In this document: one piece after another, positions 1-64,000 of the stretch | Layout of the letters: each line of letters starts with the position of its first letter | Numbering within the stretch: the first letter of the stretch is position 1 | Assembly: GCA_030704615.1 (NCBI GenBank) | Contig: CM060732.1 | Coordinates: 29,636,001-29,700,000, forward strand | From: Takakia lepidozioides | Taxonomy: Eukaryota > Plantae > Bryophyta | Direction of reading: 5' to 3' | Length of the DNA stretch: 64,000 bases | Program-made: the position numbers and the translations under genes | Notes under the pieces: model-generated | Database searches by the model: none | Told to the model about the DNA's origin: nothing | Seen by the model: the letters and a program-made list of their open reading frames with translations, nothing else

Positions 1-1457
1 GAGCGGTAACATCCTCAAATGCTCTAAAGACTTGGAAGTCGAGAGAGAGTACTATACAGAGACGGAGAGAGAGTACTATAGAGAGATCGACAGACATCCT
101 TTGATGATATGACCTGTAATCGTGCTGTGATAATGTCCTCAGGTCCAGCAACCTCAAAAGGAGGTCGTGCCACCAAAGAGGGTCCCACCACCAAAGAAGA
201 AGCCCCCACCAAAGACCGATGGGGACTGGATGGATTGACAGAACAACCCAAGAACTATAACTATTTTGGAATTTTCACGAGATCTTGGGAATGTGATCCG
301 TGCAGGATGTGTGAGGCAGAGACAATTGAGAAGACTTGTCAACGCACTAATTCTGACCCTATCACAAATAACTGAGGGTAGAACTCAACGATGTTCACGA
401 CGGTAGTTGATCAGCGATTGGTAGGTGTGAATGTCTGAGAGCCAACCTGGATTGCATTTTTGGGGCCTCACAACAAGGGCACGCATGTTGGGTGTGCTCA
501 TCTTGCCTTATCTCTTGACAAATACCTACTCAGTGCCCAAATTTCTCTATCTAAATGTGCTTCCACGACATTCATGCTTGCCGCGTCTAAACAGGTCTCC
601 ACAAACTGCGCATCCAGGGGGGAAGGTCCAGTAACGGAGTACACTCCTGGGTGGTGAGTAGTAAGGTATGTAGTTGCACAGTCGTCGGCAGTGTATTGGG
701 GCGTGCTCTGCTCTGCTCTGTTTTTTTTGGTGTGAGGTTGTAGGGACAGCAGCCCAAGTTGCCACATTACTCTCCTACATTACCTGAGCACGTGGGTGAC
801 GAGGCCTTATTAACTACCCCAGTCAAAACCAACAACAAGCAAAAGGCTCAGGGAGAGAGTGAGGGGACGTGGATGAGCAGTGTCTACTTAGGAAATAGAC
901 TGTAGACCAGCCAGCACCAGTTGTCTTGTTCATACCACGCAAGTGAGATGGCGGACGGGAGGAAGCTCCTGCGAAGCCTCTCTTGTGTGACCGGGGCGTG
1001 TGTACGACGGGGAAGCGTGAGAAGATGCACTGATGAGCGGGTTTTGTAGAGGGAAATTTCCGTGTTTGACTGCGCAAAGGCAGTGGCTGTGGATGTCGGA
1101 GCGATGGTATCGGAGTACGCTGGAGAGATAAGAGTCTCCGTGTTGCTGAAGGCGGAACTCATGCCCAGTGCTGAGTACAGTTGTTGTGGCATCTAGTGTC
1201 CGTCCTTATGCTACTTTGCAGAAGACCTGGTGTTGGCGAATGGGTGGCAGGGCCGCTTCTCTAGGAAGAACGTCACGGGCTTGAGTTTTTCGCCTGTCAG
1301 TCCGTTCTCTCTTAAAGAGTCTGCAGTGTGCAGTTGGTTGCTTCCCCGTGCGTAAAAACCGTGTAGACTAACGCACAGAAGGAGAGAAGACATACAGACT
1401 GGGGGACAGTTCTTCTGGGAGCTAAGGTGGGGAGAGATGGAAGAGAGAGGACACTAA

Positions 1458-3218
1458 ATGGGCAATACTTGTATTGGTGCAGCAAGTAAGACCGGCTTCT
1501 TCCAAGGCTTCTCACGGACCAATTCCTTTTCTTCGACAGCCACATGCAACGGTCAGCCCACGTCCACCTCCCAGGCGGAACTCCGTCACGACCGCACCAG
1601 CAACCCGATCAGTAGTCAAGGCTCCCCAAAGCGAGACCTTGAGCATCACACTACCCAGAAAACACCCCCCATTACTAACCACATTCAGCCTGTTGGGGCT
1701 GTCCATAACTACGAGCAGTTTAAAGAGGTGATTGAAGCCATGAAGAAAGGTGGGGAGGTGAAGGTGACACCAGGGCAAAGCCTGACTGCCGCAGTGCTTC
1801 AGCGGCAGACGGAGAATCTTAGGGACTTCTACACTCTTGGGAGGAAGCTTGGGCAGGGCCAGTTTGGTACCACTTACCTGTGCATTGAGAAGGCCACCAG
1901 CAAGGAGTATGCTTGCAAATCCATTGCCAAGCGAAAGCTCATTTCGCAAGAAGATGTAGATGATGTGCGACGGGAGCTGCACATCATGCATCACTTGTCG
2001 GGGCACCCCAACATTGTGACCATAAAGGGGGCTTATGAGGATGCGATATCGGTTCATCTAGTGATGGAGCTGTGTGCAGGGGGAGAGCTCTTTGATCGCA
2101 TCATACAGAGGGGGCATTACAGCGAGGCTCAAGCAGCCCAATTGACACGAACGATTGTGGGTGTGGTTGAGTCTTGCCATTCATTGGGAGTCATGCATCG
2201 GGACTTGAAGCCTGAAAACTTCCTTTTACTCAATAGGAATGAGGATGCAGCTCTTAAAGCTACCGATTTTGGTTTGTCTGTTTTCTTTAAGCCCGGCGAT
2301 GTGTTTACAGATGTGGTGGGAAGCCCCTACTACGTTGCCCCAGAGGTGCTTCGCAAGCACTATGGCCCTGAAGCGGATGTTTGGAGTGCCGGTGTGATCC
2401 TTTACATTCTTCTTAGCGGGGTTCCTCCTTTTTGGGCTGAGACAGAGCAAGGCATATTTGAGCAAGTGCTGAAGGGAGATTTGGACTTTGTATCCGATCC
2501 TTGGCCAAAGATCTCTGAGAGTGCTAAGGACTTGATCCGCAGGATGCTCAACCCGCACCCTGGAAAGCGTCTGAAAGCTCACCAAGTCCTGAGCCATGCA
2601 TGGATTCGTGAGGACGGGGTGGCACCAGACAAGCCTATTGACTCAGCCGTGCAGTCACGACTCAAACAGTTCTCAGCCATGAACAAACTGAAGAAGATTG
2701 CTATCCGAGTTATTGCAGAGAATCTGTCGGAAGAGGAGATTGCGGGCTTAAAAGAGATGTTCAAAATGATGGATACAGACAGCAGCGGTGCAATTAGTTT
2801 TGAGGAGCTGAAGGAGGGCCTAAAAAGAGTGGGCTCCAATCTTATGGAGGCAGACATCAGAACTCTCATGGATGCTGCTGATGTGGACCAGAATGGTACT
2901 ATAGACTATGGGGAATTCCTGGCCGCCACCCTACACCTGAACAAGATAGAGCGGGAGGAGAACTTGTTTACTGCCTTTTCATACCTCGACAAGGATAAAA
3001 GTGGCTACATCACCACTGATGAGCTGCAGCAAGCGTGCATTGAGTTCAACATGGGTGATTTATGTGTGGAGGATCTCATCCGGGAAGTTGACCAGGACAA
3101 TGATGGGCGCATAGACTACAATGAGTTTGTGACAATGATGCGCAAGGGCAATGGTGGTGTTGGGCGTTCTACCATGCGCAACAGCTTGAGCCTGTCTGAT
3201 GTGTTGATGGTGGGCTAG
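1458..3218 (+). CDS. CPK: Calcium-dependent protein kinase (CDPK/CPK), single coding exon, 586 aa
   Basis: Kinase motifs [26 protein letters not shown]. Junction [22 protein letters not shown], then four EF-hands ([48 protein letters not shown]). N-terminal MGNTC myristoylation/palmitoylation motif. Confidence 0.97.
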
Positions 3219-4381
3219 GTCTCCTGCCTCTCCTCCCTGTCTCTTCTGGGCCCAGCTCTTCTGGTCCCTCTGAAAACCATGGACTGTTCTTGGGCTCATT
3301 CATGCTGATTGATATCCACAATGTGCAGTCCTTTGTCTTGTTAGTCTTGACCTGCAGGGTGGAAAATTTGGTCCCAAGAGGGATTCCAGTTGTATACTGT
3401 GAAGGTACCAAAACCCAATTTCGGGATTCCAGAGCATAATTGTTGGGTTAGGCTTTGTGGGGATAGTTAAAAGCTATCATAAATCAGAGCTGAATTTGTG
3501 GTAGTGGTGCTGCTTGGAAGGAGGAAAACTGCATTTCCAAATGGAAATTGGTGAAAGAGAGAGGCTGGACATTCAACTGCCTCTCCTACCACATTGTCTC
3601 TTTCAGGAAATCTGGACAGCATGTTGATGGATTTTGAGGGCAAGGGTAGGAAAGCTTTGGTGCAGTTGAGCACATTCTTAGCTTATCTTCGCGCCATATC
3701 TTCAGTTAAATTATGTAGGTATATTCTGTAACATACTTGCAGCATGTTTGCAGCCTTTACAATTCACTTACCTGTCTAGTTCATACATCAATTGCACAAC
3801 AGTTGTACATTACTGAGCAGTATGATAAATTTATGCTCACTGAACTAACAACGTGCTGCATCAGAACTATGATATTTGTAGGGTTAGAAAAGTAGGGATT
3901 GATCTTTTTGGGCTCCTCAATGAGGATCATGATAGTTGACCACCATCTTGTCAGTAAACAGGGTAACATTTTCTTGCTTCACAACTGTGCACATCAAGCA
4001 CTCCAATGACTGTAGAATAATTGTGACTGGTTGGGTTTAGGGTTTGGTTGGAACAACCTGAAGCATCCTCCCAACTGTTCTTTGTAATTTTACCACAGAC
4101 TACTAAGTTTTAGATTGGTAGTGTGCTCCTGGTCGGATTTTACAAACTTTTGGTTCAATTTACTGCTACAATGCCATACGGTTGATTCACAAGCACGGAG
4201 CAGTACCGAAATCTCTATTAATGGGCATCTCGCCCAGAATTTCTCAGATATTGAGCTTGATATCCTACGAGTCAGGTACTCTAGCAACGGGGCCACACTC
4301 TAGTTGTTGCATGTGGATGGTCTGAGCAGAGAAAGCACAAGTTCTGCCGTCAGACAAAGTAACTGTGCCCTGCTTTCAGAC

Positions 4382-4550
4382 AAAGTAAAGTAAAGTTTAT
4401 TTAACGTCCAGTGAAGTTGCAGAGCCTACTTCTCAACACACAGCCCATGGAGGGGCCAATGGGCGGTTGAAGGCACATGTTGAAGGATTGAACCCAGGAT
4501 CACCCAGGTTATGCACAGGCAAGGCACAAACACCCGGGATACCTCCTCAA
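4382..4550 (-). mobile_element. Probable tRNA-derived SINE
   Basis: Minus strand has a B-box-like GGTTCAATCC (4485-4494) and ends CTGGACGTTAAATAA(ACTTT)3. A near-identical 3' tail recurs at ~47441-47473. No clean TSD; the 5' boundary is approximate. Confidence 0.5.
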
Positions 4551-5087
4551 GTGCGAGGAAACAGACACTTCAGGAAACAGAGAAAAACAAAAACCATCAA
4601 CGTAGAGCAACTATAACTGCTACTTCCGTTTACTGCCTCAACACATACAGTTTCCCGTTACATAAGGTCCAATTTGGGATCGCTGTTAGTTAACGACGGG
4701 TTGTTGTGAGCAAGCAGAGTCTCCAGAGAGTGAAGGGCAGAGAGGAAGAGGAAGGAGTCGGGAAGAATTGGGTCCCACAAATGCCGCAATGGCGATGGAT
4801 TGCTGCAATGACCTCTGGTTGTAGGATCGAAATCCATTCTCAGAAGCTCACTGTAGTAGGTATTTAGATCACAAGTTTTCAAAAGTTCACTTCTGTGGGT
4901 TTTCTACTGAGATCAGACTTCCAGACGTTTGAGAGATCTATTGATTGATGGCAGGTTCATTGAACAATTTTTTTCATACGGGTACTTCTGTCCGTTCTAA
5001 GGTGGCACAAGGTTGGCAGATCTCGGATTTGGCTGGAGGTATGTGGATTTGTGACAGGTGCATACAGAAATCTTAGTTCTGTGAGTG

Positions 5088-8000
5088 ATGTCGCCCGCAG
5101 AAATATCGATGTCACCAATGCCTGTGTCAGCGGGTCACACATCAGTTGCTTCTCTCTTTGGAGATGATACGGATTCGGAACCATTGTGGTTCAAGAAAGA
5201 TGCATTTGCTCAAGCCAATTTTGACTCTGAAGCGTACATTGCCGATTTGAGGAGGTTTGTGCCCTTTGACACCTTGCGGGCGGAGCTCCGTAGTCACCTG
5301 GGAGGTCTGAAGAATGAGCTAGTGGAGCTCATCAACAGGGATTACACAGACTTTGTCAATCTCAGCACTAAGCTGGTAGATGTTGATGGGGCCGTGCTGC
5401 GCATGCGTATGCCCCTTAATGAGCTGAGACTGAAAATCGTTACTGCGAGAGAGAGCGTGAGTGCATCACTTGCTTCACTGCAAGATGGCCTGAAGCGGCG
5501 GGGTGAGGCATCAGCTTCACGAGAAATTCTTGAGCTTCTTTTGGATACCTCACACGTGGTTTCAAAGGTCTGATTGTTCCTGTCGTTGCCGTCCGTAACT
5601 TGTCAGACTTCAATCCCGTGTTTGCATCTTGAAAAAGAAGTCATTCCTTTAGTAATTTGTTTGCAACCAGGCGAATGTCATTTGCTTTGCCACATTAGGG
5701 TTCCATCTACGCCTCCCACCCCGGTCCTTCAAATTTCCCCCTGACCGTGACGAGGGATCGAAAAGGAATGACTAGTAGGCTCCTTTATCTAGTATGTTGA
5801 GATGTATCTTCTGTCACGGATTGAAAGGAAAGAGCCAAACTCAGGGGATCTGATACTAGGTGAATAATGGCTAAACTCATGTTGTGGGGCAAACATGCAG
5901 GTGGAGAAATTGCTACTTGAGCTACAGAGTATGCCTGAAGATGGTGCCCACCCTCCTCATAGAGATGCCAATGGAAGGGGCAAAGGGGCATACAACAATG
6001 ACTTGCTAGGGGCAGAGGCAAATGAGCATGGGGCCAGCCTGGAAGAATCTCGGAGCCGACTGCTGGAGCGAATAGCGAGTGAAATGAATCGCCTAAAATT
6101 TTATGTTGCACGTGCTCAGGTTCTCCCTCTCTCTCTCCCCTCCCTCTCTAATTGTTTCTACCAAGATAAGTCCCACCACTGGAGTGAGCTCCTCACAAAG
6201 GTAGTGTCTGTTCCCTCTTGTTCTCCGCAATCTGTGTGCAGGGTCGATGGCCACAAGGCTGTTGCAAACAATGTCTTATAAGTACGTTCACACACTCTCT
6301 CTCTCTCCGTGCCATTCCATAATGAGGAGGTCAAGGCTGAGTATGTCCAGGCCTTGCAAGAGGCTCTCCCTCATTTTGTCCAATCGCTCCAAGAACTTCA
6401 GTCTCGCTCTGACAACGCAAGAAATGAAGTCGAAAGAGCAGTGGACTCTTGGGAGAGTTTCGTTTCCTCCGTGGCTGACAAGATCATTGGGAGGAAACTA
6501 ATTGTCTGCGGTAGAGCTGTTAATTGGTAGAGTGCTGCAATTTGAAAACCAACAGAGAATTGTGGGCGAGGTACTACCAGCTCCGTAAAGATATCAATCA
6601 GCTTGTTCGGTCTCAGAAGAAATTATACTGGGACAAGTTATACAGTGAAATAAACTCAAACCACCATGGTGGTAATGACAAGAAATTCTGGTTGGCCCTT
6701 CAATGTTTGTACAAGCCGAAAAACGGTCAGCAAGTACAAGCGCTGAAGACTACTAAAGATGCAGTGGTGACTGCATCGGTTGACATTGTCAAAACCTTTG
6801 AAACTCACTACAGTATCCTTGGCAGAACTTCTAGGTCTAACAGTGAGGGTCTTCTGCTGAATGGAGGGACACAGTTGGAAAAACTGTTCCTATAATTCAA
6901 AACAGCCCTGATTAACTGGAGTATATTTCAATGGCTTATAACGCTCCCATTAGTTCTTCTGAGATTGTGGAAGCAATTGAACATTTAAATGGATATAAAG
7001 CTGGTGGACCTGATGGTATTGTCAACGAGCTTATCAAGCACGGTGGCGATCCCATGATAGAGGCCCTAGTTCTCCTCTTTAACCTTATCTGGAAGACGGA
7101 AATGATCCCCTTTTGCTGGCGACAGGGGGTCATTGTCAATCTATACAAGAAGGGTGACAGAGAAGAACCGGGGAACTACCGTGGCATCACGCTCCTCAAT
7201 GCTGTTGGCAAGACATTCTGCAGAGTTATAAGTCCTCGTCCCGAGGTTGATCTGGAGTCTAGAGGTTGTTTCCACGAAGGCCAAGCTGGCTTTCAGCGAA
7301 ACAGGGGCTGTGTGGATCATATCTTCACTCTAAGCCAGATTATCCACGGAAGGAAAAAAGAAGGGAAACCCACTTATGTTTTTTCCTGGATGTCAAAAAG
7401 GCTTATGACACAGTGTGGAGAGATGGCCTATGGTTCCGCCTCTGGTCTTGTGGGATCAAGGGAAAGATGTGGAGAGTTGTCCACAACTTGTATGCTCACA
7501 CCAAAAGCTGTGTCACTGTTAACGGACAGAAGTCCAACTTCTTTGACATAGACCAAGGGTAGCTCAAGGATGTACTCTCTCCCCTCTGCTCTTCAATGTT
7601 TTCATCAATCAACTCCTCGAGGATGTGGAAAGTGAGGGATTTGGGTTAAGGGTGGGTGATACCACCATACCTGCCCTTATGTTTGCGGATGACTTCATAG
7701 GGGAGACTCCAACCAATCTCCAGGAGTTGATTGATTGCGCGAAGAGATACTTTGATCTTTGGGGGCTAGAGGCTACTGTCAGCAAATGTGCAGTGGTAGC
7801 ATTCAACGACAGAGGAGAGGGAGGAAGTGATCTTAAGTGGCAGTGGGGTAGCCAAGAGATCCCGGTCCTCCCTTCCTACACTTACCTGGGCGTTGAGTTC
7901 TCCTCCAATTGTAATTGGATGCACGGATGCACATATCCGGAAAGTTGTTCAAACTGGCAAGGGCTCTGGGGCTCACTAAATTTTTCCACTGCAGAGGGGT

Positions 8001-11000
8001 CAACTCTGAGGTTAAGAAAACCATGCTTCGTCGTGTTATTAGACCTGCCTTGGAGAAGTCGTAGGGCAACTCCTTGACTAGTGGCGGTGTGGTAGATACC
8101 GTAGCCGGCACGGGAGCTCGTGAGGGAGCCATCAGTGTAATGCGAGTTGGCAGGTGGGTATCTAAGATGTAGTGATTGTACGGATCTGCAATATGGGTTG
8201 ATAACTCCAACCAGGCTAAGTCTCTAGAATCCATTCAAGTGGGGTGCTTAAGGAGTGTATGTCAGCATGCTCCAAAACAGCCAATGTGGCTGTTCGGGGT
8301 GAGTGAGTTTGGCATTCCGTCCTTAAGCTCCCGACGAGATGAATTCAAGGTCAGATGGTGGGTTCAGCTGCAACATATGTCCAACACCAGATATCGTAAG
8401 TTAATCGACTCTATATCTTGGAAACAGGACCGCCCTGTCAAACAGGCGAAGTCCTGGCAGAAGAGAGTAGAAGAGATTCTCAAGGACCTGGACCTGGATC
8501 CGCAAGTCTTTACCCTGCTGCATAAATCTGACTTAGAGGCTGTAGTATCCAAAGCCATGTCTGTTGCCATGAGATTGTCTGATGAAAATGAAGTTAGGCA
8601 GAAAACTTCCCTGAACTTGTTTCCAGTCAGTGACATGGGGGAGGACAATCTTGGATGACCTCAAGGTCTACCCACTCTCGGCACTAGACTGAAATTTAAA
8701 CTCAGGGCAGGAAGCCTACCTTTGAACAGCAAACAGAAGCAGGGAGGAAAGGGAGAGTGCAATTGCCCGTTGTGTGGGCAATCTGAAGACAGTATTCATT
8801 TCTGATACACTGTCGGGGTTCTCTCACCAAAGAGACGCGCTCTTCAAATCTATCAAGGGAATTGTGCCTGTACCCCTGTTTACCAACTTTGAAAGTCTCG
8901 AGGCTGAGCCAAAAGGCCAGGCCCTCCTGAGGCCTAGTTTTTGGGCAAATCACACACAGCAGATTGATGCTTGTGTGAAGGGATTTCTAGAGGATATCTG
9001 GAAAACCCGGATTAATTCTATATATGGAGGTAAGTCTTACTACCAACGTCAGCCCCTGACAGAGGAGGTTCTGTCCTTTTGTTCGTCTGGCGCTTTTGTT
9101 CTGGGCTCAACTGGGCGCGGGGTCAATGGCCACAAGGCTAGGGCAAACAACGTCTTATGAGTACAATCTCTCCGTGCCATGTTGTAGTTTCTCCTCACCG
9201 GACTAAGGAAGCCCAGATAGTACTTATTTGTCATATATGCATGTTTCCCATGCAGTAGTAGCATTTCTACTTCAACTCAAAAGTGCAGGGATGCAACAAG
9301 GTTGTGCAAGTGCTGCATGCATTTCGTATTGCTTTCCTGCTTTACTCACTGTATTCATATTTTTGACTTGATTCCAATTCAAAGTGTTGGTCCTGCCATT
9401 CAGCTGATTAGTAACATCTGGCTGAATTCTGGTCTCACTCAGCTGAAAGCCTGTGCTGTGGTTGCTGAGTTCAGACTACATTCTCAGTCTCTGCAGTCGA
9501 CTACTTAATCAAATCTCAAAAACTGTGTCTTCCTCTTGTTCACAGGATCTCCCATTTATTCAAACCATGGAGAAGCGAATTGCCAGTGCTGACATCTCAC
9601 TTCATGCCAGTTTGCGTCGCTGTTTTGAAGGAGGCCTGGATCGGCGTGATGAAACTGTTATATATCATTGCCTGCGTTCATATGCTGCTATTGATAATAC
9701 AGCAGGCGCAGAGGAGGCTTTCCGGTCAGCTGTGGTGGCCCAATTTGTACAAGATATTATACCTGCTAACCCAGCAAGAGATGCAGTTGTAGGCACTGGT
9801 GACCGGCTTGCTGAGGGTCTTGATGATGATGAAATAAAGGGTTACATTCAGACACAATGCAAATTCTTGTTGGACATTGCTGCAGCAGGTATCCATCCCC
9901 CATCCTTCTTTACGTTGTGTCAAGCCATGGGGACTGGTGGGACAAATACACAAGCATGGTCAACAGATTTTAACCACCTTCCTTTTTTCTTGGAGTGCAC
10001 CCTTGGATGGAGGTAGTCTCTAAAAGGAGTCTGAAGTATTTTGTAGAAGGGGCATTGGATGTGTTGAAACCCATCTCTGATTGTTTAAAGGGCATCCTTG
10101 TTGAGTTCTCACATTATGTGATGGGGAGTTTTCTTGTTGGTGATTACCAGCAAATTCTGGGCTGCATGTGTTTGACTTCCTGAGCAACTCAATCCTGAAG
10201 GAGGTCCATTCAGCAATACAGAAGGGAAAGCCTGGTGCATTTTCGCCTGGGAAACCTGCTGAATTTCTGGAGAACTACAAGTCCAGCTTAAAGTTCTTGA
10301 ACTTTTTGGAAGGTAACCTCAGTATCCTCTGCCTTGACCATCCTGTCTAAATTGTCAATGTCAAAAATAGTAACAAATCAACGGAAGGAAAGACTTCTGG
10401 CATTTTTAAGACGTTCTGCATCATAGGACAATACCAGTATCTGCAACCTTTCTAGAAAGTAATATGTTTGCAAACTGCTTGCATTGCAAAAAGACAAAAT
10501 CAAAGGTTGGGAAAGGTATGTTGCGGGTATTTCACTGTGGGAAACAAAGCTGGCTGACCCCTGTTTTCCATTACCTAAAGCATTTCTTGGGGAGGGGAGG
10601 TCCATATCTGAGAAAGATGGATTAAACTGAAGAAATGGTACAGAATGATGGAATGAAGGAATCCACAGACAATTGTGTCATCATGAGTTTTTTGTGCTGC
10701 AGGATATTGTCAATCACAAACTGCAGTGGTTGGGTTTCGTTCTCAAGTGGCATACATGGATTTCATGAAACAGTGGAATCTTGGGGTCTATTTCACTCTG
10801 CGGTAGGCTGCATTGCCCTTTCGACATGCCATTTCAAGCTATCCTTATCGCGAGATTGGATGGATGTACCTATACATTTGCACATTAAAGACCTAACTCA
10901 AGGTTGAAAGGAATTAGCAAAAGAAAGATGAAAGATGAAAAGTATGTAAAATGACTGCACTTTTGTGAAAGGAATTAGCCCAACAGAAAGATTAGAAAGA

Positions 11001-14000
11001 TGAAAGCTGAAAAAAAGATGAAAGATAGGAGTAGACTTGTTAGCCTGAGTATTTTTTAAGTGCAGGTATCAATCACCCCAACTTTTGTGGTCCACTATGA
11101 CCATGTACGACTTGTTTTTGACCCTGCCTTAAGAACATCTTCTTAAGCACATGAATGAAACAAGTAGTACGTTAATTTGTCTTGATGCCATTGATTGAGC
11201 CTTTGAATTTGAAAGAGAGCACATCACTGGAACAAGGTCCTTATCAGGCTGGTTGGTAAACTTCATGGAGCTGCTGCTGGATGGAGCAGTGGAAACATGC
11301 ATAGTGTAGTGCTGTGGGAATGTTTGCAACGCTGCTGGCAAGATGATGTGTACATAGAGGCAGTCTCTGACAAGTTTTTACGGTTGACTCTCCAGCTGTT
11401 TTCCAGGTTTGGCTCTTGGAAAGATGAGAGGGGATCTAAGACCATGGCAGGCACTTTGCACATACGGTGTTGACATTATTGCTCGATACATGTGATTGTT
11501 GTCTTGCCAAGAAGTGGAATTTCAGTCATCAGTGAATACCTGCAGTACGTAAGGCAACAGAATTAAAACTACACCTATACACCTTAGTGAAGGTCTCACA
11601 AAATACCCATGCGTGCGGAGCTCCATCTTGCGTTTCAGTTTGGACGTTGATTTGCTTGGTGAGGAGCAGTGTGTGTAGGCACCCAAGTTTCTGGTCTGGT
11701 GTGAATTGTCTGATGTCCCAAGGCAGCTCATTAACATTGAAAAGAAGTATCTCAGCAGTCACTTTTCCTTCAGGACCTGTAAATTCCATCAGTAAACGAG
11801 GTGATTGGTAGCAGTACTCTGTGTGGTGCAAACTGCAGGTATGCAACATGGTTGTCAACAGGCCTGGCTGCGCGCAGGGCTGGAACTGTGGTGAACAACC
11901 CTGGAGGGGACTGGGGACTTGTAGCTGCCCCCGAGGATTTTGTTCTTGTATGTGCTGATCTGAGACATTCTGTTTTTGACATTTCTAACCTTAGTACAAC
12001 CTACCTCTATGGAAAGCGACTAAACACAAATATTTGTACTCATTTAGCTGAAGTCTGAACAAGCTGGTTTGTGAGCCCGGCATCTGACACAGGAAGGAAG
12101 GAAGGTAATACTGAAAAGTGGAGAGTATGGGGTAGGGTTGACACTTCAGAGGAAAGCTGAAATTGAATTGAAGGACTGAAGCTTACAGTCTCAAAGCTTG
12201 TTGACAAGCAGGTGAGGCATGATGTGGAGCTTTTGGTGGACATGGTGAAAGGGTCCTACATGAACCATGTACTTGGGCTGTTGAGTGGAACCCCTGAGGA
12301 TGTCCGTGCAGTGGTATGCCAAAGCCTGTTGCAGGGTGCTCAATCATTGCTAGCGATTGTGCCTGGCCTCTCTGATGTCCTCACAGAGGCATTGGCTGAA
12401 AAATGTGTGGAGGTTAGTGCTTTTGTCTTGCCCATAATATTGTCCTCTCTCTCGGTTTCGTACATCTGTAGAGTGCCCCCTTGGGTCTCCCGTTGACATA
12501 ATTATTGTCTTCCCTTCTCTTTTGATCGGCTATGTACCATGGGTTGGCGAAGTTGTGCAATATACCTCAGACTGGGTGGTTTTATTTCCCTTGGACTTTG
12601 TAAAGTTTGTTTCTTTCTATGTGTCTAACAGTTCACACTCCAGTGTTACAGTGACAGTGTGTCTCACAGTGGCCCAGTGATAGTCATTGGGTACATTCTC
12701 TTTTTCCCTTGCATGAAACAGGACATGGCTTCAATTGGTTGCATGAGCAGATTTCCTTAGGATCTTACAGGAGGGATCCGGCAGAAACATGCTGGCATTG
12801 GATCATTTGCCGTTTATTATGATGCTACGGTCATCAATTACGATAATGGTCAAAGTAGGCGTTCCAGTCCAGCTCAAACCATAGGTAATTGCAATGGCAA
12901 ATATGGTGGCAGGTGCTAAGACAAGCAAAGGGAATCACAGCAACATATCGGATGACCAATAAGCCTCTTCCGAGTCGGCCATCTCCCTACGTATCTAGTG
13001 TTCTTCAGCCTCTCAAGGTACCTCCATGAGTTCTTTCGATCACTGCAATTTGGGGTTGTGGCATCTCTGTCTCATTCATTCCCTCTCTTCTCTTCCCTTG
13101 TCCTTTCTAATGTTGTGATGATTGACTGCAACAAAGTCATTAAACCAGGTTCTAGGTGCATGAACTTAGTAGAATGAACACAACACTTTCCTCTGTTACT
13201 AAGAGTATTTTTTGCTCAATGTCTTTTCAGACTTTCATTGAAGATAAGCGTTCTGCATATTTGACAAAGGAGATGCGGGAGAAGCTGCTTGTGTCTGTAT
13301 GCAAAAAGATAACATCGGGCTATGATGTGCTGGCACACGAGATCGTTACTGTGGTCCGTATTTCATTGTCTTCAAAGGGGTGTTACTCAGGTTTGGTGTT
13401 TCTAAAGTTGAAGTGTGACCTGTTGGTTACGTGCAATGTCAAGTCTTCTGTATGGATTGGCACTAAACTATCTGGACATCTAGTGGGTTCTTTCCTTGGA
13501 TTATAAGTTGGTTTTGACCAACAGTGGTCTGGTGGTTGGTCAACATCAGGCTAGGAAAACAGAATCATCGCTCCAGCGGTTGAGACAGGGAGCACGCCAG
13601 CGCGGGGCTGGTGCTGGAACTGACGCAAATGACAATATGTCTGACAGTCTGTGTGACAAAATCTGTGCTCAGCTCTTCCTTGATGTCCAGGTATATTGTT
13701 TAGTGCATCTCTTCACAGGGAAAAAGAGGCTTATGTGACCATCTTTTGAGCCCAGCATACCACCTTAGGCAAATCTGTGAATGCACTTAAATTGCTTATT
13801 ATGTTTCTAGGATGCACTTTATTCAGGATGATCCATGCCCCTCCCACCAACTGGGATTGCTTCCATCTCATGGATAGAAGGATTGATACAAAGCCTGTGA
13901 GGAGAAAAGTTGGACCTTGCCAATTTCTCAAATATTTCCAAATTTCTTTTGCACTGTCCCTTTGCTGGTTCGATGAAGGTAGAAAAGTGCAGCAAACACT

Positions 14001-14410
14001 CCAACTCTTAAGGACCATTCTAATCACTTCAATCATCAGACATAGACATGGATGTTGCTATGTGTCATTGCTAGACTTCGATGATACCAATCTCATAGCG
14101 CTAAATTTAGTTTGCTGGACTTGCTGCTACAGATTATGGTGTCGAAAATTTGGCAGAGCTGTAACATTGTGTCTTCTAACTGGATGGAGTGAGACTTCGA
14201 GTCCCTTGTCAGCAAAGAACCGGCTGAGAGTTTAATAGACACTAAGATGTGCGGATGGATGCACTGCAGGAGTATGGGAAGCGCCTTGCAGCTCTGGGCA
14301 TCACGGCAACTGATATGTCTGCCTACACTTCCCTTTGGCAGTGTGTGGCTCCACAAGATAAGCAAAATGATTTGGTTCTAGACCTGGCCAATTTGCATCT
14401 GAGACTCTGA
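5088..14410 (+). CDS. COG2: Conserved oligomeric Golgi complex subunit 2, about 12 exons
   Basis: Exon 1 (5088-5567) has PLWFKKDAF..FDSEAYIADLRRFVPFDTLR..ELVELINRDYTDFVNLSTKLVDVD. Further GT-AG exons at ~5901-6119, 9546-9888, 10151-10312, 10703-10802, ~11248-11406, 11839-11947, 12212-12412, 12913-13017, 13231-13353, 13550-13690 and 14270-14410 (DKICAQLFLDVQ|EYGKRLAALG). The start of exon 6 is atypical (see findings). Confidence 0.9.
6150..6290 (+). mobile_element. Old, heavily 5'-truncated 3'-end fragment of the LINE family, between CT tracts
   Basis: GGGTCGATGGCCACAAGGCTGTTGCAAACAATGTCTTATAAGTAC matches the element 3' ends at 9120-9166, 26739-26785 and 32785-32830. Confidence 0.75.
6316..9166 (+). 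mobile_element. 5'-truncated non-LTR retrotransposon (RT plus C-terminal CCHC), frameshifted, in COG2 intron 2
   Basis: RT motifs KAGGPDGI, NYRGITLL, QAGF, FLDVKKAYD, LMFADD, YTYLG, followed by a CPLC..EDSIHF zinc knuckle. 14-bp TSD TCTCTCCGTGCCAT at 6302-6315 and 9167-9180. Confidence 0.93.
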
Positions 14411-16078
14411 GCACCTCAGCCCAACAGTGAAGGGAGCCTACTTCAATTGTGGGAATTCAGTTGAGGCTGGTGTACCAATCCAAAAGAAAAGAAAACAGCA
14501 TTCACGTCCAAGATTAAAACAATCTTAAAATCATTTCTGAAGTACATACAAGTGAATCGCCCTAATAGACTTCCAGTGCCCTTACATGTATTGTCCATTC
14601 TTAAGGCCACCTGTTTGTGGTCCTTCAAACTATCATGTGCCTCAGATTGTTCACAACACATGTTAGACCATCAGCGTACATCTGGATTGCCTTTTGATTC
14701 CAAGTTATAGCAGGGGATTGAATTGGTAACGAGGGGTGGGTGGTGGGTGGTTTGCACAAATGATTTGCACACAAGATCCTACAATTTTTACTGGATTAAC
14801 CATTGATGGAAGAAGGGACATTGTTGGTTTACATCACGGCTGCAGTCGGCCCTTCATATCTGTTAATCTTTGGGAGTAAGAAAAACTGTAACATTTAAAG
14901 GATTGTAACACTTTAACAGATAAAATTCTTAGGATCAATGAAAAGTTTCATTTATAAAGTTCACTCTTACATAAGGAGCCCTAAAAAATGTTCACTTTAA
15001 CCCTTAAGCGCCCGGTGCCCAATGTTGACTTTTTGAAAAAAGTGGACCCCAGCTCAGAAAAATGAGAATATCTCAGCGAAAAAAAAGTTTTTGGGAAAAT
15101 TGACCGGACATTATGCTCATACCTACCCCTTCCACACACCGGTAAATTTGCAGGCCAATCAGGCGAAAATCCACCGTTGAGTGTGGGGCCCATTTTTGGG
15201 GCCCCTCCCAAAACAATAAGGGAAATTGGAAAACAATAAGGGAAATTGGAGGAATTTGCAATTTTCACTGACGGGATGAAATCTGCAGGATCTCATCCTG
15301 CTTACAGGTGTTGTCCAGCACATTGGCATTCTGATGAGCCATAGAATGCAAAAAATGGATTCATATTTTCTGATTTACACCTGGTCAAAGTAAGGGGGGT
15401 CAAAATGTGTGAGTGGGAATTGAACCCAGTGGCCTGCCCCAACTGGCAGCTCATACAAAGAAAGACCGACATGTGGCCAACACTAGCATCAAATCAGACT
15501 CAGAAAAACTAGAGATGAACCCACATTTACACGCCGAATTGTGTGAGTGGGAGTTGAACCCACTAACTTGCCCCAATTGGCAACTCACACATGAACACAA
15601 GGGGGGAGACTCCTCCCCAGGGAGGGAAGGAGTCTCCACCCTTGTGCGCACCCCCGCTTGACTAGGGGACTACCACATAATTATACTAGACACAAAGAAA
15701 ATGGACTCAGTCGTAATTGAAACACAAAATTGTTGCAGCAAAGACCTCGGAGCTACATAAACACTAAGGCAAAAAGCTGGAGTAGCAAACAAATCATTCA
15801 GATCAGGACTCAGTGAACCCCAATACTGCACAACCACAAAATTATACCTCTCCTTGGACTGTCAAGCGACTCTCTACGGCTGGATCCTCAGTACAAACGT
15901 TTCATGGCTACCAACAACAAACCAACCCCCAAACACACCACTGCTTAGAAAAAGACAGAACACCACTACATAGAAAAAGTGTCGTAAGGAGGATACCCCC
16001 TCTTTGGCATCAAAGGTCTCCACATCAGTGTAGTAAGAAATCAACCATATCAATTACTGAACATAGAAGTATCTATAA

Positions 16079-18191
16079 TCAGAGAAGGCTATGGCTCTTG
16101 ACAAAGCATCCTCCAAGGCACATATACACATCTCCACACGCGTGACAAAAATACCTTTGACGCATACCGCACTGAACACACTTCCTCCTCCTACTAGTCT
16201 TGAGGGAGAAATGCACAGACCCCGGGTTGGGCACATCTGCCCCTGGCATTACCGTTCTCCTGGGAGGAACCCACCCCACAATTAGTCTCTTTGCAACCTC
16301 CAAATTGAAAAGCATGTGGCTAAGAGGAATGTGAACCCTTTCCCCTCATAAAACCCAGGTACAATATGTAAGCATTCACCAAAGAAGTGTCAACTCCATG
16401 AAAGTACAAGCGGTGCCACCATTTATGGTCTCTGGTCTGAACAGAGTAGTAACCCCGTAGCTGATCCTGAACATCCACTCCCCGCATGTGCTGCTGGTAA
16501 TGAACCACAATAAGGGAGGTAGGCACATCACGTCTTGCCCCTTTGTGCCATCTTTGTATGAAGTAATCAGGACCGACAGGGGAAATGGAAGTGGAAATCA
16601 TGGTCACCAACTTGGCATCCATCCAGGCAATAGCGGCTACTTTGCCACTTATGTGAACACGATATTCCAGCCTACCTCTCTCACCCTTTTTCCCCAAATC
16701 AAGGCACGTAGGAAAACCCACTCGGGAGGTTTTTACCGTGCCAGTAGCATAGATCTGTTTTGCTGCCAAATCATAGAACAGGATGGGGCTACTGAAAAAA
16801 TTATCCATCGTTACAATATGGCCCTTACCCTCAAATCCTTCTAGTAACCTTGTCACCACGCCATATCCACTGCCATGGGTCATATCATTCCCATCATCCT
16901 TCCCAAGGTAAACCTCTAACTTCTGAACATATTTGGAACATGCACCATACAAACACCACACCTTCAGACCCCACTGCACAGGCTTCTTGCTCAGATATTG
17001 CTGGATTCGGGCATATTTGCCCTTGTACTTCACCATTTGCTCATCCACAGTCAAATTCTGCTCGGGGCTCATGTAGGTGGCATACAAACCATTTAGTGCA
17101 TGTAGCAACCACCTGGTTTTAGCTAACTTATCAAAAGCAGGGTCAGTGTCAATAGTGCATACATCCTTGTTGTCAACAAGGTGGAGGCACCTCAAAATTG
17201 CCTCCCATCGGTTGCGGGACATAATGCGCATGATGGAAGGGCAATTGAAGAAGGCATTGTTGGCTTTCCAATACAATCTAGTACTAGGCAATTTTTTGAT
17301 TCCCATGAGCATGTGAACAGCAAGCCAAGCCTTCAATTCACGGATGGTGATAGGGTACCACCATCTACCTCCTTTCAGGTTTCCATTCTGGTTTTCTGTC
17401 CTGGCATACAAGTTGGTCATGCTGCAAATTCGGCGCATGACCGACAGTGGCCAAAACAAATTGAAAAAATCAACTGGATTTGCTGAATCTCCAAAAGGCA
17501 AACGAGGACCCGAATCCCCACCTAACCATGTAATGTCTGGCAATTCAGTAGCAGAGGAGTTCCACATGTCATCACCAAACAACTCAGCAGGACCCCACTG
17601 CTCCCAATTGGGCGGCAAATCATATAATCCCACCTCGCGCGTTGGATTCCCCGTGTCAACACAGTAGTCCATCAAGTCAGGATTGTCGATGTCAACAAGG
17701 TCATCATCTTCTGGATTATAGTCACAATCAGAATCTGATTCACTATCATCTACTTCCCCCTCAGGCAATTCAACTTCAGAATCCAACCCCAAGAGCTCAG
17801 GGATAGTGCACAACATTGAATCATCAAGATTACACACAACACAGGACTGTGACGATACCACATGAACACCAAGGATACCAAAAAAAGAGACAGTATAATT
17901 TTTTGTACCATTCAGGATGTCCCATGTCTTGTCTACCACAGTACCATATCCAAATTCGTGGGCATTGCTAGACGATGCCACATCCTGAAGGTGCAGCTCA
18001 GCCACTGCCACCTTCACTGTGGATCCCAAAATCCCTATGTCCTCCATAGTTTGGGAGTGACCAGCAGGATCACATAGTGGATTTTGAGAGTTGCGCAAGG
18101 AGTAGGTCGAATTGCCCATCTCCTCACTCATGAAATCAAAAGAGGGTTCAATACGATTACCTCTCTCCCTGGCCAATTGTTTGAGCCTCAT
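16079..18191 (-). CDS. piggyBac DDD transposase; C-terminal Cys-rich domain separated by a +1 frameshift near 16340
   Basis: Catalytic motifs LTVDEQMV, VTMDNFFSS, MRGVDVQDQ, plus KPVQWGLKVW, ATGTV and KWWHRLYF. The shifted frame continues (ERVHIPLSH)MLFNLEVAKRL..RRKCVQC..RYFCHAC..MCLGGCFVKSH (ORF 16079-16315). Confidence 0.9.
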
Positions 18192-18540
18192 CGTGGCTGG
18201 CAAAAGACGTCTGGAAGTTAGGCCAAACCTCGAGCCTCAAAATGTCGTTGACCTCTGCGCTGAACCCAAGGGGGTCTCCTTCCTCCTTGCGATCTACCCA
18301 ACCCAAAATCTCTGCACAATGGCGCCTAAACAAGTAACGAAAGTTGGAGGGCTGTGGAAATCCAGGCCAACGCACACGAGCAGGTCTCTTCAAACACAAG
18401 AGGTAGTCCTTATTCAGGCACCCGACAATCCGCTCGACTTGCTCGGTTGATGCGCCCAGTGAGCGTGCCCACTTGGCAATCGATGCAGCTTGAGTCTCCA
18501 AATGCGCAGGTGCAGGGGGAGGCAACACACCCGAACCCAT
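18157..18540 (-). CDS. 127-aa ORF upstream of, and overlapping, the piggyBac transposase (accessory gene, first exon or frameshifted N-terminus)
   Basis: ATG-initiated, protein-like composition, same strand as the transposase and inside the TIRs. A GTAATC donor-like site overlaps its stop codon. Confidence 0.5.
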   Translation of the reverse strand: MGSGVLPPPAPAHLETQAASIAKWARSLGASTEQVERIVGCLNKDYLLCLKRPARVRWPGFPQPSNFRYLFRRHCAEILGWVDRKEEGDPLGFSAEVNDILRLEVWPNFQTSFASHDEAQTIGQGER

Positions 18541-19908
18541 CTTATATTATGTAGCTTCAACCTTCATCCACCAATTTGCATATGCACACAAGGATAAACA
18601 CAAAGATGAGCTACACGATGCCCTAACTGCGCATAGTCTAGCTCAGGTATCAAACAATGAACATTGCCTTGAATGCGCACCCTGAGTATCAATGCAAAGC
18701 CGGCCCATCTTCTCTCACAGCTATGGCTCAGTCTCTGTAGCGGTGCCACAATTTCCAAGTTTCCTCAACTGAAAGAGAAAGAGATAATGGAAGATGCAAT
18801 CGGAGCACATCACCAACGGCAACCTGTCAAGGCATCTGCAACGGCAACCTACAACAAAGTATGGAACACACGCGAACGCCACAACAGACGAGATCACAGC
18901 ACAAGGGGAAGGAGAGAGACGACGCTGAAAACGCGGGAGCAAGCCAAAATCGCTGCAGAAGCAGACCCCACCTCCTACGCAGCCAAAAATTGCAACCCTA
19001 ACCAAAAAAAAAAACCTAATCGCGCGTTGGAATCCTGACTGCCATGTGGCTGGCATCCTACCCTCCAAAAATCAGGTTAATCGGTTCAAATCCGAGAAAA
19101 ACAGAGGGGAAAAACCAAAACCAATGGCCGAAAACGGGTCGAATGGGCGCTTAAGGGTTAATAGAACTATGAGAAGTGTATGTGTTGCTCTTCAATGTAA
19201 CCCCAGTAGATTTTAGAGATGCACAGTTTGCTCTTTGAAACATTGTTCTTGTAGCAGAGGTCGACAAATGTCATGCACTTGGTAGACAAGTTAGAGAAAT
19301 TTGCAAAGGGTGTAGAGATATTGAGAACGGCACATTCACATCAGACATGTATAGAATCTTTCTCACTGCCTGTAGATCATCAGCGGTGACTGCAATTTTT
19401 CCCTTGGTCATTATTCAAAGAGCGGAGTAAACAGTGTTACAGTTAGACACTTAAAACGCTTGCTTAGTGCACCCAAGTAGCCTGAGGGAGTAAGAATTAT
19501 GCTAACACATTTAGTTTTTAACCCTTGAAGGATATGGAGGTAATAGATATGGAGGGCCGACTGATCATGGATGACTGCCCAATAGTTAGGGTTTGATAGA
19601 TAGATCTGTTTTTTGGAGGTCACATTGTGTGGCGTATCACGAGGAAACAACAAACAGCAATGGTGGTGGCTACATGGGGGGATGGTGGAGATCAGGTCAC
19701 GCTCCCCACAACACAAGCATTTCCATGCAAGAAGATCGCTCGCACAGTTGGGCTTCATTCCTGACGATTCCACCGGTTGCCACAAGGTACGTTGTTTGTG
19801 TGCGATGCCTCTCGTTCCAGGATCGATTGCTTCATCGGCATCGAAGGCAGTTGATTGTACGTGCAATGGGTGATTCGCCTCCCTCGCATTTGTCTCTCTA
19901 GATCGGCT

Positions 19909-21234
19909 ATGGCCGTTCTTGCTCTGAGCAACTCTGGCTGCTTTGGGGCATTAAGAGCAGCCCCACCACATCTATGGCGGAAACCATGGGTGAGCAGTTC
20001 GAGAGCACGCCGCTGTCATGCAACACTAGCTTCTTGCTTAGAACAATCGCATGTGGTGATTTCCCCTGTGTTGGAGCATTCGCAAGTAGTGGCCCCTTCA
20101 CGGAGTATTGAGAAGGTAGTGTTGAAAGACATGACATACCCTGAGCTCCAGACTTGGGTGGAATCCATCGGGCACAAACCTAGTCGGGCTTTGATGTTGT
20201 GGAGATGGTTGTACGGGAATGGCAAGTGGGCACGATCGCCAGTTGATATGGAGGGTGTGAGCAAGGATTTCAGGGCTGCATTGGAAGAGAAGGCAGATTT
20301 CAACGCTAATTTGGCTCTCCAAGATGTGCATGTTGCTGGAGATGGTACCCGCAAGTTAGTGTTCGCGGTGGATGAGAGTGTCACCATTGAAACTGTGGTG
20401 ATTCCAGGTGCGCGCGGCCGCAGCACTGTCTGTGTTTCCAGTCAAGTGGGATGTGCCATGAAGTGCCAGTTCTGCTTCACTGCGAAGATGGGGCTTAGAG
20501 CCCACTTGAGCGCAGCCCAAATTGTAGAGCAGCTGGTGGTGGCGTCTCGATTGTTTAGTGAGGATCTCGGACCCATCACCAATGTGGTATTCATGGGGAT
20601 GGGTGAGCCACTACACAACGTGGAGAACGTGATCCGGGCTGCAAATATCATGGTCAATGAGCAGGGCCTGCATCTCAGCCCACGCAAAGTGACTGTCTCA
20701 ACCAGTGGCCTTGTGCCTCAGATTCGGCTCTTCTGCCGCAGGTCTCCGTGCTCGCTCGCAGTGAGCCTAAATGCCACCACTGATGAAGTACGAAGTGAAA
20801 TCATGCCCATCAATCGAAAATATAGTTTACAAGTGTTGCTGGATGCAGTAAGGGAGGAGGTGTTATTGCACAGACCAGGTGGGCACGTTTTCTTCGAGTA
20901 CGTGCTCCTCGCTGGCGTGAACGACACCAAAGAAGATGCGAGCAGGCTGGTGAAACTAGTAGAAGGAATTCCATGTAAGATCAACCTTATCATTTTCAAT
21001 TCACATTCAGGATCAAAATTTAAGCCTACTCCAATGCAAGACGTGTTAGCATTCCGAGATACGGTGGCCAATGCTGGGTTAGTAGTCTCTATCCGCGAGA
21101 GCAGGGGGAATGACCAGAAAATGGCATGTGGGCAGCTAGGTAAGATACTTAAACCTAATCCTCCAAGGAGGAGAAACGAAGAGAATTCAAACCCCTTAGC
21201 AGCACAACATGGCGATGCTTTTGATGTCTGCTAG
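19909..21234 (+). CDS. rlmN: RlmN-like radical-SAM RNA methyltransferase with probable organellar transit peptide, intronless
   Basis: VSSQVGCAMKCQFC (CxxxCxxC), MGMGEP, VTVSTSG, SLNAT, FEYVLLAGVND, KINLI, ACGQL. Ser/Arg/Ala-rich N-terminal extension. Confidence 0.95.
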   Translation: MAVLALSNSGCFGALRAAPPHLWRKPWVSSSRARRCHATLASCLEQSHVVISPVLEHSQVVAPSRSIEKVVLKDMTYPELQTWVESIGHKPSRALMLWRWLYGNGKWARSPVDMEGVSKDFRAALEEKADFNANLALQDVHVAGDGTRKLVFAVDESVTIETVVIPGARGRSTVCVSSQVGCAMKCQFCFTAKMGLRAHLSAAQIVEQLVVASRLFSEDLGPITNVVFMGMGEPLHNVENVIRAANIMVNEQGLHLSPRKVTVSTSGLVPQIRLFCRRSPCSLAVSLNATTDEVRSEIMPINRKYSLQVLLDAVREEVLLHRPGGHVFFEYVLLAGVNDTKEDASRLVKLVEGIPCKINLIIFNSHSGSKFKPTPMQDVLAFRDTVANAGLVVSIRESRGNDQKMACGQLGKILKPNPPRRRNEENSNPLAAQHGDAFDVC

Positions 21235-22115
21235 CTGATTGCGCAAGGGATCCTAGAAATTGAATCACAGTGCCAGTCATGGTCCAGGTCTAGGGGTTTA
21301 GGAGATCACTTTGGACTACTTTGGCTGGAGTGGGGATTGATTTGCAACTCAATCCTGCACATTTACAGAAATCCTTCGCATTTTAGATGCATGAGAGATG
21401 GTGGTGCCATACTCCAAGCACTTTGTACAAAATTGTTTTGCAAGGGCTTTCTATCATAGGCAATCAAAGTGCAGCTTTTCTGTTGGAGTCTGGAGGCTTT
21501 GCCAGAAGTTTGAGATAAGTCTTTCGTTGTTATACCTGTGCTTCTTGCCACCATCGGGTAATTGGGGCCATAGGCTTCTTACATCCCAGGTCCTTATGAA
21601 ATGCGAAAATGTGATGAGAGACGTATCTGAGCTCAAGTCTGATCATTTGTATTATATTATCCAACTCGTTTGCTAACTGTTGCTTAGCTTCATGAACCAC
21701 ACCAAAGGCACAACACTGAAGGGCTATGACGTTGAGTCCAGCGCTGCCACAGCTCCCCAGGCCCCCTACCTCTCACACAGATGACAGTTGGGCGGCACAT
21801 CATCAAAAACAGTGAACACCGAATTTATTTCAGAAATCGAAGCGCTAGTCCTTGCAGTATACCGGACTCCAAGATCTTGCAGTATACCGACTCCAAGATC
21901 TCATGAACGAGTATTTAATAAGGAAAACATTCGAGGATGCCAACTGTACTAGTCTTAATTTGGACCTAGGGGAAGAGACACAGGCACACAAAAAAAGTGT
22001 AAAGATGCACCTCCACACTCTGCATCAGCTACTCCAAAGAGGAAGCTTGACATCAACTTCTAATAAACCCTGACAGGGTTTGACACTTGCCCCAAAGTTA
22101 GAGAGGGACAACAAC

Positions 22116-22388
22116 CTAAGTATGGCCAATGTTTTCAGAACTGCTGACGCGCAAGGTAGAATCATTAAGTTGATGCTGTGCCTGGGCTTCATGACATGCC
22201 TTCAATGCCTTCACTTCTGTTTGGCAAGCTTTCCAGTCTCTGTTGGTCCTGACCAAGCAATCCTGCAAGCATTTGTAGAGACGCCCACACTCGTGCAGCT
22301 GCTGCACGCTCTCGTCGTCGTCTTCCTCGTCGTGGGTGCTGGCGGGGGAACGCCTCGCTGCCGCCATCGCTCTCGAGTCCATTTTCAA
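22116..22388 (-). CDS. Twin CX9C (CHCH) mitochondrial intermembrane-space protein, COA4/Cox19-like
   Basis: Acidic stretch followed by C-GRLYKCLQD-C..NRDWKA-C-QTEVKALKA-C, i.e. two CX9C motifs. Confidence 0.8.
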   Translation of the reverse strand: MKMDSRAMAAARRSPASTHDEEDDDESVQQLHECGRLYKCLQDCLVRTNRDWKACQTEVKALKACHEAQAQHQLNDSTLRVSSSENIGHT

Positions 22389-22943
22389 GATGCATAAAGA
22401 AAGATGTGAGCTGAATAAAGATGTGTCCCCTGTTTATTGAAATAAACTTAAAAAGAAGAAAAAGATGTTGCTACGTTGCATTGACCAAAGATTCTAGTTG
22501 AAGCGCATCAACAATTGCGAGTGCTACTTTCCAACTTTAGTAAACACCCAAACTTACTTTCTCTCGGAAGGAAAATGTGAAAAGAAATCAAGTTCAAGTT
22601 TTTCTCGACGGCAGCGTCACTCTCGACAGAAACACGACGCATGCGGGTTTCAAATCGCAGTGCACCGTCGCAGTGGTGGGGACTTTCGAGTGCGTCAATA
22701 ATCATCTTTTGCTTCTGCAACTGACCCATCAAATCTCTGAAAGAATTGTCTGGGTTTGTATGCTTGGGGAGCTCAGTCCAAGGTACTTTTTGTCTTGCGC
22801 TAAAGAGTCCATCTTTTTGGCTTTGACATACCAGATTTGCAGAAGAGAATTCCTTGCCTGTCTGGGGCCCCAAAGCAAGGAACAAATTTTGTCGATTTTG
22901 CAGCTGGAGCCTTCTTCAGAGGGACAAAAATCTCTGCTGAAAG
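22389..22943. promoter_or_regulatory. Probable bidirectional promoter between the CX9C gene and ERMP1
   Basis: Divergent start codons only 555 bp apart. Confidence 0.5.
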
Positions 22944-23352
22944 ATGGCAAGACATAGGTTACCTTCGAGGCCAAATGGGGATACCCCCCGGGACCGAAAG
23001 TTCTCGTCAGATGCCTCTAAAATCCTGGAAGGAGAATCGGCTTCAGAGAATCCGGCGAAGGTGAATGACATGGGAACTCCTCACAGACCTAAGAAAGCTG
23101 CTTTGGATTGGATAGCAATGCTGGTGGTGATAATCTATGGTACATGGCTGGCGTACTACTATCAGTCTGAGGGACTACCCGTACCTGTATCCGAGTCAGC
23201 GGCTGGAAAGAGGGGGTTTTCGGAGGAGAGAGCTTATAGGCATGTCAAATTCCTCACCCAATTGGGGCCCCACCCCGTTGGCTCTGAGGCCCTCAAGCAT
23301 GGCCTTCAGGTAGGACGCAAATGTGGTGTTCTGCGAAGTTTCCTAACATTTG

Positions 23353-23383
<31 letters not shown>

Positions 23384-25275
23384 GGGGGAGAGAGAGAGAG
23401 AGGCTGGGTTAGTAGTAGCCCCACCTAAATTGGATAAAATCTGGAAAAACTGGGTTGTGAGAGGAAAGAGTCTTTTGGCATGTACTGAAGCAAAGAAGAC
23501 AAATGCCCTGGCAGGTGGGAACCCTGCCTCCATTTGTGGTGGTTTCTATTCTGGAGACTCGTGACCCGTGAAAGAAATACTGAGAGTACTATTGTGATAA
23601 CTGCTGGTTTCCACTCTTACTTTGATGGCCTGGTTTGTTAAATGTGAGCGTTGGTGCATATGGTGGAGTGAGACTCCCCATCCTCTGGTCTGCTCTTTGG
23701 GTCAGGACTGTCTGCTCACCAGCATGCATTCCAAGGAGCTTCATGCCGAGACTTTTTCTTCATATCTTGTGCTTTTGGCTCTAAAGTAGCCTGTGCTTCA
23801 AGAGTCATGTTGAAGCTTGGGCTCCTTGATTTCTGGATGTGCCCTGTTCTTGGCCTTCAGTGGCCAGGCTGGGGTTCTGTTGGGCCTCCTGCTTCAGGAT
23901 AGTGTTGGACACCATAGCAATGGATCATCATTTAAGATCCAGAACCTCATCATGGAAGTGGACTAGTTTTGATATCCTTTGTTTGAGTCAAAGTGGAACT
24001 TGACTAGAGGTGCTTGTGTGCGGGCGTCCATGGCCCAAGGAGATGGTACTGCCTTATCCTACATGCTGACTGTGGATCTCTCTTTCTCACAGTGAGACAC
24101 ATAGCCGGTGTCTGCTGACATATTTCTGGGAGGTTTTGTCCTACATTTTGCAGTATGTGCTAGACACAGTAACTGAGTTTACAGAAACAGCAAATCCCGA
24201 TGTCGAAGTCGAAGTAGATTTTTTCCATGCAAGACCTGGAGTAAATCGGCTTGAAGGGGGCCTATTTCGGGGGAAGACTCTCGTATACTCGGGTTTAAAG
24301 CATGTGGTGGTGCGAATTCGCCCAAAGTATCTCGACAGTGCAGAAGACAATGCCATTCTCGTGTCCTCCCATATTGACTCAGTAATTACATCGTAAGTTT
24401 TGGTAATTGAATACTCCTCACTAAGTGTATTTGAGAGAAAACTCCAACATTTGAAACCCCTTCCAAGTTGGTGAACCACATGAGGGGTTTGAGGATGAAG
24501 GATATGCGTTTATTAGTGGTCCTTTTATACTTTGCCTATAAGGCATGAATGCTTTATTGCCAGGTTGAACGTGCTCAAACATAATAGTGGTAGCGCTATG
24601 GCTGCTTTGCTCTCACCTCTGATTTGTTTCGGATTGATAAACAAGGCTCCGCTGTTCTCATCTCTCTAACTGGCTTATGCTCTGGGACAATTCGCTTCAA
24701 GGCTACACTCACAGAGAGTTTGCGATGTGTTGAATTTTCTTTCCAGTTCTCATGGGGTGCTTTTCAATTCATGGCTACCGGTGAGAGCTTTGATGTTACA
24801 CTGCAGAGAGGGAGCTGGGGACTGCAGCTCATGTGTGGGGGTGATGCTTGAACTGGTGCGCGCTTTGTCCCACTGGGGACATGGCTTCAAGCACTCAGTC
24901 ATTTTCCTTTTCAATACAGGAGAGGAAGAAGGCCTCATTGGTGCCCATAGCTTTATAACACAGGTGCATTCCATGTCCGTGCTGTTTTTCTTACGAGGCA
25001 GAGAGAGGAAGAGCAAAAACGTCTTGGTGAGATCCTGCTTATCAGAAAGTTGTTCTGTCAAAAAATGTGCTGTTTACTGCAGTCACTGTGAAAGTAAGCT
25101 GAAATATTGATGGAACACATAAGGGAGATACTACCACTGGAGTCCGTATCTCAGGTCGATAGAGCCACATGTGACTTTGTGGATGTGGCTGCAGCATCCA
25201 TGGAGGGACACTATTCGTGCTGCGATCGACCTGGAGGCCATGGGTGCAGGGGGAAAACACTATCTGTTTCAGGCC

Positions 25276-25309
<34 letters not shown>

Positions 25310-28300
25310 AATCTTTCTCTCCCCTGTACTCTCTCCCCTCTGCTCTTCAATGTTTTCATCAATCAACTCCTCGAGGATGTGGAAAGTGAGGGATTTGGGT
25401 TAAGGGTGGGTGATACCACCATACCAGCCCTTATGTTTGCGGATGACTTCGCAGGCATAGGGGAGACTCCAACCAATCTCCAGGAGTTGATTGATTGCGC
25501 GAAGAGATACTTTGATCTTTGGGGGCTAGAGGCTAATGTCAGCAAATGTGCAGTGGTAGCATTCAACGACAGAGGAGAGGGAGGAAGTGATCTTAAGTGG
25601 CAGTGGGGTAGTCAAGAGATCCCGGTCCTCCCTTCCTACACTTACCTGGGCGTTGAGTTCTCCTCCAATTGTAATTGGGATGCACATATCCGGAAAGTTG
25701 TTCAAACTGGCAAGGGCAAAGCTCTGGGGCTCACTAAATTTTTCCACTGCAGAGGGGTCAACTCTGAGGTTAAGAAAACCATGCTTTGTCGCGTTATTAG
25801 ACCTGCCTTGGAGTACGGATCTGCTATATGGGTTGATAACTCCAACCAGGCTAAGTCTCTAGAATCCATTCAAGTGGGGTGCTTAAGGAGTGTATGTCAG
25901 CATGCTCCAAAACAGCCAATGTGGCTGTTCGGGGTGAGTTTGGCATTCCGTCCTTAAGCTCCCGACGAGATGAATTCAAGGTCAGATGGTGGGTTCAGCT
26001 GCAACATATGTCCAACACCAGATATCGTAAGTTAATCGACTCTATATCTTGGAAACAGGACCGCCCTGTCAAACAGGCGAAGTCCTGGCAGAAGAGAGTA
26101 GAAGAGATTCTCAAGGACCTGGACCTGGATCCGCAAGTCTTTACCCTGCTGCATAAATCTGACTTAGAGGCTGTAGTATCCAAAGCCATGTCTGTTGCCA
26201 TGAGATTGTCTGATGAAAATGAAGTTAGGCAGAAAACTTCCCTGAACTTGTTTCCAGTCAGTGACATGGGGGAGGACAATCTTGGATGACCTCAAGGGTC
26301 TACCCACTCTCGGCACTAGACTGAAATTTAAACTCAGGGCAGGAAGCCTACCTTTGAACAGCAAACAGAAGCAGGGAGGAAAGGGAGAGTGCAATTGCCC
26401 GTTGTGTGGGCAATCTGAAGACAGTATTCATTTTCTGATACACTGTCCGGGGTTCTCTCACCAAAGAGACGCTCTCTTCAAATCTATCAAGGGAATTGTG
26501 CCTGTACCCCTGTTTACCAACTTTGAAAGTCTCGAGGCTGAGCCAAAAGGCCAGGCCCTCCTGAGGCCTAGTTTTTGGGCAAATCACACACAGCAGATTG
26601 ATGCTTGTGTGAAGGGATTTCTAGAGGATATCTGGAAAACCCGGATTAATTCTATATATGGAGGTAAGTCTTACTACCAACGTCAGCCCCTGACAGAGGT
26701 AGGTTCTGTCCCTTTTGTTCCCGCTCAAACTGGGCGCGGGGTCAATAGCCACAAGGCTAGGGCAAACAACGACTTATGAGTACAATCTCTCTTTAATCTT
26801 GGGTAGAATATTTCAGGTGGGATAAAATGATTTTTTCCTACGTATGTCCTGAAATTGACAAGTAAACACTTGCTGCAAAATTCATTCCCTGGCCTAGGGC
26901 CTTGTGGGATTCATTGCCCATATGCTGGTTATAAATTTAGGGTTTCAGAACCCTAACCCTGCAATTTAAGCTGCTACCTGAAACTACGACAGTGTCGGGC
27001 ACACAGCTCACCGAGCTCTGCCTTCAAGAGTTTTTCAACAAGGCTGCGGCTAGCAAGATTTAAGCGCAGTCTAGCCTTCATTATGCTGGTCGAGCTTCCT
27101 ATATTCTCACCTCAGCTTTAGGTTGTTATTTGGATCTACTGTTCGGCTGCAGGTTTCTTCCGTGTTATTCTTCTTGTGTCCATGGGCCCTTTGGGCCTCC
27201 CACAGACGTGGTTAGAAATTCTTAGGCATTCCCTTGATTAACAGTTGTTTTTGGGTTGCTTGTTGGATGCCCCAATCTCTTTCTTGTTTCAAGCTTTCTC
27301 ATTACATAAGCTCTTTGAGCTTTCAAAGGATGTTATAAAGCATCATTTCATTTCTCTTACTGCGTTGTTCTGCTGTGTCCCATTGGCCCTGGGCCTCCAA
27401 CGTAATAGATTTTCTTTTTCTTTCTTTCTTTTGTGTCCAACTCGCTCTCTTGGAAGAGGTTATGTCTGCGTGATCTGTTGTAGGTCCTTGTCAATCTTCG
27501 TGCCAATGCGTCAGTGGATTTTGAGAGGGCATGCTGGTGTTCTTGCAGGCTGGCCCCAACAAATGGCTGGTGGAGATGTATGCAAAGTCTGCTAAATATC
27601 CTGCAGCAATAATGCTAGCTCAGGTTTGACATTTTAACTCATTATAGAAACATAAATAATTGTAAGAGAGAATCAGTGCTTGTCCAATCTTTCAGCCCTT
27701 TAAAAGTTGCTGTTTAAGTCCGAGTGTTCGTATTTCTACGTTATATCTGTAATACCAGACTCCCCTATCACAGGATTGTGCTACTGTGTACAAGTGATGT
27801 GTGGATTTCCAACCAAGTGGGGTGAACCCGGGATTGGCTTGAAAGAGTTAGTATCCCAAGAATCTATACATCAAAGCTGCCATTTGCACGGATGAGTACA
27901 TTAACGGGCTTCTGATATAAGGTTGACTGTCGGAGATGCCCTCACTGTTATCAGTCTTAGGACTACAGACACTACCCTCTATTGAGCGAGTGCAGGTTCG
28001 GTTGCTCTGCAGGACGTTTTCCTCTCAGGTTTGGTAAAGTCTGCGACGGATTTGCAGATCTACCGTGAGATTGCAGGCGTTACTGGGCTCGATTTTGCAT
28101 ATATGGATAATGCGGCTGTTTATCACACTCGGGTAACTATGGCATTCTCTTCAGTGGGTTTTCTTACTTGTGTTGTGGTTGTTTTGTTGAGCCGCTGCTG
28201 TGGACAGACATGGTAAATGTAATAATCAAGTTATGACTAAATTTAGGTTCATGTTGTCCAGTCTGTTCAAACTTGGAAAGTAATTGATGGTGTCTTACCC

Positions 28301-31300
28301 ATGACCTAACTTGGGTTCTGCAAAAGTTTTTTCATATCTGCCCCATTTAGGGTCAATTATTCATATGACAAAGCGGGGGCAGATGAGAATCTGACCACTG
28401 ACAAATTAAGAGTGCCTGTGAATTGTTGCTCGGATGGGAGTGCAGAATGACAGGCTGGCCTTGGTGCGGCCTGGGTCTCTTCAACACTCAGGAGACAACA
28501 TGCTGCCTTTGTTGCGCAAGGTGGCGACCTTGCCAGACCTTGCTTTTTGCAATCCGACATACTCGACTGGCCGGGCCACGATGGATGTTGTTTACATCGA
28601 CATTCTGGTAAGTTACAGGTATATGGAGGGAACTGGTGAAGAATTTCTAAAGAGAGGATACCCTCTATAGGCTTGTTATTTTAGACCATACATTTTGACT
28701 GGAGCAGAAAGGGTTACAGGAGGGATGGAGAGAAAGAAAGAAAGAAAGCAACAATCCAATTTCCCAGTGGGGGCGCCAGCGCTCATGTTCGCATTTCTTA
28801 GTAGGCATCACCACTACCTGGGATTCGGTGCCCTGCAAAGGGGCCTTGATTTAACGACTTCAATTCTGTGGGGTGGTTCATGGCAGGGTCGTTACATGTT
28901 GACTTACAGCCAAGATTTTGCCAAACAGCTCAACCTCACAACTGTATTTCAAGGGCTTGTGCTTCTCTATGCGTCTCTCTTCCTCAAAGGTTTCCCAGCC
29001 TTTGCTGCCTTTGGCTTGGCCGTCTTGGCTGTCTATCTGATGTGGGTATTGGCCATTGGATTCACTCTCTTCATTGCCCTGGTTGTTCCTTCCTTGAACA
29101 CTTCGGCAGTTCCCTTTATGGCTCATCCGTGGTTAGTAATTGGCCTATTTGGGGCTCCAGCTGTGCTAGGCGCTCTCATTGGCCATGCCTTTGGTCACCA
29201 CCTTTTGGTCAAGTACCTGTCGCATGTGCAAGAGCAGAAACAGTTGAGGAAACAACAGAGACCAGCTGAGGGCAACCAAGACACTACCTCTCTTAGTGTG
29301 GTATCAAATGTACAGTGGGAGGCTGAGAGACTGCTGTTCAAGGCAGGCATCTTTCAATGGCTGGTGGTCCTAACAGTGGGCACATGGCTCAAGGCAGGGT
29401 CATCATACTTGGCACTTGCTTGGATCATTGGGCCTGCAGTGGCATGTAAGTTTGCAACAGTTTGTTCTAGATTCATTTTGTCTTTGTAGTGGGCAATGAG
29501 AGGGATTCAATCTGTGGCTGTCAGTTGCATTTCACATTGTTGATTTTACCTTGCAAACAGTTTTTTTTCGGATGGTTTACTATCAAGTCACTTTTTTGTA
29601 CTCGACCAATGTAAAGGACTGTTCGGGCCTCAAATGCGATGATCAGTCCGGTATTCTATTCTTTGTTTGTCAGAACTGTTGTGCCGGTGTTGTTGGCCTT
29701 CTGTGTTTTGCACGTTTTGCACAAATGAGCACCTTTTTGGGACCAGATTCAACTGTAGATCAAAATGGGATTTTCTGACAAATGGTTACTACAGTAACTT
29801 TAATTCACATCGACAATGGCAGATGGAGTGTTTGAGATGCAACTGTCACCACGGCAGTCCTTGAGGGAGCTTCGGCGCCTGACATTTTGGCTTGGCATGA
29901 TAATCCCAATAATATTGAGCGCTGTGCCAGCCATCCGCTTGCCCCATGTGCTCATTGGCATGCTTGTGAACTTTGACAGGTTCGTTCTTTCCTCTTTCCA
30001 TCTGTGCTACTACTCATCCGCTGCTGGAGGGCCCATGAGAGAGTAGAGAGAGCTCGAGCACAAGAGCTATTCTCCTTCAAGAGTAGGCTCTCATCTGAGG
30101 CCTGTAAAATGTGCGGCATAAAGCATCAATTTATGGTTTACACCATACATACACATGTAACGAGAATGTCATGCAATTTCTGAACACGGTTTATGGCAAC
30201 CAGCTAAGTTATAGTAACAAACAGTGCTACTGACTGCACTGTTGAAGGTCTCTTGTAGGCTTTACTGTCTCATCTATGAACACTACTGACTTCTAAGACC
30301 TCTGGCAGCCTGCAGGAGGCAATCGATGAGGTTGTCATCTTGATTATGAAGTTGCTCTCTAGCGGATATTCCCTAACGTGGGTGTAAGAGATGGGGTTTT
30401 TTTAAACAGACATCCAGGTAGTATTCCTGAGTGGACGGGGAGCGTGATGATAGGGGCAGTAATCGCTGCCATCGTCTGCCTGATGCTGGTTTACTTGCTG
30501 CCATTTGCACACCGTTCTGGTGAGCTTATCAATATCCATGTATAGTATGGCAGGAAACGCAGCTCAAGAGCTACTTGGAAGTCTATGTGTGCCTTTCTGT
30601 GGGTGTCCACACACTCCTGAGGTTGAAATGGAAACCATTAGCTTGATGTTCTTCTTATTCCTGCTATGGACTGTTGTTTGGTGCAATGGTAGTTTCACTT
30701 GGCATGACACTGTAGACTTCAACTCGGGCAGACTTTTTATTTTATTCGTTTGGGTTGATGTTCTGGTCCCTTTCCGTTCTCCTGCAAGTACAGTATTAAT
30801 CACATGAGAATGGAAGGTTCTGGCTCTGCCAAATGCCCTCTGGGTCTCTTATGAACAGTTTTTCTTTTTCTTTCTTTCGTTCCCGCTTCCTTTTTTCCCG
30901 GTGGAAAAAAACCTGGGACTGCTGCAATCGTCTTTCTTCCAAGGATGCTTGGAGCTAGAGGTACAACACCATCACAAATTCTATGTGTGGAATTTGTTTG
31001 CATCCCACTTCAAACTGAGGCCATCTTCCAGCTTACAATCTTTCTACAAGGTCACAGCCCTTCCACCCAAAGGGCTGACAGCCTGGGCCCTCACAACATC
31101 TATCAGGCTAAAAACCGCTGTTTTCAAGCCTCCTGGTATGCTCGGGTGTCCAACTCCTTTGAGTTCTGCGAAAGAAGAGATCGCGCTCTGCAAATAATGG
31201 GCTATCTGTTGCTTCCCTATGCCACAAAAGGCGGAGGGGGTGGAAATTGCGTCCAAACAGGACCGCAACGGATGCATCAGACAAACTTATGGATCTTCAG

Positions 31301-34115
31301 ATCAGGCGGACATGGAAACTGGCCACTCTAACAACAAATCCTGCAGTTCTATCGGGAGACATTCTTGGTCATCCGTGACAATAGAATCTTGCGGCCCAAT
31401 TATCTGTCTGCAGCTCTCTCTCCCTCTCTTCTAAGGGCATTGGGGAGTTCAGGGTAGGATCATCGTCTGCGGATAGAGACTGGTAGGTGGGAAAACTGGG
31501 AATGTGAGGACCGCCTTGGCAAATTGAAATGGAAGAACATTTTCCTTTCACTGTCCTTTCTACTATGAGATCCATGGGAGATTCGATTGTCTATTCGGTA
31601 ATACCAATCCTTCACAGAGGTCTTCCATTACAAGGATCAGAAATGCTTGGCAGCTTACCTGCATGAGGCATTAACTGTTAGACAATCCCTTGAGCAATAG
31701 TAGCTTTTGGGCTGCTTGTGGAGGGCCCAACGCTGGCTTCAACATCACACTCACCAGGTCTTGTATCCACCCACTCATTTGTAATCTATTATCATTGCAT
31801 CATCCAGGGGGGGGACCGCCTGAGGAGTATAATGAATTCCAAAAGTTCAATCGTGCCTCGAGCTGTTTCTGAACTTGAAAGACATTTTCCCTCCCTCCTT
31901 TGGGCCTCTCATGGATGTAATTTCCTCTTTTTCTTGTTGCTCTATTTTGTTCCATGGGCCATTGGCCCCTGCATGGACATTATGATATGTCTCTGAGTTC
32001 ATGCGAGTCCTGTACAGGAGGCTTGCTTTGGATTCTTGGAACCTTGGCTCTGGTGGGAGTGGCGACACTGGGGCTTGTTGTCTTCCATGTCTTCCCTGCA
32101 TTCTCCAAGGATATTGGCAGGGCTGTGAATGTAAGACTATTTCCTGAACTGAATTGCTCCAACTCGCATTTTGGATATTTGTAAGATCTAGTGTCCAAAT
32201 TCATCAATGTGCTACAGTAGTCTGAATGCTGAGGTAGTAGAGACTCAGAGGAGAGAAGATTGTTGAGTGACTGATCAAAATGGTCTGAATGACGCTATAG
32301 AACAGGGATCCAGGATGTATGGGTTGGTAGAGTGCACTGCATGTTTACTGGGCTCTTTTATAGACTGAAATCTAAACTCAGGGCGGGAAGCCTACCTTTG
32401 AACAGAAAACAGAAGCAGAGAGGAAACGGAGAGTGCAAGTGCCCGTTGTGTGGGCAACCTGAAGACAATATTCATTTTCTGATTCATTGTCCGGGGTTCT
32501 CTCACCAGAGAGACGCTCTCTTCAAATTTATCAAGGGAGTTGTGCCTGTACCTCTGTTTACCAACTTTGAAAGTCTCGAGGCTGAGCCAAAAGCCCAGGC
32601 CCTTTTGGGGCCCAATTATTGGGCAAACCACACACAGCAGGTTGATGCTTGTGTAGTGGGATTTCGAGAGGATATCTGGAAAACCCGGATCAATTGTTTA
32701 TTCCAAGGTAAGTCTTACTACCGGCGTCAGCCACTGACAAAGGTAGGTTGTGTCCCTTTGTGCTCCGCTCAAACTGGGTGCGCGGGGTCCATGGCCACAG
32801 GCTATGGCAAACAACTTCTTATGAGTACATTCTCTATACTGATTATGAGTTTGATCGATTGTGCCCAGGTAGTGCATGTCATTGACACCAATGCCCCAGC
32901 TGGTGACCCAACATCGCCACGGTCATACATTTCCCTGGCATCATTAACTCTTGGAAATTGGAACCGGGAGTCTCAACTTATGAATGACACGAGCCTTGTG
33001 TGTGGTGCCAGTGATGGTCCTGATTTTGCAACCTATGCAGTTAGGTATGGTTCTCTGGAAACCAAAAGGACCTTTTCACAGATAAGCTGTTGATGAGAAC
33101 TGATTAGGAAATCTCTTGTACCTACCAGCCTGTTTGTGCTGTGCGAGAACTTTGGGAGAGAAAGGTAGATCTCTTTTGACAAGTGAAGTGTGTCTAATCA
33201 TTATAGCTTCTGGCAGCTACGGGTGTCAAAAAGCAGTACCTTTGGATGAAAGCTTGTGGAGCAAGCGCCCTTTGCTTGAAGTGACTAGCGACACAAGGGT
33301 TGATGGACAGAGGGAGACAACTGTGCACTTGAGCACTGGAGTAGCAGGCCGATGGTTCCTGGCTATTAGTTCCAATGAGATCCAAGGATTTCAGTTGGAT
33401 GCTGTTCCCAAGGAAGGAGGTATATCTTCTTGGCACCATTTCCTATCAGTATTATGTCCATGCTTTTGGGGTTTGTTTGGTGTAATTTGTGTAGATGCAT
33501 GCATAGAATCATGTTTGATGGATGGTTCAGTATATACCATGTAACAGAGCAAGTGTTTATGTGTACGTATATGCATGCATAGGTGGGGTCACTTTTGGAG
33601 AGATGGTTGTCTTGATGGAGGGAGAGTGATTCACTGATCCTCCCAGGTCTGACTCGGAGTATGTAGGTCTCCGCATGCATGGAATGATGGTTTTTTGTTC
33701 GTTGCTGGAGGATGATGCTCACTCATGCGGAGATGTGCTTTGTGTGGTCCATATAACAGGTTTGAAAGAGGTGCTAGTTCCCACAGGCGACATCGTGGGA
33801 GTGAAGGGATGGCACTACATGCAGTACACCACCGACTTGAATGGCCCCCATGTCTTCTTGCTCACTTTCCACTGGTCAAAGAACTCTACAAGGGAAGAAA
33901 GCTTGGCTGGGAGAGGCAAGTCAGATGCTGCAAAACTTTTGAAGTTGAGGACAGATGTGAATTTTACGACCGCTGAAGCATCTAGTATGCTTGAGAAGCT
34001 CCCGGATTGGTGTGTCATCTTCAGTAAATCAACATCGCCGTACACATTGGCTTACCTCGCCACTCTTACAGTAGACCTCGATGGTCCCCCTCCGGACTCG
34101 CATACTACCTCATGA
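22944..34115 (+). CDS. ERMP1: ER metallopeptidase 1-like M28 Zn-peptidase, multi-exon membrane protein
   Basis: Exons encode GFSEERAYRHV..LGPHPVGS, ILVSSHIDSV, GAGDCSSCVGVMLEL, FLFNTGEEEGL, IDLEAMG, SATDLQIY..GLDFAY..YHT, RPGSLQHSGDN, TM segments and the C-terminal KLRTDVN..KLPDWC..KSTSPYTLAYL. Stop at 34113-34115. Confidence 0.92.
25316..26785 (+). mobile_element. Second, more 5'-truncated copy of the same LINE, in an ERMP1 intron at a (CT)n tract
   Basis: Near-identical to ~7570-9166. 15-bp TSD TCTCTCTTTAATCTT at 25301-25315 and 26786-26800. LMFADDF and CPLC..EDSIHFLIHCP motifs. Confidence 0.93.
31080..31260 (+). mobile_element. Possible decayed hAT (zf-TTF-like) remnant in an ERMP1 intron
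   Basis: Translation KNRCFQASWYARVSNSFEFCERRD resembles the R-x-F-x-x-x-W..LEYS..D start of TTF-type zinc fingers. No TIR or TSD seen. Confidence 0.3.
32360..32830 (+). mobile_element. Diverged 3' fragment of the LINE family (subfamily variant) in an ERMP1 intron
   Basis: RLKSKLRAGSLPLN..CKCPLC..EDNIHFLIHCP; ends CTTATGAGTACATTCTCT like the other copies. Confidence 0.88.
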
Positions 34116-35236
34116 AGGTCCTGTTTGGACTCTCGGTGCCAAGGGTGACATCATTACAAATGACTGAAAACAGTTTCGATGGTCACCAGAAGCTTGACAG
34201 CACCAAAACTGCATTGACTCTTTGTGACCCCACAACCCTCACTGCACTCCAGTGTACAGACTCCACAGCATCTCACCGTGAGGTTGTATCTTCATGGTAA
34301 CATTGGCCCCCTCCACTGCCCCAGTATACTTTCTTGTGGTGACTGCACACTCAATGGGGTGGTGATGTTTTCTTGGCTTTGTAAGAAGATCTGGATTTCC
34401 CAGATTCTGAGGGACCTGATTTTTCTTCCCACAAATCTTGCAAATCTAGTGCAGGAGCAGATGCGACCTGAGAAAATGAGGGGGCGCTCCAAAGATGGTT
34501 TCACTACCGCCACCATCAACTAGTATTGGATAGATTTGACATTGCTGCACGCAATAGCCATATCCTGTATACTAGAAAGACAATCTGAATGACAGGGTTA
34601 ATAGACCCCAGTCTTCAGTGTTTGTTTGAAATGGTGTACTTGAAAATCTACATAACTAAATGCAATGGGTACCCTACTTTAACACCGAAACGTAATTGTT
34701 TGAATGGCACTCCCAAACACCCTTGGTGTGATTGCCAAAACATCAAATGTATGGAAGAAATGTGGATATTGAGAACATTGCATAAGCGCTCCAAGTGTGA
34801 CTGCAAGGGAAGGAACGAACCGAATGTGCGATCGGCATTCCCAATGGGCCCCACGAAAGCCAGGGTTTGCTCCCTTCATCTTGCACACTGCACACCATCA
34901 GCGTGAATGTGCAGAGCTTGCGAGGTTGCTCGCTATTGGGGTGTACACGCTTAGACCTTCATTTTCCGAGTGCAATGCAAACAAACCACAGTGTCCCAGG
35001 CGTTAGAGACGAGTGTCCTATTAATTTGACGAGAACGTTTCACAAATTTGGCCTGTCCACCCATCTGCGACGGTGAACCGTGAACCCCCGCCTTTTGCAG
35101 TCGTGCCTGGCGCTAATGAAAGCAACACGACCAACTCCAATACTGTAGCTGCAGTGTGAGCTCTAACTTACATTTGCTGAATTTAGACAGTTACAAGTAA
35201 GTGGCTGCAGTCAGGAGCGATTGCCCACTTGAGGGT

Positions 35237-35244
35237 TAGGGTTT
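35237..35244 (-). promoter_or_regulatory. telo-box (AAACCCTA) just upstream of DPH1
   Basis: TAGGGTTT about 20 bp before the ATG. Telo-boxes are common in plant translation-related gene promoters. Confidence 0.4.
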
Positions 35245-35262
35245 AGAGAGGGTACGTGAAAG

Positions 35263-36819
35263 ATGGAGGGTGGGAGAAGAATCGGGGCTGGCATGGAGCG
35301 GAGGGCGACTCCTGTTGCTGCGCCTGTGCACTCGCAAGCCCTCACCAAGACATCGGGTCCCCGCAGATTTGTGCGACAGCAAGTGCCGGATAGTATTCTG
35401 AATGATCCGGCATTGAAGGATGCTATTGCGGTGCTCCCCTCCAATTACAACTTCGAGATTCCTAAAACTGTGTGGAGGGTGAAGCAGGCTGATGCAAGGA
35501 AAGTTGCCCTCCAGTTTCCGGAGGGCCTTTTGATGTACTCTCTCACAATCTGCGACATACTGGAAACTTTTGCAGGTGTGGAGGAGTGTTTTGTGCTTGG
35601 GGATGTGACGTATGGGGCTTGCTGTGTGGACGATTTCTCTGCCGCAGCTCTTGGGGCGCAATTTCTGGTTCATTATGGGCACAGTTGCCTTGTGCCAGTT
35701 GATGTTTCTCAAATCCCTTGCCTGTATGTGTTTGTGGACATACAGATCGATGTTTCACTTTTGGTTGGAACTGTGCGACACAATTTCACGAAAGGGACGA
35801 AGCTTGCTTTGGCTGGAACGATCCAATTCTCCACGGCAATTCATGCAGCGAAGTCTCAATTGTTGAGCGATTTCCCTCAAATCTTAATTCCGCAAACAAA
35901 ACCTTTGTCTCCTGGAGAGGTGCTTGGATGCACCGCACCCTCTCTTCCTTCGGGGATCGTGGACGTGGTTGTCTTCGTTGCTGACGGGCGGTTTCATCTT
36001 GAAGCATTCATGATTGCAAACCCGAATGTGAAGGCATATCGGTACGACCCCTATGCAAGGGTCCTAATTTTGGAGGAATATGATCAAAAGGGAATGAGAG
36101 ATGCACGGAGGAAAGCCATAGAGCAAGCTCAAAGTGGAAAGCAGTGGGGGATCATCCTCGGAACTCTTGGGCGACAGGGGAACCCCAGGACTCTAACACA
36201 TCTGCAGCAACGGCTTTCATCTCGTGGGATTTCCCACACCGTTTTCCTTGTGTCTGAGCTGTCTCCTTCTAAATTGGCTCTGTTCAATAAATCTGTTGAC
36301 GTTTGGATCCAAATTGCTTGTCCCCGCCTCTCCATTGACTGGGGCGAGGCTTTTCCGGCTCCATTGTTGACCCCCTATGAGGTAGAGGTGGCGCTTGGCT
36401 TTGTGAAGCCTTGGTGGATTACCAGTGAGTGGAGAGGTGGTTATAACTTTTGTAAAGATTCCTCATCAACCAATGGACTTCTCTCCTCGTCAGAGCTGAG
36501 CACATCTACCATGCAACATAAGAAGGAAGCACTGGGTACTAAGTTGGATGATATTACGTTAAAAGCTCAAAGTATATCTCAATTGAGTGATACAGAGATT
36601 CCAGGCTTAGATGTTACTAGCAAGGACAGTGGGAAAGACGGCATTGTGTTTGGGAATGGATCTGCTTATGAACAAGGGATTGGCAAAGGGGAGCATAGAG
36701 ATGGACCAGAGGTGGCAAAAGAGATTGAGGTGGGGTCCTACCCAATGGACTACTATGCAAGAGATGGAGGTCCGTGGAATTCTACATACCAGAAGGCCCC
36801 TTTGTCCAGCATTCGGTAG
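35263..36819 (+). CDS. DPH1: Diphthamide biosynthesis protein 1, intronless
   Basis: [86 protein letters not shown]. Confidence 0.97.
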
Positions 36820-38274
36820 GCGAGGCTGCCCAGAGCTCTATTGGAGATGGAAGAGAGTCCCATGAAGACAACGAAACGATGGACTAAGTTTGTAGCTCTG
36901 GATTCAACTGCGAGTTGCACTTTGAGAATTAGGAGAGTGGCGAGGGGGAGGGCTGTGGGACAGTAGTACGGAGACTAGGGGGAGAGGGGGGGCAAGGGCT
37001 ATGGGATTCGTTGTGGGTGGGTGGGGGGGTGGGGTTGCTCAGCTGCACAGGGCAGTTTCAGTGGGTTCAAACCCCACCTGATGTCATGGCTTTGATGAGA
37101 GGGGTGTGCAGGTGGGCAAAACAGTGACAAAAGCAGGTGATTCTCATGTTTCGCAGGTCTGTTTTTTCTGTTTTTGGTAAATTGTTGTTTAGGTCTCGTG
37201 GGTTGTGGGGTCAAATTGGTGGTTCTGAGAACTGATGTGCCTTGCAATACTCATGCTAAAACTTCTGAATTGATGAAACTAATTGCGTTGGTTGACATGT
37301 TGTGGATGTAGTACAAGCTGTCACACGACAGTTCAAGTCTTTGTCAAGTCTTGGGATATCTGGACCAAGGAAGCACTGACAAGAATTCCCAGTAAATGCG
37401 TACATCAGCAGCATGTGTTCAATTCTTAAGGTCTGATTTGCAAAATGATCAGAAGCAACTAGCAATCCATGATGGAACTCCAGGATATTGCAAGAAGAAC
37501 AGTGTATTCTTTACTGATAGACCTTTGATACCGTTCCACGATATGTTTGTTAGGGGAGTACAGTGTCTTCAAAACAGCTGTATCCAGAAGTGTGGCTCTT
37601 CTACATTTGGTAAGGGCAGAATGCAGTGAAGGCTGTAAGTGCCTGAAAGGTTCCTGCGTATGCTGTTACTGAAATTCAATGTTTTCTTTCAAGTTATTAT
37701 AGTTTGGAATTTGTGCTGCAAGATCACTTCTACTGAATGGCCATGGGACTGCTTTGGATATTTTTTCAAAGAGGTATGGAGTAGTGTGAGAGTAATTCAT
37801 CTTTCTGGGAAGCAAGTCAAGGTTCATATTTCTGTCATGTCATAGCAATTCCTAATCTATTCTATATTGCTTGTAATAGGAGATTAGAACTCCCCGAGGT
37901 GAGGGCAACCTGAAGGCAATATCCATTTTCTGATACATTGCATTCCGCAATCTCACCAGAGTGATTGACAAATCAGTCACAGATAGTCGCTTGGTCACAA
38001 ATTAGTCACTAATTGGAGTAAGTTGATGTTTGTTTAACACATGGGCCAGAAGAGTAAAGCAAAGGAGAAAATCCCAGGTGTCCAAACTGGATCACTCAGG
38101 CAAGATTACAAAGAGCAGAAGAGTGCCTACTAATCACTTCAATTCTGCCTAACACTCCTAGAGCTAGGTAGCATACTAGTGTAGTCAACAAGCGGCTCCG
38201 CCACAAGAGGCTATGTCCTTTGGTGATTTTGTGGTTGTTGTTTTATACTTTTTCTAGGGCTTCATGAATCATTC

Positions 38275-38615
38275 CCATCAACCTTCCATAGACTAGGCTT
38301 AATGGATAAGCCTAGTTCTCTCCCTAAGGATGTATCGCCTCTATCCCTCGCGAGTCCCATCAACCCTCTAAAGACTAGGCTCTCTCTCTCTCTCCAGGCT
38401 TAATGGATAAGCCTGGTTCTCCGCCTAGGCAAGAAGTCTCCACAATGCCTCTATCCCTTGCAGGTTCTAAAGACTAGGCTCTCTCTCTCTCTCTCTCTCT
38501 CTCTCGGCTTAATGGATAAGCCTGGTTCTCTGCCTAGGCAAGCAGTCTCCACAATGCCTCTAGGGTTCTAAAGACTACTCTCTCTCCCTCTCTCTGCCTC
38601 TCTCCCTCTCCCTCT
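38275..38615 (+). repeat. Three tandem ~105-110-bp units, each starting with a hairpin and ending in (CT)n; a fourth copy lies at ~40500-40587
   Basis: GGCTTAATGGATAAGCC at 38296, 38397, 38506 and 40511. Shared CAAGAAGTCTCCACAATGCCTCTA (in three units) and TCTAAAGACTA segments. Confidence 0.85.
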
Positions 38616-41600
38616 ATAACTTTTTGGATTTCATTTGGCCCTGATATTTACTATTTGCTTCTTTCATCTAAACTGGATGAAATACATGAATAATGGTGAC
38701 CTATTCTAAAAATCCAAGAGGTAGTAATTTGTACCATCGTAAATGATGGCAGTTACTAAACCTAAGCCTATACCGTAACCCTAAGATACCTTTTTATGGG
38801 ATATCATCCATTAACAAAGTGCATCTCTTTAAAATGTGATTTTTCATCCACCCTGGATGAGAAATCGGGAAGTTGTGCCCTAAACGGGCCGACATATTTC
38901 ACAGCACAGAACTCGTGCTTCTATGATCCTTGATGATGCGCCGTGTAAACCTGCTCCCTTGCAGCTACATGGTACTCGTGATGGCTGGCTTTTGGGATGC
39001 GCATTGGCAGATAGACAGATTCCTCTCTGGTAGTCGACAATGCAGTGATCGCTCTGCTCAGAAATTTATGATTCTGTTAAATTCGCAGCGGCGCTCTTAC
39101 TCCTCGTTAGGAAGTACTCCACCCCTACTTAGCCACAGATTACATGTTGCTCTCTTTCTGTATGAGCTACTCTCTATCTGTGAACACTTCTACTTTGATT
39201 GCGTTCTGCTGGAGACATCTACTGGACGCCATGGCGCAGGGCATACCACAAACACTCAAGGTTTTTTTTTAGTGTACCCTTGCTTGGATTACGATTTGTA
39301 CATGCTTTAGAATTCAACACTGACATGGATAGCAACTGTGAAAACCTGCCACTCACCTGATGCATCCTCACTAACACACATCTCTATGTGGTGGTTTTTG
39401 GGACGGGCACAGGTGAGGGTCTTCACTTGTCTTGAATTATTGAAGCTTGCATAGTCTGATTCATGCATAAGGGATTGTTGCTACTGCCTGAAGCTGCTAA
39501 TACCAACTGTTGTTTCAAATCTGCCATCTTGCTGCCTCAAATCGGCTTCAAGTCTGCTCTAATGAGGATCACCTTCTTACTCCTTATCCCTGTTTTTGGT
39601 TCTTGATAACCACTTCTATATGTTTTGGAGTTAAGACACACAAGGGACTTCATAGAAAACAAAATCTCTGTTGAAGGCTCTGGCTGTTTTCAACAAAGGT
39701 ACATGGCTGCGGCTATAGCTCTGGCAGCATGGAAACTAAGCTCTGAAATGAAACACCATGGCCTGGCTCTGATGGATCAGAAGATAGACCTTGTGATAAC
39801 AAACATTCTTCAAGGCTCTTATATCACCACTATTTCATTGCATGATAGGGGACAATGGTTTCTGAGTTCATTTCTTTAACTAGCAGAGCTTGTTATGAGG
39901 CCCTAGAATACCACTCCAGGCCCATATCTACTTGAGGGTACTCAGCCCTATGTTTTGTTTTGTTAGAAATCTGGCTTATGACTTGGCACTGAAGCACCTT
40001 CAGACCTGGCCCCATCAGTATTTTGGTTTTCAAGAACTGCTTGCTAGTAGATGTTGTGCGCTTCCTACCTTATACTATGGCAGAGTTTTGATCTTGAAGT
40101 CCTGGAATAACTATCCAGGCTTACATATGCCTGAAAAAACTCAGCCCCGCTTCTACTTTATGAATCTTGCATGTGTCTTGGCACTGACAGATCAGTTTCA
40201 CGCCTACACAGGATGCTGTTTTAGGAAGATGAATGGCTCAAGAACTAGATTATGTAAGGCTTGACCCGTGTCAACAACAAAAAATGAATGCTTTATGTCA
40301 ACTTATGGGGCTTTCAGGATATGAATGACCAGGAATCCCGCCCTCCCACCCTGTTTTTTCAGATACCCTGAAAAGTTATAAGATGTTCAAATGAGTTGGT
40401 AAAAGGGGTTGTTAGATGATGCCCTGTAAAGGGTTGCTTTGTCTTTCAATGACAATGACCTTAGTGGTCTTGTCCATGTCTTGACATGACATGTATATCT
40501 TCTCTCTCTAGGCTTAATGGATAAGCCTAGTTCCCCGTTCTCCGCCTAGGCAAGAAGTCTCCACAATGCCTCTATCCCTTGCGGGACAGAGCCAACAAAC
40601 AACGGATGAAACCTAAAAGACGATCGTGGACAGGGAAGAACGTCTCTCTTGCTTCATGGACAACATAGGGAGTCTAGGGGTTGCATATGCACCCGCACCC
40701 TCGCGGTGCGGGTCGTTCCGCGCACTGGCATCTCTCATTGCTCAGGTCAGATGTGTTGTTCTTAACAAAACAAAATTAGTGTGTTTTCAGTTACGGCCGC
40801 GGGACCACCGTTGTTGGCATCCCGCGAACCTGCAGTATGGGGAAGGTCGTAAGTACTGCTTGTAGGGGTTGTGCCCCGGTGATCTTGTCGACTATTTCAT
40901 TTCTCCCATGAGACACTTGAAAGCGAGATTGGAGTGAGATTTCCCCATTGTGTAGCCTGCTTATCATAGCTTGGATGTATTGGTCTGCGTCTTGGTGATC
41001 GTCCTTTTGAAATTCCTTGACATACTTGAGAAGTGAGGTGTATTGTGTGTAAACAGGGCACAAAAGGTCACAAAAGGGAGTTTCAATATACAAATTGTCT
41101 GGAAACTCATTGATCGACCTTCTGGTATGTGGGAAGTCGAACCTTCTAGCGTATATCGGAAGCAAAATTGGAAAATCTTGGTAAATACATAGATACTTGA
41201 ATATACTTTGTTGAAAAAGAGTAGGCAGACCTTGAAATGGTCAGCTTCTTGAAAGGTCATGTTCTCCACATGACTAACTGCTTTTCTCTTTCTCAATTTA
41301 TGTGCTTAGTCCGATGTTGGAAACTCACATAGTAATGAATAACAACTCTTGGCACATTTGTGGAAGTTGCATATCAATCCCAGCTCACTCTTCATCTCCA
41401 GAAAATCGATGTCTGTTGAATGTCTGAGGCTCTAGGTGTAGTATTGATGCTTATTTCCATAAACTTTTTCAGGTTCATGCTGCAGTACACAGGCAGTAGG
41501 TGCCTGGAAGACTCAGGTGAGGTTCAGGGTTCCACATTTCAGACGAAGGTCTGATGAGCCCTGTCTGCAGGTATCTTCAGTGATAATCCCTGTTTTTTGA

Positions 41601-42189
41601 AGTTTTGAATCTAACCTAAATATACTCAACTCGGGATCTCATCTAGTTGGAGAGATAAACTGCTCCAAGAAGCTCAGATTACACATTGAAGCAGACAGCA
41701 AAAAACTCTACCTTTTGCGAAGCTAATGACCGCAGGAGTTGGGGATGCTAACATTTCTTGCATTGGCGTACACAGTGCATGGACCAAAACTATTTTCTGC
41801 TTCTCTCTCTTTCACTGTTGGAGATTACAGCATGTTCTAAGTGTGCATGCAGACTCCATACATAAGGCCCTATCTTCTCGTTTTGGTCCTGCAAGGGGCC
41901 TCACTCACTCAGCAGATTATGGGGCTGGGCTGTGGGGCTGAAAGCAGTATCCCACTTGTGGAGGAGCCAAGGACAGATTCCCTTGCAAGTGGTGGCTACA
42001 GAGCCTCCCAAAGCTTCAGGGATGCCAATGAAATTAGGTGATAACACGAAACATTCATGTGGGGTTTTTTGGGGGTAGCTGTGTTGTATGTGCCCTAGGA
42101 TCCAGGCTGAGCTATCCAGCAGACTGTAATCTGGTCAAAGATGCAAGAAAGCACACAGGGTAGTCAGACAAGGGCTATAATTGGTTTAT

Positions 42190-44235
42190 CTGGCATGTAG
42201 GTCAACGCTGGTTCTTTAGAGATCCTTCACAATGGTAGGACAACAGTGTTGACAAGGTGAGCTTCCTTCATGTATTCTTCAAAGATGGAGGATGTCAATT
42301 GTCATCTACAAAAAAGGTGCGCGCCATGTTACCAACCTTGATGCAGCAGTGCCTTGGCTGTTTTCGAGCCGGAAATCGACCAAAGTGTGGGGAGCTATTC
42401 CGGACTCCCCACAACCAAAGGGAATTTCCACTCAGCCCATGTAGTCAAGGGTTGTGTGGGGGAGCAAAGGGGGGACCGTTATGTCCTGGTGAGCAGCCGA
42501 AGCTCCAAATTGGCCCGGCAGCTATAAACCATTTTTTTATCATCTCTTTCCACCATAGTCTGAAGAGTGAAAATGTGGTCAGAGTCGATCGGTTGCGACG
42601 GAAGCCTACTTGCACCTTTGCGGTATCATCCCACCTGCCAGCTCCCCTATAGATGTTTGATAGCAGCACATAAGTTGCAGCATCCTGTCGATCCCATTTG
42701 AGAATAGATCGTTCTGCAACCTCCACATCGCCATGAATTCTAAGCAAAGGTTTCCACACCACAACATCCGATTTGATGAAGTCCTCCGCTCATCCAATTG
42801 CCTGCACAGCCAAGGAGGTCCTCCTTGCAGTTAAAGTGCTCCACTCAGCCATTCTCTTAGTGGCGAATAATCGCCAGATTTCGACCTCAAAAAATAAAAT
42901 CGAATATTCTGTCGCAAATCCACTGTTTTTTCATGGATGAAATCGCCAAATTTCTCCAAATACAAAATAAATTATGGATGAATTCGCCAAATATGGATGA
43001 TATAATGGATGATGGCATATAGGTGGATGAATTAAAGTGGATGAACAGAATAAATGGCTATTTCCTGCAAAACTCTGTAGCCACTCGTGCTGTTTTCCAA
43101 ATTTCTTAAAAAAAACACTGGCTCCACTGTAGGAGTGAGGCCATGATCCTGACTCAGGGAGTTCATCCACTAAGCCAAAATGGCTACATGCACAGAGAAC
43201 ACATATAAAGGTGATATTGTCTGGCTTTGCCCTTCCATTTGCATCTCTTAAAATAGTTGCAGGACCTCCCTAGGACGACCATGCTTGGCATATCCTGCGA
43301 TCATTGCATTCTGGGTCACTACATTTCGTTCAGCCATGTTGTAAACGGTCCAATTCCAGCTTTGATAATGTTGACATAGACCCTTTTCCAGGGGACAAAT
43401 GCAAACGAACGCGAGCCAGTTGGGCTTCACCCTTCCTGCACCATTTCGTCATAGGTGTCCAAGGTCCACATATCCTGCAATCATCTCACTCTGTGAGACC
43501 TCAAATACTCCTGCATTTGGCTTACATGTTCAAGAGGGCACTGCCCGGAATGATATCTGGTACAGTTCCAGCGCATGGACCTTTTCCAGGGCTGCCAGGC
43601 CCACACCTGCAAACGCAGACGAATGTAACCTTGTCCAGCTTCACCCCTTCCTGTATCATTTGGTGGTAGGTCTCCCAGGCATTCCTACCACACCTATGCT
43701 GGCCATATCCTGTGATCATTGCACTCCATGAGACCACATCTCGTTCAGTCATACTGTCACACTGTCATTGCATCCTCCATGCTCCAGTATTTGGCATACT
43801 TGCCCATGATGGTGGTGTTCCGATTATATTTGGTACAATTCCAGTTTTCATGATGTCAATATTGACCTCCTTCCCCTTTTCCCACACACACACCTTGTGA
43901 ATGCGAATGAAGGTGACCTGGTGCAGCCTTAGCCTTTCCCACATCATTTGGTGATGGGTCTCCGAGGCATTCGTACCACACCTATATTGGTAAACCCTGC
44001 CATCATTATATCAAACGTGACTAGATCTCATTCAGGCATTTTGTCGAACACTTTGTGCATCTACGACGCTCCCGCTTTTGACATACATGTAGACAAAGGG
44101 TGTTGTGAAGAAACATGTTTGGCTTGAAACCACTTCGGATACCTGCACTTATGCAATAGGCAGACATGAGTATCTGAACCTGCAAAATGCCTCCTTGGCT
44201 CAGAATTTGAAGAGCCTCTTTGAGTTGTCCCATAG
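42190..44235 (-). pseudogene. Degenerate PLS-class PPR gene with E/E+ region (RNA-editing-factor type)
   Basis: Fragments in several frames: GFKPNMFLHNTL, ERDVVSWSAMITGYGQH, ERNVVTQNAMIAGYAKHGRPREVLQLF, AATYVLLSNIYRGAGRWDD and E+-like PRHCCIKVGNMARTFFVDD. Many stops, frameshifts and insertions. Confidence 0.85.
42846..43186. mobile_element. Probable MITE inside the PPR pseudogene
   Basis: Imperfect TIRs CAGCCATTCTCTTAGTGGCGAA / TTCATCCACTAAGCCAAAATGGCTA. AT-rich interior with TCGCCARAT and TGGATGA repeats. No clean TSD. Confidence 0.45.
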
Positions 44236-45287
44236 TCTCTGAATCAGTGCTTACGATTCTATCAACTTTGATGCCACTGCTTCCAGTTGACCATTCATCA
44301 GGGAAAGGTAGCTAGTTGTGAGGTGAAGTGATAATCAACCTTGGATCAAATATGTGTAGCAATGTTGGCTTTTATGTGGTTGGGACTGTGTACTTTGATA
44401 AGCTTGGGCTGAGTGTTTTAGATGTTTGGCAGTTAAGATTATTAGCTGACAAGAAGCGTTTCTGTTTGAAAAGACATGCTACTTCAAGGTTTCGAAGTAA
44501 TGATACTTGAGAAGGTGTTTCTGCATGCAGGTTCATTGAAAATTAAGATGTGCCCTGGCAAAGAATTTCCCTCTTTTATGCCCACGGCTCGAGAATCAAT
44601 GAATTTCACCTCTTTTCTTATCGCCTGATATCGATTTCCAGATTATGAAGTTCAAGAGGTGTGAAGCTGCTGATTGCTGCAATTGACCACACAGCGATAA
44701 CGAATTGCACTCCTATTTCATCATTTATGGGTCAACTTCCACGTGCTCCACAATGAACTGATGCCCCACTCTCCTCTCTTAAGCTGCATCTGGAACTGTT
44801 GCTCTAAAACAAGTCTGCAAAGTCTTAAGAGTTTTAGAGTTTGTCAATTCCAGCATTCCGGATGACAAAACACACTTTTGCAAGGTGCAAGTTGTCTGTC
44901 AATCATTCATTAATGTGAACATCAATGCATAGACATGACAATAAAGCCATCATTCTTGCCTTCAAAGCTCCTGGGCTCAAAGAAGGCAATTAGAGGAAAT
45001 TACATTATCACTGCTTGGACATTTACCTTCAAATTGATTTTACAACTTTATTACCAACACAGACACTCTAGCATCACCAACTCTTCTCCCAAGGATGGCT
45101 AACAAGGCATACAATCAAGTAATTTAGGGGTCATCAGATCCACACTTAGTACACCTACCCCTGGTGAATACTTCAGATGCGGATACAAAAACACACTGAG
45201 GTTCCTTATTTTTGCTGTCTGACCCATCACCTGGGTAAATTGAAACTGAGGAAATGTCCAAAGAACTTCCAACGAAATCTGATAACC

Positions 45288-47122
45288 CTAGATTGGTTGG
45301 CCTTTGGGAGTGACAAGATCTTTGAGCCACATATAGATAGGAACAAGCACATAATAAATTGATGCTACAGTCCCCATGAGAAACCTGTAGACAAATAAGA
45401 GGGGGTTCGATGATCTTTTCACATCCTCTGCAATTGGTCCAAGCTGCAAACACAACAAAGCACAGGTATTGAGATAATCAAAATAAGCAATGCATTTCTT
45501 CCCAAATTCTAGTAATTGCAAAGGCAAACAAGGCAGTGTCCAATCATTGAATGCCTGCTGCAGCCTCCTTTTCCTGCAAGAAAGTTGTCTGCCAAATAAG
45601 AGGGGATATCTGCCTGAAAACCAGCTCCCAACCTCTCCCCAATTCTTTTCCTCATAATCGAATCCTTCTCTCAGTTCCACCCTTCACATCCTTGATGACC
45701 TGTTTGAATTCAGTACATACTGCAAAGATGAGAATGAAATACCTGCAATGGTGAGTCACCAGAGTCAGCCTTGATTCCAGTGACAGAGCAACCCATGATA
45801 AGACCATGCCTACGGACACCACGATACCATTTGGGCCCAATCCTCTTCAATTGGACATCCTTAAAACCAGCCTTAGAGAACCATTCGATGTACTCCTCCT
45901 CTGTAGGGAATAGCATCCACACATCTGCAAAGAATCGAGAGATCCAGAAGGTTGGATGGACAGGCCCGATAAGGCACGCCTTCCCACCCTTTTTAAGAAC
46001 TCTGTATGCTTCCTTGATGCCCCGTTGTGGCTCAGGCCAGTACTCAATGCTGCCAAAAGGTGAGAGTAAGATGGTTCAGTAAACCTTGCATTTAGTACCC
46101 CGCCAAATTTATAGGTATTGGCATGCAAACATCATTTTCTATAGACCACTTCATCCAAGGACTAGCAAGACGGGCAACCTCTTCTTACATCTTCTTCCCC
46201 GCCATGTGATTCTATGTGAGATAAGCGGTCCATTAGACAGCTGAACATTCTAAATGTTCACATTTCACTGCTGTACACACACACGCATGCACTGTTTTAC
46301 CAAACGATCAGGCATGAAGACTTTCCTACTATCGGCACACAATTTCCTTCGAGCCATATTTGTGTGGTCACCAGCTGACTAACGTAGCTTGACCCAAGTG
46401 TCCGTGCAGAATTCAATCAACTTCAACGTGGTGTTCATAGTCAAGAACTAAGTAGAGAATTTTAAAAGAATGCAATGATGGACACCGCACCTTCCAGCCG
46501 ACACATATCGATCTGCATAGTCCGTAGGAAATGGCAAGTTTTCGGCATCGCCTTCGATCATTGTGCATTGTTTCAAAGGCTCCTTCTCTTTGGCCTTCGC
46601 AAGCTGGTGAGGAGATTGATCCAGAATGGTTACGTTCTTGGCATCCACAGTCTTCACAATTCCGAGTGTTGCGAATCCGGTGCCCCCTCCTACATCTACC
46701 ACCACCAAATTGGGATCGCTCAAATCTGCTGGCTCCAACGCATCCTCTCTCATATCCTCTGTCCAGTGCCCGGGGTTTATAATATGGTCGTATATGATGG
46801 ACAAGAATCGATAGAACCAAAAGGCTTCCTGCTTGTGCTGGATGAACCGGGGCTGTGACGCAGCCCTTGAAACGCTCTGGCTTGCACCGCTCGCCCTTGC
46901 AGTCCGCACGGAGACACTAGATGCTCTTCTTGGCTGGAGCCCTGCTAATTGTGCGGGAAGAGGCCGGAAATTCATTGCCACTCTGTCCAAGGAGGATGAT
47001 GATCCTAGGCCTGCAGAGTAAGGTGAGAGAGACGAGCGTGGCATTGGAGGTGAGGCAGGAGAAGGCTTCATCCGGCATTGGAGAGCGGGACAGAGTGGTG
47101 TTGCGGGCAGCGAGGCAGCCAT
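45288..47122 (-). CDS. VTE3: MPBQ/MSBQ methyltransferase (plastoquinone/tocopherol synthesis), 3 exons: 47122-46491, 46049-45743, 45443-45288
   Basis: Transit peptide, then PRFIQHKQEAFWFYRFLSIIYDHIINPGHWTEDMR, VVDVGGGTGF, SAGS|IEYWPEPQRGI, WMLFPTEEEYIEWF, GPKWYRGVRRHGLIMGCSVTG, YYVLVPIYMWLKD. GT-AG introns keep the frame. Confidence 0.96.
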
Positions 47123-47364
47123 GGCTCCGGAGCGCGACGATCCTGCCACCACAACTACGCAATCCCTCTCCAGGATCCCCCAGCCATCAGCAACACACCG
47201 GTGATGACCAGTCGCCACGGACCGGGGGCGTGTGGGAGTGACTGGAAGTTGCAGGCGAGGTGACCGGGCGCTGTAGGTGAGGTGAAGTAAGTAGTTAGTG
47301 TGTACCGGGTGAACCCATCCCACGTGAAGCACCCGGTGGGTGGCTCATTTATAATAGTTACCGG

Positions 47365-49075
47365 TGTGGCCTGTGCCGTTGAGCAGGGACTCCACAAAAC
47401 TTCAAACCCAATTTGCCGCTTTTCATGAATTTCCAGTGACAAGATAAAGATAAAGTTTCTTTAACGTCCACTGAATTTAGTGATAGAAAGTACTTGAAAT
47501 TTGATATCTCCCACACCGCAGGTCCAAAAATTAGGAAACCACCTGGATGCACTGCTACTCATCAAAGGCTTTCCAGCGATATCAAGACCCCAGACAAAGG
47601 CCTTGCGTTTTGGGAGATCTCAACGACGCTACAAAGCAAAACAAAACAAACAAAACAAACTACCTTGCGTAATAGATAAGACTAGTGTGGCCTCTGTCGT
47701 TGAGCACATGTTGTACGATCATTTTATATTCCAGAAAGCCCATTTTGTTATTTCTAATGAATTTCTAGGGAAGATAATAGGAATAATGTAAGAACTTAAT
47801 GCACACGTGCAACCTCTGACATGATGGTACGCCGGTTTCCGGCATGTCAAATCTTCCCCACCCACTCTTGAGAGTGACATGGAAGTGAAAGAGTGTAAAC
47901 TGGAGTCGGGTGTGCACTGGGTTACACGACGAGGTGTGTACTCCACTTGGGGTTACATCGGGTTACACGACGAGGTGTGTAACTCCACTCGGGGTTACAG
48001 AGAATGGAGTGTAACTCCTCTCGATGTAACTCACACTTGGTCTCGAAATTTGACTAGGTCCAAATTTGTTTAAGTATAAAATGGACTTACCAGAGTTACA
48101 CGAGAAACCGGGGTTACAGAGGGTTACACCGATTGAAGGGTTACACTACCTGGGTTACACTAGAAGCACCTTCCATGAAGGATAAATCCCTGAACCCGGC
48201 CACCACAACTCTACCACCTTACCACCATGCTACCCACCACAGCTTGCAACCCACTTGGATTCTTAAGTATTTAATAGTGAAACCGAGGTAAGAGGGGGTG
48301 GGGAGCATTTGACAGGGGCCCCGCCGGAGGAGCCCAGGCTGCCGGCGAAAGTACTGTCAGATCACATGCGTCCATTAAGTTCTTACATTGAAATTCTAGT
48401 GACAAAACATAAGACACTCAATGAAAATCAATACCTTCCACACCAATATTCCAATTTACTATTATTTATGAATTTTCAATGATAAAAATAACTTGAAATT
48501 CAATATCTTCCACACCAATATTCTAGAGAAAACCCCAATTTACTATTATTTATGAATTTCCAAGGACAAAATTACCTGAAATTCAATATCTCTCACACCA
48601 CAGGTTTAAAAATATTATGAAACCGGCACCCCTGTTCATCAAGGATTTTCCAAAGGTATCAAGACCCTGAGCAGATGCCTCGCGGTTTGGAAATCCTCAA
48701 CAGCGCTACGAACAAAACAAAACAACGCAAACTACCAAACTTAATATATAGATGGTTTACACTAGACTTAGGATGGTTGAATGCATGCAAGGCTGCGGGC
48801 CTGTGCCGTTCAGCACATAGTCATTCTATATTGTAAAAAAAACCCAATTTGTTATTTTTCATGAATGTCTAGTGATAAAACGTACTCAAAATTCGATGTC
48901 TTCCACACCATAGGTCAAAAAATTATGAAACTGCCTCGATATACTTACCTCTACTCATCCAGGGTTTTCCAGCAGTATCAAGAACCTGAAATAAAATAAA
49001 AGAACCTGGGCACACAGGCGCATGCACGTGGTTTGAGAGATGCTACAAACAAATCAAAAACTACCAAACTGAATA
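47365..49075. repeat. Degenerate ~300-bp tandem repeat (about 4 copies) interrupted by an unrelated insertion at ~47770-48380
   Basis: Recurring GGCCT(G/C)TG(C/T)CGTT(G/C)AGCA (47368, 47689, 48798), ATATCT(T/C)CCACACC, TATCAAGA(C/A)CC and GCTAC..ACAAA blocks. Confidence 0.7.
47890..48165. repeat. Cluster of GGGTTACAC/GTGTAAC motifs, possibly the end of a MITE or DNA transposon
   Basis: About 10 GTTACA(C) motifs in both orientations, including a duplicated GGGTTACACGACGAGGTGTGTA. Confidence 0.45.
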
Positions 49076-49707
49076 GACGCTTCCCTACAAACAATATGGG
49101 ATATATCCCCAACAGATTTCTGCAGCGCTAAAGCTTGCTTCTAATTTGGTTTTTTTATTTTTGTACACCAGCCCCAGCAACCGGTGGGCGGGCCTTGAGG
49201 CCGAAACGGAAACCCCCTCTAGTCCTGCGCACATGACCAAGAAACGGGGCTGATCCGCTGGAAAAGTGGGCTGATCCGCCCTTGACACCGCTTCCCCGTG
49301 CTGATAGCGATATTCGCCCCGCGCCATCGCTCAGCCTGCGAGCTGATCCGACGAATAAAAGTAGATGAAAAAAAAAACCTTTTAGATGAAAAACAAAAGT
49401 TAGTTTTCATGTTAAAACAAAGCGTCTAGTCACCTAATGGCTCCACCCTAAAACTCTAAGTAGTAAATTTCCTTAAAATGTTATATTGAAATAACATAAT
49501 TACATATTCAAACTATATTTTAAACATATTCTACATAAGACAAAAATTTATTTCTTGTTTATTTATAAATAAAACCAGGGACAGAGGCCTGGTGAAACTA
49601 TTTTGGTATGAGTTAAATATTGATGTATAATATTATGAAACTGATATTTGGATTTACTAATTATTATTCAAATGCATTTGACACTGCTGAAATGCCTCTT
49701 GGCTTAA

Positions 49708-50753
49708 CCCCTAAAGGACGAGAGGTGTTTTTGGGTTTTTGGACAATTCCGGGACCCACCCTAACTCGTCAGCGGCTAGCTGCCCACCAACGTTCATCCA
49801 CTTTGATGAACCGTACAAACTGCTTTCTACCTACCAGATGCATAAACCCCCCAAATTTGGGGAGATTCAACCGTGTAGTTTGGGAGATTATAACATTTGA
49901 AGACGGTGCATTTTTTTGAAAATAGAAAAAACAAAGCAAAAGTTCATGTTTGACCAAGCAAATTATCTATGATCCCAAATTTTCCTGGGAGAAAAAGTGC
50001 TATATTCCTGTGAAGTGCACAATCCCAAACCCTCACACCAAATTTCACCCCAATCTGCCAAAATGAAAGGGGGGGTGCTTTGTATGTGACTAGAATGGGG
50101 GTCCAAAAAGAGACTTGCAAAGGAAATGGTATAGGCCCCATTGGGACCCCAAATTCTCCTTCATTTGGGAATTCCAACGGTCAGTCCCTCATAGGCCAAG
50201 AACTACACAAGCCTGCCCAAGAATTTCCCAAAAATTGCCTAAATCGCATTTGGGATGTGGGATTTTGTGAAATTTCCAGCCTCCTCCAGGTCAGGCAATC
50301 GGTGGCCGGAATTTCTCCTGAATCCGGTGACTTTTTCCGGGCCACACCGAGGTTTCCCATTATTTGCGAGGGCCAGCTCATTCCAGCTGTCTCCGTGTTT
50401 GTCGGCGTTTTGGGGAGGGCCTCACAAGCCCCCCACTCCAACCCCTGCCCCCGCCGCAAAATCCCACCCGCGTGGCCGCTGCCACCTGCCACGTCGACGG
50501 TCAACTGTCGTGCGCGCGCCCCCCCCCCCCCCCCCCCCCCAACCCACCCAAAATCCTGCAATTTCCAAACTTCAAAAAATTCCTGACGGCGGAGTTTTTC
50601 TCTTGTTGGGGGCGCCATAAAGACCTGCGTGTGCAGCTCGTTCAACGCTACATTTTTCGTTCAAGCCGCTCATTCATCGGACTTCATCTGTGCATGCTAC
50701 GGATGGATGAAAAATCGGGCCGACCCGATTCAGGTCGGCTCGTCGTTTAGGGG
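49708..50753. mobile_element. Non-autonomous piggyBac-type element, second family
   Basis: TTAA|CCCCTAAAGGACGAG ... CTCGTCGTTTAGGGG|TTAA (14/15-bp TIR; TTAA at 49704-49707 and 50754-50757). No transposase motifs. Confidence 0.85.
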
Positions 50754-51613
50754 TTAAAGTCCGTAGAGCCTTTTCCAATCGCACATAGCATCCAATCCAG
50801 AGAGAAACTGCACACAAAACATATGCAGCCAAATATTATATTCATAATGGGACCAAATGCCTAAGGTATTGTCCAGTGTTGGGCGGTTCTTGCCTTTGTG
50901 AAGGAACCTTCGGTTCCGGTTCCACAAATTTTTGAAGAGACGGTTCCGGATCCGGATCCGGTTATTTTTAATTAAGGCGGTTCCGATCCGGTTCAGGTTC
51001 TGACTTTTTAACATGGGGGCGGTTCCGGTTACCGGTTACCGGTTAGTTGCTGGAAAAAAAACACCGGTTCCCGGTTAGGTTCCGGTTCTTTTTAAAAAAT
51101 ATATTAAATTCTTTTAATTTTTTATTCTTCTGGAAAATTAGATGAACTGATCTGATTGGTCATACTGAGAATTTTCAACTAAAACCAGGGAATTTATTAG
51201 TAAAACAGAAGTAAATAAACTTATATGTTTTTTGTGATTGTCTTTTATGGTATATATAACTAGTTAAATACGCATGGTCTCCATTAAAAACGGAAAACCA
51301 AATATTTTATAAGTTTTCGTACGGTGTAGCAAAGAACAACTAAAACAAACTAACTACATAAGGATCTTAATTCAAAATACAAAACAAATTAAACATGTGT
51401 AATTCTATGGTTACCTTTTATGGTGCAGCAAAAGCACAACTAAAAAAAACTACATAAATTTGTTTTTTTTGGATGATGCTTTGTCAGTATAGCATACAAC
51501 AAACTAAGTACACGGGATATCACTGAAATTTTCAATAAAAATGACAAATAAACAAACTCCAATCAAAGGAGTATAATGTAATATGTTGAACAATAATTTA
51601 TCTCTAAGACAAA

Positions 51614-53947
51614 TCATTCTACCTCAAAGAGGTTTGCCTCTGCAATCAAGTCCTCATTCTCATCTAAGAGGACTTCTTCCCTATCCAAAAACTCTTTCAT
51701 GGAAGTACTAAAGCAACCAACTCTAGCATCATTTGGCCAATTCTTGACTACACTCACAAGCATATCAAGGTTTTCAATATTTAACCTACACCGTCTCAAG
51801 TTTGTTATGACACCTGCAATACTAAAAACCCTCTCAGCTTCAATCTGAGATCCAACTATGCCCAAGATTAGCCGTGCCAAAAATCCCACATACGGAAAGA
51901 GATACTCGTGTTCTTTCCACCATTTCAAAGGAGCCACGCACTCACCCTCAATTATCTTCGTCCTTCTGAAATGTGATAGTTGTTCTCTCACTACTGTCAA
52001 TGTCATGTCTTCATTGTGGTCATGCACACCAAATAAGGACATCTCGTCCATTGTGGAAGTGGGCTGTGATTGGGCCGGAGTATCCGGATGTAAGACCTTG
52101 AAACACTTTATCAAAAGAGGCTCTAACACCATGCTATCATATTGGGACACAATATGCAAAGCACGCTCTTTGCCCACATATTGTGATACCAATGACAACC
52201 CCTTGTAACGTGGGTCAAGCATAAGCGTGAGCATATTGTGAGCTTTGCGCGATTGAAACCCTTCCAAAAAAGAAAGAAATGGTTCCAAGACATATACCAC
52301 CTCTCGAGCCATCCGCCATTCCAACAATGTCAACTCTGTTGAGAAATCCCCCATGCAATGATCCACAGTTGCAGCCCTGGGAGCACTACTTCCTCGCATG
52401 CGAATTGTTGTGGCAATGGCTGCATTAAGAGCATCGGACAACAGCCAAAATCCCCCAGATTGATTCATAATGCACTCATGAACCACAGGCCCTAGAACTG
52501 TAGAAATTGATTGGGCAATGGCCCACACTTGTGGACTTGGTATGCGAGACTGCAGTGCCAATGAGGTTTGCCTAGAGTAACAAGTGATTATGGCTTGCCT
52601 AAACTCCAAAGTCTCTTGGAAGAGGATCACCTTGGAAGCAAACCGTGTCTTCACCGGAGTCTTCAGTTTGTGGGGATGAATGCCGCTGTCCACACATGCC
52701 TTTGCCCATTCTTGTCTCCCTTTGCCAATTTTTTTGGTCCAAGTAATGGTTTTTTGCAACTTTGATTGGGCATTTTTTATAGAAACCGATCTCATATCTG
52801 CGCATATTTTTGCATCATTTGTTGCATACTGGCAACACTTGGACATTGCATGCCCAAAACAGCTACCCACAAATGGAGAATCCAACCCCAAACACGCATA
52901 TGAAGCATTGGTCAAAGTGGCCAAGTTACCTCCCTCATCTTTGACGTAAGCAATAATGCGAGTATTGAGGCCATACTTCACAAGAAGATTGTTGACTTGA
53001 TGTGCCATGGCAGCCCCAGATATGTCAGGTGTCTCAAACATGCCAAGAGTCACATGACATTGCTCCCACTGTTCATTAATAAAGTGCGCTATGATGACAA
53101 AAGTGTCAGTTCCCCCTCTTGACGTCCACAAATCAAAACTCACGGAGCAAGTAGCACAACTCTGAAGAGATGGGGACATGTAGCGTTCTTTCGTCTTCTC
53201 TGCCAAGATTGGAATGGCCTCATTCACAAATGTCCGTCGAGAAGGGAAAACAATCCGAGGATTTTGCCTCAACACCATCCTTCTTAGCCAAGGGGATTCT
53301 ACCAAAGACAGTGGAACCAACTCCTTTGCAATGAACAAGACTAAATCCTCATTGAACTGCTTCTGTTGATCATCATTTTGGTTGTATGGAGTGGAGCTCC
53401 CAAAAAAGGAAACTATGTTTCCAGGAGTGGGGCTGGGCCTCTTTTTTGCTAGCCTACGGGCCTTCTCAGGTCCTTCATTTTCCCTCTCAATCCACCTACG
53501 CAAAACAATGTCATGTTCTTGATCCACATGCTTTCGAAGGGCAGAGATACCATTGGTTTTATTATAGGTCACAATGCCCTTCTTGCTTGCAGGAGTGACA
53601 CCAACATGATGACATAGAACACACCTCATTTGTTGTGGATTTGTTATGTCCACTGGAGCAGAGTCTTTTGTTGCATAGAATGCCCATGTCGAAGCAGTGC
53701 GATTGTGGGGCTTCCAAAAATCCCGTTGTTTTTCAAGTACTGGGAGCTGCGCCTCCACATCCAACACCGTGTGTGATGGCGAAACTGTGGAAGATGACAT
53801 TGCAGCCGAGGCTTGATGAGCTGATATAAATGAGATTGCATGATGAGCATCCTCCGTAACATGGCACTCCACCAAAGCTCTCTCATTATCAACTTTGACG
53901 TCAAGAACAACTTCCCTTTCTAGTTCATCGAAAATATTGGGCTCCAT
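51614..53947 (-). CDS. hAT transposase with BED zinc finger, 777 aa
   Basis: BED finger (WAFY..CVLC..GISALRKHVDQEH), catalytic SVSFDLWTS and YVKDEGGNL, CFGH (CxxH), MLDPRYK, and the hATC dimerization region PLKWWK..QIEAERVFS. Confidence 0.95.
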   Translation of the reverse strand: MEPNIFDELEREVVLDVKVDNERALVECHVTEDAHHAISFISAHQASAAMSSSTVSPSHTVLDVEAQLPVLEKQRDFWKPHNRTASTWAFYATKDSAPVDITNPQQMRCVLCHHVGVTPASKKGIVTYNKTNGISALRKHVDQEHDIVLRRWIERENEGPEKARRLAKKRPSPTPGNIVSFFGSSTPYNQNDDQQKQFNEDLVLFIAKELVPLSLVESPWLRRMVLRQNPRIVFPSRRTFVNEAIPILAEKTKERYMSPSLQSCATCSVSFDLWTSRGGTDTFVIIAHFINEQWEQCHVTLGMFETPDISGAAMAHQVNNLLVKYGLNTRIIAYVKDEGGNLATLTNASYACLGLDSPFVGSCFGHAMSKCCQYATNDAKICADMRSVSIKNAQSKLQKTITWTKKIGKGRQEWAKACVDSGIHPHKLKTPVKTRFASKVILFQETLEFRQAIITCYSRQTSLALQSRIPSPQVWAIAQSISTVLGPVVHECIMNQSGGFWLLSDALNAAIATTIRMRGSSAPRAATVDHCMGDFSTELTLLEWRMAREVVYVLEPFLSFLEGFQSRKAHNMLTLMLDPRYKGLSLVSQYVGKERALHIVSQYDSMVLEPLLIKCFKVLHPDTPAQSQPTSTMDEMSLFGVHDHNEDMTLTVVREQLSHFRRTKIIEGECVAPLKWWKEHEYLFPYVGFLARLILGIVGSQIEAERVFSIAGVITNLRRCRLNIENLDMLVSVVKNWPNDARVGCFSTSMKEFLDREEVLLDENEDLIAEANLFEVE

Positions 53948-54389
53948 GACATAAAAAGCTTGTGGAACAACTCATGTGTAAAAACAATGCAAACAAAGAA
54001 TCCAAAAGGCATTTAATAATTGTGCACAACTCATATATTTACAAAAATTTGGAATGGTATATGGCTGGCCAAAACGAAAGTGTGGGGAGAGACACCGCAC
54101 TGCTCAATTTATTATTTCATATTGAGCTGAATGTTACATACATGGCCCACATTTAGATCTACGTTATTTTTTTTATCTAGTACATGTACATTTACATTTT
54201 CAAATTACAAAAACTACCTAGCAAGTTGGGGGTGGACCAGTCTTATGCTTCAGTGGTCAGCTTGGCTACTTCATGCCTTGGGAGATGATCTGCAATGCCC
54301 CCACCACATATAAATAAATCAGTCCTTGTTGTACCACAACATGAAGAGTTATAACTAAAAATTATGAAGCTTTAAAGTGGGGTGATTGT

Positions 54390-56060
54390 CCACAAGAGGT
54401 AGGGGCTGGCTGTCAAGCCTTCTTGATATTTGTGCTCCCCTTTCCGAGTTCAAACTTTCACTATGAGAGGAGGAGCAAATCATCCCTCTGTTGTACCACA
54501 CATTGGAAAAAATAAAATAAAAAACTAAGCTATTAAAGGGTGGGGGCTTACCATAGGATGAGGGGGCTGGTTAGCGGGCTCTAAACTCGCACTCCTCCTT
54601 CTTGTGTGTGATCTACATAGCAACAGAGTAGGGGGCTGATCAGCCCCTTGCTATGCCAATTTTCTAAAAAAAAATATATATGCAACATTGAATTAGGGGC
54701 ATGCTTACATGTGTGGTGGAACGGGGGCTGGTTGGCAGGCCTCCCTACTTGCCCTCTTTCCCTCCCATGCACGATCTACAATAGCAAAAGAGCAAGGGGC
54801 TAATCAGCTCCTCTTATATCACAAACTTAAAATAATTAAGAAAATAAAGAACAATGAAGGGGAAGTACACGCGGGTAATGGGGCTGGTTGGCGGGTCAAG
54901 AGGCCTCCTATTTCTGCTCCCTTCCCGAGTGCAACATATCACTATGAGGAAGGGCGAATCAGCCTTTTGTTGTACCACACATTGGAAAGAATAACATTAA
55001 AAAACTAAGATAAAGGGTGGGGGCTTACTACAAGATGAGAGGGGCTGGTTGACGTGCTTTTTTACTTGCACTAGACGTCCTTCTTGTGTGTGATCTGCAT
55101 TAGCAACGGCTAATCAGCCCTTGCTATACCAATTTTATGGGGGGAAAAAATGAAGGGGGATGCTTACATGTGCGGTGCAAGAGGGGCTGGTTGGCCAGCC
55201 TTCCTACTTGCCCTCCTTTCCCTCCTATGCACGATCAGCCGTAGCGCAAGAGCAATGGGCTAATCAGCCCCTCTTTTAACAAAAATTTAAACAACTAAAA
55301 AAATAAAGCTCAATGAAAGGGAGTTACAAGCGGGTAATGGTGGCTGGTTGGCAGGTCCCTCCCTACTTTGGGCTCCCTCCCTCTCATGCAGAATCTGCTA
55401 TAATAGAAGCCACAGGGGCTATCTTATCAACCCCCAATTGGAATTAAAAAAATTTAAAGAAAGGGAAGATACTTACCAGTGGGTAATGTGGGCTGGTTGG
55501 CGGGCCCCTCTTTGCTTGTGCTCCCTCCAATGTAAAATCTACCATAGTGGAGCAAGGGGCTATCAGCCCCTTGGTATATCATCAAAGAAAACAGGAAAAA
55601 AAAAAGAAAAAAAAGAAGAATGATGAGCAATGATTACCATGGACCAAGGGGCCTGGTTGCAGGTGGGCCCTCCTTACTCGTCCTCCCTACCTCTTGCACC
55701 ACATGCCATAGCAGAAAAGGAGGAAGCTGATTAGCTTCATGGTGAACTAAAAGCTAAAAATAGTAAAATAACCAAAAGTGGTGGATGCTTACCAACAAGG
55801 GGCTGGTTGACGACGGGGCTAGGTTGCGCGGGCCCTCCTGCTGGCACTTCCTCCCTCCAATGCGCCACTTACCACAATACAAGAGCATGGGGCCATTAGC
55901 TCCGCTGAACCAAAAAATTAAAAAAAAACAAGAACATGGTGGATGCTCACCAACAACAAGCGACGGCTGGTTGGCGGGGCCCTCCTGCTCACACTCCCTC
56001 CCTTTGTGTCCACCACCTGCCACAGCAGCAGAAGAGAGATCAGCCCCCTCTTGTGCGATA
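54390..56060 (-). repeat. About 11 degenerate ~155-bp tandem units inside the hAT 5' region (mirror at ~56980-58640)
   Basis: CAACCAGCCCC core followed by GTAAG-like sites at 57084, 57241, 57396, 57557, 57706, 57865, 58003, 58164, 58324 and 58481 in the right copy. A 3-unit higher-order repeat is visible. Confidence 0.85.
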
Positions 56061-56536
56061 AACTGAGAAGAAAAGAAACAAACAACACATTAAATCAATC
56101 AACCTAAGAGGGAAAGAGAATGGAGATGGAGATGAAATGAGAGCGAGAGAGAAATCAAACAATAAAGTAGAAGATGGAGACATGGAACACAAACCTTACC
56201 TGGACTGGAGTAGCGAGCAAGATGTATGCGAGAGAGAGCGAGCTGGATGAGTTGTAGAGACACTTAGGGCTACAGCCCATGGGTGGAACCGGAACCGGAA
56301 CCGCTTTGGAGTCCCCAAACCCGGTTCCCACACATGTGGTCGTAGCTGGAACCGCCGGTTCCGGTTCCTACGCAATCCCCAATTTCCGGTTCCGGTTCTG
56401 CACAGGCGGGTCCGGTTCCGGTCCGGTTCCACATAACCGGAACCGAAACCGGCGGTTACCCGGGGCCCAGGCGGGTAACCGCCCAACACTGGAAATAACT
56501 TCCTACAAATCCTAAACGGTTGATAAGGGACAATAC

Positions 56537-59500
56537 CAGTGTTGGGCGGTTACCCGCCTGGGCCCCGAGTAACCGCCGGTTCCGGTTCCGGTTATGTGGA
56601 ACCGGACCGGAACCGGACCCGCCTGTGCAGAACCGGAACCGGAACCGGAAATTGGGGATTGCTTGGGAACCGGAACCGGCGGTTCCAGCTATGACCACAT
56701 GTGTGGGAACCGGGTTTGGGGACTCCAAAGCGGTTCCGGTTCCGGTTCCACCCATGGGCTGTAGCCCTAAGTGTCTCTACAACTCATCCAGCTCGCTCTC
56801 TCTCGCATACATCTTGCTCGCTACTCCAGTCCAGGTAAGGTTTGTGTTCCATGTCTCCATCTTCTACTTTATTGTTTGATTTCTCTCTCGCTCTCATTTC
56901 ATCTCCATCTCCATTCTCTTTCCCTCTTAGGTTGATTGATTTAATGTGTTGTTTGTTTCTTTTCTTCTCAGTTTATCGCACAAGAGGGGGCTGATCTCTC
57001 TTCTGCTGTTGTGGCAGGTGGTGGACACAAAGGGAGGGAGTGTGAGCAGGAGGGCCCCGCCAACCAGCCGTCGCTTGTTGTTGGTGAGCATCCACCATGT
57101 TCTTGTTTTTTTTTAATTTTTTGGTTCAGCGGAGCTAATGGCCCCATGCTCTTGTATTGTGGTAAGTGGCGCATTGGAGGGAGGAAGTGCCAGCAGGAGG
57201 GCCCGCGCAACCAGCCCCGTCGTCAACCAGCCCCTTGTTGGTAAGCATCCACCACTTTTGGTTATTTTACTATTTTTAGCTTTTAGTTCACCATGAAGCT
57301 AATCAGCTTCCTCCTTTTCTGCTATGGCATGTGGTGCAAGAGGTAGGGAGGACGAGTAAGGAGGGCCCACCTGCAACCAGGCCCCTTGGTCCATGGTAAT
57401 CATTGCTCATCATTCTTCTTTTTTTTCTTTTTTTTTTCCTGTTTTCTTTGATGATATACCAAGGGGCTGATAGCCCCTTGCTCCACTATGGTAGATTTTA
57501 CATTGGAGGGAGCACAAGCAAAGAGGGGCCCGCCAACCAGCCCACATTACCCACTGGTAAGTATCTTCCCTTTCTTTAAATTTTTTTAATTCCAATTGGG
57601 GGTTGATAAGATAGCCCCTGTGGCTTCTATTATAGCAGATTCTGCATGAGAGGGAGGGAGCCCAAAGTAGGGAGGGACCTGCCAACCAGCCACCATTACC
57701 CGCTTGTAACTCCCTTTCATTGAGCTTTATTTTTTAGTTGTTTAAATTTTTGTTAAAAGAGGGGCTGATTAGCCCATTGCTCTTGCGCTACGGCTGATCG
57801 TGCATAGGAGGGAAAGGAGGGCAAGTAGGAAGGCTGGCCAACCAGCCCCTCTTGCACCGCACATGTAAGCATCCCCCTTCATTTTTTCCCCCCATAAAAT
57901 TGGTATAGCAAGGGCTGATTAGCCGTTGCTAATGCAGATCACACACAAGAAGGACGTCTAGTGCAAGTAAAAAAGCACGTCAACCAGCCCTCTCATCTTG
58001 TAGTAAGCCCCCACCCTTTATCTTAGTTTTTTAATGTTATTCTTTCCAATGTGTGGTACAACAAAAGGCTGATTCGCCCTTCCTCATAGTGATATGTTGC
58101 ACTCGGGAAGGGAGCAGAAATAGGAGGCCTCTTGACCCGCCAACCAGCCCCCATTACCCGCGTGTACTTCCCCTTCATTGTTCTTTATTTTCTTAATTAT
58201 TTTAAGTTTGTGATATAAGAGGAGCTGATTAGCCCCTTGCTCTTTTGCTATTGTAGATCGTGCATGGGAGGGAAAGAGGGCAAGTAGGGAGGCCTGCCAA
58301 CCAGCCCCCGTTCCACCACACATGTAAGCATGCCCCTAATTCAATGTTGCATATTTTTTTTTTCTTAGAAAATTGGCATAGCAAGGGGCTGATCAGCCCC
58401 CTACTCTGTTGCTATGTAGATCACACACAAGAAGGAGGAGTGCGAGTTTAGAGCCCGCTAACCAGCCCCCTCATCCTATGGTAAGCCCCCACCCTTTAAT
58501 AGCTTAGTTTTTTATTTTATTTTTTCCAATGTGTGGTACAACAGAGGGATGATTTGCTCCTCCTCTCATAGTGAAAGTTTGAACTCGGAAAGGGGCACAA
58601 ATATCAAGAAGGCTTGACAGCCAGCCCCTACCTCTTGTGGACAATCACCCTACTTTAAAGCTTCATAATTTTTAGTTATAACTCTTCATGTTGTGGTACA
58701 ACAAGGACTGATTTATTTATATGTGGTGGGGGCATTGCAGATCATCTCCCAAGGCATGAAGTAGCCAAGCTGACCACTGAAGCATAAGACTGGTCCACCC
58801 CCAACTTGCTAGGTAGTTTTTGTAATTTGAAAATGTAAATGTACATGTACTAGATAAAAAAAATAACGTAGATCTAAATGTGGGCCATGTATGTAACATT
58901 CAGCTCAATATGAAATAATAAATTGAGCAGTGCGGTGTCTCTCCCCACACTTTCGTTTTGGCCAGCCATATACCATTCCAAACTTTTGTAAATATATGAG
59001 TTGTGCACAATTATTAAATGTCTTTTGGATTCTTTGTTTGCATTGTTTTTACACAGGAGTTGTTCCACAAGCTTTTTATGTCATGGAGCCCAATATTTTC
59101 GATGAACTAGAAAGGGAAGTTGTTCTTGACGTCAAAGTTGATAATGAGAGAGCTTTGGTGGAGTGCCATGTTGCGGAGGATGCTCATCATGCAATCTCAT
59201 TTATATCAGCTCATCAAGCCTCGGCTGCAATGTCATCTTCCACAGTTTCCCATCACACACGGTGTTGGATGTGGAGGCGCAGCTCCCAGTACTTGAAAAA
59301 CAACGGGATTTTTGGAAGCCCCACAATCGCACTGCTTCGACATGGGCATTCTATGCAACAAAAGACTCTGCACCATTGGACATAACAAATCCACAACAAA
59401 TGAGGTGTGTTCTATGTCATCATGTTGGTGTCACTCCTGCAAGCAAGAAGGGCATTGTGACCTATAATAAAACCAATGGTATCTCTGCCCTTCGAAAGCA

Positions 59501-62145
59501 TGTGGATCAAGAACATGACATTGTTTTGCGTAGGTGGATTGAGAGGGAAAATGAAGGACCTGAGAAGGCCCGTAGGCTAGCAAAAAAGAGGCCCAGCCCC
59601 ACTCCTGGAACATAGTTTCCTTTTTTGGGAGCTCCACTCCATACAACCAAAATGATGATCAACAGAAGCAATTCAATGAGGATTTAGTCTTGTTCATTGC
59701 AAAGGAGTTGGTTCCACTGTCTTTGGTAGAATCCCCTTGGCTAAGAAGGATGGTGTAGAGGCAAAATCCTCGGATTGTTTTCCCTTCTCGACGGACATTT
59801 GTGAATGAGGCCATTCCAATCTTGGCAGAGAAGACGAAAGAGCGCTACATGTCCCCATCTCTTCAGAGTTGTGCTACTTGCTCCGTGAGTTTTGATTTGT
59901 GGACGTCAAGAGGGGGAACTGACACTTTTGTCATCATAGCGCACTTTATTAATGAACAGTGGGAGCAATGTCATGTGACTCTTGGCATGTTTGAGACACC
60001 TGACACATCTCGGGCTGCCATGGCACATCAAGTCAACAATCTTCTTGTGAAGTATGGCCTCAATACTCGCATTATTGCTTACGTCAAAGATGAGGGAGGT
60101 AACTTGGCCACTTTGACCAATGCTTCATGTGCGTGTTTGGGGTTGGATTCTCCATTTGTGGGTAGCTGTTTTGGGCATGCAATGTCCAAGTGTTGCCAGT
60201 ATGCAACAAATGATGCAAAATATGCGCAGATATGAGATCGGTTTCTATAAAAAATGCCCAATCAGAGTTGCAAAAAACCATTACTTGGACCAAAAAATTT
60301 GGCAAAGGGAGACAAGAATGGGCAAAGGCATGTGTGGACAGCGGCATTCATCCCCACAAACTGAAGACTCCAGTGAAGACACGGTTTCTTCCAAGGTGAT
60401 CCTCTTCCAAGAGACTTTGGAGTTTAGGCAAGCCATAATCACTTGTCACTCTAGGCAAACCTCATTGGCACTGCAGTCTCGCATACCAAGTCCACAAGTG
60501 TGGGCCATTGCCCAATCAATTTCTACAGTTCTAGGGCCTGTGGTTCATGAGTGCATTATGAATCAATCTGGGGGATTTTGGCTATTGTCCGATGCTCTTA
60601 ATGCAGCCATTGCCACAACAATTCGCATGCGAGGAAGTAGTGCTCTCAGGGCTGCAACTGTGGATCATTGCATGGGGGATTTCTCAACAGAGTTGACATT
60701 GTTGGAATGGCGGATGGCTCGAGAGGTGGTATATGTCTTGGAACCATTTCTTTCTTTTTTGGAAGGGTTTCAATCGCGCAAAGCTCACAATATGCTCGCG
60801 CTTATGCTTGACCCACGTTACAAGGGGTTGTCATTGGTATCACAATATGTGGGCAAAGAGCGTGCTTTGCATATTGTGTCCCAATATGATAGCATGGTGT
60901 TATAGCCTCTTTTGATAAAGTGTTTCAAGGTCTTACATCCGGATACTCCGGCCCAATCACAGCCCACTTCCACAATGGACGAGATGTCCTTATTTGGTGT
61001 GCATGACCACAATGAAGACATGACATTGACAGTAGTGAGAGAACAACTATCACATTTCAGAAGGACGAAGATAATTGAGGGTGAGTGCGTGGCTCCTTTG
61101 AAATGGTGGAAAGAACACGAGTATCTCTTTCCGTATGTGGGATTTTTGGCACGGCTAATCTTGGGCATAGTTGGATCTCAGATTGAAGCTGAGAGGGTTT
61201 TTAGTATTGCAGGTGTCATAACAAACTTGAGACGGTGCAGGTTAAATATTGAAAACCTTGATATGCTTGTGAGTGTAGTCAAGAATTGGCCAAATAATGC
61301 TAGAGTTGGTTGCTTTAGTACTTCCATGAAAGAGTTTTTGGATAGGGAAGAAGTCCTCTTAGATGAGAATGAGGACTTGATTGCAGAGGCAAACCTCTTT
61401 GCGGTAGAATGATTTGTCTTAAAGATAAATTATTGTTCAACATATTACATTATATTCCTTTGATTGGAGTTTGTTTATTTGTCATTTTTATTGAAAATTT
61501 CAGTGATATCCCGTGTACTTAGTTTGTTGTATGCTATACTGACAAAGCATCATCCAAAAAAAACAAATTTATGTAGTTTTTTTTAGTTGTGCTTTTGCTG
61601 CACCATAAAAGGTAACCATAGAATTACACATGTTTAATTTGTTTTGTATTTTGAATTAAGATCCTTATGTAGTTAGTTTGTTTTAGTTGTTCTTTGCTAC
61701 ACCGTACGAAAACTTATAAAATATTTGGTTTTCCGTTTTTAATGGAGACCATGCGTATTTAATTAGTTGTATATACCATAAAAGACAATCACAAAAAACA
61801 TATAAGTTTATTTACTTCTGTTTTACTAATAAATTCCCTGGTTTTAGTTGAAAATTCTCAGTATGACCAATCAGATCAGTTCATCTAATTTTCCAGAAGA
61901 ATAAAAAAATTAAAAGAATTTAATATATTTTTAAAAAAGAACCGGAACCTAACCGGAACTGGTGTTTTTTTTCCAGCAACTAACCGGTAACCGGAACCAC
62001 CCCCATGTTAAAAAGTCAGAACCTGAACCGGACCGGAACCGCCTTAATTAAAAATAACCGGATCCGGATCCGGAACCGTCTCTTCAAAAATTTGTGGAAC
62101 CGGAACCGAAGGTTCCTTCACAAAGGCAAGAATCGCCCAACACTG
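56537..62145 (+). mobile_element. hAT transposon, right copy with 8-bp TSD
   Basis: Same TIRs with one substitution in the outer one. TSD GACAATAC at 56529-56536 and 62146-62153. Confidence 0.95.
59083..61412 (+). pseudogene. Disrupted hAT transposase, mirror of 51614-53947
   Basis: Frameshifts near 59250, 59610, 60220 and 60390, and in-frame TAG stops at 59756-59758 and 60903-60905. Confidence 0.9.
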
Positions 62146-62265
62146 GACAATACCTTAGGCATTTGGTCCCATTATGAATATAATATTTGGCTGTATATGT
62201 TTTGTGTGCAGTTTCTCTCTGGATTGGATGCTATGTGCGATTGGAAAAGGCTCTACGGACTTTAA

Positions 62266-63299
62266 CCCCTAAACGACGAGCCGACCTGAATCGGGTCGGC
62301 CCGATTTTTCATCCATCCGTAGCATGCACAGATGAAGTACGATGAATGAGCGGCTTGAACGAAAAATGTAGCGTTGAACGAGCTGCACACGCAGGTCTTT
62401 ATGGCGCCCCCAACAAGAGAAAAACTCCGCCGTCAGGAATTTTTTGAAGTTTGGAAATTGCAGGATTTTGGGTGGGTTGGGGGGGGGGGGGGGGGCACGG
62501 CAGTTGCCCGTCGACGTGGCAGGTGGCAGCGGCCACGCGGGTGGGATTTTGCGGCGGGGGCAGGGGTTGGAGTGGGGGGCTTGTGAGGCCCTCCCCAAAA
62601 CGCCGACAAACACGGGGACAGCTGGAATGAGCTGGCCCTCGCAAATAATGGGAAACCTCGGTGTGGCCCGGAAAAAGTCACCGGATTCAGGAGAAATTCC
62701 GGCCACCGATTGCCTGACCTGGAGGAGGCCGGAAATTTCACAAAATCCCACATCCCAAATGCGTTTTAGGCAATTTTTGGGAAATTCTTGGGTAGGCTTG
62801 TGTAGTTCTTGGCCTATGAGGGACTGACCGTTGGAATTCCCAAATGAAGGAGAATTTGGGGTCCCAATGGTGCCTATACCATTTCCTTTGCAAGTCTCTT
62901 TTTGGACCCCCATTCTAGTCACATACAAAGCACCCCCCCTTTCATTTTAGCAGATTGGGGTGAAATTTGGTGTGAGGGTTTGGGATTGTGCACTTCACAG
63001 GAATATAGCACTTTTTCTCCCAGGAAAATTTGGGATCATGGATAATTTGCTTGGTCAAACATGAACTTTTGCTTTGTTTTTTCTATTTTCAAAAAAATGC
63101 ACCGTCTTCAAATGTTATAATCTCCCAACTACACGGTTGAATCTCCCCAAATTTGGGGGGTTTATGCATCTGGTAGGTAGAAAGCAGTTTGTACGGTTCA
63201 TCAAAGTGGATGAACGTTGGTGGGCAGCTAGCCGCTGACGAGTTAGGGTGGGTCCCGGAATTGTCCAAAAACCCAAAAACACCTCTCGTCCTTTAGGGG
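62266..63299. mobile_element. Mirror copy of the non-autonomous piggyBac-type element
   Basis: TTAA 62262-62265 | CCCCTAAACGACGAG ... CTCGTCCTTTAGGGG | TTAA 63300-63303. Confidence 0.85.
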
Positions 63300-64000
63300 T
63301 TAAGCCAAGAGGCATTTCAGCAGTGTCAAATGCATTTGAATAATAATTAGTAAATCCAAATATCAGTTTCATAATATTATACATCAATATTTAACTCATA
63401 CCAAAATAGTTTCACCAGGCCTCTGTCCCTGGTTTTATTTATAAATAAACAAGAAATAAATTTTTGTCTTATGTAGAATATGTTTAAAATATAGTTTGAA
63501 TATGTAATTATGTTATTTCAATATAACATTTTAAGGAAATTTACTACTTAGAGTTTTAGGGTGGAGCCATTAGGTGACTAGACGCTTTGTTTTAACATGA
63601 AAACTAACTTTTGTTTTTCATCTAAAAGGTTTTTTTTTTCATCTACTTTTATTCGTCGGATCAGCTCGCAGGCTGAGCGATGGCGCGGGGCGAATATCGC
63701 TATCAGCACGGGGAAGCGGTGTCAAGGGCGGATCAGCCCACTTTTCCAGCGGATCAGCCCCGTTTCTTGGTCATGTGCGCAGGACTAGAGGGGGTTTCCG
63801 TTTCGGCCTCAAGGCCCGCCCACCGGTTGCTGGGGCTGGTGTACAAAAATAAAAAAACCAAATTAGAAGCAAGCTTTAGCGCTGCAGAAATCTGTTGGGG
63901 ATATATCCCATATTGTTTGTAGGGAAGCGTCTATTCAGTTTGGTAGTTTTTGATTTGTTTGTAGCATCTCTCAAACCACGTGCATGCGCCTGTGCCCAGG

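Follow-up and report, generated by a model that had tools for sequence, protein, structure and literature searches.

The closest described systems to the element reported here are piggyBac (IFP2) of T. ni (structures 6x67 and 6x68) and piggyBat of Myotis lucifugus (9c0f), with both of which it shares a TTAA duplication, short terminal inverted repeats (TIRs) of the form CCC...GGG, a DDE_Tnp_1_7 core with three catalytic aspartates, the same predicted fold and, in a separate frame of the assembled copy, a C-terminal, Cys-rich, zinc-binding tail. The same transposase domain is found in the domesticated proteins PGBD1-5 and PiggyMac, which have neither TIRs nor TTAA duplications, having been retained as genes of the host. 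Plants had for a long time been counted among the groups without piggyBac. A survey of 2017 found no piggyBac in plants (PMC5381638); a 2025 survey in Nat Biotechnol (PMC13461360), in the part drawn on here, records piggyBac in land plants at survey level. The original prediction for this locus had described piggyBac as rarely reported in land plants, a statement that is right historically, given the 2017 result, and that the 2025 survey has overtaken. PiggyBac Group 4 of the later survey, which spans fungi, land plants and algae, resembles the present element in its RNase H-like domain, CRD, TIRs, TTAA and land plant host, whereas the account of Group 4 in the part of that paper drawn on here is without the ORF A module, B3 cargo and tRNA-like units described below.

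The sequence analyzed, referred to as the window, is a stretch of 64,000 nucleotides from Takakia lepidozioides, and all coordinates are those of the window. It contains, very probably, a piggyBac DNA transposon of autonomous type that inserted recently in the genome of a moss-lineage plant; the copy, as assembled, is frameshifted ahead of its Cys-rich domain. Unlike piggyBac and piggyBat, to which its transposase is just 21–23% identical in structural alignment, the element has about 190 extra N-terminal residues, an upstream open reading frame (ORF A), tRNA-like folds at its 3' end, a moss-lineage host and the frameshift. A domesticated, PGBD-like host gene was considered and rejected, the element having TIRs and a target-site duplication and its coding sequence being frameshifted.

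Element ends and genomic setting

The element spans 4,165 bp, from 14997 to 19161, with TTAA at either side and perfect 13-bp TIRs (CCCTTAAGCGCCC and GGGCGCTTAAGGG) that start with CCC and end with GGG. Its ends are as follows.

14997..15000, no strand: left TTAA target-site duplication
15001..15013, plus strand: left TIR CCCTTAAGCGCCC, on the 3' side of the transposase gene, 100% complementary to 19145-19157
19145..19157, minus strand: right TIR, on the 5' side of the transposase gene
19158..19161, no strand: right TTAA target-site duplication

TTAA followed by the left TIR occupies 14997-15013, and the exact reverse complement of that TIR followed by TTAA occupies 19145-19161, as the prediction of perfect TIRs and a TTAA duplication had it. 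The 17-mer made up of TTAA and the TIR occurs at just two sites in the window, which are the two ends of the element, and none of 100 shuffles contained two matches. The GC content of the element (44–48%) is similar to that of its surroundings, and base composition is continuous over both joins between element and flank.

On the plus strand, COG2_C exons lie at 12212-13738, about 1.3 kb upstream of the start of the element, and an RlmN-like radical-SAM open reading frame lies at 19855-21234, about 0.7 kb beyond its end; the element splits a stretch of about 2 kb separating two plant genes in contiguous sequence. The best named relatives of the RlmN-like protein are from Ceratodon (68%) and Sphagnum (67%), and in the tree it is nested within a moss clade with 100% SH-aLRT support. 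A CDPK is present in the same window as COG2, as are Dph2 and hAT open reading frames. The predicted position between plant COG2 and RlmN genes is confirmed by the COG2_C exons and the RlmN-like frame, and residence in a plant chromosome is borne out by the moss grouping of the RlmN-like gene together with the COG2 and CDPK genes in the window.

The transposase gene

The coding features of the element all lie on the minus strand.

16320..18191, minus strand: main ORF of the transposase, counted from its first ATG, with 623 codons and a stop (Pfam, PDB sequence matches, AF2/Foldseek)
17043-17045, minus strand: catalytic Asp D383, invariant in a 41-sequence alignment
16803-16805, minus strand: catalytic Asp D463, invariant in the 41-sequence alignment
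16473-16475, minus strand: catalytic Asp D573, at least 90% conserved in the 41-sequence alignment
16079..16345, minus strand: open frame of the linker and Cys-rich domain (..PLSHMLFNLEVAKRLI.. followed by an H-C6-H motif), 88 codons, stop at 16081-16079
16323..16345, minus strand: frameshift interval, the overlap of the two open frames
18160..18540, minus strand: ORF A, 127 codons with its own ATG, stop at 18159-18157, with homologues upstream of the transposase in relatives

All searches took ORF A, the Cys-rich frame and the catalytic ORF one at a time, as separate queries. The open frame of the catalytic ORF runs from 18203 to 16320 with its first ATG at 18191, and encodes an N-terminal region that is modelled weakly, followed by an acidic stretch and then the DDE_Tnp_1_7 catalytic core. 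The HMM search proposed in the original prediction returned a full-length match to this family (PF13843; E-value 1.3e-76; 258.6 bits, where the cut-off is 22.4; positions 1-349 of a 349-position model). A PDB sequence search aligned the ORF to 9c0f (piggyBat) and 6x67 (T. ni piggyBac), and the predicted trio of catalytic motifs, LTVDEQ, TMDNFF and RGVDVQDQ, aligns with both; D383, D463 and D573 stand in invariant or near-invariant columns of the 41-sequence alignment. The core was modelled by AF2 with a pLDDT of about 90, and the top Foldseek matches of the model are 6x67_C (E-value 5.4e-26, TMt 0.69) and 9c0f_C (5.9e-22, TMt 0.68), with Tn5 far behind at 2e-07. The predicted fold is that of the solved piggyBac and piggyBat transposases, an RNase H-like core with an insertion domain. 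Across the N-terminal 190 or so residues, for which a Tudor- or SH3-like guess was made, pLDDT is below 50.

The C-terminal domain of T. ni piggyBac is Cys-rich and binds the transposon ends. A corresponding tail is encoded here in 16345-16082, where the motif H-x10-C-x2-C-x7-C-x2-C-x5-C-x3-C-x4-H, conserved among relatives, can be recognized; in contrast to the tails of piggyBac and piggyBat, this one has an H-C6-H spacing and goes unrecognised by Pfam zf-Tnp_2, and the Cys-rich frame searched alone matched no Pfam family. By pattern alone it can be likened to the HC6H class of CRD defined in the part of the 2025 survey drawn on here (PMC13461360). The frame of the tail differs from that of the catalytic ORF by a shift of one base. 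In tblastn comparisons five homologues (P0001, P0002, P0003, P0005 and P0008) carry on into the Cys-rich frame, and because they read straight across the junction, leaving no room for an intron, an intron was rejected in favour of a frameshift. Register with P0001 (..MKERGLKPLSH..) is best restored at a C4 run at 16342-16345 (G4 on the coding strand), and the frameshift is most likely one extra base in this run. The predicted Cys-rich domain is present in a frame other than that of the catalytic ORF, and the term "complete" is slightly too strong for the assembled copy because of the one-base shift that precedes the domain. As assembled, the copy is probably unable to make a full transposase, and it would depend on intact sister copies for one.

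ORF A encodes a conserved helical module of about 100 residues (HMM match in the window at 18546-18160, E-value 2e-35), and a profile search yielded a family of 225 cluster representatives. It lies upstream of the transposase, on the same strand, at five loci (the window element and the relatives L002, L003, L010 and L014). The AF2 model is helical with a pLDDT of 85.5. Comparisons gave no consistent Pfam match at E<=1, no PDB sequence-profile match at E<=10, a best E-value of 1.8 for Foldseek against PDB, a best Z of 5.4 in a wide VIA-align search, which is under the noise level for helical models, and TM of at most 0.41 against the ESM Atlas; a helix-turn-helix DNA-binding role that had been guessed for it is unsupported by any of these.

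Whether ORF A belongs to the transposase gene, and whether the frameshift is real, both admit two readings. A canonical splice donor closes the ORF A coding region in relatives (CAG|GTGAGT in L003, CAG|GTTAGT in L002, CAG|GTAAGT in L010), and in the window GAG|GTAATC does so, the last exon base being 18161. On this comparative evidence we favour, at about even confidence, the reading in which the transposase gene starts with ORF A as its first exon. It might instead be a separate accessory gene of a two-gene piggyBac, translated alone, with the transposase starting from its own ATG at 18191, a possible but doubtful arrangement to which several features lend weight: ORF A possesses both an ATG and a stop of its own, and among the 150 matches listed of the 225 none is fused to DDE_Tnp_1_7 and all are 46–355 aa long save one repeat artefact of 950 aa, although most family matches are prokaryote-style gene calls, which are unable to show splicing. 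In L014 the ORF A frame continues for about 130 codons without an obvious donor, and in the window about 90 codons of open transposase frame precede the sole plausible in-frame acceptor, some 25 of these codons aligning with P0001. The only acceptors in frame with the donor at 18160 in the window copy are 17967 and 17742; splicing to 17967 would drop about 25 codons that look weakly conserved with P0001, an observation that a separate gene, or another small indel, would explain about equally well. BLASTP of ORF A tails against transposase N-termini gave no matches. Against a separate gene stand the exact coincidence, in four divergent elements, of a canonical donor with the end of the ORF A coding sequence, the location of the stop codon within the donor in both the window and L002, and the poor translation expected of any reading frame placed second, after ORF A, on a single eukaryotic mRNA. 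In L002, L003, L009 and L010 further conserved coding blocks separate ORF A from the transposase ORF; their frames vary from one locus to another, the pattern that exons should give.

As to the frameshift, were it a homopolymer assembly error the copy would be fully intact and potentially autonomous. We regard this as unlikely: the shift does fall in a short interval that holds C3 and T3 runs besides the C4 run, and the remainder is unbroken, with 623 stop-free codons, an open tail of 88 codons, perfect TIRs and the target-site duplication, but slippage in short homopolymers is a common real mutation too, and long-read errors left after polishing typically involve runs longer than four bases.

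Repeats and RNA folds in the 3' part

The 3' part of the element contains a tandem repeat and several potential RNA structures.

15210..15249, no strand: perfect tandem duplication of the 20-bp unit AAAACAATAAGGGAAATTGG (TRF, 2.0 copies, 100% match)
15403..15457, minus strand: tRNA-top-half-like unit, copy 1, slightly degenerate (direct repeat D1, 84% identical to copy 2)
15537..15591, minus strand: tRNA-top-half-like unit, copy 2 (fold of -21.1 kcal/mol, z -3.0)
15596..15646, no strand: long, near-perfect hairpin adjoining the tRNA-like units (inverted repeat I1; -48.6 kcal/mol, z -8.3)

The two tRNA-like folds and the strong hairpin are all located past the transposase stop codon. Copy 2 has a 52-nt core with an outer stem of 7 bp, a UGCC/GGCA hairpin and a T-arm of GUGGG-UUCAACU-CCCAC, and matches a strict structural pattern search; copy 1 folds into an outer stem, a short hairpin and a T-arm-like hairpin (z -0.4). 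Neither tRNA genes (ARAGORN) nor Rfam families were found in the element, and the strict pattern did not find tRNA-like units in the relatives examined.

Relatives and origin

In the trees, the transposase falls within a clade of 40 proteins from metagenome and read assemblies, with all named animal sequences outside. The window transposase groups with its nearest relative, P0001 (42–49% identical), at 96–99% SH-aLRT, and the enclosing clade has 99–100%; the phylogeny against animal piggyBacs, also proposed in the original prediction, gives a clade with no named animal member. The named proteins recovered in the transposase profile search are exclusively from animals, Ixodes foremost at 39% identity, and the transposase searches returned no named plant, fungal or algal protein; the trees include no named member of PiggyBac Group 4. 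CCCTTAA ends are common to the window element, L002, L009 and L010, of which L002 and L010 have TTAA on both flanks and TIRs of CCCTTAA type; the features that define the CCCTTAA-end clade, namely placement in the clade, a TIR of that type, and ORF A ahead of the transposase and on its strand, are all found in the window element. The idea that L011 represents a spliced transcript from the P0001 family was rejected, L011 and L012 being contiguous copies and L001 a copy cut at 5006. The window also holds a second type of TTAA element, with the TIR CCCCTAAA; because this matches the TIR of L013, which belongs to another branch of the 40-member clade, at least two sublineages coexist in the genome.

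The host range of the clade was judged indirectly, from cargo and neighbouring genes. Three clade members, relatives of 9 kb, carry two plant-type B3 domains within their TIRs, while a search of the window element for B3 remnants found none; P0001 adjoins CACTA-type transposase genes (Transposase_21, DUF4216, DUF4218). The B3 domains inside the TIRs make a lineage resident in plants more likely than a chance recent arrival. A contaminant or a chimeric assembly join has the general possibility alone to speak for it and is extremely improbable, given clean TTAA on both sides, plant genes flanking the element on a single contiguous sequence, unbroken composition across the joins and the plant marks in the transposase clade. 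Recent horizontal arrival from an animal or fungus, rather than long-term residence in plants, has more in its favour: piggyBac is prone to such transfer, with more than 200 clusters over broad taxa in the part of the 2025 survey drawn on here (PMC13461360), only animals are found among the named proteins of the profile search, and the closest relative is a distant one. We nevertheless consider it improbable, as the named animal sequences all lie outside the 40-member clade (99% SH-aLRT), the B3 domains sit inside TIRs, CACTA-type genes lie beside the nearest relative, two sublineages (that of the CCCCTAAA element and L013, and that of the element described here) occur together in the genome, and the GC content of the element resembles that of its surroundings.

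Implications

By analogy with established piggyBac biochemistry, the DDD transposase would bind the CCC...GGG ends, excise the element via hairpin intermediates and reinsert it at TTAA; insertion would duplicate TTAA, and excision would restore the original TTAA. The presence of piggyBac in land plants is already known from the 2025 survey, in the part drawn on here (PMC13461360), and this copy, taken alone, adds a well-annotated example and no new principle. Beyond that, we tentatively suggest that a plant-resident piggyBac clade exists in bryophytes, with a helical module as an extra first exon, tRNA-like folds past the stop codon and, in relatives of 9 kb, a gene with two B3 domains, and that it may still be mobile. 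The standard footprint-free transposon tool is piggyBac; if the suggestion holds and the elements are mobile, they would provide a native plant transposon with TTAA specificity and footprint-free excision. A near-intact copy with defined ends is a starting point for asking whether plants host active piggyBacs and for a plant-native TTAA system, and an entry to the extra features of the clade, its upstream helical module, its tRNA-like 3' folds and the B3 genes of its relatives.

Element ends and genomic setting

The element at 14997-19161 of the window (4,165 bp) starts with TTAACCCTTAAGCGCCC and finishes with its exact reverse complement; TTAA flanks both ends, and the terminal inverted repeats (TIRs) form a perfect 13-bp pair of the CCC...GGG type, beyond which no shared sequence was found between the two ends. 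Allowing up to three mismatches, the 17-mer end occurs at only two places in the 64-kb window, which are the two ends of the element, and two matches were found in none of 100 dinucleotide-preserving shuffles. The positions of the COG2_C exons and of an RlmN-like radical-SAM open reading frame place the element within an intergenic region about 2 kb long, with the transposase gene antisense to both neighbors, each of which is on the plus strand.

Features of the element and its neighbors (window coordinates)
12212-12496, plus strand: COG2_C exon
13156-13506, plus strand: COG2_C exon
13496-13738, plus strand: COG2_C exon
15210-15249: perfect 20-bp tandem duplication
15403-15457 and 15537-15591, minus strand: units resembling the top half of a tRNA, 52-55 nt, 84% identical
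15596-15646, minus strand: very stable hairpin, -48.6 kcal/mol, z -8.3
16345-16082, minus strand: frame with the Cys-rich motif, 88 codons
18203-16320, minus strand: main transposase ORF, first ATG at 18191, 623 codons
16473-16475, minus strand: codon of catalytic D573
16803-16805, minus strand: codon of catalytic D463
17043-17045, minus strand: codon of catalytic D383
18540-18160, minus strand: ORF A, 127 codons
from 19855, plus strand: RlmN-like radical-SAM ORF

Besides genes for a CDPK and Dph2, the remainder of the window contains hAT and LINE sequences, and base composition shows no break across the element. All named relatives of the RlmN-like protein are from land plants (Ceratodon, 68% identity; Sphagnum, 67%; liverworts, 62-64%; angiosperms, about 62-63%). 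In a quick maximum-likelihood tree, it falls inside the moss clade with 100% SH-aLRT support, as the sister to a group of Sphagnum and Ceratodon-type rows, where an early-branching moss lineage would be expected to fall; coming from this one gene, the placement is an indication. The original observation of perfect TIRs and a TTAA duplication, in an element lying between plant COG2 and RlmN genes, is borne out, and the element is confirmed as a genuine piggyBac in a plant of the moss lineage.

The CDPK (1458-3218), RlmN-like (19855-21234) and Dph2 (35263-36819) genes each consist of one long uninterrupted ORF; their counterparts in seed plants have many introns. These single-ORF genes could reflect an intron-poor genome or retrocopies; COG2, unlike them, is split into exons.

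Transposase and the Cys-rich tail

ORF A, the main ORF and the Cys-rich frame follow one another on the minus strand. The main ORF covers the entire Pfam model of the piggyBac transposase domain, DDE_Tnp_1_7, with an E-value of 1.3e-76 in the HMM search that had been proposed, and is matched by sequence to the solved transposases piggyBat (9c0f) and Trichoplusia ni piggyBac (6x67). The three catalytic Asp motifs noticed at the outset hold up: D383 and D463 show no variation across 41 aligned sequences, and the conservation of D573 is at least 90%. The AlphaFold model built on this alignment is confident at residues 190-620, with pLDDT below 50 for residues 1-189, and the predicted fold retrieves piggyBac (6x67_C; Foldseek E-value 5.4e-26, TM by target 0.69), followed by piggyBat (9c0f_C; 5.9e-22), with the Tn5 transposase far behind.

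The Cys-rich C-terminal domain was also correctly recognized, but it is out of frame with the catalytic ORF, so that the element is not quite complete as assembled. In tblastn comparisons, five homologues match the main ORF up to window position 16335 and resume in the next frame from 16342, with no gap on the homologue side. At the junction, the nearest relative has ..MKERGLKPLSHLAFNL.., for which the two frames of the window give ..FMRGKG and ERVHIPLSHMLFNL. The sole overlap of the two frames is 16323-16345, and the C4 run at 16342-16345, with one base more than the register of the homologue requires, is where they are best brought back into register. The ungapped homologues rule out an intron between the catalytic ORF and the Cys-rich frame and, together with the overlong C4 run, identify a frameshift; judged from the sequence, the element as assembled is a single base away from an uninterrupted transposase. 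The extra base is either a real mutation or an assembly error. The frameshift separates the catalytic part from a tail of the pattern H-x10-C-x2-C-x7-C-x2-C-x5-C-x3-C-x4-H, whose spacing is also retained in the nearest homologue (P0001) and in the relatives at loci L002 and L003. By this pattern, the tail would fit the 'HC6H' class named in a 2025 piggyBac survey (PMC13461360).

Relatives of the transposase

A word-based search returned 49 proteins, the best of which, P0001 from an ENA metagenome contig, is only 42% identical; the few named proteins are animal, with 29-33% identity. With a profile of the catalytic core, 141 proteins were retrieved at E ≤ 1e-10, among which the named ones are animals only (Ixodes, 39%). 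Two trees were constructed, one from whole proteins (47 rows) and one from the core only (82 rows, each covering at least 330 of 434 core residues). The trees are concordant: the window transposase pairs with P0001 (96-99% SH-aLRT), and the pair is nested in a clade of 25 and 40 rows, respectively, with 99-100% support, all supports coming from short searches in quick trees. The members of this clade are exclusively metagenome, JGI or read-assembly proteins. With respect to the phylogeny originally suggested, the answer concerns animals: all named animal rows lie outside the clade.

Several features of the clade are marks of plant hosts. P0001 adjoins CACTA-type genes (Transposase_21, DUF4216, DUF4218). 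L002 (635-9805) and L010 (1020-10540) are 9-kb, TTAA-flanked elements with TIRs starting CCCTTAAA (TTAACCCTTAAA) in both, and L009 has the same 3' end, at 16962. Each of the three holds, downstream of the transposase, two B3 domains (PF02362), a plant-type DNA-binding domain, which lie between both TIRs in L002 and L010 and upstream of the sole end found in L009 (Pfam E-values 4e-8 to 9e-6, five of the six over the gathering score). A search of the window element for a B3 remnant was negative, and we found no description of a piggyBac whose conserved cargo includes a transcription-factor domain of plant type.

In the public gene calls on L002, L009 and L010 (sample ERZ24794443), TGA is read as sense, several times in frame per 'gene'; these calls, except for the transposase, are therefore artefacts of prokaryote-style calling on eukaryotic DNA. 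In the P0001 family, represented by copies L011 and L012, the transposase ORF reaches upstream into a region with AT-hook-like motifs (RKRGRPPK, GRGRKRK), which are absent from the window copy; another copy, L001, is truncated at position 5006, beside the CACTA genes. A different branch of the clade includes the 5.85-kb element L013, whose TIR (CCCCTAAAATTC) is similar in type to the 15-bp TIR, CCCCTAAA(G/C)GACGAG with one mismatch, of a non-coding, TTAA-flanked element of about 1.05 kb found in the window at 49704-50757 and 62262-63303. These two copies are 97.9% identical and have opposite orientations and mirrored flanks, and so represent one insertion, copied with the arms of a large palindrome.

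ORF A and the structure of the transposase gene

An HMM of the ORF A family finds it once in the window. In L002 (E-value 3e-8) and L003 (7e-9; both tblastn), homologues of ORF A with 32-34% identity precede the transposase and share its strand, and the family HMM adds L010 and L014. When 1.84 billion cluster representatives were searched with a profile, 225 proteins reached E ≤ 0.001, 70 of them E ≤ 1e-10; the 150 matches listed are 46-355 residues long, with the exception of one 950-residue repeat artefact, and include no fusion to a transposase domain. The family matched nothing in Pfam or among PDB sequences. The predicted structure (pLDDT 85.5) consists of five helices and has no meaningful structural neighbor (best Foldseek E-value 1.8, best VIA-align Z 5.4, Atlas TM ≤ 0.41).

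In four divergent elements, a canonical splice donor closely follows the conserved coding part of ORF A.

Splice donors behind ORF A (cut at the slash)
Window: GAG/GTAATC, stop codon inside the donor
L002: CAG/GTTAGT, stop codon inside the donor
L003: CAG/GTGAGT
L010: CAG/GTAAGT

In L002, L003, L009 and L010, the interval from ORF A to the transposase ORF holds additional conserved coding blocks, in frames that vary by locus, as would be the case for exons. On this pattern, a spliced transposase gene is likely in these relatives. For the window copy, the evidence on the acceptor is mixed. Two acceptors, and no others at a distance of 45 nt or more, would keep the frame from the donor at 18160: 17967, giving an intron of 193 nt, and 17742. 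Where the nearest relative aligns with 17967, it has a serine codon of the AGY type. About 25 codons upstream of 17967 look weakly conserved too, and the homologous region is certainly within the ORF in L011 and L012, which suits a separate ORF A gene, or a second small indel, about equally well; the recurrent donors and the exon-like blocks of the relatives speak against such a gene. On balance, we consider the chances about even that ORF A and the transposase form one spliced gene, and regard a separate ORF A gene as a possible, less probable arrangement; a further small indel in the window copy takes up what remains.

The 3' part of the element

The two tRNA-like units, the hairpin and the tandem duplication lie in the region that separates the stop codon from the left end of the element. 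Read along the transposase strand, the units adopt a fold with a 7-bp outer stem, one short hairpin and a second hairpin that resembles a T-arm (loop UUCAACU); the fold z is -3.0 for the better copy. No tRNA (ARAGORN) or Rfam family matched the units or the hairpin, and the units were not found in the relatives examined.

Place among known piggyBac elements

A 2017 survey of the superfamily described piggyBac 'in eukaryotes, except in plants' (PMC5381638), and the sole appearance of 'PiggyBac' in a 2019 fern genome paper is in an automatically generated repeat table (PMC6890710); we found no description of a bryophyte piggyBac in the open literature. The view that such elements are rarely reported in land plants agrees with the 2017 survey but was overtaken in 2025 by publication at the survey level (PMC13461360), with no particulars on plants in the text. 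The element is a new, well-defined member of an already published kind, and its interest lies in features of the clade rather than of this copy: the helical module encoded by ORF A, the tRNA-like 3' units and the B3 genes of the large relatives.

Follow-up and report, generated by a model that had tools for sequence, protein, structure and literature searches.

For maize and rice stocks, in which both junctions have been followed genetically, there is ample documentation of inverted duplications made by transposons. To our knowledge, natural and fixed duplications of this type with base-level footprints have rarely been described, and a literature search found no bryophyte example of a natural transposon-made inverted duplication. 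The publications on which the preliminary description of this locus relied do exist, and cover inverted duplications produced by sister-chromatid transposition (SCT) together with 'Ac killer' (bioRxiv 10.1101/2020.01.07.897926) and the rice Ds pairs (PMC3239180). In fission yeast, nearby inverted repeats fuse into palindromes that retain the original spacer and mirror one flank, according to PMC4351560, which describes Mizuno 2009. The locus analysed here lies at the end of a 64,000-nt stretch of moss DNA (the window) and is a clean yet incomplete case of a known kind.

Anatomy of the inverted duplication

The sequences at 49005–56491 and 56537–64000 are reverse complements of each other, and the centre is a head-to-head pair of hAT copies with 45 bp between them (Table 1). 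Arm-versus-arm blastn returns one gapped HSP of 7496 columns with 98.79% identity, 52 mismatches and 39 gap positions, and the inverted repeat is also recovered as 14 ungapped blocks in one chain. Each arm is composed of a flank (F) of about 1.9 kb and an hAT element of about 5.6 kb, and the layout of the locus is F'-TSD'-hAT'-GAAATAAC-29 bp-TSD-hAT-TSD-F. The right arm reaches the last base of the window and the outer breakpoints lie beyond it, which makes the repeat length of at least 15 kb a lower bound; mirroring of the flank extends at least 1.85 kb past the element. The flank copies differ at one place by 11 bp, within a poly-C/CG tract at 50513, and Pfam matched no family to the flank ORFs at 50080–50750 or to their mirror. 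The preliminary description had reported head-to-head copies 45 bp apart with a mirrored outer flank, a true TSD on the right copy, and a left copy that shares this outer flank while its inner TIR lies at a new site. The alignment and the element termini bear this out, with an ambiguity of 1 bp (G) at the left joint.

Table 1. Features of the inverted duplication, in window coordinates
Feature	Position	Strand	Remarks
Flank F, left copy	49005..50865	-	Mirrors 62154-64000; 11 substitutions in 1855 aligned bases (0.59%); start set by the window end on the other arm
Substitution-free tract, 963 bp	49005..49967		Mirror 63041-64000; P(second gap >= 963) = 0.00015
GTATTGTC, outer end of left copy	50866..50873		Reverse complement of the TSD GACAATAC
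Left hAT copy, 5618 bp	50874..56491	-	3' end at 50874, 5' end at 56491; 15-bp TIRs; subterminal GGTTCCGG clusters
Transposase ORF of left copy, intact	51614..53947	-	777 aa; reads away from the centre; hAT C-terminal dimerisation domain
Substitution-free tract, 1347 bp	54678..56024		Mirror about 57010-58354; candidate gene-conversion tract; P(longest gap >= 1347) = 0.0015 given 53 random substitutions
GAAATAAC, 8-mer joined to left copy's 5' TIR	56492..56499	+	New target site
Unique, non-palindromic DNA, 29 bp	56500..56528	+	Remnant of the right copy's original upstream flank; no second copy in the window
GACAATAC, inner TSD of right copy	56529..56536	+	
Right hAT copy, 5609 bp	56537..62145	+	5' end at 56537; outer TIR with one G-to-A change at 62133
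Transposase frame of right copy, broken	59083..61412	+	Two stop codons and four single-base gaps when compared with the left copy
GACAATAC, outer TSD of right copy	62146..62153	+	
Flank F, right copy	62154..64000	+	From mirror alignment; cut by the window end

The elements belong to the hAT superfamily, with an 8-bp TSD, short TIRs and a transposase carrying the C-terminal dimerisation domain. The TSD of the right copy is perfect, with GACAATAC on either side. The 15-bp TIR (CAGTGTTGGGCGGTT) is perfect at 50874, 56491 (-) and 56537 and has one mismatch at the fourth end, and a motif scan of the window found clusters of GGTTCCGG confined to the four element ends. The hAT insertion is older than the duplication because the same TSD/TIR junction is present in both arms. 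The left transposase matches PF05699 (E 3e-10, 40.2 bits, cut-off 21.4) and is 44–60% identical to hAT proteins of Ceratodon and Diphasiastrum, its homologues being annotated as hAT/BED. The dN/dS of the left ORF is 0.66 (14 non-synonymous and 6 synonymous differences), which is indistinguishable from neutrality. A conserved cysteine has been lost from the left copy through C350Y. An exact-protein database look-up for the transposase, DPH1 and CDPK matched no record. The best matches of the host gene DPH1 are moss proteins (66–69%), pointing to a bryophyte.

The 45-bp spacer at 56492–56536 contains GAAATAAC, the 29 bp and GACAATAC in that order; the left TIR ends at 56491 and the right TIR begins at 56537. 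The spacer is not self-complementary and is unique within the window. Other copies of GAAATAAC occur in the window only at 47747 (-), 49488 (+) and 63512 (-), none of the three beside a TIR. At the GAAATAAC joint no base is missing from the end of the left 5' TIR, with the single G shared, and the new 8-mer resembles the TSD in that G-A-N-A-W-W-A-C is common to both. Base-exact joining of this TIR to a new 8-mer is, as judged from the sequence, a mark of transposase strand transfer, and the central joint is clearly the work of a transposon. This statement covers the central joint and does not extend to the duplication as a whole. Short-spacer fold-back inversions are common in other systems, and a transposase-independent fold-back, in which a break is resected and snap-back priming occurs on 1 nt of homology, could also leave the 1 bp shared at the joint. 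Such an event would have had to end at the TIR terminus by chance, but the joint lies within 1 bp of that terminus with the TIR intact, for which we estimate a random-breakpoint probability in the 7.5-kb arm of about 1e-3, and this origin is scarcely credible.

Divergence between the arms

The arms had been described as differing by substitutions as well as indels, and the alignment indeed contains 53 substitutions and 16 indel events. The substitutions comprise 37 transitions and 16 transversions (P = 6e-8 against 1:2), and their rates in the flank (0.59%) and the element (0.75%) were counted as equal. The GC allele is carried by the left arm at 19 sites and by the right arm at 18. Polarisation with 16 homologues identifies derived amino acids at residues 309, 350 and 574 in the left arm and at residues 226, 311, 457, 609 and 740 in the right arm. 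Variants specific to an arm are present less than 150 bp from the centre on both sides. Arm-specific positions flanking the spacer include 56342/56692, 56446/56582 and 56460/56568. Two tracts are free of substitutions (Table 1); tandem repeats were considered as a source of such a tract and rejected, none having been detected. Divergence was checked along the left element for a step of the kind that a crossover point would leave, and none was found, which counts against the reinsertion and fusion discussed below. One-base indels are equally dense inside and outside the substitution-free tracts, and 13 of the 16 indel events are bases missing from the right arm (P = 0.02), a pattern that points to noise in the consensus of an insufficiently polished repeat. 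The symmetry of the differences, the derived residues in both arms and the two substitution-free tracts favour a real and old divergence with conversion, so that the arm differences look like divergence of about 0.7–1% plus gene conversion rather than a fold-back read.

The same data bear on the possibility of an assembly artefact, in which only a head-to-head hAT pair (or something other) would truly be present and the assembly path would have crossed from one copy into its reverse-complement counterpart, so that the flank would not occur twice in this arrangement. This would be the in silico equivalent of inverted-repeat fusion and would give an identical picture, and the noise-like indels agree with it. 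Reused reads, however, predict arms identical apart from noise, whereas the observed substitutions have a biological spectrum, place derived states in both arms and include the flank. The arm-specific variants close to the centre, the absence of any N in the window and a spacer of genomic DNA ending in a TSD also argue against threading, which is unlikely. A palindromic read with a missed adapter was rejected; the length of 45 bp is that of an adapter, yet the spacer is genomic and ends in the TSD. A haplotype misjoin is made less likely, barring the sequencing of a mixture of wild plants, by the fact that the dominant plant body of bryophytes is haploid. The locus is very probably a real structure, and a TE-associated one.

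Routes to the central joint

Sister-chromatid or hybrid-end transposition of a single element is topologically impossible, as the right copy retains GACAATAC and the flank at its 3' end. All products of single-element SCT were enumerated for a target 37 bp upstream and none keeps the right copy's own 3' TSD and flank, because every product moves the right copy's 3' end to the target. SCT using the directly oriented ends of a pre-existing head-to-head pair was also rejected, since it predicts a centre of one element or of three. From the original inference of a natural TE-made duplication, what survives is a structure that very probably is real and linked to a TE, with a TE joint at its centre.

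A one-step aberrant transposition, as put forward in the preliminary description, could still have moved the 5' end of a sister copy, with the 3' flank attached, to GAAATAAC, its partner being either the 3' end of a second element or none. This would be SCT as described by Zhang and Peterson, with a second family element farther out, or a one-ended event finished by copying and repair. We know of no documented case of one-ended hAT integration in vivo. The breakpoint falls exactly at the transposon terminus, where the left 5' TIR adjoins a TSD-like 8-mer, the uniform divergence over element and flank fits a single event, and no route other than two-element SCT leads to a balanced chromosome in a single step. 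SCT inverted duplications with 8-bp TSDs are also documented in maize and rice (bioRxiv 10.1101/2020.01.07.897926; PMC3239180). SCT would, however, bring 5' and 3' termini of different copies to one target, and both 3' ends visible in the window keep the original TSD and flank; at the right copy, GACAATAC and F at the 3' end exclude the single-element version. With two elements, the arm should contain another 3' end of the family, and none is found in 1–49004. A partner-end search with the TIR 18-mer at up to 3 mismatches gave nothing beyond chance, and a 9-mer TIR search with 2 mismatches yielded noise only. The whole element, the flank and the spacer gave nothing beyond chance, and no second spacer copy, in blastn against 1–49004, and a subterminal motif search of the same region found no cluster. 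With no family end or motif cluster in 1–49004, a partner for two-element SCT would lie more than 49 kb away, possibly beyond 64000. The reciprocal GTTATTTC/TIR junction is absent from the window, in which neither GAAATAAC nor GTTATTTC occurs in a TIR-adjacent reciprocal position on either strand; the expected reciprocal position is beyond the window end. One-step aberrant transposition is possible but doubtful.

At least two routes other than SCT yield an identical centre, namely reinsertion followed by inverted-copy fusion, and fold-back duplication followed by a transposon-adjacent deletion. For the latter, a transposon-independent fold-back would have copied the element, the right flank and some upstream DNA, and a later deletion would have run from the left 5' end to GAAATAAC. 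The enumerated single-element SCT products include a flanking deletion that keeps the 3' flank and has a new 5' flank at the 8-mer, which when mirrored is the state of the left copy, and the route would account for the deletion beyond the spacer proposed in the preliminary description. It needs two independent rare events at the same place, however, and is distinctly improbable.

The reading that we prefer, tentatively and with somewhat less than even confidence, is a genuine and fairly old inverted segmental duplication seeded by hAT through local reinsertion and subsequent fusion. The element first inserted at GACAATAC, as the perfect TSD shows. Transposase would then have integrated an inverted second copy at GAAATAAC, which lies 37 bp upstream, by ordinary local reinsertion to give a head-to-head pair; the precise TIR joint is visible, and the second end would presumably have integrated normally. 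The resulting 5.6-kb inverted repeat with its 45-bp spacer may have permitted a fold-back between the copies, through sister-chromatid exchange or a replication template switch, by which the outer flank of the left copy would have been replaced by the mirrored right flank. A further switch or break, beyond the window, would have closed the structure. The arms would then have diverged by about 0.7–1%, with arm-to-arm conversion probably clearing differences in the two tracts where none are seen.

The complete left TIR at the joint appears to fit transposase integration, and a unique asymmetric spacer is retained at the centre with one flank mirrored, as in inverted-repeat fusion. None of the tests possible within the window contradicts reinsertion and fusion, and the postulated intermediate, a left copy with GAAATAAC on both sides and upstream DNA, is not observed there. 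Simple fusion gives a dicentric or acentric chromatid, and therefore a second, unseen event is needed. The long palindrome with its 45-bp spacer has evidently been stable here, and the case for an inevitable fusion of the shorter pair is the weaker for it.

Hairpin potential and likeness to known systems

The locus shares with the killer loci Muk and Ack an inverted duplication of transposon sequence. It could be a fixed natural killer locus in a bryophyte if aberrant hAT transposition made the palindrome and read-through from a flanking promoter produced hairpin RNA and siRNAs able to silence all members of the family, a reading that we consider highly unlikely. The ORFs run away from the centre, and therefore the element's own promoters cannot make the hairpin. 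If true, this reading would carry the Mu killer and Ac killer mechanism beyond laboratory stocks of maize, to early-diverging land plants in the wild, and if transcribed across the centre the locus could be a natural source of silencing RNA. Should a transposase-made event be borne out by the outer junctions, the locus would show hAT elements remodelling bryophyte chromosomes as McClintock's Ac/Ds do in maize, and it would also be a dated case (arms about 0.7–1% diverged) of a long palindrome with a 45-bp spacer surviving in a plant genome. Muk is, like this locus, a natural inverted duplication that includes the 5' region of a DNA transposon, but the copy is incomplete and its transcription, driven by a flanking promoter, yields a hairpin, whereas any transcription across the centre of the moss locus is hypothetical.

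The maize Ac/fAc SCT alleles p1-ww-id1 and p1-ww-id4 ('Ac killer'; Zhang and Peterson 1999; bioRxiv 10.1101/2020.01.07.897926) likewise involve the hAT superfamily. As at the moss locus, their inverted duplication breaks exactly where a transposon ends, the target measures 8 bp, and the 5' part of the element is present as inverted repeats. The ends used in the maize alleles came from two elements (Ac and fAc), whereas no second element is visible here. The centre of the maize duplication is an excision footprint between fused flanks, in contrast to the two complete copies that face each other across 45 bp of original flank in the moss. The Ac inverted repeats in maize lie inside a composite insertion from aborted re-replication and are transcribable from the Ac promoter or a flanking one, whereas the element promoters here point outward.

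The inverse Ds pairs in rice OsRLG5 (PMC3239180) and the double-Ds breakers of maize are also close inverted hAT copies that serve as substrates for rearrangement, and inverted duplications with two or three element copies have been recovered from them. Those cases were induced in transgenic or laboratory stocks and both new junctions were sequenced, whereas the moss locus is natural and its centre alone is visible. Inverted-repeat fusion in yeast (Mizuno et al. 2009, 2013, as described in PMC4351560) likewise leaves a short unique spacer at the centre and one flank mirrored beyond the repeats. The yeast palindromes, which are acentric or dicentric chromosomes, reach the chromosome end and are unstable, whereas the moss structure is interstitial and old, and an interstitial palindrome must have a second junction.

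Extent and anatomy of the palindrome

The repeat finder identified an inverted block chain at 49013-63994 (97-100% complementary) whose arms come within 43 nt of each other at the centre. When 48001-56514 was aligned, with gaps, to the reverse complement of 56515-64000, the result was a single alignment of 7496 columns (98.79% identity, 52 mismatches, 39 gap positions) that starts at 49005 and matches the right-hand sequence up to its last base, 64000. Because the right-hand sequence is used to 64000, the left boundary at 49005 is set by the window end only; the arm length seen is a minimum, and both arms are bounded by the window end. The window contains no N.

Alignment and sequence reading bear out the preliminary description of inverted arms carrying two hAT copies 45 bp apart, which are head to head since both reading frames point away from the centre. 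The right copy has, as described, a true target-site duplication (TSD), with GACAATAC on both sides; the left copy shares the outer flank, with GTATTGTC outside, and its inner terminal inverted repeat (TIR) lies at a new site, with the 8-mer GAAATAAC inside. That account is refined by a 1 bp (G) ambiguity at the new joint. The TIR is a perfect 15 bp. The inner-end 18-mer lies at 56474-56491 (-) and 56537-56554 (+) and recurs at 50874 (+) with three mismatches, and the outer terminal repeat of the right copy has a private change at 62133. Across the window, subterminal GGTTCCGG-type motifs cluster at the four element ends only (21 matches against 0.18 expected). TSD, terminal repeats and dimerisation domain together identify the element as an ordinary member of the hAT superfamily, and the best relatives of the left-copy transposase are lycophyte and moss hAT proteins (44-60% identity). 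Codon 350 of the left ORF (52900) encodes Tyr, as against Cys in the right copy and in 13 of 16 homologues; given this C-to-Y change, the left transposase may be inactive though its ORF looks intact.

Features of the window
Feature	Position	Strand	Remarks
Calcium-dependent protein kinase ORF	1458-3215		long, uninterrupted; kinase and four EF hands
RlmN-like radical-SAM protein ORF	19855-21231		long, uninterrupted
Diphthamide synthase DPH1 ORF	35263-36816		long, uninterrupted
PPR E-motif fragment	42448-42762	-
Class I methyltransferase fragment	46451-47332	-
GTATTGTC	50866-50873		reverse complement of GACAATAC; outside left copy, then same flank as right copy
Left hAT element	50874-56491		3' end outermost; sequence reading
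Left transposase ORF	51614-53947	-	777 aa, intact; hAT dimerisation domain
GAAATAAC	56492-56499		adjoins left inner TIR, complete to final base
Spacer, 45 bp	56492-56536		not self-complementary; single occurrence in window
TSD GACAATAC, right copy	56529-56536, 62146-62153		sequence reading
Right hAT element	56537-62145		5' end at 56537; sequence reading

The kinase, RlmN-like and DPH1 ORFs are apparently intronless, which is unusual among plant nuclear genes, and the DPH1 host gene matches moss proteins best (66-69%, compared with 61-63% for liverworts). Two LINE-like segments (7571-8982 and 25325-26616), in direct orientation and separated by about 17.6 kb, share 98-100% identity; a third piece, at 32361-32660, has diverged more, and an ORF of the LINE-like region (25217-25954) carries a reverse-transcriptase domain. 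The piggyBac, the RlmN-like gene and the LINE lie left of the palindrome in the window. Should the palindrome continue outwards, its left arm would take in the PPR and methyltransferase fragments.

Differences between the arms

The arms differ by both substitutions and indels, as previously described, with 53 substitutions and 16 indel events counted over 49005-56491. Transitions outnumber transversions 37 to 16, where random error would give 1:2 (P = 6e-8), substitutions are equally frequent in flank (0.59%) and element (0.75%), and they are symmetric, with the G/C allele on the left in 19 cases and on the right in 18. When 16 homologues are used to polarise the 14 amino-acid differences, derived residues 309, 350 (the conserved cysteine) and 574 fall in the left arm, and derived states at residues 311, 457 and 740 plus two stop codons in the right. 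Judged from the aligned arms, these features point to real mutation.

Arm divergence is 0.71% overall and 1.0% excluding two substitution-free tracts at 54678-56024 (1347 bp, P = 0.0015) and 49005-49967 (963 bp, P = 0.00015). A search for tandem repeats that account for these tracts found none, and arm-to-arm gene conversion would be their obvious reading. If a rate of 5e-9 to 1e-8 per site per year is assumed for this species, the duplication would date back between a few hundred thousand and roughly one million years. The dN/dS of the ORF between arms is 0.66 (14 non-synonymous, 6 synonymous), indistinguishable from neutral decay.

Because a chimeric fold-back read, or a mis-thread reusing the same reads, predicts identical arms, two diverged copies of element and flank are truly present in the sample, and because arm-specific variants lie <150 bp from the spacer on both sides, every read crossing the centre samples both. 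The dominant plant body of bryophytes is haploid, and a haplotype misjoin is accordingly less probable, unless the sequenced material was wild and mixed, as it may have been. One-base indels are equally dense within and beyond the substitution-free tracts, and in 13 of the 16 indel events it is the right arm that lacks the bases (P = 0.02), two observations that leave some weight to an assembly artefact, in which the graph path would run from one inverted copy into the other; reused reads, however, predict identical arms rather than 53 mutation-like substitutions with derived states in both, and such an artefact is unlikely. The indels may be consensus noise from a poorly polished repeat, their lopsidedness against the symmetric substitutions may mean that the arms were polished to different degrees, and the right copy's four frameshifts may be spurious; both of its stop codons come from substitutions, not indels. 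Six differences disable the ORF, four of them one-base gaps and two of them stop codons, and every one falls in the right copy, at 59250-60903, with none in the left. A CG/poly-C tract at 50513-50531 (mirrored near 62496) differs by 11 bp between arms, and multi-base indels within the subterminal motif arrays (7 bp at 51025, 6 bp at 56383) look like slippage.

Origin of the central junction

The junction of TSD, repeat and flank is common to both arms, so the hAT insertion at GACAATAC predates the duplication. The left 5' repeat meets GAAATAAC with nothing lost or filled in, the kind of joint that strand transfer by a transposase produces, and the 8-mers GACAATAC and GAAATAAC are alike (G-A-N-A-W-W-A-C). 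A two-step origin is tentatively preferred. An ordinary local reinsertion of the hAT copy in inverted orientation at GAAATAAC would create the head-to-head pair, after which the two inverted copies would exchange, or replication would switch template between them. The outcome would be exactly flank'-TSD'-element'-GAAATAAC-29 bp-TSD-element-TSD-flank.

One-step aberrant transposition is a weaker candidate. The transposition origin proposed in the preliminary description retains the TIR-precise joint to a new 8-mer in its favour, but its single-element hybrid-end model fails and no partner end was found in the 49 kb to the left. For a target 37 bp upstream, with the 5' end taken from one sister copy of the element and the 3' end from the other, the enumerated products are a 37-bp deletion accompanied by a circle, a chromatid in which the inverted target has received the 3' end of the right copy, or one-element fused chromatids; the model fails because none of these retains the right 3' end on GACAATAC and flank, which is observed here. 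Two-element sister-chromatid transposition (SCT), the Zhang-Peterson reaction with a second family element farther out in the flank, yields the observed centre and leaves the chromosome balanced, but predicts that element within both arms. In the 49 kb left of the arm, blastn with the whole element returned only chance matches of <=28 nt, and no GGTTCCGG-type motif cluster, second spacer copy, or GAAATAAC or GTTATTTC adjoining a repeat end was found; the reciprocal TIR junction suggested earlier would be expected beyond the window end. The partner end used to assign structures to the SCT class was likewise not found in these 49 kb. Because the locus is interstitial, all routes but two-element SCT require another junction, which is unseen. 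A fold-back duplication that arose independently of the transposon, with a later transposon-adjacent deletion reaching from the left copy's 5' end to GAAATAAC, would give the same centre but is improbable, and a chance, transposase-independent fold-back ending <=1 bp from the terminus (probability of order 1e-3 by our estimate) is very improbable indeed.

Comparison with known inverted duplications

The layout of published maize SCT duplications, which speaks against a one-step origin, is unlike that seen here: at their centre, fused flanks enclose an excision footprint, and Ac inverted repeats sit in composite insertions from aborted re-replication (bioRxiv 10.1101/2020.01.07.897926), whereas here two complete copies face each other across a 45-bp spacer. 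At 'killer' loci, hairpin RNA arises by promoter read-through of both arms (bioRxiv 10.1101/2020.01.07.897926). Because both transposase genes point outwards here, the element promoters are unable to make a hairpin, and a putative silencing hairpin RNA would have flank read-through as its only option. The second reaction of the preferred two-step route would be the fusion of nearby inverted repeats known from fission yeast (Mizuno 2009, as PMC4351560 describes it). Transposon-seeded inverted duplication is a known event in maize (bioRxiv 10.1101/2020.01.07.897926) and rice (PMC3239180) stocks, and the present rearrangement is a natural, base-resolved case of it.
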